Source of the DNA: Macrostomum lignano
Taxonomy: Eukaryota
Direction of reading: 5' to 3'
NCBI GenBank assembly: GCA_002269645.1
Contig: NIVC01001996.1
Location: forward strand, 1-64,000
Length of the DNA: 64,000 nt
Shown here: in pieces, positions 1-64,000 of the stretch
How the letters are laid out: the number at the start of each line of letters is the position of its first letter
Position numbering within the stretch: position 1 is the stretch's first letter
The notes under the pieces: model-generated
The model's database searches: none
Seen by the model: the letters and a program-made list of their open reading frames with translations, nothing else
What the model was told of the DNA's origin: nothing
Made by a program: the position numbers and the translations under genes

Positions 1-596
1 AAAACTTCACAGTAGCAACTCGGCCCGCTAAAGGTTTGTGTCGCTTTTAAGCTTTCTTCTCTCCCCGCTCTCTCTTTTTTATCTCTCATCTCATCTATCT
101 TTTAATCTCTATCTATTGAATTGTATTGTATTCTATCTATCTATTGATCTCTATCTATCTCTATCTCTTTCATTGAGTTGTATCTTTTACCTGACGTTTG
201 AGCCAAGAAAGCTCGTCAAGCCCTGTCCAAGATATTACTTAAACACCGGTAGGGTTCAGAGTAGCCCGAATCAGTGGAATCCTGGCGGAATCTTGCGTCT
301 AAAGTACGCCCTGTTTATGACCCACTACATGCCTGATAGCTAAAAACCAAGCCGTTGTACACAACCCTGTACGAGTGTTGTGTTATCCTATGATAGTCAT
401 GGGTCAACAGGATGAACAGAGTTGCTTACATCCTCGCTACCTTGGTGTTGACTGTCGTCTTCTCGATTTTCAGCAATGCTATCCACCTCGAGAATGAACT
501 AACTAGCAAACGACAACAATAACGGAGGTTTCAACATAGCTTATCTAAACAATATGAATTAGCTTTGTTAAAATCCTGTTTTTTTACATATTGCAG

Positions 597-3500
597 GCAA
601 TCACTGCCGTGTTTCGGTACCTGGCCATGCTTCGAAAGCTTGGACCGCAAGAGTGGTTGTTCGAGGAAGCTCGCCTAGAAGGCCAAAAAGCCCTCGATGT
701 CGGTCTAAACGACTGGGAATACTATCCATTTGTTCGCAGCAATATCTGCCTTCAGCGATATCCGATGCAGGATCTGCTGAGAGCGCATCGAGTGCCGTGC
801 GACTACTCGCCAACAATAATATCCGACTTCTTGAATTTGCTGACTCCCGACAGATGCAAAGTGTACGTTTTCGAAGCTGGCGTCAACAAAAACTGTCCAA
901 GTAAGTGCTTGAGTTAATACGGTACAGAAATATTTTGCTAAGTATTCAGACTTGAAGGGAACAGATGAATGAAACAGCATGTTTTTTACAAACTAGGAAC
1001 TTTTAGCTTTTGTTTAAATCTTCATCTTTTTAGATAAAAAGGTTAATTTTGACACAGTTCACACGTACAATGTATGTTGAGTGATCATGTCGATAATTTC
1101 GTGAAAGTGCATCAGGCTGCACTATTTTCAAGCACAAATATTTGAAAGTATAGGTATTAAGAAATCTAAGCGTCCACGTCCCCTCAAAAGGCTTCTTTCT
1201 AAAATCATTCCTTATTATAGCGTAGACCAACGATCATATATACAGATCTATCAAAGATCTATGGCGTAGACTTGTAAAACTCTTCGCAAAAGCGTCTGCT
1301 TATCCGAATTTTTTTGCTAACGTCCATCTGTATGTAGCTGTCTATGGCCAGTCCTGCCCACACTCCGGCGCGGTGCCGCACAGCGTCAAGAAGCTGGATC
1401 CCGACCTGCTGGCAGTCTGTAAAGCCGATTGGCCTTCACCAAGCATTGAATTCGACGCTGATCTGGGCTTTCCTCAGCCAACGCCTGTGGATTGCTTAGT
1501 AAGCTGGGTGCTTGTCTGAGGACTGAGGACTGATGACTGAGAACTTTTCGTCGATTAGTTAAAGTTATATAGATCACTTGTAGTATTTTTATTCCTCCAA
1601 CATGTTTTTAGGCGGAGTCAGTGTCAATAAGTCAACAAGACGACAGTTCGGCATTGTCGCGCATTGCTCGCCGTCATGAAAAACTCCTAGCCTTGCCGTC
1701 ATCTGACTGCTCATTCCGCGTCATTGAGCTGACAAACGGTGTCCAAGCTATCCTGGCCAGTCGAAACAGTTTCGGAGGCCAGGAGAGTAACGAAAAATCG
1801 CTTGTGTGCACCACCCTGGGCATTGGGAGACTACACGATCCGACTGACTTTCGAGGCTTAGCAGAGCTGTGCCATCGCCTCACACTGGTTGGATCGAAAT
1901 CGACGCCTCAAACATTCGATGGCTTGAACGACCTGCTGCTAGACAATAGTTGTGAAGAGAATGTTGAATATGCCATGGGGGTACACGATGACCAATCAGT
2001 GTACAAGTTTACTGTTCCAGCGAGTCTAATTCCGGAAAGCCTGTTTCGCCTAGGCTGTGGATTGGTCAATCCCGAAATTAGCAACGAAAGCGTCGAACGC
2101 GAGCTGCTGTCTTGTCAGTTCAGGCGCCAGATTCCAGCCCAGGACTGGTTGGAGCGCTGCTCGGGAAATCTCACCCATCCCTACAATCGAATGGCGAAAG
2201 GTGCCCAGAAAACTATTCGATCCTACACATCCGAGGAACTAAAAACTCGCTTGATTGCATTTTTCAATGAAAACTACTCTGCGAACTTGTTGAAGCTGGC
2301 TATAGTGGACAGCAGGTCTCTTGACGAGTTGGAGGTTAGTTTGCGAGCCGTATAAAAAAATCCTATTGGAAGTAGGCACACTAATACTCGCAAGTTAATA
2401 ACGAAGCCTTCAGATATGCGTGGTTTAATAACTTTGTACTCATTGCAGAAACTGGTGGCAGCTCATTTTGGAAGCATGCGGAATTTGTCAATCAACCAGT
2501 TGAAGATTTCAACGCATCCGTACGAAGGAACATTGATGGGCGTAAAGGTAGGTGCTTCAGACTTTATGTGTGTATTTTTGTGTACGTTTAATAGCAGCAG
2601 ACAAGGAGTATAGACTCGCAAATTAGAATGTCACATTAGAGAGCGTTCTTCTTGTTCAGCTTACATTGGTTCCCCGACCAGAAGTAGAACCCGAGGACGC
2701 TCTAACCTATGAACTCCTGCCTAAAATTACACAATAGCTTACATTGGTTCCCGACCACAAAAGTAGAACCCGAGGACGCTCTAACCTATGAACCCCTGCC
2801 TAAAATTACACAATAGCTTACATTGGTTCCCGAACACAAAAGTAGAACCCGAGGACGCTCTAACCTATGAACCCTGCCTAAAATTACACAATAGCTTACA
2901 TTGGTTCCCGACCACAAAAGTAGAACCCGAGGACGCTCTAACCTATGAACCCCTGCCTAAAATTACACAATAGCTTACATTGGTTCCCGACCACAAAAGT
3001 AGAACCCGAGGACGCTCTAACCTATGAACCCCTGCCTAAAATTACACAATAGCTTACATTGGTTCCCGAACACAAAAGTAGAACCCGAGGACGCTCTAAC
3101 CTATGAACCCCTGCCTAAAATTACACAATACACTTAACTAATCTAGGTTCGCAGCAACTGTCTGAGTTTAGGTCGAAAACTTTACATGGTTTTCCCCTTG
3201 CCGGAGCAAACAAAACTGCACTTGACTTCGCCGGACATGCTCGTGAGCTACTTGATCAACAACCGGTGCAAGGGGAGCATTAGCGACTGTCTCGAGCGGC
3301 GTCATTTAAGTACAAACGTGTTTGGACAACTGGTCAACAGAGGTTCTGTAGGCTTCGACTCCTACTGCGTGACTGTTTTCCACCAGAATAAAGAGTTGGA
3401 GATGGCAGAGAGTGAGAACAAGGTGTGTACGAATAGCGATTTACATGCGTTTGTTGCGTATACATTGTTGCGTATATCACACGCTGTTCTTTCTAGAGAA

Positions 3501-6500
3501 GTCGTGCGTCCGACGCTCTCATGTCACTCACGACTTGAAGGTCGGGGTTCGATTCCCGATCATACTGGAACAATTTTTGTCCTTTAGCAAGACACTTAAC
3601 TCTGCATTGTTTCAAGTTCACCCAGCTGTAAAATGGGTGCCAGCATTAGGAGGAGCAATTAAGGGTGGTGTGTTGCGATCCCAAAGTTCTTGGACTGAAC
3701 AGCCGTACGCAGCCTTCAGATGCGCCGCCCCAAAGCTTCGGCTGAGCTGTCGGTTGCACATAGCCCAATTAGGGAAGGTTTAATGAATTATTATGTTTTT
3801 ATCCTCTTTAAGAAGAATCTGACTGTAAAAAAGTTTTCACAATGATCGACAACCTTCAATAAACTTCAATAAAAATCAGACGTACGCGTCTATTGGTTAA
3901 GATACCTTTAAAAAAATTTCACTATCGCAAGCTTTTAAGCTCATATTTTACAGACTCAGTAAAATACCACACTTATCTTCAGATAATCACAATAGTATTT
4001 CGCTATCTCGCAATGCTGCGCCAAATTGGTCCACTGGAGTGGCTCTACAACACTTTCCGCGTAGAAAGACGCAAGGGTCAGACATTTGACGACGAAAATT
4101 CTTCTACTGGGCCTCGTTGGAAGCTGAACCCGTTGCAGTACTACTGCGACCAGCTGCTAGAGTGCCACATGCAGCGCTACCCTCTGGAGAGCTTGTTCAC
4201 TGCTCGGTACGCGTTGCCTGAATACTCGCCTCGGGCCATTACTGACTTTCTGGAATTTTTGAAGCCCGATAATTGCAAGGTGTTCGTTTCAGGCTTTGGC
4301 ACAGACGAGTCTCATATGTGCACCTTTCTGTGTAAGTTGTCCTTTAATCTACAAAATGGTTACTAATTAAGTATCGGATAATTTAAAATCACTTATGACG
4401 TGATCTTCTTCGTTAGATTACTGATTATTCCATCCTTTCACCCGCAGCTCCTGATGGCAAGCTCTGCTGCGAGCCGGATGGCCCAAATTTCTGCAGTATG
4501 GAAAAGCTCAAACCGGAACTGATTGCCACCTGCTCAGCTGCTTGGCCTTCTTCATCGTGCGAGTTCGATACTGAGCTGAAGCTGCCAAAACAGAATCTGT
4601 TTTTGTGCTCCGATTTTAGTCTGAGGCCCGACGAGACAACTGATCAGGTCGGTATGGATTCCTAGCGGTGATGCGGTGGTCCAGATCTGTGTTAGGGTAG
4701 GTTAGGTTAGGGTAGTCGGATAGCTATAGTTCTAAGAGGGGCTTTTAGTGCTGCAGCTAATCAAGTCGACCGTTGAATCGCAGACAGAGTGGAAGCACAC
4801 GCTCACACATGGTGTACAATGCCTATGACTTCATGGCTGAATATGAATTGCAAGAATTGTACGGAGGAGTAGTTGTGTTATTGTGTCGACTTTTTTAAAT
4901 TTCAGCAACCACAAGGACCGCGGCTGCTACGATTCGAAGCCGGGCCGCACACACCAGCCGCTCGCTTCTGGTTCCAGCAGGATAACAGGCTCCAGACTCC
5001 GATTGTCTTCATCTCAGTCGATTTGGTGACTTCGCCTGAGCCGCTTGTGACCGACTGCGCCTCGTCCGTCATGCTGGATATTTTTGTCGTGCTCCTAGTC
5101 GACCAGCTCAACAGCCTTGAAAGCCAAGCCAAGCAGGTTGATCTACGTTTAAAAGTGTCGCGCAGCAAACAGGGCATTCAGGTGTGCTGCAGCGGCTACA
5201 GGCAGCCCCTGCCAAGTCTTGTGGCTGCCGCTCTGAGTCGGATTTTTGAGCTGAAGATTACGGAACATGCATTTCGTAAGGTGAGCTGTGCACAGTGTCT
5301 AACTAGAATTTTCCCGCCGACGAATATTTCCTGACGAGTTTGGCCTTGGGGATTCTTCTTAACTGCTCTGAACATATTTTTAAACGAGGCCAGCTGTTGA
5401 GGGGGCGCCAGCTACAGAGGGGGTGCCAGCAAACAGAGGGGACGTCAGCTACAGAGGGGACGCCAGCTACAGAGGGGACGCCAGCAAACAGAGGGGACGC
5501 CAGCTACAGAAGGGACGCCCAGCTACAGAGGGGGTGCCAGCTACAGAGGGGGTGCCAGCTACAGAGGGGGTGCCAGCTACAGAGGGGACGCCCAGCTACA
5601 GAGGGGGTGCCAGCTACAGAAGGGACGCCCAGCTACAGAGGGGGTGCCAGCTACAGAGGGGGCGCCAGCTACAGAGGGGGTGCCAGCTACAGAGGGGACG
5701 CCAGCTACAGAGGGGACGCCAGCTACAGAGGGGGTGCCAGCTACAGAGGGGACGCCAGCTACAGAGGGGACGTCAGCTAGAGAGGGGACGTCAGCTACAG
5801 AGGGGACGCCAGCTACAGAGGGGACGCCAGCAAACAGAGGGGACGCCAGCTACAGAGGGGACGCCCAGCTACAGAGGGGACGCCAGCTACAGAGGGGGTG
5901 CCAGCTACAGAGGGGACGCCAGCTACAGAGGGGGTGCCAGCTACAGAGGGGGCGCCAGCTACAGAGGGGGCGCCAGCTACAGAGGGGACGCCAGCTACAG
6001 AGGGGACGCCAGCTACAGAGGGGACGTCAGCTACAGAGGGGACGCCAGCAAACAGAGGGGACGCCAGCTACCGAAGGGACGCCCAGCTACAGAGGGGACG
6101 CCAGCTACAGAGGGGGTGCCAGCTACAGAGGGGGCGCCAGCTACAGAGGAGGTGCCAGCTACAGAGGGGACGCCAGCTACAGAGGGGGTGCCAGCTACAG
6201 AGGGGGTGCCAGCTACAGAGGGGGCGCCAGCTACAGAGGGGGCGCCAGCAAACAGAGGGGGCGCCAGCTACATTGGGATGCATTAATTGCCTACATGGAT
6301 CATCGGCTCAGCAAATATAAATTAATGGGTTATCAATCTCCTCATTGTTTCAGGCTCGACGGAAAATATCTGCCCTGGAGGCGCAGAAAACGCACAAAAC
6401 GGACTTGTGCAAGTCGCAGCTTGCTATGCTACTAAATAGCGCCTGCTCTTGGCACTGGTCGTATCAGGATAAAAGAGTCGCTATTAACGGTATGTTTGCT

Positions 6501-8224
6501 AATATCTAAATATTCAATACAAAAATTCCAGACGAACTCTCTTCTCTACAAACCTTCACTTCAGAAACAACTCTGGAGAGCTTCATGATATTTGTCCAGC
6601 GATTCAGCAGTCAGATTCAGCTATCGTCGCAACCGCAACGTCTGGTCAGCGAGGACGAGGACGAAGAGGACAAACGAACTGACGCGGCTGTTGCCGTCAT
6701 GAGCCTTTGGTCACGAATCTCCCTAGCCGAGGACGAAGAAGTCGTAGAGGAGAGCTCCGCGCTGCAGCAGACACTTCAGGAGGAGCAAGACCAGCAGCAG
6801 AAGCAGCAGATTCCGCGCCAACTGTTTGCCGAGATTCTCGTTTATGGCAACGCTACAGCTAAAGATGCTGAAGCAGCCAGTCAAATCATTTTGAACGCGC
6901 TGCCATCACCGACTCAGCGTACCACTGAGACAACATTTGAAGCAGTGAGGCGTCGAGTGTATCTACTCCCCAGCGGCAGCCATCACGTGCTTCAACTGAC
7001 AATATCTGCTAATTATCAGAGGAAATCAGGGTGCGCTGTAGTACTTCAGGTGCCAAAACCGGTGCCAACTGCCGACACAAATATGGGCTTTGAAGACGCG
7101 ATTAGACAAGACTGTTTGTTTTATCTGCTAATCGAGGTTTTGCAATGCCGCGGCGAGATGATCAATGACCCGTTGGATCGAGCTATAAAGATACTAATAC
7201 AGAGAAATTATCACGCCTATGTTGTTACATTTGACGTTGTGGATTCACAGCACCCGACAAAGGTAGGCCTATGTGTGAGAGTAGTGAATTAACAATGTCA
7301 CTGAACCGAAAAGGTAGGCCGATGTGTGAGAGTAGTGAATGAACAATGTCACTGAACCGAAAGGGTAGGCCGATGTGTGAGAGTAGTGAATTAACAATGT
7401 CACTGAACCGAAAAGGTAGGCCGATGTGTGAGAGTAGTGAATTAACAATGTCACTGAACCGAAAAGGTAGGCCGATGTGTGAGAGTAGTGAATGAACAAT
7501 GTCACTGGATCGAATCAGCTGCTTGTTTCCTATCGCTCTTTTTTCCAGATTGAAGAACAAGTGGAAAATTATATCGAAAAAATTGGCGATTACATTTCCT
7601 CTCTGTCAGAGGAGTCATTCCGATACTGCTTATCAAGCATGGAGAAATCGATGCGCAAAGAAATTCCTACTACTGTCCAGGAGCAGCACGATTCCCATTG
7701 GCGCAGCATCACTCACGGTGTGCTGCGCTTCGACCGGGACGCAAATTTGGCCAAGTGTTTAGACGCAGTGGTTGGAGGCATCAAGAAGGATTGTCTGCTT
7801 GAACTATGGCGGGTAAGTAGCAAAGTAGCAAAGTACCAATTTTTTACCAGCGTTTATCAGATTCAACTTGAACTTAAGTTGGAGCTTATATAATTAGTCT
7901 TGTATAATATATACCGTTCGCGCCGCTTCCAGTCCTGCTTAAAGCGGGGATCTCCGAACCGGCGCAAGCTGTGCATCCATCGAATCTCCAGGGCGGCTTT
8001 CCCCGACGGCATCAGCGAGGCTGACTACGCTGATTACCCGGTGAGTCCTGAAGCCATACGCACTTGTTGACTCTTGTAGCGTTGGATGCGTTCTCCTTAA
8101 TTAATTCTCTAAAAAACTCTATTTCCAGGGAACCATCATACGTAACAGAAATCTTTTCAAGCAAAGCCTGCTGCTAAGTCCCTTGCCATCGGTACAGAAT
8201 TTGCGTCCGAACTCTGATGTCTAA
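597..8224 (+). CDS. M16A (insulinase/nardilysin-like) pseudo-peptidase paralog A, 5'-truncated by the window edge; visible architecture D2-D1-D2-D3-D4
   Basis: Exons 597-900, 1338-1498, 1612-2334, 2449-2547, 3147-3422, 3983-4331, 4448-4647, 4906-5280, 6354-6489, 6532-7262, 7549-7812, 7933-8040, 8129-8224. All introns are GT-AG with compatible phases and no internal stop. IDE-like motifs recognised by eye: ELTNG..IL, LGIG..DP..F.GLA, HPY, YSANLLKL, FPLP, AVFRYL..LR..GP.EW, FWFQQD..L.TP, GYRQPLP, VYGN, HWRSI..GVLRFDRD, RRKLCIH. The zinc motif position reads ELCHR (1864-1878). Confidence 0.85.
2659..3129. repeat. Intronic tandem repeat, 78-79 bp unit, ~6 copies
   Basis: Unit CTTACATTGGTTCCCGACCACAAAAGTAGAACCCGAGGACGCTCTAACCTATGAACCCCTGCCTAAAATTACACAATAG; the AGTAGAAC word recurs at 2683, 2762, 2841, 2919, 2998, 3077. 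Confidence 0.95.
3515..3780 (+). mobile_element. tRNA-derived SINE family 1 (CORE/MIR-like central domain)
   Basis: B-box GGGGTTCGATTCCC, then CCTTTAGCAAGACACTTAACTC...CACCCAGCTGTAAAATGGG, which resembles the CORE-SINE domain. The tail TACGCAGCCTTCAGATGCGCC is shared with the other copies. Confidence 0.7.
5395..6272. repeat. Intronic minisatellite, 18-19 bp unit CCAGCTACAGAGGGG(A/G)(C/T)G
   Basis: Direct tandem reiteration inside intron 5281-6353 of paralog A; source of the ATEG/SYRG/QRG ORFs. Confidence 0.95.
7260..7506. repeat. Intronic 51-bp tandem repeat (~5 copies) that reiterates the 5' splice site
   Basis: AAG|GTAGGC recurs with the GT at 7263, 7314, 7365, 7416, 7467. Confidence 0.95.
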
Positions 8225-9469
8225 GCGAGACGCCATCGAGTTTCTTGGAATTTTGAATTTGCAGCAACAAATAAACTGGACTCAGTTCAACCTCAATAAA
8301 ATATCTGTAGTTATACACTTAATATTTACCGGTGAAAACATGCACGAACAACTTTGTCAATGTTTAATATGAGAATGGTTTTGCTCAAGAAAGCTCTGGT
8401 TTTCGGTTTCCCTTGGTGTACTTACTTGTGCAGAAGACTAGCAGAGACCAATTATCAGATGGTAAAAGAATAAACTCTATTTGTTCATTTTTACATAAAA
8501 TACGCTCGTAGCCTTCGTTCACGGTGTAAAATTATTTTGACGATTTTTTTTACAAATTTTGCTTTTTAAATCATTTTGTAACACAAAGATCCGTTAGAAG
8601 CTCCCCAGAAACGCCAGATCGTCAGTTAAAAAACTGAATTTAAGTATTCATGCTCATAACTAGCATCTGCAAAGTTATAGATACACAGATACTAGCATCG
8701 TAGATAGGACAGTACACCACATGTAGATGTAGAAGTGTTTGGTCTTACTCTAACGATCACCAAAGGAAAGGTTGTTAAATTTTTTGTTCTATAATGTTGC
8801 CGATCCTCGTGGACATAAAGAGATGAATAAACTCCTATGTCTGCGCCAACAGGTCAACTCAACAGTGTCCAATGCTCTTTGTCGTATGGGTATTAAACAA
8901 GCCAAGCAAAAACTAAAATAATAATGAAGCCAAACAGTAGCCTGTAGCTGTAGTACTCTTCTCTTGACTTAACTGAATCAACTGCTGTAGAGGACGCAAT
9001 GTGAAGATGAGAGCGAAAGGCGAAAGGTTGGCTTTCCTCGATTATTTTGTTGCTCCCTGTTTAGTGCTGTGAAGGCAGCAGGTAACAATTAAGGTAATTT
9101 GAGCGTAAATGCAAGGTTTAAATTTATTTTATTCTGAATACGTCATAAACTGCTGTTGAGCATGCAGCTCTAGTTCAAGAAAAAATCGGAGAGAAGTTTT
9201 CATTAGTCGCGTTATATCCTATCTAAACTGTACAAAGGTCTAGTTTAGTATTAGGTCAGTTTTGGTGATAGATGTTTAATAAATTCTGTTGAAGCTAAAA
9301 ATCAAAACTCAACATTCTCGATGTCTCCTAACCAACAAACATCTACTTGTGGTCCGAAGGGACAGCTAATACACTATTTTTTCACCTTGATATGATTGTC
9401 TATGGGCATAACTTGAAAAAACCGCATAGTCTTTCAATTCTTGCATAGCTTCAATTCTTAGAGCTCAAG

Positions 9470-12400
9470 ATGCAACAGAGCCTAAAGCTTCCACAGCAGC
9501 AGTCGCCATCCCAGTCCAAGCAGCCTGAATCGGTAAATCAGCGACCAAGTGTCACAATGTCCATAAAAGTTCGCGACAACAATGTACCCTTAGTAAAAGG
9601 AATCGAAGCTTACAAGCACACAAAACGACGATGCCTGGAGCTGTCGAACGGTGCCAGTGTTCTTCTTATTAGCTGGTCAAACTTGGAGCAGATTCAGGGC
9701 TTCTTCGATCCCTACAGCGTGTTTCTTTGCGTGAACCTCAACATTGGCCGGCTTCACGACCCACCCGATTGTGTAGGCCTTGCCGAGTTGTGCCAACGAC
9801 TGACGCTCTGCGGCTCCAAAAAATATCCGAACGACGAGCAGGCTGGTAAGTCAGTCAGTCCGTCTGAATCTGCTTGGCTAATTTCGCGGTGCGCTGTGGC
9901 TTTTTAAAATGGAACAGCATTTCAGCTACTAGCTGAAAGACCTAGTAGGGACGATTGACAATTCACCTGCACACCAAAATCTCGTTAACCGCTTGGTGAT
10001 CAGGATGCTAGCACACCACCGGTACAGTATACGATCGCTACTCGTACGACGTACACGTTGCTCTGGTGCATCTATAACTGGTTAAAATGCCACGACGATT
10101 GATGGTTCAAGTTATTGAATCACCCTAATCGCAGTCTGTGCAGCATAACGGCGCCAATTTAGGCCCTCAAGCAAGGCTGACTGCTGTATGGGGTTTGTAC
10201 GCTCTTAATTATAATAGGAATCATGATCGAAAGGACTGCAGTTATCATTATTTTATAAGAATTGATTGCACCTGTCCCGATTGGGCCGGTTGTGCAACTG
10301 ACAGCTCACCCGCAGCTATTGCGTGGCGCATCTGAAGGCTGCGTAATGGCTGTTTAGTCCAAGGACTGGGAGGTAGCCAGACACCCTCAATAACCCCAGC
10401 TAATGCTGGGTACCCATTTTACAGCTGGGCGAACTGAAGCAATGTAGAGTTAAGTGTCTTGCTCATTGCTCAAGGACACAAATTGTTCTAGTGGGATCTG
10501 GAATCGAACCCCCGGACCTTTCATTAGGGAGTCCAATGTTCTAACCACTAGGCTGCAATCCAGTTAACATTTAGTAATGTTAATAAACATTGTTTAGTAT
10601 AATATCCGTGTTTGTTTTGTACATTGTTCTGAAAAAAAAGTTTTGGTGTATAAGAGATCCCTAGGGAAATCAAAATTTGGTTCTTACTCAAGAAAAAAAT
10701 GCGAGTTGCTGACAAAAGTGCGCCTAATTTGCAGGTCTGCTCACGAAAGTTCAGAGAGAAAGCAGCTCATACTCAGAAGAGATCACAATCGGGCAGCCGC
10801 AACAAGAAAGCCATAGCAACTCAATATTGTCCGAATCATTCGATTTCGACCCGCTCGCTCGAATTGAGGTCACCGAGGATCAGACAATTTACACTTTTAC
10901 CCTGGAAACCAACTATCAGTTGGAGATGTTTCTGGACCATCTCTGCGCCGGGTTGCAGTGTCCGCTGTTTAACAAGACGGCAGTGGAGCGGCAGGTGCAA
11001 ATCTGGCAGGCAGTCTCTAAGACGAATGCGCCCTCCCTAATAGACCAGTTAGAGCACTGCTCGGGTGACGCCAAGCATCCCTACAACCGGCTGCACCGTC
11101 AAAGTGGCCGAACTGTTGATAAATTATCTACCGATGAGCTAATTAACCAACTGAAAGAATTTCACTCGAAAAACTATTCCGCTAATCTGTTGCGATTGGT
11201 GCTGTCGTATGCGAAGACACTGGACGAAATGGAGGTTGGTAAAAGTCGTTAATATGTGGTTGTAAAGATTACCATGGCTATAAATAACTTATGCACCAAA
11301 TACTCGAATTGACAGGCAATGGTGCTGGAGTCTCTGGGTGGAATGCAAAATTTATCGCTTCCACGTATTCGCTTTCCTCGTCACCCGTACGATGGTACGG
11401 AAATGGCAGTAAAGGTAAAATTGTGCCGTAAGCCTGAAGCCAATTCTTTCAAAGTATTTCAATTTTTATTGCGCCAAGAGACACAAAAAAGTTTATAAAA
11501 ATAAAATGGCAACACATTAAAATTCAGCCACAAGCAAAGCTAGCGTTTTAAGATAGGCGACTCATCATTAACCACTTATGTGGCCATAGAAACTAATGTG
11601 AAAATTTTGCTACTCGCGTCAGCGCAAAGATCAGCTACTAAACTCCATTTCGTCATTAGTTTCTGCAGTGCGTGCATCGTTATTAGTTTGATTGAGTAGC
11701 TTTTATTTAATTTATGAGAAACAGCTAGGGAAACAGGAGCAGAGACTTTTGCATAGTATTGGATTAAAATTTGACCTTTTTAGGACACCCATTATGCATT
11801 GGTGTGTTTGAGAAGCTTTAAATGCTGGCTAATCAATTTTACCCTTTTAAGTATGACGCACGTCAGTAAAACAGTTTCAAAGTCCAGTGTTTACTATCGA
11901 AATGTCTAATATTGCAACAGTACTTACGCTTGCAGAAGGTCTTGATTGTTTATTATTACACTAATTACAATATTTCAGATATAATTGGCCTTATGACACA
12001 TATTTAATTTTGCTAATTTTTACGTTTTCCCAGACATCGGAAGTCGTTTCCTTTTACGAGTATTTCATTTAAACCCAAAAACAGATGCAATGAAAAATTA
12101 AAGCAACAACATTAACCAAGTAATTATTCGAATAGAAAAGTTTTAATAGTACTACCAAATGTCGTTCAGAATGAATAATATTACTATTAAAAAGCCAAAT
12201 AATTGGCAAAGTTAAATCCGTGGGCTTTATTATATAATCTACGTGGTACTACTCACAAACATAATATATTAACGGTTTGATAGTACAATGTAGTAAAAAC
12301 TGTTTTACTGCCGTGTACAGCTGATTTATAAGAAAATCTAGTATAGCGTCTTTCTACGTGTTCTTCAGTCCTCTGTGCCCCCATGGCTACATGTACGCCA

Positions 12401-15400
12401 CCACCAACAAATTCTACGAGAAAAGGTGATAAGACTTTGAAAACCTATCAACTCATTCTGTAGGTTCGCATCAAAGGTAAATCTCTCGGTGGAATTTACA
12501 TTGTGTTCGCACTGCCAGACCAGTCTACTAAGTATCTGTCGTCGCCAGATTTATTCTTAACCTTTCTGATGCACGTTGACGAGCGCGGCGGGTTGCAAGA
12601 CTGTCTGCAGAGATTCGGACTGGGCTATTGTCAGTGCCGACTGTTGCCTAGCGGCAATCTAGGCTTTGATTCGTACTGCATCGCCATCAAAGGCATGTGT
12701 AAAGTTCGCGATGCGGAGAACAGAGTGAGTAGATCTATATGTGCTCAGATTATATAAAGATTGGTCAAAATGCATATTAAATAGTCTCGCTGTAGAACGG
12801 AGAGGTGAACTTAGGTACGCGGAGTGGGGCTCAAAGTAGAGCTCGAATCACTGTGGAAATCTTACCAGACCAGTTCGGGACACTCGGCAGGGTTTCATGG
12901 TAGGAAGTTTATCAGACACATCACGAACTGGCTGGGACACTTACGAACAACTATGCGCTATCGTGAAAGGGGTTGTCTTGCGATTCAGAGCCATGAGGCT
13001 AACCCCCAAGGCACAGAACGTGTACAAAACCTGACAAATAAAATGTCAGGGCCGATGTACACCCTGTGTGAGCGCGTTTATGAGTTCCCAGTGCCTGCTT
13101 ACAGTATTGGTGCGCTTGTGTGGGCCCAGGAGTCTGCAGAGTGGGCTGAATTGCTAAACGGCTGGTTGTAGGACGATGTAGCCAAACGCGTTGCACCATA
13201 ATTAATGAATAATTAACAATAAATATACGCACTTGTTTGTGAGCTGTGTAATGAATCAATACTAGACTTACAAGTCTTATAAATTTTCATGTACACCTGC
13301 CATATTTAGCGCTCCATTTGCCAACACGCAGGCAATTACAGCAGTGTTCCGCTACCTGGCCTTACTGCGCGCCGTTGGCATTAACGAGCTTCAACGCAGA
13401 GAAATTTGTAAAACGCACGAATTGACTTATAATCCATTTAGTTTGACCGAGTTCGGTCCGCCGCCCGAGTGCCTGCCGCGGCGCATGCAGCGATATCCGC
13501 TCAGAGACCTGCTGGTAGCTCGTTTTAAAATGTCAAACACCGGGTCCGGCGTGCTCGTGGAATTTCTTAGTAGCTTATCACCGGATCGCTGCAAAGTTTT
13601 TGTTTCCGATACCAATGCCAGCAATAGGGAAGGTGCAACCAGTCAGTGTAAGTGTGCATTTTTACCCAGTGAACCAACACACTTTACCAGCGTAATATTT
13701 TGCCATTACAGTTTGGAAGTGACAAAAACGATTTGAAAAACGTTGGCCATATATATAATACTTCAGTTGGTTGATCAGATGTTGTCAGCACTTATTTTAG
13801 CGCCGCAGGCACTCATTTTGGCGCGGCGGGCACTCATTTTAGCGCCGCGAGCACTCATTTTGGCGCCGCAGGCACTCATTTTGGCGCCGCAAGCACTCAT
13901 TTTGGCGCCGCAAGCACTCATTTTGGCGCCGCGGGCACTCACTTTAGCGCCGCAAGCACTCATTTTTGCGCCGCGGACAATCATTTTGGCGCCCCAGGCT
14001 CTAATTTAAGCACCATGCAGCAAAATTTCCAAAACGGGTCACAAGGTATGGTGGGGGGGGGGGCAAAGCATTGGCATGTCCCCCCCCCCAAATATTTTAC
14101 TGGTGCCCCTGTCCCCCCGTTGGCGACGCCCCTGCCCCCCTGCCCTTCATCTCACCCCACCCCCAACTAGAGATCAAAAGCTTTGTAATACATCGGTATT
14201 GACGCAAAAGTAGAGTACTTTATAATAAATATCAATATACTGTAAATAGTCGTAAACAAAGTAGACATAAATATATAAATGATGTCAAGACACAAAAATG
14301 GAGTCAGAACACAGATTTTGGGGGACGCAAAGAGGTATATTTACGTGGGCATAAATAATAAAGAAAAAAAGGGTAAAATTTAAAAGCAACGAAGAATACA
14401 CTGCAAAAACTTTTTTACTTTTTTTACAAAGGGTTTAAGCGTATTCGGCCAAGTACTATTAGGTTAGCTTCTTGCCACATAACTAAGTTTAGGTTTTCAC
14501 GAGCGTGAATGACAGAATCATAAGGCCAGTTGAAGTGTCAGTTATCGATAGTATCATTTTTTTTCACAGCCCCAGACAGCAGCAAGCCGGGAGAGCGCGT
14601 CAAGTTTACAGTGGAGAAAATTCCATCGGAGCTCCTGTCGGCTTGGGCCGCCAGCTGGCCGTCGAAGTCGGAGTTCGATGCCGACTTTATTCTGACACCG
14701 ATCGGTCCCAATCCGACGCTGCCTCGTCCGCATCGATTTTTGCCCTGGAAAATTCCCTCGGAGGTGAGTGCGAGTTTAGCAATGAAAAATGTCTTGCTGG
14801 AAATTTTTATGCTGCCATAAATAAAATTAATAGACACATCGATTAGCAGAAGGATCGTGTTCATCCTAACGCAACGCCTTCGGCGACATCGTCTCACACC
14901 CAAGTCTGCCCATTTCGCTGACTCCTGGGTCACACAGGGTTTACATCGGTTCTAACTTTCCAATCTACAACACTCTCTGGGCCTTAAGTTAATGCGAGTC
15001 GCATACGAGCGTAAAAACCTCCCCAGCCAATTTTCGTGTGCACAATCCCTTATTTAATGTGGCGTTCGGGAATGGGACGTGTTTACACTCTGCTCTCATT
15101 TATAATTACGTGTATACTATGATATCTTAAGTAAGATGCCTCTTTAAAGTCGCTCATAATAATCCGTTTCTCTACCCTACAGTTCTCTACTATTCGATCA
15201 GAGTCTTCAACGTTGATAAAATCTCGTTGCAACGATCTCGGGGCACCGGTGTCGCTCGAATACGCTACGACAAGGTGCAACTGCTTGGAGTTAACGAACG
15301 GCGCCCAAGCCATTCTGCTGCACAGCGAAGGTCTTGAAAATAAATCATTCGTCTGCGTCAGCCTTGGCGTCGGTCGGTTGAACGACCCACCGGACTGTGC

Positions 15401-18400
15401 GGGACTGGCTCAGCTGTGCCAGCGCCTGACTCTGCTTGAGTCGAAGAAGTATCCAAACATAACCGAGTGCTTGCACAATCTTCTCTATATAAACAGCTAT
15501 CAAGGGTCGCCGTACTACGCGACGAGCGTTTCCGACGACCAGACAACTTACCGGTTCGAAATCGACAATTCATTCTTACATGAAAGTCTAGACCGACTTA
15601 GTGCGGGTATCCTGAGCCCTGAATTTACCGAGTCTAGTCTTACCCGTGAGCAACATCAGAACTTCTACAGTTGCAAGATTTCTGCCTTGGATTGCCTACA
15701 GCGCAGCTCGGGAAATTCAACTCATCCGATCAATCACCTGATACAGGGCAGTAATAAGACCGTGGGTTTGCTTGAGTTCAAAGAGCTGCACAAGCATCTA
15801 ACTAGCTTTCATTCGCGGTACTACAGCGCTAATCTGCTGCGTGTAGCAGTGTCTAGCAGCCACAGCATGGAAGACATGGAGGCAAGAGATCATTTTTATG
15901 TCACTTTTTTAATTGAGTCAGGGGTGCTAAACAAACAGTTTAATGTTTCAACAGGCAATGGTTCTCACAGCATTCGGTGGAATGCCGAATCTGTCAGTAT
16001 CGCCGCTGTCCTGCTATACTCACCCGTTCGAGGGCTCTAAGTTGGGCGTCAAGGTAAGCTTTATCTCTCTCATGGTCTCAATTGTCAGGACCACTAGAAA
16101 TTGTGTCGTATCAGAATTTAGCACTCGCCGTCTATGAAAAAATCTAATTGAAGGCTAAATTTCGCTCCAAATTTGCGATCGCGTAATATCGATCGTAGGA
16201 GGTAAGAAGTTGTCGGATAAGTGATTAAAGACTATAGAACGTAACTGCTACGTCCTGATGCAAACTAAGCTTCTGGTGGTCATTAAATATTTTTACAGGG
16301 CTTATAAATAATAACTTTGCATTACCTAACTTGTCCAGATTCGAGGAAAGTCATTAAGCCTCGGCGGAGCGCTGCACGTCGTGTTTCCTCTGCCCGACCA
16401 GACGGAGTTGTACAAAACCTCACCCGATCTGTACGTTAGTTACTTTCTCAACAGTGACTGCGGCGGCAGTTTAAACGCCTGTCAGGATCAGCTCAATATT
16501 GCAACAGTATCCGCCGGGATGCAGAACTCCGGTTCGCTAGGATTCGATTCGTATTGTGTGACAGTGTTATTATCGAATACTACTGATCTAAGTAAAGCTG
16601 ATCTGATTAAAACTGAGAACAATGTGAGTACTTTATAAACAGAGCAGGATTCTTTACAAAAAACAAGTTAGTCGGGCCTTTGGACACTGCCGAAAATAAA
16701 GGTGGCAGTCTCTCTAGCCATGACAGATGAAGGCAGTGCAGGTAAAGGCCGGTTCACATTACCACTAGTTGCTATGCTGGTCAAAGATTGCCCAAACCAA
16801 CAATGCACAGTCGATTCAGGTTCATTTAAAAAATAAATTTGAGCAATATTTTGTCCCCAGAGTTACTGACGTTACTGCGAATTGGTCTTCTTATAATATC
16901 GTAACTTTGAATTTCTTTCGTTCTTCGGACGTCTAATACTTGAGCTTATAACTTATTTTGCTTTTTAGATGTGTAGATAGACACTTTCAACAATTTTCAC
17001 CTGTCAGACCATTTTAAAATCTGTAATAAATACTCGTGCTATTGCTAGCTATATTTTATTGATGTCAACGTGGACGAATCTCAACATTTTTAGGCAATAA
17101 CAGCCGTATTCCGGTACCTAACAATGCTGCGACAGCTGGAGCCTCGGGAGTGTCTGTTCAACATGGTCCGTCTTGCTCAAAGAAGGCTGTTCAATTTCGA
17201 CCGCGAAGGCGAGTGCATGGCGCCGGGCAGTGAAAAACTCGACCCGTTGCAGCGGTTCTGCGATGAGTCGCTGCAGGTGCATTTGCAACGGTATCCAGTT
17301 AAGGAGCTGCTTACTGCTAGAAGTGGCGCCAAGCTTGAATACTCGGCACAGGATATCGCGGCATTCCTTCGCTTGCTTGTTCCAACCAACTGCAAGATTT
17401 TCGTCTCCGATTTTGGAGCAGATGCCGATCACGAGTGCTCGTTGTTAAGTGAGAATTATTTCTGTTTCTTATGGTGTATTTTTACCGCAGCACCGATCTG
17501 CTCATTTTTCCTGGTGTGATAAACGCAAGGGCGTTGCCAGAATTCTTCTTTGGGAGGCTGAGTCGTCTGGGGGCTTTAGCACCAAGGGCTTTAGCTCCAG
17601 GGGCTTTAGCACTAGGGGCGCCAGCACCAGGGGCGCCAGCACCAGGGGCGCCAGTACCAGGGGCGCCAGCACCAGGGGCGCCAGCACCAGGGGCGCCAGT
17701 ACCAGGGGCGCCAGCACCAGGGGCGCCAGTACCAGGGGCGCCAGCACCAGGGGCGGCAGCACCAGTGTGTAAAGTACATTGCCATAAAAAATCCGTCGTA
17801 TTTTCGTCCGTCACTCCCCAGCACCTGGCGGCAGTCTCTGCTGCAAGCCGAAGAAGGCAAACGAGCTGCACACGCTGGAAAAGCTGCCATCGGATCTTCT
17901 CACCGCCTGCTCAGCCAGCTGGCCAACTGCCTCCATCATGGCGGACACTTTGATCAAGCCGCCAAGGGAAAACTTGTTTATCAGTGCCGATTTTCAACTT
18001 AAATCGAGAGAGAAAAAATTTGAGGTATTCAATAATCTTTATTTATGTTTTACTATGCTTCTGCAAGGGAAACTAGCAAGTAGGTAGTGGTTTGTCGTGC
18101 AACCAGGGCCAGATCCTGATCCAGATCCTACCAGACAAAATCAAGTAGAAATCTCTGTGTATTAGTTCAGTACATGTACCTTGATTATGTGCTATTTGAT
18201 ATCTTTGCACTCAAAGCAGTCTTGTTTAGATCATAGTTTCTAAGAAACCAAAGAGACGGCAGTCCTTGCTCCTTTCCACGTCTAATTTTAGTCGTCCGGT
18301 CCTCAGCAGCTGCTGATCAAACAGTTTCCCAACGGCACCAGCATTTCTGGTGCTCGACTCTGGTTCTGTCAGGACGGCCTGCAGTCGTTCAAAACTCCTC

Positions 18401-21400
18401 ATTGTTTTATCGCAATTGATCTGCTGACGTCGCCTGGATCGATTGTCACAGATTGCAGGTCTTCCATCCATCTGGACTATCTGGTGCAGCTGATTGAACT
18501 TCACATTCAGGAGTTAAAGGAACTGGCTTTAGAAGCCGAACTAGATTTGGAAATTTCCCGTAGCGACAGTGGAATTCAGATCTGCGCTGCAGGCTACAGT
18601 CAGCCTCTGCCCCTGCTGATTTCGACTGTGATGCAGAAGATTACAGAGCTGGATATTACTGAAACTTCGTTTTCAAGGGTAAGAATTGCTTTGACACGTA
18701 CGGGGGAATTGTCCGCAGTTTCTGACACTTTTAATTCCATTTTTATACAAATTTGCTGTCATGGTAAAGTGCATGGCACATTACTTATTTCTGATAAATT
18801 TAATCCCGGATGTGTTGGTCTGTTCATTAAAAATTTGAGCTTTTAAGCAAATTTGAGCCTGTTTCGCAACCTCCACACTCGCCGGAACTCGCGCCAGCCG
18901 ATTTCATTATTTTTCCGCAGCTGAAGGGGCGAGCCGTTCGATGGGGTGAGTTGATGCCAGCAAGGATCATTTGGAAGACAAGATCTGGTGCAGACTCCCC
19001 AAGGTATTTCAGGACAGTGCTGTTTTAAAGCGATTGACGGGATGCTCAAGCCATAGAGGAAGTGTGTTGCTACAGGTGGAGAGGATGCTCAAGCCGTGGA
19101 AGAAGTGAGTTGCTACAGGTGGAGAGGATGCTCAAGCCGTGGGAAAAGTGAGTTGCTACAGGTGGAGAGGATGCTCAAGCCGTGGAAGAAGTGAGTTGCT
19201 ACAGGTGGAGAGGATGCTCAAGCCGTGGGAAAAGTGAGTTGCTACAGGTGGAGAGGATGCTCAAGCCGTGGGAGAAGTGAGTTGCTACAGGTGGAGAGGA
19301 TGCTCAAGCCGTGGGAGAAGTGAGTTGCTACAGGTGGAGAAGATGCTCAAGCCGTGGGAGAAGTGAGTTGCTACAGGTGGAGAGGATGCTCAAGCCGTGG
19401 GAGAAGTGAGTTGCTACAGGTGGAGAGGATGCTCAAGCCGTGGAAGAAGTGAGTTGCTACAGGTGGAGAGGATGCTCAAGCCGTGGGAGAAGTGAGTTGC
19501 TACAGGTGGAGAGGATGCTCAAGCCGTGGGAGAAGTGAGTTGCTACAGGTGGAGAAGATGCTCAAGCCGTGGGAGAAGTGAGTTGTTACAGGTGAAGAGA
19601 ATGCTCAAGCCGTGGGAGAAGTGAGTTGCTACAGGTGGAGACTGTGTTGAGAAGGATGTCTTAATTAAAAGGCGATTATGATAATTTAAGCCAATGATCT
19701 GTTTATATAAGGACAAACCATCGCCTTTTATATCCGTTGTCACAGTCACTGCTAAGACTATTAGTGGCATCGCGACGCTTTCTCAAGCATAAATTTCCAA
19801 CGCACATGACCATAATACGAGATTGAATTTATCAGAAGAAAGAAATGTACCGCTTTAATACTCGTATGGCACCAACAAATTTGTGTTTGCAGCCGCTTCC
19901 AAAAGTGTCCGAACTTTCCGGACAACCCTCTTCCATGCATTGACTGTGATGAGTTGAATTTTACTACTAGTTCTGAACAACTCTACTAGTAGTAGCGCAG
20001 CAGAGTTTCGCCGATTTTTTCAGGCTCGTTTATCAGTGAAGTCCTCTCTGAAGAACGACGAGGACGCTGATTCTTCGGAGGCACTGCAATGCTTGACGCT
20101 CATTCTGGGGACGCCGGCTGCGATGAACTGGCCGCACCGGGACAAGAGCTCAGAAGCGAAGAGTAAGAAGAGCTCAAAGATAATAATTATTTCATGCTTA
20201 AATAAGAAAGCGTCATTCAAAGAGAGTTGAGGTATAGTAGAGTTCAGTGCGGAAATGCATATTAGAAAAATTAACAATGATAAATTTCCCAACGGTTTCC
20301 TGCAAACAGACACCTATGAATTATCCAGTAATAATAAATACACCTGCCACAATGGGGGGGGCACACAGCCTCAGTTACCCCAGCCAATGCTGGCACCCAT
20401 TTTACAGCTGGGTGAACTGAAGCAATGCAGCTAGGCTACAACCGCAACACTAGGCTACAACCCCAACACTAGGCTACAACCCCAACACTAGGCTACAACC
20501 CCAACACTAGGCTACAACCCTAACACTAGGCTACAACCCCAACACTAGGCTACAACCCCAACACTAGGCTACAACCCCAACACTAGGCTACAACCCCAAC
20601 ACTAGGCTACAACCCTAACACTAGGCTACAACCCAACACTAGGCTACAACCCCAATACTAGGCTACAACCCCAATACTAGGCTACAACCGCAACACTAGG
20701 CTACAACCGCAACACTAGGCTACAACCCCAACACTAGGCTACAACCCCAACACTAGGCTACAACCCTAACACTAGGCTACAACCCCAACACTAGGCTACA
20801 ACCCCAACACTAGGCTACAACCCTAACACTAGGCTACAACCGCAACACTAGGCTACAACCCCAACACTAGGCTACAACCCCAATACTAGGCTACAACCGC
20901 AACACTAGGCTACAACCGCAACACTAGGCTACAACCCCAACACTAGGCTACAACCCCAACACTAGGCTACAACCCTAACACTGGGCTACAACCCTAACAC
21001 TAGGCTACAACCCCAATACTAGGCTACAACCCCAATACTAGGCTACAACCCTAACACTAGGCTACAACCGCAACACTAGGCTACAACCCCAACACTAGGC
21101 TACAACCCCAACACTAGGCTACAACCCCAACACTAGGCTACAACCCCAACACTAGGCTACAACCCCAACACTAGGCTACAACCCCAACACTAGGCTACAA
21201 CCGCAACACTAGGCTACAACCCCAACACTAGGCTACAACCCCAACACTAGGCTACAACCCCAATACTAGGCTACAACCCCAACACTAGGCTACAACCGCA
21301 ACACTAGGCTACAACCCCAACACTAGGCTACAACCCCAACACTAGGCTACAACCCCAACACTAGGCTACAACCGCAACACTAGGCTACAACCCCAACACT

Positions 21401-24400
21401 AGGCTACAACCCCAACACTAGGCTACAACCGCAACACTAGGCTACAACCCCAACACTAGGCTACAACCCCAACACTAGGCTACAACCCCAATACTAGGCT
21501 ACAACCCCAACACTAGGCTACAACCGCAACACTAGGCTACAACCCCAACACTAGGCTACAACCGCAACACTAGGCCACAGCCCAGAAAGGATCGAGAAAG
21601 GGCCAGTGACAGCAGAGGCAAAGAAACTCAGCGCCAAACATGTCCGACTCTCGCACCACACGATCCCCTTGGTTCGATTCGGTGTGCAGCCCCATTTATC
21701 GTAATTGTGAACAAAAATATTGGTCTGAACGTTGTCGCACGATTCACACAGAGTGTACATGCCCGATGATTAGAAAGTCATGGCTGCTGTACACCTTGTA
21801 TGAGCGTGTGGATGAGTGCGTGTCTGAGTACAATATCTGGAAGAATGCCCCCCTGTGCTGATTGTGGAACAATTTCGCCGATATTCAGAGCAAACTCTCC
21901 TGCAAATATCTATTAATAAGTGACAAAATTGATTCCCTAACATTCGATTATTTGTCTATTTCGTTTAAGACAAAACAAGAAATAATATTTTTGCAGAGGC
22001 AACCTATGAAAGCGTACTGAAGTTTGCCCAGGACAACTACGGTCCATTGTTCACTCGTTTACAAAAGCAGCAGCAGCAGCAAAAGTCACCGCAGCCACAG
22101 CAGTCTCCGCCCCGACAGCTGTTTATAGAGGTGCTTGTTTATGGCAATGCCAAAGCAAAAGAAGCAGTGGCCGCGGCAAAGAAAATCCTGGACAAAGTCT
22201 CTTCGCAACAGTCTCCAGCAGCAGCAGCAAAAGCTTTGTCACCTTCATCTTGGGAGTCGCTGAAGAGCCGAGGCGTCCTACTTCCACCGGGAAGTCACTA
22301 TCTGCTTAAATTGCCGAGTAGCACAAAATCAGGCATGGCGTCGAGTTGCGTGGTCGTCTTTCAGTTCGTTACGCCTCTTTCTCTTAAAACTGGTGAAAAA
22401 ATTGCCCAGGATTTTCTTTTTGATTTGCTTCTGCGGATTCTTCGTCTGAACATTGAACAGAGCGACGTACCCGGTTGTGCTCAGGTCCAACTGGAGCAGA
22501 TACCCGGCCATCACGGAAATATTCTTGTGATCGATGCCGCGTCTATCACTCAGCACCCAACTGTGGTACGTGCAGCGTTATGAAATGCTCATTTTATTAT
22601 TAGGATTTATTATATAAATAATCAGGGATGTCATGTATCAGAAATCAAGGATGCATCAGGGATTCCAGGATCAGGGATGCCAGCATCAAGGATGCCAGCA
22701 TCAAGGATGCCAGCATCAAGGATGCCAGCATCAAGGATGCCAGCATCAAGGATGCCAGCATCAAGGATGCCAGCATCAAGGATGCCAGCATCAAGGATGC
22801 CAGCATCAAGGATGCCAGCATCAAGGATGCCAGCATCAAGGATGCCAGCATCAAGGATGCCAGCATCAAGGATGCCAGCATCAAGGATGCCAGCATCAAG
22901 GATGCCAGCATCAAGGATGCCAGCATCAAGGATGCCAGCATCAAGGATGCCAGCATCAAGGATGCCAGCATCAAGGATGCCAGCATCAAGGATGCCAGCA
23001 TCAAGGATGCCAGCATCAAGGATGCCAGCATCAAGGATGCCAGCATCAAGGATGCCAGCATCAAGGATGCCAGCATCAAGGATGCCAGCATCAAGGATGC
23101 CAGCATCAAGGATGCCAGCATCAAGGATGCCAGCATCAAGGATGCCAGCATCAAGGATGCCAGCATCAAGGATGCCAGCATCAAGGATGCCAGCATCAAG
23201 GATGCCAGCATCAAGGATGCCAGCATCAAGGATGCCAGCATCAAGGATGCCAGCATCAAGGATGCCAGCATCAAGGATGCCAGCATCAAGGATGCCAGCA
23301 TCAAGGATGCCAGCATCAAGGATGCCAGCATCAAGGATGCCAGCATCAAGATCAGGGATGTCAGGGATCAGGGATCAGGGACGCCAAAGCTAACTCCAAT
23401 AGTGCTGCATACTTGTACATGTATACTTTTGATATTCATTTGTTAAAAGGGCTGCAACCACGTCTACACACGGGGTATTTATTCACAAGCTACTTCTTCG
23501 AAATGTTTTTTGTTATACTTGCAATTTTGATCCCAGATTGAAGATCAAATTGAATCTTTCATCGGACGTACTGAAGCAATGATCAATACAGCTCTGGCCA
23601 ACCCGGCATTCGATTGGAGACAGGGTTGTAAAGAAATGATTGAGACAAAGACTTGCCGGAACGTTACTCAGCAGGGCGGCTTCTATTGGAAAGCTATCAC
23701 TGGCTCGGCATACCGATTCGCCTGGGACACTAGCTCCGGAGCCTACCAGAACCTGCCGGAAAACTTTGACAAAACAGTCAACAAAGAGTTGATCGCTCTG
23801 TGTCAGGTACCGACTGTCGAGTATGGGTTGAGTTAAAGTGGGTGTTCCCAACCAGTTTTATTAACTCCTCTTCGACACCCTTACGTCCCGATCTCTAGGC
23901 TACGCTACATACCGACAGAAAACGTCATTGGAAATGGCTTCCGGCCATGAACAAAAATCTCAATAAGTATGGACGATAGATCTTTTATTCCCTAGATAGG
24001 CCACTTTGTATTGCGGCAATAGGGAAAGAGCGATCGTTGTTTATCGGTTGCTTAAATTTTGAGTTCAATAGCTTAGGGACATACATGTAGGCGCTATTTT
24101 TTTGAGAATTTGATAGAACTTGTGGAACGAACATTTCCACAAAGGAGGTAAATAAATTCTACTATTCAAACTAAGAATTATGCATGCAGAGACTACTGAC
24201 GAAATTGAGTTCAGTAGTTGATGGTAAAGTTTTAAAGTTGTTGAGTTGTAAAGTTTTCAAATTAGCTTATATGGTCACTATAGTGGTTGATGAGTGGCCC
24301 ATCTTGTGTATATATAATCTTTGGTGTGGACTTTTGAATAAGCTATCTTGATTATATATGGCCAGAAGCCATACTCCCGACCACAGATCCTAAAAACACT

Positions 24401-24994
24401 AGATATGTCAACTCAATATGAACGCAATGGAGTCGGAGTTGGGCGTAGTTCAGACAGACTCGATCACATAGCTCGTAGACTTCATCATTGTGTGACCACA
24501 TTTTTTTCATTTGGTTGACAAATCTCATGTTCTTAGGATCTGTGCTACCGACTTTTTAAACTCGGTTGGCAATCTATTTTTACGCTCTGGATAAGATAAA
24601 TGCACGTCAACTATATCCATCAGGTCCCTTAAGTCGTTATATTTGCTAACTTCAAGCTCGCTAGTCTCAATGTTTTAATTCCAGAAATTTTTAAAACCTG
24701 AATCGCCTGAACGTCGAAAACTGTCAATTCACAAGGAGTCGAAATTGAAGTTCGACGGAGCAACGGAAAACTTTTACTCCAAATACCAGGTGCGGATTTT
24801 TATAAAAATCGCACACTGAATTGATGACATATCACAAACACTAAATGAATAGCTTTGAGTTTTCGATCTTGATTTTTCTGTCTTTCTCAAAATTTCAGGG
24901 CAAGACGATTAAAAATCTGTTGGAGTTTCGTCAGAGCCTGAAGCAGTGCCCTCCAGTACCGTCTGAAATTCTCGACTGCGTTCACGAACTTTGA
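9470..24994 (+). CDS. M16A (insulinase/nardilysin-like) pseudo-peptidase paralog B, 17 exons, 1650 aa; architecture D1-D2-D1-D2-D3-D4
   Basis: Exons 9470-9845, 10735-11234, 11316-11414, 12464-12724, 13332-13647, 14570-14763, 15183-15881, 15955-16053, 16339-16623, 17094-17448, 17822-18024, 18292-18678, 20024-20162, 21997-22565, 23537-23806, 24685-24789, 24899-24994. Total 4953 nt, one open frame ending in TGA. One GC donor (15882). Intron positions and phases match paralog A. The zinc motif positions read ELCQR (9785-9799) and QLCQR (15411-15425). No hydrophobic signal peptide at the N-terminus. Confidence 0.85.
10262..10562 (-). mobile_element. tRNA-derived SINE family 1, near full length
   Basis: Reverse complement reads GCAGCCTAGTGGTTAGAAC (A-box) ... 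GGGGTTCGATTCCA (B-box) ... CCTTGAGCAA..GACACTTAACTC..CCCAGCTGTAAATGGG ... TACGCAGCCTTCAGATGCGCC. Confidence 0.75.
12975..13110 (+). mobile_element. SINE family 2 body fragment
   Basis: ATGAGGCTAACCCCCAAGGCA...GTCAGGGCCGATGTACACCCTGTGTGAGCG aligns by eye with the copies at 21625-21860 and 60790-61054 (minus). Confidence 0.55.
13790..13995. repeat. Intronic minisatellite, 21-bp unit GCACTCATTTTGGCGCCGC(A/G)(G/A)
   Basis: About 10 direct copies (ILAPQAL ORF), followed by a G/C-run-rich segment at 14040-14165. Confidence 0.9.
17575..17765. repeat. Intronic minisatellite, 15-bp unit CCAGCACCAGGGGCG
   Basis: About 12 direct copies inside intron 17449-17821. Confidence 0.9.
19045..19640. repeat. 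Intronic minisatellite, 43-bp unit
   Basis: GTTGCTACAGGTGGAGAGGATGCTCAAGCCGTGGGAGAAGTGA, about 14 copies. Confidence 0.95.
20335..20430 (-). mobile_element. SINE family 1 internal fragment abutting the 19-bp array
   Basis: CCAGCCAATGCTGGCACCCATTTTACAGCTGGGTGAACTGAAGCAATGCAG is the reverse complement of the CORE-like segment of the 36673 copy. Confidence 0.7.
20431..21575. repeat. Intronic minisatellite, 19-bp unit CTAGGCTACAACC(C/G/T)CAACA, ~60 copies
   Basis: Direct tandem array with a few variant positions. Confidence 0.97.
21625..21860 (+). mobile_element. tRNA-derived SINE family 2
   Basis: GTCCGACTCTCGCACCACACGATCCCCTTGGTTCGATTC (tRNA-like head with B-box), then AAAGTCATGGCTGCTGTACACCTTGTATGAGCG and CCCCCCTGTG; collinear with 60790-61054 (minus). 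Confidence 0.6.
22676..23350. repeat. Intronic minisatellite, 15-bp unit GGATGCCAGCATCAA, ~45 invariant copies
   Basis: No variant unit seen; the array gives the DASIK/QGCQH/MPASR/MLASL ORFs. Confidence 0.98.
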
Positions 24995-26265
24995 ACTTGT
25001 AGGCAGGTGCAGTCTCAACTGTTCGAGTTAGCAATGGAATAACTCCCTTATATATTTATTCTGGATTATTAAAGTACTTTTTTACACAATACAAACTTTC
25101 CTAACTGTTTTTGTAACTCTGAAATCGAAGTGAATTATTAAGTAGCAATATGAGCATTTCTTACGTAAACTTTAATAGCTTACTAGATGGAGGGAGCATA
25201 AACGCTTTTCCTTTCAGCCCCTACTTACCTGTTGGATTGCTAGTAGTAAGGAATTGAGCTCTCTCACACCGACCAGTTATATCACACCGACCAGAAAGAT
25301 ACTTATTCTCTCCCGAGAAGAGCTCGCTTAGTCCATATTAGACGGTTTGCTCATTTTCTGCCAGTGCATATTTAATTTTTCAATAACATTTTCAATCTTA
25401 CTTTTCCACCAAGCAGGCAAGTTTTTTATTTCGTGGGAATCATAAAAAACTGCAGTTTTATGGCCATCCCGCGCTGTTTAATTTCTAATAAAGAGAAGCA
25501 GCTTTGTGCAATGCTTTATTATGAGTCTGAATTTGGAGTTTGAGTCTTTTTTTTTCTTGACCCAAGTACGAACTCTGGCCCAGTAAGACACTCCGTAGAC
25601 ATTTACTATGGACACGGTCGTATTATACAGATGCTAAACTGCTCTCTCATCGTATCTGGAGTGTCTGTGTAGCGTCTTCAAATATTCGGGGTCTTTAACT
25701 AGTGAGCATAGTCTCGTAGTCTCTGTGAAGAGACTCACCTTGATAAACACAAGCCGAGAGTATATCAAGCCAAACGAACAATACCTGTTGTTTGGGGGGA
25801 GTTGAGGGCCATTAATTTCAATCTTCTCTGTTCTGTAGCAGCGACAGTCCCAACAGTATCTCTTTTTAAGCACTTGAAGTTTGCCATAAAGCACTAGTTT
25901 TTATCTAGTCTTATAAGAATCTGCTCGCAGGGCATTGCGTTGGTAAGTCTCAATAATAGTATAGATGTTGTCCATTAAATTCTTCCTTCAGATAGACCTA
26001 GTTTATCCTTAATGCGTTCCATAATGCCAAACGTATGGGAGCAAACAGCTGGATAAACCGGAGGTCGGCTGATTAAGCAAACAATAAAAACTGCCAACGC
26101 ACACGGGGAAGCAGACGGTGGGACACGGACGTATATGGATCGCGGGTTGAGCTGACTAGCTATAGGAATATCCTATCTGTTGCCTCAGTATACTATATAC
26201 AGTTCCGCATTATGTGGGCTGTCAGAACTTCCTGAGACTGCACTGCGGGGCTGAAATATGACAGT

Positions 26266-28254
26266 TTGATGGGGAAGAGAGAACAGACAGACCAGGGCCG
26301 TGTATATAGCTGGTGGGCGGCCATTCGTGCGCATTCAGACTCTAAGCCCTGTGTAACTCTCAATTTCCCTATAGCAACCCGTATGCGTCGACGAGTCTCA
26401 AATCGTCCGATCTGGAATCCTAGCGCCGACGCGGCGGCCGAATCTCAGCTGCTGTCCGGCCTGGTGACATTCCGCAGGAGAGCGGCCAAGCCGGGACTGC
26501 TCAACACTCCGGCTGCTACGTTGGACTTGGACTTTGCCCGACAGCTCCAATCGCTGCGACTGTTGAACAGCGATCCGCTTCGCGAGGAAAATCCTCCTGG
26601 CTCTAGTGAAGCATCGAAGAATTTGGATTCTAATGACGAATTTACGACCATCAGTACCGATCTGCTGGTCACGGCTGCCGATGGCCAGCTGGAACAGAGC
26701 CTTCGCTGGCAGCAGCAGAGGCAACGGCAGCAGAGGCAGCAGCAGCAGCATCAGCACTTGACTCTGTCGCTGCCTCTTCTTGGCGGTCGGCTGAACTATT
26801 TTCTACGGGGGGCTGTCGATTCGCCTACGCCGGATCCTTCGGCATCACCACCGGTTGCTGCCAGATCGGTCAAGCAGCCAGGACGTCTTGCTTACCGAAC
26901 GAGTCTGCCTGGGGCAGAGGGAGTTTCTCCCGACGAAGAAATCGCTCTCCTGCTGAGGTCGCGCTCACCAACACGGGTTAAAATAGAGCAACGACAGCTG
27001 CTGAGTCCAGCGGATGCGTCATCGAAAACGTTGAAAACCCAATCAACCTTTGAGATAGAAAAACCTCCGATACAACCATCAAATTCTCCCACGGTTTCCA
27101 TGGAGCCTCGCCCAGTGGCATCCGCTTCAACAGGAACCATCGATCAGGGTGATTATAAAGGCCGTTTGTTTGTTCGCGGCGAACTAGCAATCTCAGCTGA
27201 TGCTCAAGCGCAAGACAAAAAACAGAAAGACGGTGAGAAGCAGAGGGAAAGTCCTGAAGCAAATGACTTCAGTGAAAATATGCAAAATCGTAAGAGACGT
27301 GATGTACCGAAGAAATCGCTGAGAAATCATCGTGGAAAAGTTAACGAACAGCACATGCTCAGCAGCATCGATGCCAAACCTCAGAAGCCTCCACAAACGG
27401 CACATCAAACTCCTCAGACGCCTCAGCCTGCATTGAACGGGAGAACAGCTGAATCAGAGGCACCGGAAATCCCAATAGCAACTGTTATAAGTCGACAAAA
27501 GCGAAAAGTTCAGAAGCAGCCAGTGGAACCGTATGCTCTTGATCGAGAGTCTCATAATCCCGAGCGGCACAGAGATGCCAGCTTCAGCCGAACTTGCAGC
27601 TGCCTGAGTCACTCTGATCAAAACCCCAGCCAGCAATTTGTAGACCAAGGTTTTCATCAGCCAGGCAACATCATTCCGTCAGAAAAAATCAGTCATCCAG
27701 AGCATCGCCCGGCTCAAATGGAACCTACGGCCAAGCAGTCTCAAAATCCCGTTCCCGACTCAACACAGCGGGTAGAGCGGCAAGAGACTCATCAGAACCA
27801 ACTTGAAGCTCTCCATCTGGCAGAGGTTGCCAGCACGGAACTGCAGAGACGGCCGGTGCCGGACCAGTACCGCACAGCTCACCGCTTGGCCAAGGCGGCA
27901 AGCCAAGACGCCCAGTTTTCCGCATGGCTGCAAGCCGGCCGCGAGCCTGCAGACTTTTTCAGCTGTCGGACGAGCCCCAACGGCTACTATTCGTACTTCC
28001 ATCGGCTGCCGCGCTACGACCGCGGCCTGCAGCCTTTTGCCGAGTTCCCGCCGACTCAGAGTCAAGCGTCGCAACCGGTCAGCGGCAGTAAGAGAGGCGC
28101 CAAAACTCCGGCAATGCTTGCCTACGGCGGAAAAAATCCGGACAACTATTTGCCGCCGCCAATTATGGTCCGCGTTCGGAGACCGTTGGAGAACCGGCGG
28201 GCCAAGCCGACACGAATTTCTGCTTTAGAAGAGTTGGAAACGAGCCGATATTAA
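26266..28254 (+). CDS. Intronless 662-aa low-complexity (Q/P/S/R-rich) protein of unknown function
   Basis: 1989-nt open frame in non-repetitive sequence with poly-Q (QQQRQRQQRQQQQHQH). No domain recognised. The true start could be the ATG at 26382 or a spliced 5' end. Confidence 0.55.
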   Translation: MMGKREQTDQGRVYSWWAAIRAHSDSKPCVTLNFPIATRMRRRVSNRPIWNPSADAAAESQLLSGLVTFRRRAAKPGLLNTPAATLDLDFARQLQSLRLLNSDPLREENPPGSSEASKNLDSNDEFTTISTDLLVTAADGQLEQSLRWQQQRQRQQRQQQQHQHLTLSLPLLGGRLNYFLRGAVDSPTPDPSASPPVAARSVKQPGRLAYRTSLPGAEGVSPDEEIALLLRSRSPTRVKIEQRQLLSPADASSKTLKTQSTFEIEKPPIQPSNSPTVSMEPRPVASASTGTIDQGDYKGRLFVRGELAISADAQAQDKKQKDGEKQRESPEANDFSENMQNRKRRDVPKKSLRNHRGKVNEQHMLSSIDAKPQKPPQTAHQTPQTPQPALNGRTAESEAPEIPIATVISRQKRKVQKQPVEPYALDRESHNPERHRDASFSRTCSCLSHSDQNPSQQFVDQGFHQPGNIIPSEKISHPEHRPAQMEPTAKQSQNPVPDSTQRVERQETHQNQLEALHLAEVASTELQRRPVPDQYRTAHRLAKAASQDAQFSAWLQAGREPADFFSCRTSPNGYYSYFHRLPRYDRGLQPFAEFPPTQSQASQPVSGSKRGAKTPAMLAYGGKNPDNYLPPPIMVRVRRPLENRRAKPTRISALEELETSRY

Positions 28255-28777
28255 AACTGCGATGATATGGTTTTGTAAATCATTACCGACTGTTTGAACT
28301 TTGTATGCAGTTTCCGTAGAATAAATACATTTTCCGTAGCAAAAGTCTTTCCAGAGACTTATTTTTTGTGACATATTTTATGAAACACTTTTGCCAATTG
28401 CCTATCCATTTAACTTTGTTTTTTGAAAGCATCACTGAAGCAATCAAAAGTTTCAATTGAATGAAAGCTTTTGTTGAAAATTGGTTCTGTGACATTGAAT
28501 ATGCCACTTGACTGCAGCAACTGAGGATCATGGTTGCTTATATAGCTATTCATAAAAAGAACAGAATCCAAATATAATTGAAACAACTTGATGAACAGTA
28601 AACTCTCGAAACTGCCTTTTTGCTGCCACTTTTGAGAAAAATGCTCCGCTACAAATAATGATAGCAATAATCTGGGCTGAGAGCGGTTCTATGTTGTCGT
28701 TAAAATGTCGCACATCCAAGCAAGAGAAGCGAATAAATTTCAGGAAAACACAGTCAATTTGTTTTGCGTCGAGAAAA

Positions 28778-29878
28778 ATGATCCGCTTTGCCATTGTCTG
28801 CTCGAGGTGCACAGCAGCAGCTGGTCGGGCGGTCGAGTCCGCCACTTCCTCGTCTCCTCCATCAGCCAAGCCAGCGATGTGCTGCAGTGCGCTGCACAGG
28901 CTGCCAAGCACCTGCTCGCCCACCAGCTGCTGGTCTTCATCCCTCGAGACGGTGCTCAGCAGCCCCAGTGCATCGTGGGTGAGTGAGTCCTGGCTGCATG
29001 CTCGATGCCTTAAACCTGATCAAGCTGCTCACCCAGCTGAGCTCATTCGCATTCCAGCAAACCGAAGTGGCGCTGTGTTTCGCAGACTGACGCCTCACAC
29101 TCACCAGCCTCCGTGCTGCATCAGGGTGAGTAGCAAGCGTGCACTGACTCACCTGACAGCCAGGTAACTGACAGCACTTGCCTGACCGCAGCTCTCAATG
29201 CCTCACTGCAGGTGTTTGTGACGTCACTCAGCGACTGCTGGATCAGCATCCAGCGTCGGGTGGACAACTCGACAGACTTCTATCGCAACTGGACCGAGTA
29301 CGCAGCCGGCTTCGGAGAGGGAGCCCACACGAACCACTGGCTCGGTGAGTGCAGTGCAGTGCGGTCATGACGGTATTGATGCACTTTTTGATAGCGCTGG
29401 CCTCCTGTGGCTGTGAGCTGCTCAGCATTGAGCTCTGCTTGACAACTGCAGGTCTGCGAGCTGTGCACTCTCTGACCTGGCCGTCTGGTCGAGCACTTCG
29501 CATGCGAATGAGGCTGTGGAATGGCACGGAGCTCTGGGCCGACTACTCCAGCTTCTCCGTGGCCAGCGAGGCCGACAAGTTCCTGCTGAGCATCTCGGGG
29601 TTCTCCGCCAGCCACCCTAGCGTTGGAGACTGCATGTCCTATCACAACGGCATGATGTTCAGCACCTTCGACTCCGATAACGACAGAGCTGGCGCAGCTG
29701 TTGCGTGGTCTACCGAGGAGCCTGGTGGCACAGGGGCTGTCATCTGTCGAATCCGAACGGGATGTACTTCAGTGGCCCAACAGCCCTGAGAACGCCGAGA
29801 TTAGGAGTGGGGGTCAACTGGAAACGTCCATTTGGCTACTATTACTCTTTACACGAGATGGAATTATTAATTTACTAA
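28778..29878 (+). pseudogene. Fibrinogen-related domain (FReD) gene with frameshift(s); pseudogene or assembly indels
   Basis: Exons ~28778-28979, 29025-29125, 29212-29344, 29452-29878. Motifs WISIQRRVDNSTDFYRNWTEYAAGFG..HWLG, DYSSF.VASEADKF.L, GDCMSYHNGMMFSTFDSDND. After a -1 shift at ~29691-29699 it reads GAWWHRGCHLSNPNGMY...GVNWKRPFGYYYSL.EMEL*. The ATG at 28778 is also out of frame with the rest of exon 1. Confidence 0.8.
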
Positions 29879-30251
29879 TCATTTACTTTTAGCCAAGTGA
29901 ACTGTCGGTAAAGCACTACAGGAAATAAACTGGGCATTGTTTTCTTCATATTATAGAAACTATTACTTTTTGACTAAAGCAGCGATTTTTTAACTCGCGA
30001 AGATGTTACATTTTTTATTTACAACTTTAGTATAGTTTATTTTTATAATTTTAAACTATCGTACAATAGATTTAGACAAGAAAACAAGAAAATCACTTAA
30101 CAACAAAATGAACCGTTAGGATTCGTTGATACTATTATAGTCAAGCATATTACCGAAATTTCAACGAGAAAATGATACTATAGTTTATCTGTGTTGAAAA
30201 TAGGTAAAACAAAACAGTTATTAATAGGTGAGTCTTATGTCTTATATAATT

Positions 30252-31012
30252 ACAAGCTGTTGAAACCCGCGGATTTTGAACCCGGGGAATTCCAATACCC
30301 GGAACTACTTTTACACGTATTCTGAAATCTAAGGCCATACACAAACAAAAACTTGTTAATAGTTAGTAGGATAGAGGTAGACATAAAATGGAGCACATTC
30401 GTGTAAAATTAGGGTTTGAGGCAAACGTTGATATTGTTGGCTGGGGTACTGCGCAGAATGTCAGGCAATGTCTGTCTGACTCTAAAACATGTATTGGCAA
30501 ACTCTGGCCAATATGTACTCTCCCTATGTCCCTTGGATCCTTTAAAATTTCTATCGTCTCTTCTGTTTCCTTTCTTCTCTCTTGTCCCTCGTCTCTCCTC
30601 TCTCTTCTCTCCTCTCTTCTCTCATATCTTCCCTCATCTCTTCCCTATTCTTTTCTCTCTCCTCTCCTCTCTCCTTTCTACTTTTTGTTTTCTCTCTGCT
30701 CTCCTCTCTCCTCTCTCCCATCTTCTTTCGTATCCTCCCTCATCTTTCTTCTCTTTCATATCTCTTATCTCATCTCAATTCCCTCTTCTTTTCTCTCTCC
30801 TCTCCTCCCTCCTCTCTACTTTTTCGTTTTCGTTTTCGTTTCTCGTTGACCCTCCTCTCCTCTCTCCTCTCTCCCCCTCTTCTCTCTCGTCTCTTCCTTC
30901 TCCTCTCTATTCTTTTCTCTCATCTCTTAACTCTCTCCTCTACTCTCTCATCTCTCCTTTCTATTCTTTTATCTTTTCTCTCTTATCTCTTCTCGTTTCT
31001 CTCTGCTCTGCG

Positions 31013-31043
<31 letters not shown>

Positions 31044-33106
31044 CCTCTCTCTCTCTCTTATCTCTCCTCTCCCATCTCTCTTCTCCTCTCTACTCTCTCC
31101 CCTCTTCATTCTCCTATTTCCTCTTCTCTCTCCCTGTCTCTCCTCTCTCCTCTAGTCTCTGTAATCTCTTCTCTCTTCTCTCTCCTCTGTTCTCTCTACT
31201 CTCCCATCTCTCGTCTGTTCACCCTCATCTCTGCTCTCTCATCTGTCATCTTTACTCTCTTATACGTTCTCTCACTTATCTCCTCTGTACTCTTCTCTTT
31301 CACCTCTTCTGACTCCTCTCTTTCCTTTCTCCTTTCTCCTCTCCTCTTCTCTTCTCTTCCCTCTTCTATACTGTCTCCCTCTCTTGTCTTCTCTCGTCTC
31401 TCTGCACTCTCCTCTCACCTTTTTCATCTCTCATCTTTACTCTCTCATCTCTCCTTTAATCTGTCTCATCTCTACAATCTCATCTCTCCTTTCTCCCCTC
31501 TTCTTACACCCCTCTCTTATCTCTATCTCTTCTCTTCTCACTCCTCTCTCCCCCTCTTATCTCCTCTCTTCTTTATCCTTTCTACTCTCTCCTCTCCTCT
31601 CCTCCTCTTGACCCTCTGTCATCTTCTTTCTGCTCTCTCATCTCTACTCTCTTCTCACTCTTCTCTACTTTCCTCTCATCGATCCTCTGTCTCATCTCTC
31701 CCCTCTTCTTACATTTACTCTTTCCTCTCCCTCCTTTCTCCCCTCCTCTCGCTTCTTCCTCCCTTCCCTCTGCTCTCTCCTCACCACTTGTCTCTCCTCT
31801 TATCTTCCATGTTTTCTCTTATCCCCCTCTCGCCTCTCCTCTCTTCTAATACTAATTAGTCTATTCCTTCTCCTTTCCACTCTCATCTGGCCCGCACATA
31901 AGCTGGATTCTTTATCTGGCTTTTGAAGTAAAAGTCTGCCGATCCCTGCTTCGAAAGCCAGTTTGTGGGACGTACTACTCTCATGGTTGTTCTCATGCTT
32001 TGTTCACGTCATCTTTCTTGCCAATTTGCAGCCCTGAAAGGAATTTGTGTATCTTCAGCTCCACTGCAGTCTGCATCAGTCTAACAACCAAGGAAATACG
32101 CATTTCTTAGGAGGCCATTTAAATTTTAGAGTACTTTTAAGAGAAACTTAAAATTTCCATGGTGTGCGGTGTGCCTAATTTAGTAGGGTTGTATTTCATT
32201 GCATCGCATCGCCTTTTCATAAATCTTTCGCTTTTACAAACCATGCTGGATTCCCTCGATTTGCCAATTGCCAATTGCCATCCACTGTTAAACTGCTGCA
32301 GAGTTTGCCAATACAGAGGGGAGGGCAGTGGTTAGAATTTCTCACTAAACTGTTATGGCTAAACGAAGCCTCTCCACTCTCGGGGTGCAGAGAAGGCTAT
32401 AAATAAAGTTATTCCAAAACACTGTACATTTGCTATGTACATTCAGTCCTATCGCCTGACCCTTCGTCTGGCTCTGGGGGAATGAGTGAGTGAGTGGCAC
32501 AAACAACAGAAAAAGCAGACAAACTTCACATGCTTACAGTTTCTTTTTCGGTTGAGTTACAGAGTTGAAACTTTACATTTAGACAGAGAATGGGTCAATG
32601 AAGAATTGTGTCAAGTTTGAAGTCAATCGCTTTACGTGAAGCAAACTTATGGCAGCTGAAAGTTAGTCAATTTTGAAACCCTTTTACACATCTGGGCCCA
32701 GATCGGGTAAGAGGCAGGCGGGCGGAGGTTGGGGTGGTTGCTACGCTGAAAAAAACAGCCTAACTTTAAAAGCGCACAGCACCGCTCAGGATTAACTTTG
32801 ATACTCGAAATTTTACACGATTGTGCCAAAATAGTTAAAGATTATCTGTGTCAAATTTGAAGAGAATCGGTAGAAGTGGAGCGGCGCTATGGAGGATTTA
32901 GTGAAAAAATCGCGCATTTTGAGCAGTTTTTTGTACTTTTAGGTAGGAAGACTTGAGTCTAGGAAATTAAAAGGTAGCCTAAGACATTCTCCGTAGTAAG
33001 TTTAGGGTGGGTGTAAAGTTTGGTGTAATTTGGTTGAGCGGTTTGGGAGTCCATAGCGAAGTAATTTGTCCACAGACAGACAGAGTTTTGATTTTTATAG
33101 GTAGAG
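30252..33106 (+). mobile_element. Putative non-autonomous rolling-circle (Helitron/Helentron-associated, HINE/DINE-like) element, copy 1, with a long CT-rich interior
   Basis: Starts ACAAGCTGTTGAAACCCGCGG and ends ...GAGCGGTTTGGGAGTCCATAGCG...CACAGACAGACAGAGTTTTGATTTTTATAGGTAGAG. Has internal TGTGTCAA.TTTGAAG..AATCG modules and is joined head-to-tail to copy 2. The family assignment is by resemblance only. Confidence 0.55.
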
Positions 33107-36231
<3,125 letters not shown>

Positions 36232-36672
36232 ATTAGTCGGTTTTGAAGACAGTCTTATAGCTGAGCCGGTGGTAAGCCAGCATCTGGTGAGTGTGAGCCC
36301 GTTCTCGCACGGCCAAATCAAGCAGGTCTCGGTCGCATTTCAGCGCCACAGACAGGAAGCACTGGCAGGTGAACAGGCAGCCCAGACCGATGGCCGTGGC
36401 AATGGCCAGTGCTGCCAGCATCTGCCGCAGCACCATGGCAGTGCGCCAGCGATCAGTCCGATAGGGCCCGAGCCTTTCCGGCACGCCGCAGTCGGTGCCG
36501 CCACCGTGGCACCAGTCCGACTCGAAGCCGTGGCCGAGGCATTCCAGGCCCAAGCAGGCACTGCGAATTGAGACGCGAGTGAGACTCAGGTTTTCACTAT
36601 GTATTTGCGGCATATCACATGCGTATTGATGAAATACGAATTGCCCACTTTGCTCAACCTTTGCTTATCGAG

Positions 36673-36900
36673 GGAGGCTGTAGCCTAGTGGTTAGAGCGA
36701 CTGAGAGGTCGCACTCGGAACAATTTGTGACCTTGAGCAAGACACTGAAATCTGTATTGCTTCAGTTCACCCAGCTGTAAAATGGGTGCCAGCATTAGCT
36801 GGGGTAATTGAGGCTGTGTGTGTGGCGACCCCCAGTCCTTGGACTGAACAGCCGTACGCAGCTTTCAGGTGCGCCGCGAAATTTAGTTGCATCGTTAGGC
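36673..36900 (+). mobile_element. tRNA-derived SINE family 1 (intronic, head partly deleted)
   Basis: GGAGGCTGTAGCCTAGTGGTTAGAG, then CCTTGAGCAAGACACTG...CACCCAGCTGTAAAATGGGTGCCAGCATTAG...GGACTGAACAGCCGTACGCAGC. Confidence 0.7.
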
Positions 36901-38199
36901 ATGCAGACACCCTGAAAGTACTCCGAAAGGAATGGAACCTTGGGTACTTTGGTTGTCACATTTGGACCAGTTGCTGTTAACCCCATACAATATTCCGGAC
37001 GCCCGCCGACTTTACCAACGTGCATGTACCCGACGTTGATAGACGCTTATGGCGAATTGGTACTCTAGTATCGACGTATGGGACATACAAAAACTTTTCA
37101 CTTTTACTTATTTTGCAAATTATTATTTTTTCACCCATCTAAGATACTCAATTCGGGCCAAAGATTGCTCAAATCAATGCACGGCTGGTTCAGACCAATT
37201 TTAAATGACCAGTGGAGCTTCCAACGGTAATTTGAACCGGCCTTGACTACATGCATCTGCCAATGGAAGTAATGCAAAAGAAATTGGTAGTTTATCTTGA
37301 GGCTCGTGTTTCCCAAACGATTTTTTCACAAAATTGGCTGCTCAATCACGGATGTGCAAGCCGTGTGATCACGCGCGATCAGTCTTTTGATTGTGATGTG
37401 CACTTTGAATGAGCCTATAGATCGAACCACAGCCGCAAAGAGGCGACATCAATTACCTGGAAATTACCCTCTTCGCGCATACGCACTCGCTCGCTAACCA
37501 AGGATGAATTCCTGACTGAAGACTACAATGGAGCATGGCTAAACTTCAAAAATGTGGCCAAGTAGTTTGAACAAATTATTCGAGATTCGAACCCCAAATA
37601 ACATATTATAGCATAGAACTAGAAAACATAGAAAAAGGGAGGGAATTTGAACCAGCGTTAATGCTCACGTAGGTTTTCTACGAAGACTTTCTGAACCTTG
37701 GCGGTTGGCCAAGAATTAAAAAAAGCCGCAGAAAAGTCACTGCTTTAAAAAAAATAACTTCTATAACAACGCACCGACTGCGATGCCGCTCGCGTCTGTC
37801 TCCGCAGTCCGGATCGCAGGAGCTCCACGGTCCCCAAACTGACCAGAGCCCGCGACGGAACTGACACTTTGGGCCGTAGTGCGTAGCTGGGCACTGGCAG
37901 ATGGCCTCGCCTCTGCTTGATACGCAGTCTCCGACTTCGCAAGGCAAAGACATGCACGGATCGTGGCGAAGCTGACAGTTGGGATCTCGTCCCTCGACGG
38001 ACTGTTATGTAATGACGATCGAGCATAACTTTGAGACTGATTGGTGATCACTGATTGGGTGATGACACGCAGGGGTAACCAGAGGAACCAAGCAGTATAG
38101 CGGGAATCGACAAACTGCCGCGGACCACATGTGGCCATCGAAGCCTTTCTACCCGGCCCTCGGAACTTTTGAAACTTCAATCCGGCCCAGTAACGTTTT

Positions 38200-38450
38200 A
38201 TGTATCTTCTCCACTCTCTTCTCTCTCTCTCTCTCTCTCCTCTCTTCCCTCTTCTTTCCTCTGATCTTTTCTCGTATATTTTTCCCATCTCTCACCTCTC
38301 CTCTCTTCTGATCTCTCATCTTCCATTCTCTCCATTTTCCACTCTCATCTGGCCCTTCATCATGATAAGCTAGATTCTCTAACTGGCCCTTGTGTTAAGA
38401 AGAAAGTCTGCCGACTCGTGCAATGAAGCTCTGGCGCCCCTGACGATGCC
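38200..38450 (+). repeat. Third, partial copy of the CT-rich element interior
   Basis: CT tract followed by CCACTCTCATCTGGCCC...ATAAGCT.GATTCT...AAAGTCTGCCGA, as at ~31878 and ~34993. Confidence 0.65.
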
Positions 38451-41420
38451 CTTTGCAGTTTGCACTTTGAATATTTCTAACTTTTTTGCACGATAACTAT
38501 TGCATCATCTACGACACTCTGTTGACTGTAAACACGTGACTCTTCAAACATATTTTACAAGGTAAAATAAGATCATACAATACTGAGAATACATTTTTAA
38601 TAAAGGTTGCTCTTACCCCCGCACGTCTGCCACCAGTATCGATCAGCCAGCCGTTTTTGCACTGGCAGACGAAGAGATCCGTGCCTATCACTGGCAAGCA
38701 CTCGCCTCCAGCGTCCACATTGCAGGCTTGATTGCCAGTAGGCAGCCTGCCCTGTTCTGTTAACTGTCGTTCGAAGCAAGCATTTCTTTCCGTATCGCAT
38801 CTTGGACCCATGAACCCGGATTTGCAATAGCATCACAATTCGTTTGTTAGCGGGTCATATTGGCAGCTTTTTGTTCCAAACATTGAGCAGGGGTTGTCCA
38901 TCTGTTCGAGAGAAGTGCGCATATGCAATGGGAATAGAGAAACCTTTGGGTACAATCTAGATATTATGTAACAAATCTTATATGGGCAACTTTAAAACTG
39001 GGCTGCCCCTCCCCAAAGTTTATATAACTCAAGTCTGTTTTCACTTACTCAGAAAAGACAAGAAAGTTTCAAATCGCTGTCAAAATTTCAAACCGAGTGA
39101 GCTTAAAAATATTAACAGTAGCATACAGTCATATCAAAACGCTGACTTACTTTGCATCTGTCATAAATGACGCAGGCTCGCTTGCTGAATGACCAGGTGG
39201 CGGTTTCGATGCACGTGCACTTGAAGTCTTTGTCGTACATGCCGTCGAGGTAAACCTCGCAGTTGTCAGTCATCGTATACGCCATGTCTACGCAAGGATT
39301 GTTCCGACACGGGTTTGGGCAATAGTGATCAATGACGTCTCCTTTTAGCGACATATTGTGCAACATTCGGCAATACGAGAGCCAGAATGCGACACCGACA
39401 GAGTCAGCGCGAGTGTACAGGCCTTCGTCGACAAGTGGCCTGCGTAGAGTCGTGCTGTAGTACGTGTTAATCTTGGTTGACATAAGTATAAGAATAAAAC
39501 GCCTCCAAAAACATACTACATCAAGCGGTTCTCTACAGTGTAATGGACGCGATGTCCAGACTTTTTCTTCTTGATGAAATACTTTATCTTGTCGCATTGA
39601 CTCCCAAGTTCCAACGAGAAATTCGCGAATATGATCCCGGTACAAATAACTTTCCGTAATTTTCGCTTCATCATCGCGAATTTCGTTGCCCAATAGATTC
39701 AGTAAATCTCGATTCAAGTCGAAATCAACGCTGAGAAGTTTATTGAAAGACAGTCAAACAAGTTCTCCAAGCGAGTTTTTCTCTGGCCGATACGGCGATA
39801 GAACATCCAGGATTCAAACTTTTTTGTGGCTTCACGGTGGGCTGAAGACGATCCTACTAGGTTCATCAGCCGCATAAAACCTTTAGTTGCATGCTTGTAG
39901 AATACGACCTCGGTAGCAACCTCTCTACTCAAGCCGGTGCGCAGTACTTGGGGAAAGCCGAACTGATAGGACCGTTTAGTGGGGTGCAGCATGTCGCCGA
40001 ACGACAGCACGTGCGGATACATTCGATTCAGCTTGCCCATCGGGCGAGGCCGGAACAGCAAGTTGGCCAGCTCGTAGGTTTTTTCTTCGTCTTTCGGGTC
40101 TCGATAGATACGTCTGGCCTGCTCGGTAGCTCCTGTCGTGTCCAATGCAGTTGCTAGCATATAAAATAGCAGAGGTACTATAGCCTGAACATACTTCTTC
40201 CAGTTGAGCTTACGTACTCTTAGGCAGAATTGTTGATAACGCGACGAGTGTAAAGCTTAGTATAAGTTTTTTATAATCTTCTATTATTTAGCTTTATTTC
40301 ATTTTTACTCAAAGCATGACCATAGACTAATCATGTCCACAGCAAAATCCGCTTTCCAGCAAAAAATGCTGCAACTAAAAATCTTTTTTTTGAACTATGT
40401 ATGGCCTTCTATGAAAGACTTGTAAAGCTCAAGGATGACCGTTGCATGTACATGCAGTAAATTAGATTTACAAATAAACGACCCAGTTAAGCTGCATCTG
40501 CGTCGTACATGCGCGTAATTATTGGCAATAAATAGACCTAAAGAGATAATGTATCCCCCACTTGCCCCGGGCGAACGTCTATAGTCTCAATGTAAATTTC
40601 ATTTATTTGCATCGGTGCAAATAAACGGTCTATTTCTCTGTGCAACTGCTCTTTCGATTATAAGCCATTATATGGAATCCGATAAGGAAAATACGGTACA
40701 TATGCTTTATACTAAATAGACTATCACAATTGACTCTAACAAAAACACTGAACGTAGCATTTTTAATTTAGACTATGTACATGCTACAAACACGAACTAG
40801 CCAAGAGTAGACTACTTGACTGTCCTTTGGAGCTAGCCGATTTCATTAAGTCTAGGTTCTTAGTGCATTTTTGACATTTTAACGCCCATTCTCTTTTAAT
40901 ATTGTTACAAAGAAAAGTTTGATTTTATAACTAAGGAAGTTATACAAGTTACAGTAAAAAACGCTTTTAAATTGTTTTAAAAACACTTCTTATCAATCTT
41001 TGTTAAGACTTATAATTGCCTAAACAACAGAAATTTAACTTCGACTTAGAAAATAATTTTCTTAACTCGTCAGTTAGTAGCTAAAACTATCTATCAGGGC
41101 TTTTTACAAGCTTATCGTCCATCCGTCAAAGCATTTTAGGCCTATTAAGTCTCATGAAAATCGGTTGAACCGTTTTTTCCTGCAAACTGTCACACCCATG
41201 ATAAGACCAACTATTTTTAGTATATGACCTATGCTATACGCCTATACTCCCTATAGGATTGTGTTATGCACATGCTCGACCGATTCGTTTGATATTTCTG
41301 TTCATTTTTTGTGAAGCATTTTATCAAGCCATGTATAAAGCATGTATCTTAATCTTTACAGACGTTTTTGAAAGTTCAAATTTCAAATTTTAGCTTCATT
41401 TTTATCTAGCTTTAAACTTT

Positions 41421-43265
41421 GAACTTCGGCAATTGTCAAGTTCCGTTCGTTAAATTATTTTGACTTTAAAAGTACTGTACAAACTATTTTAAGTACAAAT
41501 AGCTATTTTAAGAGACCTAAGATTAATCAGGCCCTAATTTTATGCTTCAAAACTTGTTATAATGTATGACACCAAAAAGCTGCAATAGTCTATGATGGCC
41601 TAATCGTTAACAAGTGAACGAGTCTTAACAGAAACAAATAAAAAGTATTATTGTTACTATGGTTTACCATATTAACAATGCTTCAGTCAAAGATTGATTG
41701 TTTAACGATGATTGGAAATTTTGCCATAGACAATTTTTTTATATGTATTGTACCAAACATTCAATGCATGAAAAACATTAGGAATAGAAAATCATAGGAA
41801 AGCTACGCATTTTAACACATGCACTAACAAATACATGGATGAACAAAACAAAAAGCATAGATGAACTAAATACGCATTTTAACACAAAATGTGCATTAAC
41901 AAATTGAGCATGGAAAAACATAGAATATGCATTTTTACATACATTTAAACAAATTGAGAGCATAGAAAAATGTAGAATATGGACTTTACACACACATGTC
42001 ACCAAATTAAGCACAGAGAAACAGAATACGCATTTAAGCGCACATTTTAAGTTAAACTTAAATTTAACAAAACCAAGCATAGAAAAAACATAGAATGCAT
42101 TTCAAAATGTGTATATTGAAACATTAAAAGCAATTAGCTAATTGTTATGACATATCAGCATTTATCAAATCACATATCTGATATATCTAGTAGGGGTATA
42201 TCCAAAACCGAATGGTCATCCATTGTAGGATCTTCTAAGAAACAGATGAACTCCGCTAGGTCAGCATCGCCAGCATGGTTGGTTGCACTCAGCAGAGAAA
42301 GGAAATCCATTTCGCTTGAAGACACTCCATTAAGAGAATCAGTAGGCAGATATTTCCAATTTATTAGATGCATTTTAGTAGTTGATGTTAAAGCAAGCAA
42401 GCTTATATCAAGCCACAGTCCCCTGCATTTCTCTAATCTATATTCACTCAATAGTCTATGGTATAGTTGGAATTGCTCCATAGTGCTTCCTATGGCAGTG
42501 TCAATGTCGTTCTCAATGTCTATGGCCAAAACCTGCGCAGTCTAGGACATTTCTGATTTGCTGAGACATTGTTAAACAATCAGCATTAAACAACGCTTCA
42601 GCATTAAACAATGCTTCTAGTCGAGTATGCTAAATGATAGTGACAATAAGTCTATACATATGGTACTAGAGGTAAACAATAAGCAAAATCACAAGTGGCA
42701 TAGCCGTGGCATAGCCACTCATGATTTTGCTTATTGTTTACCTCTAGTACCATATGTATAATCTCCCATTGTTTATGATCAAATTGCCAATGAACAGCAA
42801 AAGCTTTACATGTTATATTAGTGGGAAATCCATAATAGGATATTTCTAAATGGCTTCACTGGGTTCAGTTGACACAACAATTCCTATAAGTATGTTTCAA
42901 ATAGGGCTTGTGAAGTCCCATGCATGGTGTGCAGCATAGGGCCTAGTCTTGCTAAATTTGGGACTTTAATTTTAGTTATTTGTTTTTTGTCAACTTGTTA
43001 AAGATCATTTATGTTTAGACTTGACCATAGACCTTTTTTCAAGTCGAAAAATGTTCAAATGTTTGGGCCATAGACTAGGCCTATTGTAGCTTTCTAGTGT
43101 CAGATGCATTATAACAAGTTTTGAAGCATAGAATTAGTGGTTAATCAGGCTTAAGTCTCTTAAAAGTATTTGTTTGTACTTAAAATAGTTCATGCATACA
43201 TTACTTTTCTGGAGTCAAAATAATTTAACAAACAAAAGTTGACAATTGCCTAAACTTCATATAGC
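41421..43265. repeat. Pair of diverged ~180-bp inverted repeats (41421-41600 and 43065-43265)
   Basis: GGCAATTGTCAA..GTTAAATTATTTTGACT..AACTATTTTAAGTACAAA..TAAGAGAC..ATGCTTCAAAACTTGTTATAATG on the left matches the reverse complement of the right copy. Confidence 0.75.
42653..42760. other. Near-perfect long hairpin (about 47-bp arms, 14-nt loop)
   Basis: TATACATATGGTACTAGAGGTAAACAATAAGCAAAATCA-CA-AGTGGC pairs with GCCACT-CA-TGATTTTGCTTATTGTTTACCTCTAGTACCATATGTATA; two mismatches. Confidence 0.9.
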
Positions 43266-44166
43266 TTCAAACCAACCACTGGGGCATAGGAAACATGTGA
43301 GTTTAAAACAAGGAGATTCTTTAATGTGATTGATTTTATATAAAAATTTTTGGCAATCTTTTACTTTATTGCTTTAAATTATTTTCATGTGAAAAATAAT
43401 AAAATATAAAGTCATTAATCATTAGAATATCAATGATAGTGTCTAACCTAATATAGAAAGTTCCCAAACACTTTTGGTGGCAGGAAGAGGTGGCACCACA
43501 GGTACTCATTAAGGTGGTGTCAAACGGCATCTGTATTAAGAGAAGCTGCCTTTTGTAACTGCTTTCTACATCCTGCACATTGGGCATGACTAGACATAGC
43601 CATATATAAACTGGGATCTATCTTGCTGCTTTAGTTAATAGCTAAAGCATCTAGGCATTGTGTGCAAGCCCGGGAGTTAGATAGCAGCCCAAAAGTGGTG
43701 CTCTAGGCCTCCTAGCAATTTGGCAATCACTAGATACACTAAAATGTTTATGAAAATATGAAAATAATTTAATGCAATAAAGTAAAAGATTGCCAAATTT
43801 TCTTCAATAGAGAAAGATAGAGCTTGATTAAGTTTTAGGTATCAATTCCTAATCTTTGTAGAACACCTAGTCATTAAGGCTAAAACCTTGTATTAGGCTA
43901 TATGATTGTCATTCAAACATATAAAAAACTGATCCTATACAAATACCAAAGATAATTTTTTGTTATTATTTTAGAGTTAAAATTTGTTAAAATTTATCAA
44001 AAATATAAATTATGTATATATAACACAGTTCTGATAAATATGTAATCTAAAATAATATTATAGTTAAAAAAGCTTTTTTCTTAATAAATAATTTGTGTAA
44101 TACAAAGTAAATACTAAAATTTGAATTTAAAGCAAAATGTTTAAAAGAAGTGTTTAATTTTCTATA

Positions 44167-47100
44167 ATGAGGAAAAAGTTTTTACATCACACCTCCTTTG
44201 CAGGCATGGCCCTTCCCCGTCACTATGTGGTGCACAGATTTGTTAAGATCACATTAAAGGACCTGAGCAAAGAGTCCAGTCAGTGCGACCCAGCCTTCGG
44301 CTATGTGCTCAATAATAACAGTAAAAAATTGCAGGACCAGCTAGCCGGACTGCTCAATAAGCAGCAGTACTTGTATGTGAGAGACAAAGCAGGCTGGACC
44401 CTGTTGCACTATGCTGTGCTGTGCGGCCATCGGAAAATTACCGCTCTGCTGTGCCAGTGCGGTTTCGATGTTAACATTAAATGCGACGTTAGCGCCTTTG
44501 GCGTCACAGGCTGGCGCGCCATTCACATTGCTGCTGAGAGAGGCGACTCTGACACCTTGAAGTTGTTAATCTCATATGGCGCCAGCTGCGAGCTGATGGC
44601 TGAAGTTGCTGAAGCAGCTGACAGCGGCAATGAGCAGCAGCAGCAGCAGCCAGACGCCACAGCAGTAGCAACATCTGGCTTGGCTGAACGTTGGAATGCT
44701 GTGCACATGGCCGTCTCCAGCGAGTCAGTGGAATCAGTGAGAGTCTGTCTGCAGCGGGGCGGAGCTTATGTTGACACGAGAACGTTGAGACGACAGACTC
44801 CACTGATGTTGGCTTGTAAATCTGGTTGCTTAGCAATTGTACAGCTTTTGCTCACTGCCGGTGCCAGTTTGAGAGCTAGGGACAGTCAGGTATGCTTTAT
44901 TGTTTTGTCCGCATGGTTGGTTGCACCTGCCCTAATGGCCAGATGTGCAACCGACAGCTCAGCCGCAGCTATTGCGCGGCGCATCTGAAGGCTGCGTAAC
45001 TGCGTAGCATAACTGATGCTAATTGCTGATTGGGAGGCCACTCAGCAGTAATCTAGCGCTGAATTTAGACTGTGTCTATAGAATTCTGATTGGAATCTAT
45101 AGACTTTTGATTAGAATCTATAGACTTCTGATTGGAATCTATAGACTTCTGATTGGAATCTATAGACTTCTGATTGGAATCTATTGACTTCTGATTAGAA
45201 TCTATAGACTTCTGATTGGAATCTATAGACTTCTGATTGGAATCTATAGACTTCTGATTGGAATCTATTGACTTCTGATTGGAATCTATAGACTTCTGAT
45301 TGGAATCTATAGACTTCTGAATGGAATCTATAAAATTTTGATTTTGGAATCCATACACTTCTGATTGGAATCTATATCAGACTTCTGATTGGAATCTATA
45401 TCAGACTTCTGATTGGAATCTATAGGCTTCTGATTGGAATCTATAAGACTTTTGATGGAATCTACATAGACTTCTGATTGGAATCTATAGAATTTTGATT
45501 GGAATCTATCGACTTCTGATTGAAATCTACATAGAATTCTGATTGGAATATATAGGCTTCTGATTGGAATCTATAGACTTTTGATTGGGATCTATAGACT
45601 TTTGATTGGAATCTATAGACTTTTGATTTTGGAATCTATACACTTTTGATTGGAATCTATAGAATTTTGATTTTGGAATCTATACACTTTTGATTGGAAT
45701 CTATAGAATTTTGATTGGAATCTATAGACTTTTGATTGGGATCTATAGACTTTTGATTTTGGAATCTATAGACTTCTGATTTTTGAATCTATAGACTTCT
45801 GAATGGGATCTAAAGACTTCTGACTTAAATCTGCAAACTTCTGATTTCGGAATCTGAAATGCAAGCAAAAATGCTATGTTCACCGTTGCCAGGGCAACAC
45901 TCCCCTGCACTACGCCGCGCAGTCGCCCTGCCCCGAGACGCTGCGCCTGATTCTTCAAGATGGCGCCCGGGCAGACGCGGTGAACTCGGCTGGCCAGCTG
46001 CCTCTGCACAATGCCGCCCAGAGTCGCAGCTCAGGCGTGCAAAATCTCCAACTGCTGCTGGACACTTGGCCGTCGGGCCTGGAAGCCGTCGCTTCGTTGC
46101 CGGATTTGAACATTGGCGCCGGCGCCACGCCGCTGATAGCCGCGGTGGCCACTCCCGGAGCTTCGGCTGTGACGGAGAAACTAGATTTGCTGCTGAGTCG
46201 AGGTGCCGATATCAATCGGGTATTTGAGTACAACTCGCTGACTGGAGTGAACGCGCTTCGACTGCTAGTTGAAACTCGCAGCATCAACACAGATCTGGTG
46301 CACTATCTCCTTAGCAACGGAGTCAATGTCGACTCTTTAGCTAGCGACGGAGTTTCGCCGTTGCTGTGCGCTGCTCAGAAAGGCAGCGTTGTCATGGTAA
46401 CTAAATTGTGCAAATATTCGCCCAATCCGAACGTTGCTGATCGAGACGGCTATACGGCTTTGATGTACGCCGTGAAGTGCAGGAACTCCAGCTTGGTGAG
46501 GACTCTGCTGGAGTTGAAACCCGACCTGGAGATTGCTATCAACTTCTACGACGCGAGGCGTGAGTGTTGCGTGCTGAGAATTCGGTTAAATATTATTAAG
46601 AATGAAATGAGTTCTAGCTAAAATACATGGGATGCAGATAAGAATCCATGGAGTACAGATAAGAGTCCATAGAATACTGATAAGAATCCATGAGTACAGA
46701 TAAGAGTCCATCGAATACTGATAAAGAATCCATGGAATACTGATAAGAATCCATGGAATACTGATAAGAATCCATGAAATACTGATAAGAATCCATGAAA
46801 TAAAACTGATAAGAATCCATGAGTACAGATAAGAATCCATGGAATACTGATAAGAATTTATGAAATAAAACTGATAATAATCCATGAGTACAGATAAGAA
46901 TCCATGGAATACTGATAAGAATCCATAGAATACTGATAAGTATCCATAGAATACTGATAAGAATCCATAGAATACTGATAAGAATCCATGGAATACTGAT
47001 AAGAATCCATAGAATACTGATAAGAATCCATGGAATACTGATAAGAATCCATAGAATACTGATAAGAATCCATGGAATACAGATAATAATCCATGAAATA

Positions 47101-50100
47101 AAACTGATAAGAATCCATCGAATACTGATAAGAATCCATAAAATTCTGATAAGAATCCATGAGTACAGATAAGAATCCATGGAATACTGATAAGAAAACA
47201 TAGAATACTGATAAGAATCCATAGAATACTGATAAGAATCCATAGAATACTGATAAGTATCCATAGAATACTGATAAGAATCCATAGAATACTGATAAGA
47301 ATCCATGAAATACTGATAAGAATCCATAGAATACTGATAAGTATCCATAGAATACTGATAAGAATCCATAGAATACTGATAAGAATCCATGGAATACTGA
47401 TAAGAATCCATAGAATACTGATAAGAATCCATAGAATACTGATAAGAATCCATAGAATACTGATAAGAATCCATGAGTACAGATAAGAATCCATGGAATA
47501 CTGATAAGAAAACATAGAATACTGATAAGAATCCATAGAATACTGATAAGAATCCATAGAATACTGATAAGTATCCATAGAATACTGATAAGAATCCATG
47601 GAATACTGATAATAATCCATAGAATACTGATAAGAATCCATGGAATACAGATAAGAATCCATGAAATACTGATAAGAATCCATGAAATGAAACTGATAAG
47701 AATCCATCGAATACTGATAAGAATCCATATAATACTGATAAGAATCCATGGAATACTGATAAGAATCCATGGAATACTGATAAGAATCCATAGAATACTG
47801 ATAAGAATCCATAGAATACTGATAAGAATCCATGGAATACTGATAAGAATCCATAGAATACTGATAAGAATCCATGGAATACTGATAAGAATCCATGGAA
47901 TACTGATAAGAATCCATGGAATACTGATAAGAATCCATGGAATACTGATAAGAATCCATGGAATACTGATAAGAATCCATAGAATACTGATAAGAATCCA
48001 TGGAATGCAGATAATGGGAAAATTCTGCAACAAGCAGCCGCTCTGTTCTCACCGATCGTGCGCCATTCCATATGCAGGCAACAAGTACGCCAACTGCACT
48101 CCGCTGCAAATGGCCATCGGCAAGGGCCAGATGGAGATTGTCAAAATGCTATTGGATGCCGGTGCTAATTTGTTCGCTAATATGGACAGCATGGGTGAGT
48201 TTCGGTAAATTATTAATCCATAAGAAGATTCTTACTTCTTATTTGGTGTCTTGTCACTCCCAATTTCTGAATAGTGAACTGTTGCGTGTCTTGCCACTCT
48301 ACCTGACTGTCTTGTCACTCTTGATCTGACTGTCTTGTCACTCTTTATCTGACTATATTGTCACTCTTTATCTGACTGTCTTGTCACTCTTTATCTGACT
48401 GTCTTGTCACTTTATCTGACTGTCTTGTCACTCTTTATCTGACTATATTGTCACTCTTTATCTGACTGTCTTGTCACTCTTTATCTGACTATATTGTCAC
48501 TCTTTATCTGACTGTCTTGTCACTCTTTATCTGACTATATTGTCACTCTCTATCTGACTGTCTTGTCACTCTTGATCTGACTATATTGTCACTCTTTATC
48601 TGACTGTCTTGTCACTCTTTATAGGTCCCGACCAGACCGAGTTCAGCGTCTCCTGCCTGCACACGGCCGTGGTGATGGACCACGCGGGCATCGGGCAGCT
48701 GCTGCTTGACCGCGGCGTCGATGTCAACGTGTGCACGTCGTCGGGCTTGACTCCGTTGCACTACGCAGCCAGCTGGGGTCACGACGCCTTCGCCAAGCTG
48801 CTGCTGAGCCGGGGTGCCACCGTAGACGCTGTCGGCGAACAGTTTATGGCTACGCCTTTGATCTATGCCGCCAGGCGGGACAAGCACACCACTATGCGGC
48901 TGCTGCTGGAGCACGGAGCAAATCCTAATCATCAGGATAAGCAGGTGAGATAATTGCACCTTGTGTGAGCTCTTGTGTATCAGTGCGTGCATATATAAGG
49001 TGGATATGGGGTAGTTTCACAGGTAGATATCAGGTAGTTTCACGGGTAGATATCAGGTAGTTTCACGGGTAGATATCAGGTAGTTTCACAGGTAGATATC
49101 AGGTAGTTTCACAGGTAGATATCGGGTAGTTAGGCAGGTAGATATCGGGTAGTTAGGCAGGTAGATATCAGGTAGTTTCACGGGTAGATATCAGGTAGTT
49201 TCACAGGTAGATATCGGGTAGTTAGGCAGGTAGATATCGAGTAGTTTCACGGGTTCAGTAGTCAGCTAGTTTTACAGATAGATGCACCATAAAAAACTGT
49301 CAATGCAGGGTTACACAGCGCTTCACTGGTGTCTGACATTCAACCACGTGGACTCGTTAGACGTTTTGTTAAACTGCGGTCGCAAATTGGACGTCAATTT
49401 GATTAGTCAGAAAGTGGATCACAGACGCGGTGTCACTGCTCTGGTTCTGGGTCTGGAGTACTGCTCAGCTAAAGTGGTCGAACGCTTGTTGGAGATGGGC
49501 TCAGACCCCAATGTGATCTTCGACGCCAATGAGATGACTTTGACGCCGATTTTCCTCTGCGCCGAGTTTGGATGCGTCGACAAATTGCAGCTGTTGATCA
49601 AGTATGGCGCCGACTTGAATAGGTGAGTTTGACCTTGCATACGTGGCTTGGAGTGACGGAATGATAAGCTAGTTCTGCCTGAGATAAAATAAATGATGGG
49701 AGTGACAGGATGAGTGATTCTGGAGTGAAAGGATGAGTGATGCTGAAGTGACAATATGAGTGATGCCGGAGTGAGAGGATGAGTGATAGCGGAGTGACAA
49801 GATGAGTGATGCCAGAGTGACAGGGTGAGTGATGCCGAAGTGAGAGGATGAGTGATTCCAGAGTGACAGGGTGAGTGATGCCGGAGTGACAGGATGAGTG
49901 ATTCCAGAGTGACAGGGTGAGTGATGCCGGAGTGACAGGATGAGTGATTCCAGAGTGACAGGGTGAGTGATGCCGGAGTGACAAGATGAGTGATGCCGGA
50001 GTGACAGGGTGAGTGATGCCGGAGTGACAGGGTGAGTGATGCCGGAGTGACAGGATGAGTGATGCCAGAGTGACAAGATGAGTGATGCCGGAGTGACAGG

Positions 50101-53100
50101 ATGAGTGATGCCGGAGTGACAATATGAGTGATGCCAGAGTGACAGGGTGAGTGATGCCGGAGTGACAGGATGAGTGATTCCAGAGTGACAGGGTGAGTGA
50201 TGCCGGAGTGACAAGATGAGTGATGCCAGAGTGACAAGATGAGTGATGCCGGAGTAACAGGGTGAGTGATGCCGGAGTGACAGGGTGAGTGATGCCGGAG
50301 TGACAGGATGAGTGATGCCAGAGTGATAGGATGAGTGATGCCGGAGTGACAGGATGAGTGATGCCGAAGTGACAGGATGAGTGATGCCAGAGTGATAGGA
50401 TGAGTGATGCCGGAGTGACAATATGAGTGATGCCGGAGTGACAGGATGAGTGATGCCGGAGTGACAAGATGAGTGATGCCGGAGTGACAAGATGAGTAAT
50501 AGAGTGACAAGATGAGGCAGTGAGTGAAAGGGAGACAGGATGAGTGACGAGAATGACCAGCCGAGTGACAATGTCAGAGTGACAAACAAACACCCCATCC
50601 CCGCAGAACGTCATCCCGCAAAGAGACTCCGTTGCATTTCGCTTTGCGCTTCAAAAAAGTAGCGGCCGCCGAGCGTCTGATCCGAGCAGGTGCCGATTTG
50701 GAGACCCGGGCCAGCATCGGCAACGGCGAGCACCAGCAGGGTGTACACGTGGCCGCGCAGCTGGGCTTGAACAGCTGTATCCGCCTGCTGGCAGAGTACG
50801 GCGCCAATGTCAATTCGACTATGACTTTGAAATGCGTCGAACGAGTGACCCCGTTACATCTGGCGGCTTTGAACGACCTGTCGGAGACTGTCAAGATTCT
50901 TGTCATGCTTGGTGCCGATGTTAATTGCCAGCGTAGCGACACCTTCACGCCTTTGTTAACTGCCGTGACCAAGTCTAACGTGTGCGCTGTCAAGTGTCTT
51001 GTTCGGGCTGGGGCCGATATTCACACTCGCTGCATTGTGTCCAGAAGCAAGGATGCCACCTGCCTGCACATCGCTGCCCAGGTAAGCTCACTGGCAGGTA
51101 GGGGGAGACAGATTGACAGGTGAGAGTAGATATCAAGTAGTTTGGCAGGTAAATATCAGGTAGTTTGGCAGGTAGACATCGGGTAGTATGGCAGGTAGAT
51201 ATCAGGTAGTTTGGCAGGTAGACATCGGGTAGTATGGTAGGTAGATATCGAGTAGTTTGGCAGGTAGATATCGAGTAGTTTGGCAGGTAGATATCGAGTA
51301 GTTTGGCAGGTAGATATCGGGTAGTATGGCAGGTAGATGTCAGGTAGTTTTGCAGGTAGATATCAGGTAGTTTGGCAGGTATACACCGGGTAGTATGGCA
51401 GGTAGATATCAGGTAGTTAGGCAGGTATACACCGGGTAGTATGGCAGGTAGATATCAGGTAGTATGTCAGGTAGATATCGGGTAGTATGGCAGGTAGATA
51501 TCGAGTAGTTTGGCATTTAGATATCAGATAGATATCAAGTAGTTTAGCAGGTAGATATCGGGTAGTTTAGCAGGTAGATATCGGGTAGTATGGCAGGTAG
51601 ATATCGGGTAGTTTTGCAGGTAGATATCGGGTAGTTTTGCAGGTAGATATCAAGTAGTTTAGCAGGTAGATATCGGGTAGTTTTGCAGGTAGATATCGGG
51701 TAGTTTCGTTTGCGTGCCTAAATATTGGCACAAAACAATCGGCTTTCATTGCAGGTCGGGAGCCTGGAAATCGTTGACCTGCTGCTAGAGCGGGGCGCCA
51801 ACCCACTGGCCCGGATGGTCACCGGGGATCGAGCCGGCATCCTTCCAGTCCACCTGGCCTCGGAGACCGGCCATCTGGACGTTATTAAGCGCTTCCTCGA
51901 CATCGGCGTAGACGTGAACGCGCAGGAAGACTGCGGCCTGACCTGCCTGCACTACGCGGCCAACGGTGGCAAGGCGGACATCATTAAACTGCTGCTTGAG
52001 AGGGGCGCCAGGGTGGATCTGAAGGCCGCCTATGATGACGGTGAGGCTTTTATTGTTTGGTTTTGGTAAAACTGGTTTGTAGTATAATTATTACGGTATA
52101 GAGAGGATTAGGGTATGGAAGGAACTGAAGAGAGCGGTAGTATGATGGGGGAGAGCGGAAGTGTGATGGGGGAGAGCGGAAGTATTATGGGGGAGGGCGG
52201 AAGCATGATGGGGGAGAGCGGAAGCATGAATGGGAGAGCGGAAGCGTGATGGGGAGAGCGGAATCATGATGGTGGAGAGCGGAATCATGATGGGGGAGAG
52301 CGGAATCATGATGGGGGAGAGCGGAAGCATAGTAATCTGAATCTGATATGGAACAGAGAATGGCAGAGAGAAACAAAGACCTGCAACAAAGACACAAGGA
52401 GTGAATTGTCTCACTCGCTGTCTCACTCGCAGGCAATCGAGTGGACGTTCTGCCGCTGCACATGGCCTGCGAGAAGGGCAACGCCGAGTGCGCCCGGCTG
52501 CTGGTGGAGGCCGGCAGCCCTCTGGATGCCACCCTGTTCCGCAACAGACGCGGTAACATCACCCCACTGTACCTGGCCGTTGCGGAGAACAATCCCGAAG
52601 TTGTATCTGTTTTGCTAGCTGCCGGCTCCGATGTCAACATTCAAGACGGCATCGGCGCCGCGCCGCTGCACATCTCCTGCCAGCGCGGCTATCACGACAT
52701 CTTCTGCCAGCTGTTGTGCCATCCTAGCGTCAACGTGAACATCGCCACATTCAACGGCGTCACCCCTATCCATATCGTGTCGGAGAAGGGCCACTTCGAC
52801 ATGGCCATGTGGTTGATCGCTCGCGGAGTGAATGTTAATCCGTTGTGCCGGATTAAGGACGTGCACTCGGGCCAGATGTCTGAGGACATCATACCGTTGA
52901 ATCAGGCGTGCGGCTTCGGCCATCTGCAGATTGTAAAACTGCTGTTGCAGGTTTGTGTTCAAGTCTTTGTTCTTTGTTGTTGACCCTTATCATTAGTCTC
53001 TGTATTGTTTTGTTAGTTTAGTCTCTGTCAGTCTTTGTTCTTCAAGATGAGTCTCTGTTAGTCTTCGTTCTGCAAGATTATTCTTTGTTAGACTCTTTTC

Positions 53101-54675
53101 TAAAAGATTAGTCTCTATCAGTCTTTGTTCTGTAAGATTGGTCTTTGCCAGTCTTTGTTCTGTAGTATTAGTCTCTATTTGTCTTTGTTCTGCGATATTA
53201 GTCCCTGTTAGTCTTTGTTCCGTAGTATTAGTCTCTAGTAGTCTTTGTTCTGCAATATTAGTCTATATTTGTCTTTGTTCTGCGATATTAGTCCCTGCAA
53301 GTCCTTTTCTGTAATATTAGTCTTTGTCCCGAATCACCATCACCACCCCTCCCCAAACTCGAACGCGCAGAACGGCGCCGATGTGCACCACGGTGAGAAT
53401 TTCGAAGGCCGCCGTGGCATCGCCAGCATTCATTGCGCCGCAATTCGCGGCCGGCATCACGTTATACCATTGCTGCGCAAGTTTGGCGCCAATTTGAATG
53501 CCACAGACGAGCAGGGCTGGAGCCCGCTGCACTGGGCTGTTCACGAGCGATTTTACGATACTGTGCTGCTGCTGCTGCAGAATGGCGCCGACCCCAGGCT
53601 GCTCAACCAGGTGAGTCTCAAGCCACACGACCGCCTTGGTTCGATTCCCACATGTGTGAGCCGCTGTACACCCTGTCTGAGCCGCTGTGCACCCTGTGTG
53701 AGCCGCTGTACACCCTTGTCAGCCGCTGTACACCCTGTGTGAGCCGCTGTACACCCTGTGTGAGTCGCTGTACACCCTGTGTGAGCCGCTGTACACCCTG
53801 TGTGAGCCGCTGTGGACCCTGTGTGAGCCGCTGTACACCCTGTGTGAGTCGCTGTACACCCTGTGTGAGCCGCTGTACACCCTGTGTGAGCCGCTGTACA
53901 CCCTGTGTGAGTCGCTGTACACCCTGTGTGAGTCGCTGTACACGCTGTGTGAGCCGCTGTACACCGTGTGTGAGCCGGTGTACACCATGTGTGAGCCGCT
54001 GTGCACCCTTGTCAGCCGCTGTACACCCTGTGTGAGCCGGTGTACACCATGTGTGAGCCGGTGTACACCCTGTGTGAGCCACTGTGCACCCTGTGTGAGC
54101 CACTGTGCACCCTGTGTGAGCCGCTGTGCACCCTGTGTGAGCCACTGTGCACCCTGTGTGAGCCGCTGTACACCCTGTGTGAGCCGCTGTACACCCTGTG
54201 TGAGTCGCTGTACACGCTGTGTGAGCCGCTGTACACCCTGTGTGAGCCGGTGTACACCCTGTGTGAGCCGCTGTACACCCTGTGTGAGTCGCTGTACACG
54301 CTGTGTGAGCCGCTGTACACCCTGTGTGAGCCGGTGTACACCATGTGTGAGCCGCTGTGCACCCTTGTCAGCCGCTGTACACCCTGTGTGAGCCGGTGTA
54401 CACCATGTGTGAGCCGGTGTACACCCTGTGTGAGCCGCTGTGCACCCTGTGTGAGCCACTGTGCACCCTGTGTGAGCCGCTGTCGAAATTTCGAGTCCTG
54501 TCATCCTGGTTTCTATAGACGTTGAAAAGTACTTGCCTCTAACAATGATTTCTGTGTCATCACACAGGATGGCCAGCGGCCCATCCAGATGGCCACAACC
54601 AACGACATCACCTCCGTTCTGGAGCGGTTCGAAGCGCAACTGCGGAACGATGGTGAACCAATGTCAACAGAATGA
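44167..54675 (+). CDS. Ankyrin-repeat-only protein, 10 exons, ~1255 aa, about 30 repeats
   Basis: Exons 44167-44889, 45893-46559, 48078-48194, 48625-48944, 49309-49622, 50607-51081, 51755-52040, 52433-52950, 53371-53610, 54568-54675. All GT-AG and in phase, 3768 nt. Repeated G.TPLH.AA..G...V..LL..GADVN motifs. The start codon is uncertain (44167 or 44206). Confidence 0.88.
44912..45000 (-). mobile_element. SINE family 1 3' tail fragment
   Basis: GTGCAACCGACAGCTCAGCCGCAGCTATTGCGCGGCGCATCTGAAGGCTGCGTAA matches 10285-10345. Confidence 0.7.
45066..45830. repeat. Ankyrin intron 1 minisatellite, 21-bp GATTGGAATCTATAGACTTCT
   Basis: Direct tandem array with degenerate copies. Confidence 0.95.
46640..48010. 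repeat. Ankyrin intron 2 minisatellite, 21-bp GATAAGAATCCATAGAATACT
   Basis: Direct tandem array (MDSYQYS ORF artefacts). Confidence 0.95.
48285..48620. repeat. Ankyrin intron 3 minisatellite, 23-bp CTGACTGTCTTGTCACTCTTTAT
   Basis: Period 23 (e.g. 48303, 48326). Confidence 0.95.
49010..49255. repeat. Ankyrin intron 4 minisatellite, 23-bp GGTAGATATCAGGTAGTTTCAC(A/G)
   Basis: Period 23 (49022, 49045). Confidence 0.95.
49700..50560. repeat. Ankyrin intron 5 minisatellite, 23-bp GAGTGACAGGATGAGTGATGCCG
   Basis: Direct tandem array. Confidence 0.95.
51125..51705. repeat. Ankyrin intron 6 minisatellite, 23-bp CAGGTAGATATCGGGTAGTTTGG
   Basis: Period 23 (51241, 51264, 51287); same family as intron 4. 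Confidence 0.95.
52135..52330. repeat. Ankyrin intron 7 minisatellite, 21-bp GATGGGGGAGAGCGGAAGCAT
   Basis: Period 21 (52144, 52165). Confidence 0.9.
52990..53310. repeat. Ankyrin intron 8 minisatellite, 30-bp ATTAGTCTCTATCAGTCTTTGTTCTGTAAG (degenerate)
   Basis: Period 30 (53107, 53137). Confidence 0.85.
53650..54480. repeat. Ankyrin intron 9 minisatellite, 21-bp GTGTGAGCCGCTGTACACCCT
   Basis: Direct tandem array (VSRCTPC ORF artefact), preceded by a SINE2-like B-box at 53623-53649. Confidence 0.95.
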
Positions 54676-55109
54676 GCCTTTCTGTTATTTGTTTTTAACT
54701 AACCAACTTACTACTGAATCTAACTGAAATCAGTAGTATGCATATATATTTATCATCATTTTAAAGCACTACCTATTAGTGATTAAAATAACCGTGATAA
54801 TCAGACTGGCTAATTAAATATGCATTCAGTAATTGCACTAACGGCTTATTAATATTGTTATCTTTATTTAATACCGTACTAATAATGTCTGTGTACAATT
54901 ATCATATCATGCAAATTTATTTACCTGTGTTATCTAACTGACTTTTTACTTCTTGATGCGTACTTTTTCAGAAGAAATAATGGATTCTTAAGCTTATTGA
55001 GCTTTGATTTATAGTTTGATTAATTATTAATTGTTGTGCCATTGTGTTTCAATTTTAATGCCTGCTTATCTGCTTTGGTAAAAACCTCACCTCGATTTAA
55101 GTCAACATC

Positions 55110-55700
55110 AGATGATAATGATGGTGAGAGTCATAGGTGGGATTAGATGATAATTAGCGTGAGAGTCAAATGTGAGATTAGATGATAATTGGGGTGAGAG
55201 TCAAATGTGAGATTAGATGATAATTGGGGTGAGAGTCAAATGTGAGATTAGATGATAATTGGAGTGAGATTAGAAGATAATTAGCGTGAGAGTCAAATGT
55301 GAGATTAGATAATAATTGGGGTGAGATTAGATGATAATTAGCGTGAGAGTCAAATGTGAGATTAGATGATAATTGGGGTGAGAGTCAAATGTGAGATTAG
55401 ATGATAATTGGGGTGAGAGTCATAGGTGAGATTAGATGATAATGTAGGTGAGGGTCATATGGGAGATTAGATGATAATTGGGGTGAGAGTCAAATGTGAG
55501 ATTAGATGATAATTGGGGTGAGATTAGATGATAATTAGCGTGAGGGTCAAATGTGAGATTAGATGATAATTGGGGTGAGGGTCAAATGTGAGATTAGATG
55601 ATAATTAGGGTGAGAGTCATATGTGAGATTAGATGACAATGAAGGTGAGGGTCATAGGGGAGATTAGATTATAAGGGTGAGAGTCAGATGGAATTATGAC
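55110..55700. repeat. Intergenic minisatellite, ~35-bp GTGAGAGTCAAATGTGAGATTAGATGATAATTGGG
   Basis: Period 35 with internally deleted variants. Confidence 0.9.
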
Positions 55701-57419
55701 AAATGGGGTGAGTCATAGTTAAGATTATGTCAGTGGGGTGAGAGTCATAGATTATGCTAATGAGGTGCGGTTCCGATGCCGATGAGTTCAATGTTCTCGC
55801 AGGCAAATAAGTTAGTGTTAATTGTTTGGAAAATTTGCAACTCAGTGCCTTCCTTAAACCCAACCTGATGGACCGTTTAATCTCTGCTTCAACGGTGATG
55901 GATTAATTGATTGATTGATTTGATTTTGCGATGATCTCAGCTAGTACTGGAAAGTAAGTAGTTATATGTTCAGCTCACAAATTTATTGTGTCTGTTTTGA
56001 GTTCATTTTAATTAGTTTCGCCTTTCAAAAACTTTAACTGATTTGTCCTTGTTGTGTCCCGACTTTTTACTCTTGGCTTTTTCCTCCGTTTTTCTCCTCG
56101 ATTACGCTCGTGTATTGTACTGTACTACTCATCTGTGATAGCTTAGCAGTAGTATGCTTAGCACATAATGCGATTTTAATCGCCCTGTCAGGGTTTTATT
56201 ATATTATTAATCCGCTCTCATCTATTTGTGGCTTCTGTGTCTCCATTTTTTCTTAGAATAGATTTTCTTACGTGTACACGCAGGCTACTAAGATTGTGTT
56301 AATATATGCTATAATTTCATGTACATGCAGCTCCCGCTCATTTTCCTGCTCTAGACCACACATACTAAAATAACTAACTAGATGGGCCACTCAGTATAAG
56401 ACAAGGCAGCTGAAATCACTTTGATAAGTTCAGAAACCCAAGCTTGCAGGCGTAAACAGCTTGCTAATTGGTTCAGCAATAATGTACATTGGCCAGTCCA
56501 CTGAAATGTACATGGCAGCTTTAGGCTGGAATTCCGAAAAAGGCAATAAAAATTGGGGCGGGGCGGGGGGTAGAGAAAGGCGCGGTTAGAGGGTTTAAGT
56601 GGGGTAAGAGCCAATAAATGAGCCTTGGCTTTAAAAATACAATAAAATGCTTCCGTTTAACTTGCTACTGAAAGTAGCTTACACACAAATGTGCTGAGTG
56701 GCCCATCTAGTTATTATAGTATCTGTGCTCTTACAAATTTACTCGTAAATGAAAAAATTCGACCTCAGACTTTGCATCGCCGCCCTTTTTTCAAAACCTT
56801 GAAAAATTCTGTGATTCGAAAATTTTGCAGGCTTACACACACACACGCTCTGATACACACTTGCATTAATTTTCTCTTTGCTTCGTTCTTGTTTGATTGC
56901 TTTTTTCAGGCCATTCAAATAGTAACTACTACTCGCTGTCTGAGGTTATTAGTAGTGTGCTAAGATTTATTGCCGGACACCGCGTGTTTTGGCAAAGCTT
57001 TGAACAAATTTACTCACTCTCTACTAGTAATTGAGTAGTATCATTTGCGCATAGGATTTGGCCAGTTTTACTTCTGTGTGGGTTTTATTGCTGGGTTAAA
57101 ATTTGTCTCATATATCTTCCTCTGTGTGCGATTAAATCAAACTGCTTATTATTATTATTATTTGCTAATATTAACTACAGTGGCATGTCTGTAAGTGGTA
57201 AATTATACCATATATTTATATATAAATATACTATACATACGCGAAACTTAACCGCACAACACGTTGTGCTATAGCAGCCTTTCAAGTAGATAGCTAACAG
57301 GAGGGCTCAATGTGGTAACTGCAATCGGCTTTGTATTTTGACACTGCGTGTTTTTCATCATATTTGCATGACGTCAGGCTCAATCAGAGAGCAGGCAAGC
57401 AGGTTCATCTCAATCATGT

Positions 57420-60190
57420 GAATGGCTTCTGAATCACACTTGGGAATCATTTCTGAATCACACTTGATAATCGTTTCTGAATCACACTTGGGAATCATTT
57501 CTGTATCACACTTGGGAATCATTTCTGTATCACACTTGGGAATCATTTCTGAATCACACCTGAGAATCATTTCTAAATCACACTTGAGAATCATTTCTGA
57601 ATCACACTTGAGAATCGTTTCTGAATCACACCTGAGAATCGTTTCTAAATCACACTTGAGAATCATTTCTAAATCACACTTGAGAATCATTTCTGAATCA
57701 CACTTGAGAATCATTTCTGAATCACACTTGAGAATCATTTCTGAATCACACTTGAGAATCATTTCTGAATCACACTTGAGAATCGTTTCTGAATCACACT
57801 TGAGAATCGTTTCTGAATCACACTTGAGAATCATTTCTAAATCACACTTGGGAATCATTTCTGAATCACACTTGAGAATCATTTATGTATCACACTTGAG
57901 AATCATTTATGTATCACACCTCAGAATCATTTCTGAATCACACCTGGGAATCATTTCTAAATCACACTTGAGAATCATTTCTAAATCACACCTGAGAATC
58001 ATTTCTAAATCACACTTGAGAATCATTTCTGAATCACACTTGGGAATCATTTCTGAATCACACCTGAGAATCATTTCTGAATCACACTTGAGAATCATTT
58101 CTAAATCACACTTGAGAATCATTTCTAAATCACACTTGGGAATCATTTCTGAATCACACTTGAGAATCATTTCTGTATCACACTTGAGAATCATTTCTGT
58201 ATCACACTTGAGAATCATTTCTGTATCACACTTGAGAATCATTTATGTATCACACCTGAGAATCATTTCTGAATCACACTTGGGAATCATTTCTGAATCA
58301 CACTTAAGAATCATTTATGTATCACACTTGAGAATCATTTATGTATCACACCTGACAATCATTTCTGAATCACACTTGAGAATCATTTCTAAATCACACT
58401 TGAGAATCATTTCTAAATCACACTTGGGAATCATTTCTGAATCACACTTAAGAATCATTTCTGAATCACACTTAAGAATCATTTCTGAATTACACTTGAG
58501 AATCATTTATGTATCACACTTGAGAATCATTTATGTATCACACCTGAGAATCATTTCTGAATCACACTTGGGAATCATTTCTGAATCACACTTAAGAATC
58601 ATTTCTGAATCACACTTAAGAATCATTTCTGTATCACACTTGAGAATCATTTCTAAATCACACTTGAGAATCATTTCTGTATCACGCTTGAGAATCATTT
58701 CTGTATCACACTTGAGAATCATTTCTGTATCACACTTGAGAATCATTTATGTATCACACCTGAGAATCATTTCTGAATCACACTTGGGAATCATTTCTGT
58801 ATCGCACTTAAGAATCATTTCTGTATCACACTTGAGAATCATTTCTGTATCACACTTGAGAATCATTTCTGTATCACACTTGGGAATCATTTCTGAATCA
58901 CACCTGAGAATCATTTCTGAATCACACTTGAGAATCATTTCTAAATCACACTTGAGAATCATTTCTGTATCACGCTTGAGAATCATTTCTGAATCACACT
59001 TGATAATCGTTTCTGAATCACACCTGAGAATCATTTCTAAATCACACTTGAGAATCATTTCTGAATCACACTTGATAATCGTTTCTGAATCACACTTGAG
59101 AATCATTCCTGTATCACACCTGAGAATCATTTCTGAATCACACTTGGGAATCATTTCTGAATCACACCTGAGAATCATTTCTGTATCACACCTGAGAATC
59201 ATTTCTGAATCACACTTGGAAATCATTTCTGAATCACACTTGAGAATCGTTTCTGAATCACACTTGAGTTCTGAATCACACGTTTCTAAATCACACTTGA
59301 GAATCATTTCTAAATCACACTTGAGAATCATTTCTGTATCACACTTGAGAATCATTTCTGAATGACACTTGAGAATCATTTCTAAATCACACTTGAGAAT
59401 CATTTCTGTATCACGCTTGAGAATCATTTCTGAATCACACTTGATAATCGTTTCTGAATCACACCTGAGAATCATTTCTGTATCACACTTGAGAATCATT
59501 TCTGAATGACACTTGAGAATCATTTCTAAATCACACTTGAGAATCATTTCTGTATCACGCTTGAGAATCATTTCTGAATCACACTTGATAATCGTTTCTG
59601 AATCACACCTGAGAATCATTTCTAAATCACACTTGAGAATCATTTCTGAATCACACTTGATAATCGTTTCTGAATCACACTTGATAATCGTTTCTGAATC
59701 ACACTTGAGAATCATTTCTGAATCACACTTGATAATCGTTTCTGAATCACACTTGAGAATCATTTCTGAATCACACTTGATAATCGTTTCTGAATCACAC
59801 TTGAGAATCATTTCTGAATCACACTTGATAATCGTTTCTGAATCACACTTGAGAATCATTCCTGTATCACACCTGAGAATCATTTCTGAATCACACTTGG
59901 GAATCATTTCTGAATCACACCTGAGAATCATTTCTGTATCACACCTGAGAATCATTTCTGAATGACACTTGGGAATCATTTCTGAATCACACTTGAGAAT
60001 CATTTCTGAATGACACTTGAGAATCATTTCTGAATGACACTTGGGAATCATTTCTGTATCACACTTGAGAATCATTTCTGAATGACACTTAGGAATCATT
60101 TCTGAATCACACTTGAGAATCATTTCTGTATCACACTTGAGAATCATTTCTGAATGACACTTGGGAATCATTTCTGAATCACACTTGATA
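57420..60190. repeat. Large satellite, 24-bp GAGAATCATTTCTGAATCACACTT, ~115 copies
   Basis: 2.8-kb direct array; source of the SHLRIISE/MILKCDSE ORFs. Confidence 0.98.
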
Positions 60191-60789
60191 ATCGGTTGTA
60201 AACTGACAATAGGCTAAATTTGTATCCGTGAAGGCACAGTTGAGTTAAGAATCTGCTGACGCCAAAAATATTGATCCGCAGGTGTTTCCGCGTTACTAAA
60301 ATTAGATGCCAAGCAGCAGAGGCCCCTACAACGCAGGGCTTATGGGTCCTGCAACTGACTTCTGACGCTTTTAGACCGTCGAGCGCTTGCTAGCTGACTG
60401 CATCCCATCCCGCTGAAACACACCCCCCCCCCATTCCAGCCTTGTTGGCTATTGAATATAATGTGAAACCCTCATCATTCCGGGGAGCTGCAGATGACAG
60501 ATAAAGGAGGCTTCAATTAATCAGCCGCTATAGTATAGATTTGGAGCAAGAGTTATTTTATATATACGTATATTTGTCAGCGCTTAGTTAGATGACAAAC
60601 AGCCAGCAAGCTACGGTAGACCAGAGTTAAATGGCAGTTTTTTCTACAGTCGCAGCCTAGCGCAGGTAGCAATGCTGCTGCTATGCAGGCATTGCTAGAT
60701 GAGTTTTGTTCCTCTTTTAACTTCTGCGTGGCTCAGGCCGTAGGGCAGGGCTACGGGCCATTGTTTCAACCGCTGACGTGAGCTGCATG

Positions 60790-61054
60790 GCTTGGCGACT
60801 CCATCACAGGGGGTGCTGGACAGAAAATCTGGACTGGGGACTACGTTCTATCGATTGGAAAACATAGGATCACATGCCCATTCCGCTCACACGGGGTGTA
60901 CAAGCAGCGGCCCCCTGACTTCTCATCATCAGAGAAGACACGCACAGACAAACTCTGCCTTGGTGGTTTGGCCCTCATAGACGTGAATCGGGGAGTCGAA
61001 CCCGGGCCTCCGGTGGAGCGAGAGTCGGACGCGATAACCCGCTGAGCCCAGTGC
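60790..61054 (-). mobile_element. tRNA-derived SINE family 2, near full length
   Basis: Reverse complement: GCACTGGGCTCAGCGGG (A-box-like) ..GCGTCCGACTCTCGCTCC..GGCCCGGGTTCGACTCCCCG (B-box, tRNA-Glu-like), then a body containing AAGTCAGGGGGCCGCTGCTTGTACACCCCGTGTGAGCG. Confidence 0.65.
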
Positions 61055-61548
61055 TAGACTTGGTTGCTTTCCAATCCAGATTAGACAATTATTAGAAGTC
61101 CATGACTCCACAGTGACTGATGACGTCTGCTAATAGTCTTAATAAAGCATAGGGCCTGTCGGGAGCGCCAGCATTAACCCGCTGCCAACCCCAACCCCGC
61201 ACCCTCGCCGTTGCCAGGCGGTAGCGAAGTCAACAAGCCCGCAGGGTAGTGGACTCCCTCCTCTCATCCTCCACCTTCCCTTCTCTCATCCCTGTCCCTG
61301 CTGCCTGGTTGGCTACCAAAAAATTGGAGAAAGAAAAATCCTTAGTCGCAAGAGCAGCGCTTTCGCACTAGACTAAAAACGGGCATTGTCCGGGACGCAA
61401 AGCAGAAATCCTCAAAAATAATCGGGATCCCAAAGAGTCCTTCGATTTTGAGACATCATCAATCTCAACTTGATTAAGGTTCAGAGTGAACGTCAGGGGT
61501 AAGTACGGCTAGGATTTCTCTGATTGATGACTTAGACCTGCCTATCAG

Positions 61549-61555
61549 TATAAAA
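61549..61555 (+). promoter_or_regulatory. Candidate TATA box of the prohormone gene
   Basis: TATAAAA 60 nt upstream of the ATG at 61615 (context AACAATGG). Confidence 0.45.
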
Positions 61556-61614
61556 CTATTTAGTTCGGAATTGTCTTCGTTGAAATTCCACAGACAAGCA
61601 TTCGAATTGCAACA

Positions 61615-62710
61615 ATGGTGGCTACTGAGAAGCTCATCTTCGTCTGCCTTCTGGTCATGGCGTCTCTCGCTGCTGCTGAGGTGAGCTGACACTTGGCAAG
61701 CGTTTGGGGGGGGGGCGGTTCGACTTTGACGGTGGTGTAGTGTCTTGAGCCCTGACATTGGCCACTGAACCAGCCCTGACAATGGCCACTGAACCAGCCC
61801 TGACAATGGCCACTGAACCAGCCCTGACAATGGCCACTGAACCAGCCCTGACATTGGCCACTGAACCAGCCCTGACATTGGCCACTGAACCAGCCCTGAC
61901 AATGGCCACTGAACCAGCCCTGACAATGGCCACTGAACCAGCCCTGACAATGGCCACTGAACCAGCCATTACAATGGCCATAAAATTGCTGTCGCTTTTC
62001 CAGAAACTGGAATCGCCCGAGATAGAAGAGGAGGTTAAGGCTGTAGACAGGCAGCGTCACAGGCACCATGGTCACCACCGCGAAGGCGCTCTGCCATCGA
62101 GCCGCCACCGCAGCCCCCACGGGCGTCATGCTAAGCACGGACGGCACCACCACGCCAAGCACGGGTCCAACGTTGACAGACGAGCCGCCCTAGCCGACTT
62201 CAAACGCGCCGCCCTTTCGGACTTCAAACGTGCCGCCTTAGCCGATTTCAAACGTGCCGCCCTCTCGGACTTCAAACGCGCCGCCCTAGCCGACTTCAAA
62301 CGTGCCGCCCTTTCGGACTTCAAACGCGCCTCCCTCTCGGACTTCAAACGCGCCGCCCTAGCCGACTTCAAACGTGCCGCCCTTTCGGACTTCAAACGCG
62401 CCGCCCTAGCCGACTTCAAGCGCACGCCCGGGCACGGCAAGCAGCACCACCGTCAGGCCAGCGAGAGCAGGATGTCGCACCACAAAACCAAGTCCCAGGT
62501 AAGTAGCACCAAAAAAGGTTGAAAAAATCAATTTTACGCATATAACTGTCTGTGTATAGAACGGTCCTCTATTTAATTCAATTGATCATCATCCTGCAGT
62601 CTCACCACCCGAGAGACAGCAGCGGCAAGCGGTCCTACTACTGGGACGTCTGCAGCCACTGGATCAACGGTCAGGAGCGCCTCTACGTGTGCAAAAAGCA
62701 GATCCGTTAA
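61615..62710 (+). CDS. Secreted neuropeptide/prohormone-like precursor, 3 exons, 223 aa, with ten KR-flanked AAL(A/S)DF-type peptides and a C-terminal two-Cys peptide
   Basis: Exons 61615-61680 (signal peptide MVATEKLIFVCLLVMASLAAA/E), 62004-62498 and 62600-62710; all phase 0, GT-AG, ending in TAA. RR then (AALADF x5, AALSDF x4, ASLSDF x1), each followed by KR; then GKR-SYYWDVCSHWINGQERLYVC-KK-QIR*. Confidence 0.88.
61750..61980. repeat. Prohormone intron 1 minisatellite, 24-bp CACTGAACCAGCCCTGACAATGGC, ~9 copies
   Basis: Direct array inside intron 61681-62003 (MATEPALT artefact). Confidence 0.95.
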
Positions 62711-63811
62711 AGTTTGAAGACTGACTGACTCAAGCGACTGTTTAGAGATAGATTACTGTGAGAGTTGACGGAGACAGGTGAGAGTTAATTGAGAAGGCTA
62801 AATATAGTGTAAAAACAAGTTTATTATCGAAATTATAATTCCCGTCATGTGCTTAAACTATAATCTTCAAAATCATAGAGCCGGTTTGGCAACTAAAAAA
62901 ATTTTTTTATTATTATCTTCTCACATAATATTGTGATTCAGTTTTGTTTTAATTGTGACTTTCTGTTGTTTTATTTTAATCGGAATCATCGCTTGGCGAG
63001 CGTCACTTGTTCACTTGTGTCCAATATTAACCTCGAAAAATGTTTTGTCTTGTTTGAATTTTTAAGGAATATTAATCTGCTTTTTATAAGCACAAAGAAT
63101 GTTTGTTAATTATTAATTTTTTCTGCAAATATGCCGGTTGAAGGTAATAATATTATTTATTCAAACACCTTTTTTCGCCATCAATATAATCAAATCCGAA
63201 AGTTTGCTTTTGGTAAATCTTTTCTGTTTAACTAACTCGTCACTAAAACTTCTCTTCTTAATACACTTAATAAAAACGACCGACATGAGTCTGCAGCCGG
63301 ACTCAATTAACCGAATCGCATTGGTCCCAAAAATGCAAAGTTTTATCAAGGTGTTGCTTTTATTGATTATTGATCGGATGGTGATGTCTTCAATTAATCT
63401 CAATTCAAATCTCCAATTCCGATTTTAGATATCTTTAAAACAGATTTCCAAGAGATCATCTTCAGCAGTTTAATTTAACCAATTCATTTAATTTAATCTT
63501 TAATTAATTGTAAGTTTGCTTTAACAAAGTCGATTTGCATTGTCTTTCTACTTTGCCAATTGTTGCTAGCGCACTAGAATTGGGATTATTAAAAAAACAA
63601 AAATGTCTCACAGACGTCTGTCTTTACTTTCTATATTCATCCACTCTGTCTCGCTGCTTTTTGGCTTCTAAAACAAAATAGAAGGTGAGGACCGCATGAC
63701 TGACTACTTGGGGATAAGGGGATTCGATCCGCATCAATGATGTAGATTGTTCCAGCGTATACCACCAGTTCTGATGACTGCAGCAGTCTCGGGTTTTTCA
63801 ACCCCCACGGC

Positions 63812-64000
63812 ATCAATCGATTTGATCAATCAATAATCGCATCAATCGATTTGATCAATCAATAATCGCATTAATCGATCTGATCAATCAATAATCGCAT
63901 CAATCGATCTGATCAATCAATAATCGCATCAATCGATTTGATCAATCAATAATCGCATCAATCGATTTGATCAATCAATAATCGCATCAATCGATTTGAT
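63812..64000. repeat. 29-bp tandem repeat ATCAATCGATTTGATCAATCAATAATCGC running off the window end
   Basis: Period 29 (63812, 63841). Confidence 0.95.

What the first reader, a model, noticed from the sequence alone, without database searches (positions are those of the whole stretch)
1864..15425. HXXEH replaced by a conserved (E/Q)LC(H/Q)R motif in all three visible catalytic domains
Seen: GLA-ELCHR-LTL (1864), GLA-ELCQR-LTL (9785), GLA-QLCQR-LTL (15411). The distal Zn-ligand Glu (IDE EVNAVDSEH) is also absent in each (ELLSCQFR, QVQIWQAV, EQHQNFYS). The domains are otherwise highly diverged, yet the replacement motif, GRL(H/N)DP, HP(Y/I)N, YSANLL and GFDSYC are kept and frames are open. Established: HXXEH is required for M16 catalysis, and inactive M16 subunits exist (MPP-alpha, UQCRC1/2). 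Inference: a selected non-catalytic pseudo-peptidase family, e.g. a peptide trap, chaperone or scaffold.
Basis: partly seen in the sequence, partly recalled or inferred. Interest (0 to 1): 0.72.

Follow-up and report, generated by a model that had tools for sequence, protein, structure and literature searches.

The report
Dead insulin-degrading-enzyme copies in flatworm testis
Two neighbouring genes of the flatworm Macrostomum lignano encode very large relatives of insulin-degrading enzyme that have lost every residue needed to cut peptides, yet are kept intact by selection and are switched on in the testis, so they are non-cutting "pseudo-enzymes" of unknown role in sperm formation.

Summary
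The three motifs sit exactly where stated and align to the HXXEH zinc site of insulin-degrading enzyme (IDE, peptidase family M16A). All three zinc ligands and the catalytic glutamate are replaced, and the Arg/Tyr pair of domain 4 is also gone.

The three domains belong to two tandem genes of Macrostomum lignano, not three. Each gene encodes about 1,650 residues. An N-terminal half-IDE (domains 1-2 plus hinge) is spliced in frame to a complete four-domain IDE-like unit. My exon models match the database proteins PAA53923.1 and A0A1I8JA03 without gaps.

The family has at least five paralogue clusters, all from M. lignano and all with degenerate motifs. It is monophyletic and probably sister to the worm's own intact IDE. 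The reading frames are open. In a divergent haplotype block, non-synonymous divergence is about ten times lower than intron divergence. Published tables class gene B transcripts as testis- and germline-specific.

The best reading is a selected, lineage-specific pseudopeptidase family of the male germline. Loss of catalysis is well supported. A binding or scaffold role is inference. I rate it a new variant of a known kind, of moderate interest.

The parts
597..8224 (+). Gene A (Mlig028065-type), 3' 76% of the gene. The first ~391 codons, including the first pseudo-site ELCLR, lie upstream of the window.
   Evidence: Exon model from paralogue homology plus GT/AG sites. The 1,262 encoded residues equal P0002 residues 392-1653, with 15 substitutions and no gaps.
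597..900 (+). Gene A exon: end of domain 2 of the half unit (AITAVFRYLAMLR...)
1338..1498 (+). Gene A exon: hinge of the half unit. It ends in phase 0 at a GTAAGC donor.
1499..1611 (+). 113-bp intron joining the half unit to the full unit of gene A in frame
   Evidence: GTAAGC...TTTTAG, with phase 0 on both sides. The junction ...PVDCL|AESVSIS... is present in P0002.
1612..2334 (+). Gene A exon: domain 1 of the full unit. There is no in-frame ATG before the domain.
   Evidence: Pfam PF00675, 26.2 bits; rat IDE E = 8e-12
1864..1878 (+). Pseudo-active site ELCHR, in place of HFCEH
2092..2130 (+). VERELLSCQFRRQ: E182 kept; the distal zinc ligand E189 is replaced by Q
2449..2547 (+). Gene A exon
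3147..3422 (+). Gene A exon (domain 2, GFDSYC)
3983..4331 (+). Gene A exon (domain 2 end, IITIVFRYLAMLR; start of Pfam M16_M)
4448..4647 (+). Gene A exon (hinge)
4906..5280 (+). Gene A exon (domain 3)
6354..6489 (+). Gene A exon (domain 3)
6565..7262 (+). Gene A exon (acidic/Q-rich insert and domain 4). The region 7128-7214 stands where the R/Y pair motif LRTKEQLGY should be.
7549..7812 (+). Gene A exon (domain 4)
7933..8040 (+). Gene A exon
8129..8224 (+). Gene A last exon with stop codon
9470..24994 (+). Gene B (Mlig000040-type), complete: 17 exons, 1,650 codons
   Evidence: The protein equals P0001 (PAA53923.1) apart from 5 substitutions. The same gene lies at 10001-26524 of L001, NIVC01002999.1.
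9470..9845 (+). Gene B exon 1: ATG and first part of domain 1 of the half unit
9785..9799 (+). Pseudo-active site ELCQR
10735..11234 (+). Gene B exon 2: rest of domain 1 of the half unit. At 10983-11027, VERQVQIWQAVSKTN has E182 replaced by Q and E189 replaced by V.
11316..11414 (+). Gene B exon 3
12464..12724 (+). Gene B exon 4 (GFDSYC)
13332..13647 (+). Gene B exon 5 (AITAVFRYLALLR)
14570..14763 (+). Gene B exon 6: hinge of the half unit. It ends in phase 0 at a GTGAGT donor.
14764..15182 (+). 419-bp intron joining the half unit to the full unit of gene B in frame
   Evidence: The junction ...WKIPSE|FSTIRSE... is present in P0001.
15183..15881 (+). Gene B exon 7: domain 1 of the full unit. 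It has no in-frame ATG and ends at a GC donor (GCAAGA).
   Evidence: Pfam PF00675, 47 bits; human IDE E = 3e-22; donor seen
15411..15425 (+). Pseudo-active site QLCQR
15639..15677 (+). LTREQHQNFYSCK: E182 kept; a 6-residue deletion removes the position of E189
15955..16053 (+). Gene B exon 8
16339..16623 (+). Gene B exon 9 (GFDSYC)
17094..17448 (+). Gene B exon 10 (AITAVFRYLTMLR)
17822..18024 (+). Gene B exon 11 (hinge)
18292..18678 (+). Gene B exon 12 (domain 3)
20024..20162 (+). Gene B exon 13
21997..22565 (+). Gene B exon 14 (Q-rich insert and domain 4). The region 22425-22514 stands where the R/Y motif should be.
23537..23806 (+). Gene B exon 15
24685..24789 (+). Gene B exon 16
24899..24994 (+). 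Gene B last exon with stop codon

Best explanation
The window comes from the free-living flatworm Macrostomum lignano. It holds two tandem genes: gene A, cut by the window start, and gene B, complete. Both descend from the worm's own insulin-degrading enzyme.

Architecture. Each gene encodes about 1,650 residues with six M16 domains. A half unit (domain 1, domain 2, hinge) is spliced in frame to a full unit (domains 1-4). The half unit probably arose by internal duplication of the exons for the N-terminal half. The whole gene was then duplicated in tandem.

Loss of catalysis. Every domain 1 has lost both zinc-binding histidines, the distal zinc-binding glutamate and the catalytic glutamate. 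The full units have also lost the Arg/Tyr pair of domain 4. The proteins therefore cannot work as zinc peptidases. These points are shown at the sequence level.

Retention and expression. The genes are nevertheless transcribed, expressed in the testis and germline, and held under purifying selection. These points are also shown.

Inferred mechanism. They probably keep the clamshell fold of IDE and act in the male germ line by binding rather than cutting. They could hold peptides or proteins inside or against the shell, or serve as a scaffold. This parallels catalytically dead IDE, which still binds substrates, and wild-type IDE, which has non-proteolytic chaperone-like activity. The extra half shell gives a third module that could cap the chamber or link molecules.
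For: Homology and site loss:
- Pfam M16 scores above cut-off. PDB alignments to IDE have E = 3e-22, 8e-12 and 2e-7, and H108, E111, H112 and E189 are replaced.
- A census of eight family units against canonical IDEs shows the same four invariant residues lost in all units. The LRTKEQLGY motif is absent from all full units.

Architecture:
- The half-to-full splices are in phase.
- The full units have no ATG.
- My models equal P0001 and P0002 without gaps.
- Three paralogous genes (A, B and C = P0164) share the spacing of two D1 domains about 540 residues apart. No other protein in the sample does.

Origin:
- All five best clusters are from M. lignano.
- Family monophyly has 100% bootstrap support.
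- The intact M. lignano IDE, P0010, is the closest canonical relative.

Selection:
- There are no stops or frameshifts in 1,650 plus 1,262 codons, although dS between paralogues is saturated.
- In the divergent haplotype block, dN = 0.0030 against 0.033 in introns, Fisher p = 3e-14.

Expression:
- The GenBank models derive from RNA-seq assemblies (PMC5730564).
- Mlig000040.g2/g3/g9 are classed 'Testis' and 'germline_FACS', with read counts of 6 in the head fragment against 724 in the fragment that also holds the testes (PMC7336406).
- RNA1509_2920, a 5,511-nt full-length transcript, is in the germline candidate list (PMC5173321).

Binding without cutting is documented for IDE itself (PMC4521159).
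Against: - No binding partner, localisation or phenotype is known. The germline screen did no in situ hybridisation or RNAi for these clusters.
- The C-terminal half is so diverged that HMMER barely aligns it to IDE. The one structure prediction was unusable, with pLDDT 45. Retention of a closed chamber is therefore assumed, not shown.
- dN/dS within the haplotype block is 0.38 but not significant on its own, with 5 against 4 changes. Synonymous divergence is also below intron divergence, so part of the exon conservation may not be protein-level selection.
- The link between the testis-specific 'Maclig_37v3@Mlig000040' transcripts and this gene rests on the shared cluster name and on matching CDS length (4,953 nt = 1,650 codons plus stop), not on sequence.
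- Expression of gene A is not directly documented.
Confidence: 0.65

Rival explanations
1. The dead copies are regulatory partners of the worm's active IDE. IDE works as a dimer with cross-talk between subunits. A catalytically dead paralogue, or its extra half shell, could pair with IDE or with another M16 half. It would then modulate or block that enzyme in the testis, much as the inactive alpha subunit completes mitochondrial processing peptidase.
For: M. lignano keeps an intact IDE, P0010. Inactive M16 halves that are essential partners of active ones are the best-known M16 pseudopeptidases (PMC11266112; PMC12731061). The second histidine is replaced by arginine in most units, as in alpha-MPP (HxxDR).
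Against: The units share only 24-29% identity with the worm's IDE, so conservation of an interface is unproven. Nothing is known of co-expression. The full units already carry their own C-terminal half. No glycine-rich loop of the alpha-MPP kind was seen in the sequences I read, but I ran no formal search for one.
Confidence: 0.15
2. The half unit and the full unit are separate proteins, and the six-domain ORF is an artefact of transcript assembly. M. lignano has polycistronic precursors resolved by trans-splicing.
For: About 7% of assembled M. lignano transcripts are precursors encoding two or more proteins (PMC5730564). Some GenBank models of the same clusters are shorter, at 1,357 and 1,272 residues.
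Against: Both junctions are canonical cis-introns in phase 0 with no stop. The full units have no initiator ATG in their first exon. The same architecture is kept in three paralogues at about 40% identity. A de novo transcript of 5,511 nt is annotated 5UTR_CDS_3UTR. The shorter gene A models coincide with 1-bp indels in the GenBank contig.
Confidence: 0.07
3. The proteins are still peptidases that use other residues or another metal. For example, E and H in ELCHR, or the conserved cysteines, might take over.
For: Bovine core I, with a modified motif (YFVEH), shows low activity after detergent treatment (PMC12731061). A preprint reports amyloid-beta degradation by E111Q IDE. The family has extra conserved Cys residues near the site, in PDC and LC.
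Against: The residues at the four catalytic positions differ between paralogues: E/Q/R, H/Q/L/N/A and R/E/G. No replacement site is therefore conserved. The distal Glu and the R/Y pair are gone too, as are other invariant residues of domain 1.
Confidence: 0.05
4. They are decaying pseudogenes with no function.
For: Catalytic residues are lost and divergence is fast. The GenBank contig has two 1-bp indels in gene A exons.
Against: The frames in the window are intact over 2,912 codons despite saturated dS between copies. Splice sites and intron phases are conserved. dN is far below intron divergence. The genes are transcribed abundantly and tissue-specifically.
Confidence: 0.03

Closest known systems
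Insulin-degrading enzyme (insulysin, M16A); structures such as 2G47 and 3TUV; M. lignano's own copy PAA70440.1
   Same: It is the best PDB match for every domain-1 exon. It shares the order of domains 1-4, the M16_M hinge and structural motifs such as G.L.DP, HP..., YS.NL and the Cys inside the motif. The worm's IDE is the nearest canonical relative.
   Different: The zinc ligands, the catalytic Glu and the R/Y pair are all missing. An extra N-terminal half unit is present. The C-terminal half is far more diverged. Expression is testis-specific.
Alpha subunit of mitochondrial processing peptidase (PMPCA/Mas2) and cytochrome bc1 core proteins (M16B)
   Same: These are naturally inactive M16 modules kept by selection. 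Alpha-MPP has HxxDR, with the second His replaced by Arg as in most units here. Yeast core I lacks the motif.
   Different: They are two-domain M16B proteins that work as obligate partners in defined mitochondrial complexes. Here a whole M16A enzyme, both halves, is dead. The proteins show no obvious mitochondrial presequence, they are lineage-specific, and their nearest relatives are IDEs.
Dinoponera quadriceps (ant) LOC106741566, XP_014469183.1
   Same: It is an IDE-like protein with two domain-1 modules and degenerate motifs (HLCQH and HLCQR). It ranked third in the exhaustive search.
   Different: It has two complete four-domain units (D1 domains about 940 residues apart) rather than half plus full. 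The first His is kept. It is an independent origin, forming a separate clade with 100% bootstrap. It may be a merged gene prediction; I did not check.
Laboratory IDE-E111Q and non-proteolytic IDE activities
   Same: E111Q is the exact substitution found in two of the three visible sites. The mutant is the form in many deposited IDE structures, and the PDB sequence aligned carries Q at that position. That it is used there to hold substrates rests on my own knowledge. IDE also blocks alpha-synuclein fibril formation without proteolysis (PMC4521159).
   Different: The laboratory mutant keeps its zinc and the rest of the cleft. Here the ligands are also gone.
Cryptosporidium insulinase-like protease (INS) family
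   Same: It is a lineage-specific expansion of IDE-like genes with diverse sequences (22 genes; PMC8074150 abstract).
   Different: It is a protist parasite family. The two members studied in that paper carry the zinc-binding motif. No half-plus-full architecture is reported there. I did not examine it here.

Membership tests
Peptidase family M16, subfamily M16A (IDE/pitrilysin type), as homologues | Significant match to the M16 N-terminal domain (PF00675) | tested here: met
   47.0 and 26.2 bits against a cut-off of 22.3 for the two undivided D1 exons. The split exons of copy 2 score 19.6 and 18.5. The IDE E-values are 3e-22, 8e-12 and 2e-7.
Peptidase family M16, subfamily M16A (IDE/pitrilysin type), as homologues | A single chain of about 1,000 residues with four homologous domains and the M16_M middle region | tested here: met
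tblastn and phmmer place domains 1-4 in IDE order. PF16187, PF00675 and PF05193 are precomputed for P0001 and P0002. An extra half unit precedes the full unit.
M16 peptidases, as active enzymes | HXXEH zinc-binding and catalytic motif in domain 1 | tested here: not met
   The motifs are ELCHR, ELCQR and QLCQR in the window. Those of the other family units are ELCLR, QLCNE, RLCQR, ELCAE and ELLAG.
M16 peptidases, as active enzymes | Distal glutamate zinc ligand (IDE E189) | tested here: not met
   It is Q, V or deleted. The column is a gap in seven of the eight units and R in the eighth.
M16 peptidases, as active enzymes | Arg/Tyr pair in domain 4 (LRTKEQLGY in IDE) | tested here: not met
   No unit has the motif in a MAFFT alignment with nine canonical sequences. 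The alignment of this diverged region is approximate.
M16 peptidases, as active enzymes | Metal-dependent peptide hydrolysis | not testable with these tools
   This needs recombinant protein.
M16B-type pseudopeptidase partners (alpha-MPP, bc1 core proteins) | Two-domain subunit that pairs with an active or structural partner in a mitochondrial complex; glycine-rich loop in alpha-MPP | tested here: not met
   The proteins have six domains and are nearest to M16A IDE. I did not see a glycine-rich loop in the sequences I read. Partner binding cannot be tested here.
Pseudoenzyme (pseudopeptidase) in the general sense | Homologue of an enzyme that lacks catalytic residues yet is expressed and under selection | tested here: met
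   The catalytic residues are lost. The genes are expressed. They are under constraint.

The most novel reading that the evidence does not exclude
The half-plus-full, six-domain layout is a new kind of M16 assembly. Three half shells sit in one chain, with all catalytic machinery removed. The assembly would work in flatworm spermatogenesis as a non-degrading cage or clamp for a specific peptide or protein cargo, for example holding sperm proteins or peptides until release. In that case an IDE fold would have been converted from a protease into a dedicated binding machine and then amplified in tandem under reproductive selection.
Probability: 0.2. Interest if true: 0.65.

Novelty: new variant of a known kind. 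Interest (0 to 1): 0.45.

Why it matters
The pseudopeptidase review I consulted (PMC11266112) lists only the alpha subunit of the mitochondrial processing peptidase for family M16. The M16 review (PMC12731061) adds the bc1 core proteins. A whole IDE-type enzyme that has been disabled, enlarged by an extra half shell, multiplied in tandem and confined to the testis would be a natural experiment on what the IDE clamshell can do without cutting. That question is debated for human IDE, whose non-proteolytic and chaperone-like roles are under discussion.

It also adds a clear case to the pattern of fast-evolving, lineage-specific reproductive genes in Macrostomum. RNA interference and transgenesis are available in this animal, so the function can be tested directly.

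Tried and rejected
- The word-indexed protein search with the D1 exon found nothing. With the full protein it found only P0001, P0002 and three weak IDEs, so it was of little use for this diverged family.
I therefore used a profile of single-exon D1 translations.
- dN/dS between paralogous units could not be estimated. dS was saturated or undefined, and dN was 0.59-0.77. I replaced it with a window-versus-GenBank haplotype comparison.
- phmmer of the domain-4 exon against PDB gave no hit even at E = 10.
- AlphaFold2 of the single-unit paralogue P0006 with a six-sequence alignment gave pLDDT 45 and pTM 0.31. This is too poor to use, so I ran no fold search and draw no structural claim from it.
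- The Rfam and tRNA scans of the window were empty.
- Literature searches for Macrostomum with IDE or M16 terms, and for the gene identifiers, found no paper on these genes. One supplement held no entry.
All residue assignments cited come from the PDB alignments.
- I considered and rejected an apicomplexan or other protist origin. The window holds fibrinogen-related, TSP1/EGF and ankyrin genes, and the database match to M. lignano is near-identical.

Full report
**1. What is in the sequence**

The window is eukaryotic. ORFs are short, introns carry GT/AG ends and many are filled with minisatellites, and G+C is about 44%.

GLAELCHR is at 1855-1878, GLAELCQR at 9776-9799 and GLAQLCQR at 15402-15425. 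GRL(H/N)DP, HP(Y/I)N, YSANLL and GFDSYC each occur once per copy. No genuine HXXEH lies in the region.

Pfam assigns the exons to Peptidase_M16 and Peptidase_M16_M. phmmer against all PDB sequences returns insulin-degrading enzyme (IDE) first for each domain-1 exon, with E = 3e-22, 8e-12 and 2e-7.

In those alignments the motif lies on IDE GLSHFCEHMLFLGTKKYP. The substitutions are as follows.

| IDE residue | Copy 1 (gene A, full unit) | Copy 2 (gene B, half unit) | Copy 3 (gene B, full unit) |
|---|---|---|---|
| H108 | E | E | Q |
| E111 | H | Q | Q |
| H112 | R | R | R |
| E189 (distal ligand) | Q | V | within a six-residue deletion |

The repetition is due to paralogy, with BLAST E-values down to 1e-50 between copies.

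**2. Gene structure: two genes, not three**

Comparing all + strand reading-frame segments with each other showed that the units alternate between half and full.

- A fragment homologous to the end of domain 2 and the hinge (597-1498) precedes copy 1.
- Copy 2 stops after its hinge exon (14570-14763), just before copy 3.
- Both hinge exons end in phase 0 at good donors (GTAAGC, GTGAGT).
- Both following domain-1 exons start in phase 0 after a polypyrimidine tract and AG. Neither has an in-frame ATG before the domain.

I built exon models from homology and splice signals. Intron positions are the same in half and full units. One intron of gene B has a GC donor. All minisatellites fall in introns.

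The models read without a stop: 1,262 codons for the part of gene A inside the window and 1,650 for gene B.

**3. Relatives and identity of the organism**

The word-indexed protein search failed, and the exhaustive search does not accept spliced sequences. I therefore searched 1.84 billion representatives with a profile of the single-exon domain-1 translations.

- The two best hits (E = 1.5e-229 and 9.8e-151) are proteins of 1,650 and 1,653 residues from Macrostomum lignano. They are PAA53923.1 (BOX15_Mlig000040g5) and UniRef A0A1I8JA03 (Mlig028065 cluster).
- Gene B of the window differs from the first by five substitutions. The gene A part differs from residues 392-1653 of the second by fifteen substitutions. 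There are no gaps, and both half-to-full junctions are included.
- The GenBank annotation of this genome is derived from RNA-seq based transcript assemblies (PMC5730564).
- A third gene, C (P0164, 1,602 residues; Mlig021631/Mlig015450), has the same half-plus-full layout. In GenBank it lies on the same contigs as genes A and B, with the accession number just before theirs.
- Among the 171 proteins fetched by then (the 150 listed hits, cluster members of the first six and the hits), only these three M. lignano genes have two domain-1 modules about 540 residues apart.

**4. Extent of the loss**

Aligning all domain-1 hits to the profile gave the following motifs.

| Unit | Motif |
|---|---|
| Gene A, half unit (upstream of the window) | ELCLR |
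| Gene A, full unit | ELCHR |
| Gene B, half unit | ELCQR |
| Gene B, full unit | QLCQR |
| Gene C, half unit | QLCNE |
| Gene C, full unit | RLCQR |
| Single-unit paralogue P0004 | ELCAE |
| Single-unit paralogue P0006 | ELLAG |

Nearly all other hits carry H[FLY]xEH.

I also compared eight family units with eight canonical IDE-like proteins column by column. The residues invariant in the canonical set but lost in the family include H108, E111, H112 and E189, and other conserved positions of domain 1.

In domain 4, canonical sequences carry LRTKEQLGY, the R/Y pair that the M16 review describes as catalytically important (PMC12731061). No family unit has it. The alignment there is approximate, because this half is very diverged.

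The whole catalytic apparatus is therefore missing, not just one motif.

**5. Origin**

In a neighbour-joining tree of N-terminal halves, the eight M. lignano units form one clade with 100% bootstrap support. The full units of genes A and B pair at 97-100%. The half units branch near the base, unresolved.

M. lignano also has a canonical IDE, P0010 (PAA70440.1, named insulin-degrading enzyme in UniRef). Its GLAHFCEH, EREVQAVHSEH and LRTKQQLGY are all intact. It is the closest canonical relative of every unit (24-29% identity against 18-25% for others) and sister to the family at 69% bootstrap.

The simplest history has four steps, all inferred from parsimony on these trees and motifs:

1. The worm lineage's IDE was duplicated.
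2. One loss of catalysis followed.
3. The exons for the N-terminal half were duplicated internally.
4. The gene was then duplicated in tandem.

An ant protein with two complete IDE-like units and motifs HLCQH and HLCQR is an independent case.

**6. Selection**

Frames that stay open over thousands of codons at that divergence already argue against decay.

For a direct test I fetched the GenBank locus of P0001 (L001, NIVC01002999.1) and compared it with the window.

- The two sequences are identical over gene A and the 3' part of gene B.
- They differ in a block from about 11.4 to 17.8 kb.
- In that block, introns outside tandem repeats show 94 mismatches in 2,823 aligned bases (3.3%).
- Exons show 9 mismatches in 2,209 bases: four synonymous and five non-synonymous.
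- This gives dN = 0.0030 and dS = 0.0077. dN against intron divergence gives Fisher p = 3e-14.
- dN/dS = 0.38 is not significant alone. dS is also below the intron rate (p = 6e-4), which I cannot fully explain.

**7. Expression**

Three published sources bear on expression.

- In the re-annotation tables of PMC7336406, Maclig_37v3@Mlig000040.g2, g3 and g9 are classed 'Testis' in the positional data set. Their lengths are 4,953, 4,974 and 4,887 nt; 4,953 nt equals 1,650 codons plus stop. For g2 the read counts are 6 in the head fragment, 724 in the fragment that adds the testes, then 876 and 592. They are also classed 'germline_FACS' and linked to transcript RNA1509_2920.
- In PMC5173321, RNA1509_2920 is 5,511 nt, is annotated 5UTR_CDS_3UTR and is named as an IDE homologue. 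It is in the list of germline candidate genes, with log2 fold changes of 6.6 against juveniles and -4.9 against cut heads.
- A second IDE-like cluster in the same list (RNA1509_6123, 5,108 nt) behaves alike. Neither was tested by in situ hybridisation or RNAi.

The link to the window's gene rests on cluster name and length, not on sequence.

**8. How it most likely works**

Shown: the proteins are IDE homologues that cannot bind the catalytic zinc in the known way. They lack the general base and the R/Y pair. They are transcribed, germline- and testis-enriched, and constrained.

Inferred: they act by binding.

- IDE with E111Q is the form in many deposited structures, and I recall that it is used there to hold substrates.
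- IDE itself has non-proteolytic, chaperone-like activity (PMC4521159).
- The most conserved block in all units is not the former active site. It is the end of domain 2 and the hinge: FRYL..LR, QRYP, RCKV and WP.
- The extra half shell could cap the chamber, pair with another molecule, or pair with the worm's IDE.

I could not test any of this. The only structure prediction was of too low confidence to use.

**9. Comparison with what is known, and novelty**

By descent these are members of family M16A. By the features that define an active M16 peptidase they fail on every one tested.

The known M16 pseudopeptidases are two-domain M16B subunits: alpha-MPP with HxxDR, and the bc1 core proteins. 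A recent review of metallopeptidase pseudoenzymes lists only MPP for M16 (PMC11266112).

I found no paper on these flatworm genes. The databases call them uncharacterised or name them by domain.

I therefore rate the finding as a new variant of a known kind. It is a fully disabled, enlarged, tandemly amplified IDE-type pseudopeptidase specific to the testis. Interest is moderate (0.45): solid and testable in a tractable animal, but pseudo-proteases in reproduction are a familiar theme and the function is still open.

Noticed in passing
window 2658-3130, 5399-6272, 7254-7514, 13788-14007, 17570-17765, 19040-19641, 20431-21583, 22653-23350: Every long intron of the two genes holds a minisatellite, with periods of 15-79 bp and up to 60 copies. 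Several differ in length between the window and the GenBank contig; for example, intron 13648-14569 is 922 bp here and 1,686 bp there. Some give long spurious ORFs.
   Followed up: partly
window 11400-17800 versus L001 12000-19300: The similarity to GenBank contig NIVC01002999.1 is mosaic. The two are identical over gene A and the 3' part of gene B, but introns diverge by 3-4% in the middle of gene B. This could be recombinant haplotypes, homeologous copies of this polyploid genome, or a chimeric assembly.
   Followed up: partly
L001 2046-2767 and 7050-7746 (window 1612-2334 and 6565-7262): The GenBank contig has a 1-bp indel in each of two gene A exons that are intact in the window. This probably explains the truncated GenBank models of Mlig028065 (1,272 and 1,263 residues). 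It may be an assembly error or a broken copy.
   Followed up: partly
window 15882-15954: This is a 73-bp intron with a GC donor (GAG|GCAAGA) in gene B. The two paralogous units carry GT donors at the same position.
   Followed up: yes
window 26266-28254 (+): A single 662-codon ORF, low in complexity and rich in Q, P and S, has no Pfam match. The GenBank contig has a called gene of 623 residues at the matching place (L001 27891-29762).
   Followed up: partly
window 29349-29786 (+): An exon encodes part of a fibrinogen C-terminal (fibrinogen-related) domain, with Pfam E = 1.7e-16.
   Followed up: no
window 30250-36190: A tandem duplication of about 2.6-2.9 kb of CT-rich, microsatellite-laden sequence is 88% identical between copies and has very strong GC and AT skew. 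It gives long Ser/Leu-rich ORFs that are probably not coding.
   Followed up: partly
window 37678-40160 (-): Exons on the minus strand carry EGF-like and thrombospondin type 1 signatures at weak Pfam scores. They probably belong to an extracellular matrix or adhesion gene.
   Followed up: no
window 44167-53742 (+): A large ankyrin-repeat gene has many exons. Each intron is filled with a different 21-23 bp minisatellite.
   Followed up: no
P0003 (XP_014469183.1, Dinoponera quadriceps): This ant protein of 1,835 residues holds two complete IDE-like units with motifs HLCQH and HLCQR. It is an independent case of fused, probably inactive IDE copies, or a merged gene prediction. Other sporadic degenerate motifs occur among the top hits: P0042 RLCEH, P0077 HLVQH, P0086 NLCKK and P0125 NLLGH.
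   Followed up: partly
PMC5173321, Figure 3-source data 1: The germline candidate list mentions 'insulin-degrading' eleven times. More IDE-like clusters than the two I read may therefore be germline-enriched in M. lignano.
   Followed up: no

Follow-up and report, generated by a model that had tools for sequence, protein, structure and literature searches.

Positions 9470 to 24997 of the window (by which we mean the whole 64,000-nucleotide stretch of Macrostomum lignano contig NIVC01001996.1 analysed here) most probably hold a single gene for a cytosolic M16A homologue of IDE (insulysin) that is built of three halves, N1, N2 and C, and is a pseudo-enzyme; we put the probability of this reading at about 0.8. 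The gene, here called gene B (Mlig000040), was rebuilt using nothing but splice sites and homology to its paralogues. It comprises 17 exons with a coding sequence of 4950 nt plus the stop, free of internal stops in the assembled exon model, and encodes 1650 aa in the order D1-D2-hinge / D1-D2-hinge / D3-D4. A sequence-only reading had proposed this D1-D2-D1-D2-D3-D4 chain of 1650 aa in one frame, and all of its coordinates hold.

Exon structure and public models of gene B

All gene B features lie on the + strand. Exon 1 (9470..9845) starts with the ATG at 9470 and carries the first part of the N1 D1, including a dead zinc motif, GLAELCQRL (9776–9802); the N-terminus that it encodes is identical to that of PAA53923.1. 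Following a phase-1 intron (9846–10734) without a counterpart in N2, exon 2 (10735..11234) supplies the remainder of D1 and the start of D2, which continues through exon 3 (11316..11414), whose ATG is the start of the 1357-aa GenBank models, and exon 4 (12464..12724) to its end in exon 5 (13332..13647; AITAVFRYLALLR). The N1 hinge, or linker, is exon 6 (14570..14763), with the motif WPSKSEFDAD and the stretch ..KFTVEKIPSELLSAWAASWPSKSEFDADF..KIPSE, and it ends in a phase-0 donor. Beyond the junction intron (14764..15182; 419 nt, GTGAGT...CAG, phase 0), the entire N2 D1 sits on the single exon 7 (15183..15881; CNCLELTNGAQAILL..GVGRLNDPPDCAGLAQLCQRL), again with a dead zinc motif, GLAQLCQRL (15402–15428). 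The N2 D2 is spread over exons 8 (15955..16053), 9 (16339..16623) and 10 (17094..17448), ending in the last of these; the intron before exon 8 is a 73-nt GC-AG intron with the donor GCAAGA at 15882. Exon 11 (17822..18024) holds the N2 hinge, WPTASIMAD..PPRENLFISADFQLK, which aligned to the IDE hinge LPTKNEFIPTNFEIL. D3 occupies exons 12 (18292..18678) and 13 (20024..20162) and ends in exon 14 (21997..22565), which also carries a Gln-rich insert and the first part of D4. Exons 15 (23537..23806) and 16 (24685..24789) continue D4, and exon 17 (24899..24997) encodes the C-terminus, with the stop codon at 24995–24997.

The public gene models agree closely with this reconstruction. PAA53923.1 (1650 aa) differs from the rebuilt protein at 5 residues, and the 1357 aa of PAA61786.1 and of PAA56844.1 correspond exactly to its C-terminal part. 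In a separate UniProt model set (A0A1I8...), the paralogues are fused as well, at 1653–1680 aa for A and 1602 aa for C. One UniProt model of 2104 aa joins gene B with an unrelated downstream neighbour. Several shorter GenBank models of these genes (1357, 1272, and 1263 aa) start inside N1, indicating that the 5′ ends are heterogeneous. Since the GenBank annotation of M. lignano was derived by genome-guided assembly of transcripts from RNA-seq, with cuts made at trans-splice (spliced leader, SL) and poly(A) sites (PMC5730564), transcript support for the fused gene B is second-hand, by way of that annotation method.

The same layout in three paralogues

Gene B belongs to a tandem array in the order D-C-A-B. 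The first gene, D, on contig NIVC01004151.1, is represented by a 921-aa fragment whose 5′ end falls outside the locus analysed. Paralogue A lies upstream of B on the + strand, and the end of its N1 (558..1498) is encoded by an exon running to 900 and by a second one at 1338–1498, the remainder being upstream of the window. Its junction intron (1499..1611; 113 nt, GTAAGC...TAG, phase 0) is followed by N2 and C (1612..8224), with exons at 1612–2334, 2449–2547, 3147–3422, 3983–4331, 4448–4647, 4906–5280, 6354–6489, 6565–7262, 7549–7812, 7933–8040, and 8129–8221 plus the stop; this part is identical to UniProt A0A1I8JL62 bar one residue, and its N2 has the dead motif GLAELCHRL (1855–1881). The join of 1338–1498 to 1612, which had been noticed from the letters, thus stands with a GTAAGC donor at 1499 and an acceptor ending at 1611, and A and B have the linker motif WPS..EFDAD in common. 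The same phase-0 join recurs in a third paralogue, C, which lies on a different contig.

Two tandem genes collapsed or mis-joined by assembly or annotation might in principle produce such a model, as the genome has a very high repeat content and is duplicated in part (PMC5730564). Gene predictors are also known to fuse tandem M16 genes, for example in an 1835-aa ant protein that is two whole IDEs, and the 2104-aa UniProt model fuses gene B to its unrelated downstream neighbour. We nevertheless give an artefact next to no weight: the same N1-N2 layout recurs in three paralogues that have diverged and on three or more contigs, and the repeated unit is a half-gene, with no C half, stop or start codon between N1 and N2.

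The N1/N2 junction is best explained by cis-splicing

At the junction of gene B, the donor gag|GTGAGT (14764) and the acceptor ctaccctacag| (15182) join exon 6 to exon 7 in phase 0, as the sequence-only reading had it for 14570–14763 into 15183, and the peptide across the join reads ..WKIPSEFSTIR.. (FLPWKIPSEFSTIR). When the junctions of the gene were ranked by simple splice scoring, this one came out best (12.8). The intron is in phase 0 in all three paralogues, which are 30–45% identical, and measures 419 nt in B, 113 nt in A, and 544 nt in C. A second genomic copy of gene B keeps every splice site and has a junction intron of 459 nt. The two copies differ by 5 non-synonymous and 4 synonymous changes, with exon 6 identical; these differences were too few for a dN/dS estimate, which we dropped.

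A rival reading is that of two cistrons in an operon-like arrangement, in which N1 would be a protein of ~580 aa whose mRNA ends within the "junction intron", and N2+C would be made from an SL trans-spliced mRNA using the ATG of the SL, the fused models being an assembly artefact or a minor product; in a softer version, fused and N2+C-only isoforms would both exist. In this species, 30% of genes are trans-spliced and 15% lie in operons, with a modal spacer of ~100 bp (PMC8629364), and the 113-nt spacer at the A junction is close to that mode. The SL ends in ...TTGCATG (PMC8629364), and CTACAG, the acceptor at 15182, matches the motif [T/C]TNCAG reported for SL acceptors. As the junction acceptors at 15182 and 1611 are in phase 0, the SL ATG would be in frame, making an N2+C-only protein possible. 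Moreover, if the gene B intron is retained, the frame stops at 14818–14820 after 18 codons, and an AATAAA at 14820 overlaps the stop.

Other observations speak against two cistrons. Each N1 hinge exon ends exactly at a cis donor, canonical in B (GTGAG) and A (GTAAG) and near-consensus in C (GTTAG), and according to a rule cited in PMC8629364, a cis donor lying upstream makes an acceptor for trans-splicing act in cis. Neither AATAAA nor ATTAAA occurs in the junction introns of A and C. Because the unspliced gene B precursor holds an in-frame stop, the continuous coding sequence requires that the intron be spliced. Although the annotation pipeline splits transcripts wherever an SL or poly(A) site occurs, all models of A, B, and C keep the two halves joined, and none starts at N2 (15183 in B). 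The annotation thus largely speaks against transcripts that end before 15183 or start there, which had been named as the observation that would separate the halves into two genes. In addition, the second units of A, B, and C have no in-frame ATG before D1 (in exon 7 of gene B, the first comes no earlier than exon aa 228), and their junction introns offer no usable ATG-initiated mini-exon. On balance, we regard two cistrons as unlikely and consider the linking of N1 and N2 through a phase-0 intron, spliced in cis in the ordinary way, to be the best explanation of the whole, in which we place good confidence.

N1 is a complete M16A half

Profile searches with Pfam, which the sequence-only reading had suggested for the reconstructed protein, found all three M16 domain families in both parts. 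In N1 (aa 1–582), Peptidase_M16 (PF00675) scored 35.3 bits, Peptidase_M16_C (PF05193) 27.9, and Peptidase_M16_M (PF16187) 29.0, the last slightly below its cut-off of 29.7 because only profile positions 18–113 are present. In N2+C, the corresponding scores were 44.0, 30.4, and 98.5 bits, with PF16187 matched over positions 17–271. N1 aligned end to end with D1-D2 of human IDE (E 1e-31), and N2+C matched IDE with an E of 3e-46 and pitrilysin with 7e-22. The two N units are related far beyond chance, with exon-wise blastp E values of 3e-22, 6e-19, 8e-19, and 1e-9. The hinge in N2+C is short (~30 aa), of the M16A type, and not the ~70-aa helical hairpin of M16C. Judged by its sequence, the gene B protein is by descent a member of subfamily M16A (IDE-like) of peptidase family M16.

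It does not have the canonical M16 architecture of four domains and two halves in a ~100-kDa chain, as A, B, and C all have six domains in three halves. The remark that two N halves per C half are not known from the family agrees with a 2025 review of the family, in which only four-domain, two-half molecules appear (PMC12731061), and we accordingly take the six-domain architecture to be undescribed. Searches of literature and supplements for the gene IDs or for IDE in Macrostomum gave no mention of the family. No close relatives outside M. lignano were found in homology searches: a word-index search with the 275-aa D1 ORF as query gave no match, and one with the full gene B protein returned M. 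lignano proteins and, beyond these, no more than two weak IDE matches. For the exhaustive search, the query was an alignment of single-exon translations.

If N1 were a decaying, non-functional duplicate, a set of 5′ pseudo-exons, the functional product would be the four-domain N2+C only. N1 is indeed more diverged among A, B, and C than N2 (31–35% vs 33–45% identity), it contains inserts of low complexity (aa 124–166 of B) that are disordered in the AlphaFold model, and some public models begin inside it. Set against this are the complete IDE D1-D2 match, the predicted fold of a complete half and the lack of a start codon of its own in N2. Furthermore, the N1 frames of the three paralogues (546–582 aa) are intact at ~33% identity, with all splice sites kept, a state that could not have lasted without selection. 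Decay of N1 is consequently very improbable, and N1 is better read as a complete, intact extra half that, according to the models, folds as a whole half.

In a neighbour-joining (NJ) tree, all M. lignano N units formed one clade against the IDEs (bootstrap 100%), and the pairing of N1 with N2 of the same gene received a support of 0–0.5%; N1 monophyly (3%) is not resolved, so that within-gene pairing is all that the tree excludes. Relative to N2, one deletion is common to N1 of A and N1 of B, and N1 and N2 share intron positions and phases at 4/4 comparable sites. We also considered the extra intron in the N1 D1 as a shared derived character and rejected it, since it does not sit at the same place in A, B, and C. 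We infer that a tandem genomic duplication copied the exon block from D1 to the hinge exon, bounded by phase-0 introns, after the split from canonical IDE and before the multiplication into the array. An ancestral SL acceptor may have been turned into a cis acceptor by this duplication. The family would be a clean case of a new architecture arising from the duplication of a phase-0-bounded exon block, in a genome with SL trans-splicing.

All units have lost the catalytic residues

Neither mark of an active M16 enzyme, that is, HxxEH with the downstream Glu or the D4 Arg/Tyr pair, was found in the family. The HxxEH positions in the M. lignano units have become Q/E/R..Q/H/A..R/E/G; the N1 motifs of the paralogues are GLAELCQRL, GLAELCLRL, and GLSQLCNEI (ELCQR, ELCLR, and QLCNE). 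In the N2 units, Q/E/R, Q/H/Q, R, and Q/G stand at the positions of H, E, H, and E189. The equivalent of IDE E189, the downstream zinc Glu, is replaced by Q, G or a gap, and in B/A/C the D4 Arg equivalent is Q/K/V and the Tyr equivalent H/Y/R. Residues that determine the fold are retained while the zinc ligands are gone. With these positions lost in every unit, the proteins are non-peptidase homologues: the sequence marks gene B as coding for a pseudo-enzyme that should be unable to work as an M16 peptidase, and zinc-dependent activity is predicted to be absent. The altered or enlarged substrate chamber proposed earlier is not supported as stated, given that HxxEH, whose loss that reading overlooked, is destroyed in both D1 copies; with the catalytic residues gone, a substrate chamber would give way to a non-catalytic binding or scaffold role.

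Predicted structure and possible mode of working

AlphaFold predicted N2+C as a single confident IDE-like body (mean pLDDT 84, pTM 0.86) from an alignment that contained IDE homologues spanning both halves. For N1+N2, only the three paralogues provided rows spanning both units, and the IDE N-half rows fell almost entirely on N2, so N1 was modelled from three sequences; even so, its core blocks mostly reached a pLDDT of 85–94. The placement of N1 relative to N2 was not confident (pTM 0.56); alternating lids, as proposed earlier, would be one possibility. In Foldseek searches, IDE was the top structural match for both models, with TM-scores of ~0.4–0.57 that do not discriminate; as the confident N2+C itself has a TM-score of ~0.5 to closed IDE, this comparison is uninformative about an N1/N2 shell.

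Tentatively, and at somewhat less than even odds, N2 and C would close as an inert IDE-like clamshell that binds peptides or unfolded segments and does not cut them. M16 halves are built for one-to-one pairing, so the supernumerary N1 would either pair in trans or compete with C for N2. In the first case, two N1 units would form a homodimeric N1:N1′ shell of the kind known from homodimeric M16B enzymes, and the dimer would have three chambers. More speculatively still, the three-half chain would represent a new quaternary solution for M16 proteins, with N2 closing on either neighbour or N1 pairing with the N1 of a second chain. The product, for instance a three-chamber dimer, would be a "peptide cage" with several chambers and no catalysis, in which peptides or unfolded segments are sequestered and not degraded. 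Non-proteolytic, chaperone-like roles are under debate for IDE itself.

By structural definition, an M16 protein has two halves that "tango" round one chamber, a rule broken by a conserved, transcribed family whose three halves are covalently linked and lack catalytic residues. The gene B family is a natural experiment on the choice of partner by M16 halves and on the role of IDE-like cages that are unable to cut. Its practical weight is limited, as the family seems to be Macrostomum-only and its sequences are already public as uncharacterised proteins.

Comparison with known systems

The nearest known system in sequence and structure is IDE (MEROPS M16A), with which the gene B protein has in common the domain families Peptidase_M16, M16_C, and M16_M, the short M16A D2-D3 hinge, the lack of a signal peptide and IDE-like N- and C-terminal motifs. 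In contrast to IDE, with its two halves and four domains, it has three halves and six domains, at ~22–25% identity; it has lost HxxEH together with the third zinc ligand and the Arg/Tyr pair of D4, and it belongs to a lineage-restricted tandem family. Core proteins 1 and 2 of cytochrome bc1 and the alpha subunit of MPP likewise keep the M16 fold with a lost or degenerate motif and serve in binding or as scaffold (PMC12731061), but they are M16B-type single halves on separate chains in mitochondrial complexes, whereas gene B encodes three covalently linked, M16A-derived halves. The pairing of two D1-D2-type halves into a clamshell is known from BHP of Bacillus halodurans and SPH2681/2682 of Sphingomonas (PMC12731061) and provides the precedent for the N1:N1′ or N1:N2 pairing proposed here; these homo- and heterodimeric M16B peptidases differ from gene B in being active, bacterial, and composed of separate ~50-kDa chains. 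Finally, the insulinase-like (INS) family of Cryptosporidium similarly arose when divergent M16 genes, varied in their domain content, expanded within one lineage. It differs in consisting of secreted parasite proteins from an unrelated lineage, and the abstracts covered describe a duplicated N half for none of its members.

Gene layout and exon structure

The window is eukaryotic sequence with GT-AG introns in which minisatellites are dense, and protein matches assign it to the free-living flatworm Macrostomum lignano. Six-frame self-comparison revealed three mutually homologous sets of coding fragments, all on the + strand: a partial N unit with a full N+C set in paralogue A (558-8200), the first N unit of gene B (9470-14763), and the N+C set of gene B (15183-24994), the two genes lying head-to-tail. 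The exon reconstruction drew on nothing but an unbroken frame, homology between paralogues, and a simple score for donors and acceptors; for gene B it yielded 17 exons and 4950 coding nt, encoding 1650 aa with no internal stops.

Nearly every larger intron of A and B has its own distinct minisatellite (periods of 15-79 bp, up to 60 copies), located in gene B at 13788-14007, 17570-17765, 19040-19641, 20431-21583, and 22653-23350, and in gene A at 2658-3130, 5399-6272, and 7254-7514; these repeats produce long spurious ORFs on both strands. We also observed a 73-nt GC-AG intron (donor GCAAGA, 15882-15954) in the second N-half of gene B, whose GC donor is also present in the second genomic copy of the gene. 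Its counterparts have a GTTGGT donor in the first N-half (11235-11315) and a GTTAGT donor in A (2335-2448).

The N-half is duplicated and joined in frame

The domain order claimed by the sequence-only reading, D1-D2-D1-D2-D3-D4, was borne out by Pfam and by alignment to structures of insulin-degrading enzyme (IDE); with the hinges it reads D1-D2-hinge-D1-D2-hinge-D3-D4. The first N-half (N1) contains Peptidase_M16, M16_C, and the first third of M16_M, and aligns to IDE D1-D2 (E 1e-31). The second N-half with the C half (N2+C) contains M16, M16_C, and a full M16_M, and aligns to IDE across D1-D3 and in a further segment of D4 (E 3e-46). The junction placed at 14763/15183 in the sequence-only reading is indeed in frame (donor gag/GTGAGT at 14764, acceptor ctaccctacag/ at 15182, phase 0, 419 nt; slashes mark splice sites), and its score of 12.8 is the highest among all junctions of gene B. 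The same join was correctly recognised in paralogue A (1499 GTAAGC to 1611, phase 0, 113 nt), and paralogue C, on contig NIVC01004151.1, has a further one (donor cag/GTTAGT, 544 nt, phase 0).

Searching 1.84 billion representative proteins with a profile from single-exon D1 translations returned a 1650-aa protein with a second D1 at residues 583-815 and a 1653-aa protein with a second D1 at 550-787. The former is M. lignano PAA53923.1 (BOX15_Mlig000040g5), which differs from our gene B model by five residues, and the latter is UniProt A0A1I8JA03. In addition, PAA61786.1 and PAA56844.1 (1357 aa) are exact suffixes of the gene B model, and the paralogue A model is identical to A0A1I8JL62 bar one residue. 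The BOX15 annotation was obtained by genome-guided transcript assembly (StringTie/TACO plus de novo assembly), not ab initio, and its transcripts were cut at experimentally mapped spliced-leader (SL) and poly(A) sites (PMC5730564). Since this transcript-derived CDS is continuous across 14763/15183, spliced reads are implied; an unspliced precursor is not its source, because an in-frame stop lies 18 codons into the junction intron.

A separate UniProt model set (A0A1I8...) contains the same fusion in A (1653-1680 aa) and C (1602 aa), and every splice site of gene B is kept in its second genomic copy, NIVC01002999.1. A mis-assembly at the junction, raised as a concern in the sequence-only reading, is thus excluded by the recurrence of the layout in three paralogues and the second copy. 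The frames have stayed intact in all three paralogues, which are diverged and spread over several contigs, and this contradicts both an assembly artefact and the view of N1 as a decaying duplicate.

The one serious alternative to the fused layout is an operon-like arrangement, in which N1 and N2+C would be separate products. The spliced leader of M. lignano has ATG at its 3' end, and operon spacers have their modal length near 100 bp (PMC8629364); together with the phase-0 junction acceptors and the AATAAA directly after the gene B read-through stop, this means that an N2+C-only isoform may exist. As the main product, however, separate proteins are opposed by the donors at the N1 ends, which are canonical in B and A (GT[G/A]AG, the usual cis donor of M. 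lignano, whose usual cis acceptor is CAG; PMC8629364) and near-consensus in C (GTTAG), and by an annotation pipeline built to cut at such sites. Transcripts starting at 15183, another concern raised, have no counterpart among the public models, none of which begins at N2. No in-frame ATG precedes D1 in the first N2 exon of any of the three genes, and no plausible ATG-initiated mini-exon was found in their junction introns.

Retention of the gene B junction intron would add 18 codons before an in-frame stop (TAA, 14818-14820) overlapped by an AATAAA at 14820 (14818-14825), and intronic polyadenylation here might produce an isoform of N1 alone. Neither A nor C has a poly(A) signal in its junction intron. 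SL trans-splicing at the phase-0 acceptors 15182/15183, 1611/1612, and 11315/11316 would give an in-frame start; the 1357-aa GenBank models start at the first ATG of exon 3 (11316), which would be compatible with an SL site at 11315.

History of the duplication

Relative to IDEs, the M. lignano N units form a single clade (bootstrap 100%). Within a gene, N1 and N2 never pair (support 0-0.5%), and N2 units cluster with N units from two other members of the family (62%). A deletion relative to N2 units is common to N1 of A and N1 of B. All four comparable intron positions are identical in place and phase between N1 and N2 (DEME/AMV; VK/[VI]R.K; EN[RN]/AITAVFRY; and a phase-1 intron before the hinge exon). 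As the duplicated block is phase 0 at both ends, tandem genomic duplication of the D1-to-hinge exon block is the simplest history. This step would have come first, with later gene duplications generating the present array, a head-to-tail series of at least four genes for M16 pseudo-proteases in the order D-C-A-B (D, P0004, being the first) with ~1.2-kb spacers (NIVC01004151.1, 1-29636, and window 1-25000). The ancestral gene was possibly SL trans-spliced just upstream of D1; block duplication would then set the hinge-exon donor upstream of the ancestral SL acceptor, converting it into a cis acceptor with the frame kept.

The three-half proteins are predicted pseudo-enzymes

In columns at least 85% invariant among 78 IDE-like sequences, the two His and one Glu of HxxEH, the downstream zinc-binding Glu, and the D4 Arg/Tyr pair are gone from the M. 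lignano family, while fold-defining Gly, Pro, and hydrophobic positions are retained. The N1 motifs are likewise dead (GLAELCQRL, GLAELCLRL, GLSQLCNEI). Judged by these residues, the three-half proteins are predicted not to be proteases, and MEROPS would class them as non-peptidase homologues. This loss was overlooked in the sequence-only reading, and it alters the functional sense of the substrate chamber inferred there. No signal peptide was found at the N-termini. We put the probability that the gene structure and the pseudo-enzyme status both hold at about 0.85.

Predicted structure and working model

AlphaFold2 modelled N2+C (83-row alignment) with a mean pLDDT of 84 and a pTM of 0.86, a confident prediction of one IDE-like body. 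For N1+N2 (45 rows, N1 covered by the three paralogues alone), both halves fold, and pLDDT is 85-94 in most core blocks of N1, but the overall pTM of only 0.56 does not define the mutual placement of the halves. Foldseek top matches for both models were IDE and pitrilysin, at TM 0.4-0.57, a range that does not discriminate between arrangements. The gene is one transcript-supported ORF with three intact M16 halves and no catalytic residues, and its layout is kept in three old paralogues. A tentative model, which we consider somewhat doubtful in its specifics, is that N2 and C would make up a ligand-binding shell, IDE-like but inert, and that N1, left without a matching half, should look for one. 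Its partner could be the N1 of a second chain, for which homodimeric M16B enzymes offer a precedent (PMC12731061), or else N1 could take turns with C on N2.

Other features of the window

Downstream of gene B, a 662-aa Gln/Pro/Ser-rich open frame (26266-28254) has no Pfam match. UniProt A0A1I8JAX1 (2104 aa) joins it to gene B, which is probably a mistake of the predictor; in the second genomic copy, GenBank has a separate 623-aa gene at the corresponding position. An exon for a fibrinogen C-terminal globular domain (29349-29789, Pfam E 1.7e-16) is followed by two copies of a CT-rich low-complexity block (30388-31860 and 33270-35120) with strong negative GC and AT skew; a shared short ORF start, M[RK]QTLILLAG[VL]L[RH]RMSGNVCLTLKHVLANSG, lies ahead of each copy. 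A large ankyrin-repeat gene occupies 44167-54000 (exons include 44167-44988, 45980-46621, and 52441-52983), each intron being filled with a different 21-23-bp minisatellite.

Comparison with known M16 proteins

Literature searches found no papers mentioning these genes; their sequences stand in public databases as uncharacterised entries, and the three-half architecture is undescribed. A 2025 review of the M16 family lists only two-half, four-domain molecules (PMC12731061), in line with the earlier remark that the architecture was unfamiliar. Outside M. lignano, the next matches were ordinary IDEs, at E ~1e-24 (profile search) or weaker. The only other long double match was an ant protein (XP_014469183.1, Dinoponera quadriceps, 1835 aa) with two complete tandem IDE-like copies, probably a predictor's fusion of two neighbouring genes, which illustrates that long M16 models need checking. 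IDE (M16A) is the closest known protein, and the M. lignano family belongs to M16A by descent, but compared with canonical M16 proteins it departs from the four-domain architecture and from every catalytic criterion.

Follow-up and report, generated by a model that had tools for sequence, protein, structure and literature searches.

The locus considered here raises the question of whether a short, intron-containing gene of the flatworm Macrostomum lignano, located among minisatellites, encodes a precursor of many copies of a small signalling peptide, and how such a precursor is related to the known peptide families. The gene lies in a window of 64,000 nucleotides (contig NIVC01001996.1 of the assembly GCA_002269645.1, positions 1 to 64,000 of the forward strand). 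Spliced translation of 61615-62710 (+) results in a 672-nt CDS distributed among three exons and encoding 223 amino acids plus the stop. The three-exon structure proposed in the initial annotation is retained. Both introns have canonical GT..AG borders and are in phase 0, and the TATAAA motif which it regarded as a candidate TATA box is present at 61549 (Table 1). The order of elements in the product is MVATEKLIFVCLLVMASLAAA/EKLESPEIEEEVKAVD RQRHRHHGHH...HAKHGSNVD RR (AAL[A/S]DF KR)x10 TPGHGKQHH...SHHPRDSS GKR SYYWDVCSHWINGQERLYVC KK QIR, where the stroke separates the signal peptide from the remaining part. It was also correctly noticed that the gene is hidden in the supplied track of open reading frames, in which the entry 61758-62522 (+) is the intronic minisatellite read in frame into exon 2.

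Table 1. Features of the gene and its immediate surroundings (positions in the window)
Feature	Position	Strand	Basis or remark
TATAAA, candidate TATA box	61549..61554	+	pattern position, 66 nt 5' of ATG; putative function
Exon 1, M1-E22, signal peptide MVATEK, LIFVCLLVMASL, AAA/E	61615..61680	+	translation, hydropathy
Intron 1, GT..AG, phase 0, contains 24-nt minisatellite 61748-61980	61681..62003	+	sequence, Tandem Repeats Finder (TRF)
Exon 2 start, residues 23-80: short acidic stretch, then His/Arg-rich spacer (22% His)	62004..62177	+	composition
RR, then ten hexapeptide+KR units (AALADF x5, AALSDF x4, ASLSDF x1)	62178..62423	+	translation, TRF
Exon 2 end, residues 163-187 of the His-rich C-spacer TPGHGKQHHRQASESRMSHHKTKSQ	62424..62498	+	translation
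Intron 2, GT..AG, phase 0, 101 nt	62499..62599	+	101/101 identical to locus L001
Exon 3 start: SHHPRDSS, then G-K-R, amidation-type site closing the 33-residue spacer peptide	62600..62632	+	translation
20-residue peptide SYYWDVCSHWINGQERLYVC with Cys205 and Cys218, predicted beta-hairpin	62633..62692	+	translation, AlphaFold
KK, QIR, stop	62693..62710	+	translation

The central part of the product is a repeat. TRF detects it at 62180-62423 (period 24, 10.2 copies, 82% matches, score 320), and the in-frame units occupy 62184-62423, following one another as A,S,A,S,A,S,S*,A,S,A; here, A and S designate AALADF and AALSDF while S* is ASLSDF. RR is located before unit 1, and KR is located after each of the ten units. 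The ten KR-flanked hexapeptides reported previously for this interval are therefore found in the translation, together with all the codon variants attributed to them (Leu CTA/CTT/TTA/CTC, Arg CGC/CGT, Asp GAC/GAT, and Lys AAA/AAG). Variation affects 8/24 columns of the 24-mer: five of them are purely synonymous, and three represent conservative replacements (K>R in the first flank and A>S twice).

A secreted fate of the product is indicated by its N-terminus, where several observations agree on the signal peptide that had been claimed: a hydrophobic core at residues 7-18 with 11-residue Kyte–Doolittle means of up to 2.95 over residues 4-20, an A-x-A motif preceding E22 (AAA/E), and the automatic UniProt names of the family (“Conserved secreted protein”, “Secreted protein”). 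The signal peptide occupies an exon of its own. The “acidic pro-region” described behind it has to be reduced to residues 22-37 (about 16 residues), since residues 38-80 are basic and contain 22% His. The segment located 3' of the array is also rich in this amino acid (21%), and the corresponding spacers of a diverged paralog, which is considered below, retain the His-rich composition (20-40% His). Judged by their sequence, the His-rich segments are fast-evolving spacers retaining only composition; speculatively, they may be used for charge balance or for metal- or pH-dependent packing.

The 24-nt period of the coding array is also encountered in the surrounding non-coding DNA. The minisatellite of intron 1 (61748-61980) shows 97% matches and is much more homogeneous than the coding array, and a very large 24-nt minisatellite is present 5' of the gene as well (TRF). 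For the coding array, descent from a common source with the minisatellites of the intron or the upstream region was rejected because the numbers of matches (11/24 and 10/24) are equal to the shuffle mean. The copy number of the intron 1 minisatellite varies among loci, as this intron comprises 279 and 278 nt in two further loci of the same assembly, L001 and L002, respectively. A scan for bacterial promoters and terminators gave no match; such signals are irrelevant to a eukaryote.

L001 and L002 share the three-exon arrangement down to the junction sequences, which are identical, and each of them is flanked by an ankyrin-repeat gene on one side and an alpha/beta-hydrolase gene on the other. 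Both are either homeologs or duplicates of the locus in the window, which is collinear with them; in the 600 nt 5' of the gene, 593/599 positions are identical to L001. Both loci have 11 units in their DNA. The spliced translation of L001 reproduces exactly the GenBank entry BOX15_Mlig019341g1 (231 aa), while the GenBank product of L002, BOX15_Mlig008925g1 (207 aa), leaves out three units found in its DNA. Both entries are named “hypothetical protein”, and the UniProt entry A0A1I8G648 is named “Conserved secreted protein”; two further UniProt models are frameshifted, and several database models of the locus are frameshifted or collapsed (P0002-P0005, P0008). All protein-level matches obtained by homology are M. 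lignano entries. The gene was called “unrecognised” in the initial annotation, which is correct in the sense that none of these entries has a prohormone name, and incorrect in the sense that the protein had already been deposited (BOX15_Mlig019341g1, BOX15_Mlig008925g1, A0A1I8G648).

The same annotation had made its gene dependent on the existence of a spliced transcript. The only basis of the GenBank annotation of M. lignano was transcript assemblies, both RNA-seq-guided and de novo, in which ORFs were called by TransDecoder (PMC5730564), so a spliced transcript exists, at least for the homeologs; it is at these loci, rather than at the window copy itself, that the junctions are supported by transcript-derived annotation. 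A search of the supplements of six M. lignano papers by the identifiers Mlig019341 and Mlig008925 retrieved no expression record.

Selection on the peptide had been claimed from the codon variants. We followed three lines of evidence. Firstly, the pairwise pN/pS within the array is 0.17, and 5 of ~6 synonymous sites of the 24-mer vary against 3 of ~18 non-synonymous sites (Fisher p=0.007, from rounded Nei–Gojobori counts). A cruder test, in which third codon positions of the array are compared with first and second ones, is not significant (p=0.36), and the within-array evidence by itself is therefore modest. Moreover, the conservation of the array overstates selection because tandem units are partly homogenised by unequal exchange and are not independent. 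The within-array variation is thus only suggestive of selection on the peptide.

Secondly, the window copy was compared with L001. Within array units 1-6 there are 3 synonymous changes and no replacement, while in the other 438 nt of the CDS all 5 changes are replacements and none is synonymous, which is a significant contrast (Fisher p=0.018). Four of these replacements affect the His-rich spacers, and the fifth (Q212R) affects the loop of the C-terminal peptide.

Thirdly, an exhaustive search of 1.84 billion representatives revealed a diverged M. lignano paralog inside a messy 900-aa UniProt model, A0A1I8IA06. The signal peptide of the paralog (MNCALQVCLLLGLLVSVTSA/E) is a different one, and its spacers are only ~30% identical to those of the window protein, while its array is 92% identical. 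The main array contains ten copies drawn from AALADF, AALSDF, and ASLADF, and an eleventh copy, KR-AALADF-RKR, is isolated upstream of it by 29 divergent residues. Array homogenisation does not explain this isolated copy, which marks the hexapeptide with its dibasic flanks, together with the C-terminal motif, as the conserved units. At the C-terminus, KRQLYWDICTRMENGEEK of the paralog matches KRSYYWDVCSHWINGQER of the window protein at Y, W, D, C, N, G, and E, and both proteins share KRxxYWD[VI]C...NGxE. When the paralog was used as a query, no GenBank copy was retrieved. Among the three lines, the paralog is the strongest argument for selection on the peptide.

The GKR site, the C-terminal two-cysteine peptide, and the diverged paralog were all absent from the initial annotation. 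Its statement that no Gly precedes KR is valid for all ten repeat sites and fails at residues 196-198, where GKR, a classical amidation-type site, ends the 33-residue spacer peptide. The final 25 residues include two Cys which are bracketed by GKR and KK and have 12 residues between them; the ring C205...C218 has the sequence SHWINGQERLYV. The paralog retains Y201, W202, D203, C205, N210, G211, and E213 without change. SYYWDVCSHWINGQERLYVC carries a net charge of about -1, which becomes +2 when KKQIR is not removed.

AlphaFold2, supplied with a shallow three-sequence alignment, returned no globular fold (mean pLDDT 58, pTM 0.22). The spacers are disordered (pLDDT <50 at residues 39-76 and 165-193), and the array (residues 78-162) is drawn as one long helix with pLDDT 63-79, as AlphaFold usually does with repeats rich in Ala. 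At residues 200-221, a beta-hairpin is predicted with moderate confidence (strands 200-209 and 212-221, pLDDT 70-81), and its turn falls on the conserved Asn210-Gly211. A Cys205-Cys218 disulfide probably closes SYYWDVCSHWINGQERLYVC into a beta-hairpin.

Considering these data together, we find it rather probable that the gene encodes a secreted polyprotein working as a multi-copy precursor of signalling peptides of the neuropeptide or peptide-hormone type. The prohormone-like layout recognised previously persists in our analysis, comprising a signal peptide and dibasic-bounded repeats, with conservation centred on the peptides. Exon 1 supplies the cleavable signal peptide. In the regulated secretory pathway, cleavage by a convertase of the PC2 type would occur behind RR82, each of the ten KR pairs, and GKR198, as well as at KK219-220, and the basic residues would then be removed by an enzyme of the carboxypeptidase E type. 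Such processing is predicted to release AALADF five times, AALSDF four times, and ASLSDF once, all with free C-termini; two His-rich spacer peptides of 59 and 33 residues, of which the 33-mer would bear a C-terminal Ser-amide; and SYYWDVCSHWINGQERLYVC with its 20 residues, presumably a disulfide-closed beta-hairpin. Amidation at GKR would be expected from the established PAM/CPE pathway. The hexapeptides may then act as intercellular signals, and the hexapeptide and the C-terminal loop are presumably the active parts because they are conserved. A pc2 homologue of M. lignano is expressed in the nervous system and is essential, its RNAi being lethal (PMC4490696).

The hexapeptides themselves are unamidated, small, and weakly acidic, which makes them less typical of neuropeptides than amidated ones and counts against the precursor reading.

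The same dibasic processing could proceed in gland cells with a furin/Kex2-like enzyme, and the products would then be exocrine: pheromones, seminal-fluid or mucus components, or host-defence peptides. We consider this possible, though unlikely. In its host-defence version, the active parts would be the His-rich segments or the C-terminal hairpin, and it is true that the two His-rich segments together account for ~40% of the mature protein and have a composition which the paralog preserves; however, the hexapeptide, not these segments, is conserved most strongly. Single-disulfide beta-hairpins occur among secreted defence peptides, and the hairpin predicted here has this shape, but the charge of the C-terminal peptide (~ -1, up to +2 with KKQIR) is unlike that of cationic hairpin antimicrobials. 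The restriction of the family to one lineage and the ratio of 5 replacement to 0 synonymous changes outside the array resemble those of fast-evolving reproductive or defence genes, and Kex2-processed repeat precursors are well known outside nervous systems (yeast alpha-factor, fungal KEPs).

It is distinctly less probable that the protein is secreted and never cleaved, in which case the array would form a long amphipathic helix, the His-rich parts would bind metals, the KR pairs would merely be a part of the repeat, and the role would be structural, adhesive, or matrix-related. Such a protein would agree with the single helix drawn by AlphaFold over residues 78-162 (pLDDT 63-79) and with the helix-favouring set of Ala, Leu, Lys, Arg, and Asp, and homogenisation of the array would conserve KR anyway. 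However, the pTM of 0.22 indicates no fold, and the single helix is what Ala-rich repeats usually yield. Further, all six of the six peptide positions are conserved, which exceeds the requirements of a hydrophobic stripe; the C-terminal loop is bracketed by dibasic sites (GKR, KK) as well; and the isolated AALADF of the paralog, bounded by KR and RKR and lying a 29-residue spacer away, is hard to fit into a continuous helix.

That the array is a non-functional minisatellite which by chance falls into an open frame, or an annotation artefact, is highly improbable: 24-nt minisatellites are abundant in the region and several models of the locus are frameshifted or collapsed in databases, but the same spliced CDS occurs in the transcript-derived annotation at two homeologs, the array variation is synonymous-biased, the diverged paralog carries the same peptide, and the minisatellites nearby consist of units to which that of the coding array shows no relationship.

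Returning to the multi-copy signalling precursor, one can ask how far such a peptide type extends beyond M. lignano. An exhaustive phmmer search yielded 175 matches, nearly all of them translated 8-residue minisatellites (e.g., MVRAMLHD, E=3e-37), and we rejected repeat-driven E-values as evidence of homology because obviously spurious repeats score better. A few sequences from eukaryotic contigs of metagenomes nevertheless resemble genuine secreted precursors and encode look-alike peptides: ALINDF, SLLNDF, ARLNDF, ATLNDF, and STLYNF in P0067, P0153, and P0154; AMMNDF, SLLNDF, SSLGDF, and AMLNDF in P0155 and P0156; and ASWADM and ASWSDM in P0045 and P0081, of which P0045 likewise alternates A/S at position 4. 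On the contig L003, a second such gene is located 4.6 kb downstream and encodes SILNDF and a terminal KR-ALLNDF-stop. The units of the look-alikes differ mostly at synonymous sites. Similarly to the M. lignano precursor, these proteins have a signal peptide and hexapeptides of the type [AS]-x-[LIMW]-x-D-[FM], which are bounded by dibasic sites without Gly; in contrast to it, they have neither His-rich spacers nor the C-terminal Cys loop.

In hhalign comparisons of the M. lignano family with the look-alikes, the 8-residue repeat alone aligns, so this alignment is not decisive for homology. A scan of JGI metagenomes with the family alignment gave 405 pattern matches, of which none was confirmed, and the look-alike peptides were not mentioned in the literature searched. 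We therefore present only as a doubtful possibility that AAL(A/S)DF is the Macrostomum member of a wider unnamed family of non-amidated [AS]-x-[LIMW]-x-D-[FM] signalling peptides, to which the precursors of ALLNDF, SLLNDF, ATLNDF, AMLNDF, and ASWADM would belong as well, and that in the flatworm it is co-released with the conserved, disulfide-closed hairpin peptide. If it were true, one precursor would deliver two unrelated ligands, and if the look-alikes are homologous, the peptide type would extend beyond one genus.

As far as the sequence data allow us to judge, the gene plausibly represents a so far unnamed, lineage-restricted precursor of very common architecture with a signalling role. 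To our knowledge, stable transgenesis is routine in no flatworm other than M. lignano, and the signalling peptides of this species are poorly catalogued; their list would be enlarged by a lineage-specific system if the precursor, with its two conserved candidate ligands, has the proposed role. Existing ideas are not overturned, since lineage-restricted multi-copy precursors are common in invertebrates. The locus also illustrates how, in a minisatellite-rich genome, bacterial-style ORF tracks conceal secreted peptide genes with short exons, and how public gene models may suffer, several of those at this locus being frameshifted, collapsed, or fused.

Comparison with known families is in agreement with the previous statement that the peptides match no named one. 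In Pfam, nothing above noise was obtained for the protein, the paralog, or the look-alikes; the exon-3 product, compared with the sequences of the PDB, had chance matches only (influenza haemagglutinin, E ~1); and no homologues outside M. lignano were found by sequence in searches of 5.8 billion and 1.84 billion proteins. AALADF had no match in the searchable full-text literature, which does not extend to the two main flatworm neuropeptide catalogues (McVeigh 2009; Koziol 2016), where the peptide may be listed; names of the Ml-npp type were not encountered there either.

Among the systems of similar architecture, Kex2-processed precursors (yeast alpha-factor, fungal KEPs, and RiPPs of the ustiloxin/phomopsin/victorin type) also combine a signal peptide with short tandem cores ending in KR. 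Fungal Kex2 core peptides are often hexapeptides, and RiPP precursors adjoin DUF3328-type oxidases. Membership in the fungal Kex2 RiPPs was rejected for an intron-containing flatworm gene with ankyrin-repeat and alpha/beta-hydrolase genes as neighbours. With respect to the C-terminal peptide, allatostatin C and somatostatin have 6 and 10 residues, respectively, in the ring between two Cys, together with the family aromatic motif; the 12-residue ring SHWINGQERLYV and the lack of database similarity led us to reject this assignment. Hairpin antimicrobials of the arenicin/tachyplesin type have a strong net positive charge and an amphipathic hairpin, and membership in the cationic disulfide beta-hairpin group was rejected as well: a hairpin is predicted, but its charge is ~ -1, or +2 with KKQIR.

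The hexapeptides may also be compared with the molluscan achatin-like precursor (Aplysia apALNP with GFFD/GYFD; PMC11277431), which is likewise spiralian and contains short, acidic, non-amidated copies with dibasic flanks. However, the achatin-like peptides are tetrapeptides with the core G-[FY]-x-D and a terminal Asp, while those of M. lignano have six residues, A-[AS]-L-[AS]-D-F, with a terminal Phe, and the assignment was rejected since the GFxD motif is absent from the whole 223-aa product. An apALNP-derived peptide, SYADSKDEESNAALSDFA, contains the string AALSDF (PMC11277431), which we do not accept as a relationship: it is a chance-level 6-mer match with no other similarity.

Finally, the strings LADF, LSDF, and DFKR are absent from the paper of Collins et al. 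2010 on planarian prohormones (PMC2953531), and no sequence similarity to multi-copy invertebrate neuropeptide precursors, the flatworm npp/spp prohormones included, was detected. The M. lignano precursor differs from them in that its hexapeptides are devoid of the C-terminal Gly usual in flatworm neuropeptides and in carrying, in addition, the long His-rich spacers and the C-terminal two-cysteine peptide. Nevertheless, it shares with the npp/spp prohormones of Schmidtea mediterranea (PMC2953531) the signal peptide, the short copies flanked by KR/RR, and the divergent spacers, and these Schmidtea prohormones depend on PC2, a homologue of which is present in M. lignano.

Public models of the precursor gene family are unreliable, in a comparison that took in a homeologous M. 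lignano locus (L002, 10001-11075) and the database proteins P0002-P0005. GenBank BOX15_Mlig008925g1 (207 aa) is short by three repeat units relative to this locus, its own, which has 11; in UniProt A0A1I8G648 one array unit is broken (AALADFKPDFKR), and frameshifts run through the array in UniProt A0A1I8IZF9 and A0A1I8FHE4. In the window, the stretch at ~50232-55750 (+) runs collinear, at ~90-92%, to the 3' portion of the ankyrin-repeat gene (1241 aa) of the other homeologous locus, L001, and has internal tandem repeats, for example in ~21-nt steps around 53650-54480. In UniProt A0A1I8FKU2 (P0008), this ankyrin gene and a frameshifted precursor copy are joined in one model, which suggests a read-through transcriptional unit or else a prediction artefact.

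The window itself carries a misleading ORF (61758-62522), because the frame of exon 2 stays open through the minisatellite of intron 1. The units of this minisatellite differ at a single variable column, and its copy number varies among the homeologs, intron 1 measuring 323 nt in the window versus 279 and 278 nt in L001 and L002, respectively. A second 24-nt minisatellite sits between the upstream ankyrin gene and the precursor gene; L001 has it too (6727-8584). The units of this second minisatellite and of the intron-1 one agree at 14 of 24 positions, above the 95th percentile of shuffles (12), so the two minisatellites may, on their sequences, be distantly related. Kinship of the coding unit with either of them was rejected; it is unrelated to both.

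Tandem repeats of the window and look-alike precursor loci on unattributed contigs
Feature	Sequence	Positions	Unit	Copies and identity
24-nt minisatellite, very large	window	~57470-60193	CATTTCTGAATCACACTTGAGAAT	~90 or more copies, ~90% identical
24-nt minisatellite, intron 1	window	61748-61980	AGCCCTGACAATGGCCACTGAACC	9.7 copies, 97% identical
29-nt tandem repeat, reaching window end	window	63810-64000	GCATCAATCGATTTGATCAATCAATAATC	6.6 copies, 97%
Look-alike precursor	L003	4470-5021		
Look-alike precursor	L003	9682-10113		
Look-alike precursor	L004	985-1479		
Look-alike precursor	L005	153-518		

Composition is strongly strand-asymmetric at 30001-36000: of the three 2-kb bins there, two have GC skew of -0.42 to -0.61 and AT skew of -0.36 to -0.46, and the one at 32-34 kb has weaker values (-0.21 and -0.24, respectively); at 20001-22000, GC skew is -0.32 and AT skew +0.33. 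The skewed composition at 20-22 and 30-36 kb is probably due to additional long repeats, simple or tandem.

Outside the array, the window coding sequence differs from L001 and L002 by five replacement substitutions (R63H, G169R, R174S, H184N, and Q212R) and no synonymous ones; intron 2 shows no differences, and identity in the flanks is 97-99%. The spacers could possibly be under relaxed or positive selection, the sites being too few for a test.

Signal-peptide precursors with KR-flanked hexapeptides are also encoded on eukaryotic contigs of unattributed origin (L003, L004, and L005), which come from metagenomes and SRA assemblies. Their peptides are of the [AS]x[LI]NDF and ASW[AS]DM types, of which no mention was found in the searched literature, and nearly all variation among their repeat units is synonymous. 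L003 carries two neighbouring [AS]x[LI]NDF genes, one terminating in KR-ALLNDF-stop.

Exact AALSDF occurs within SYADSKDEESNAALSDFA, a D-amino-acid-containing peptide from apALNP, the Aplysia achatin-like neuropeptide precursor (PMC11277431). We judged this match to be due to chance; it would be worth a look should the flatworm peptides described here be examined for L/D isomerisation.
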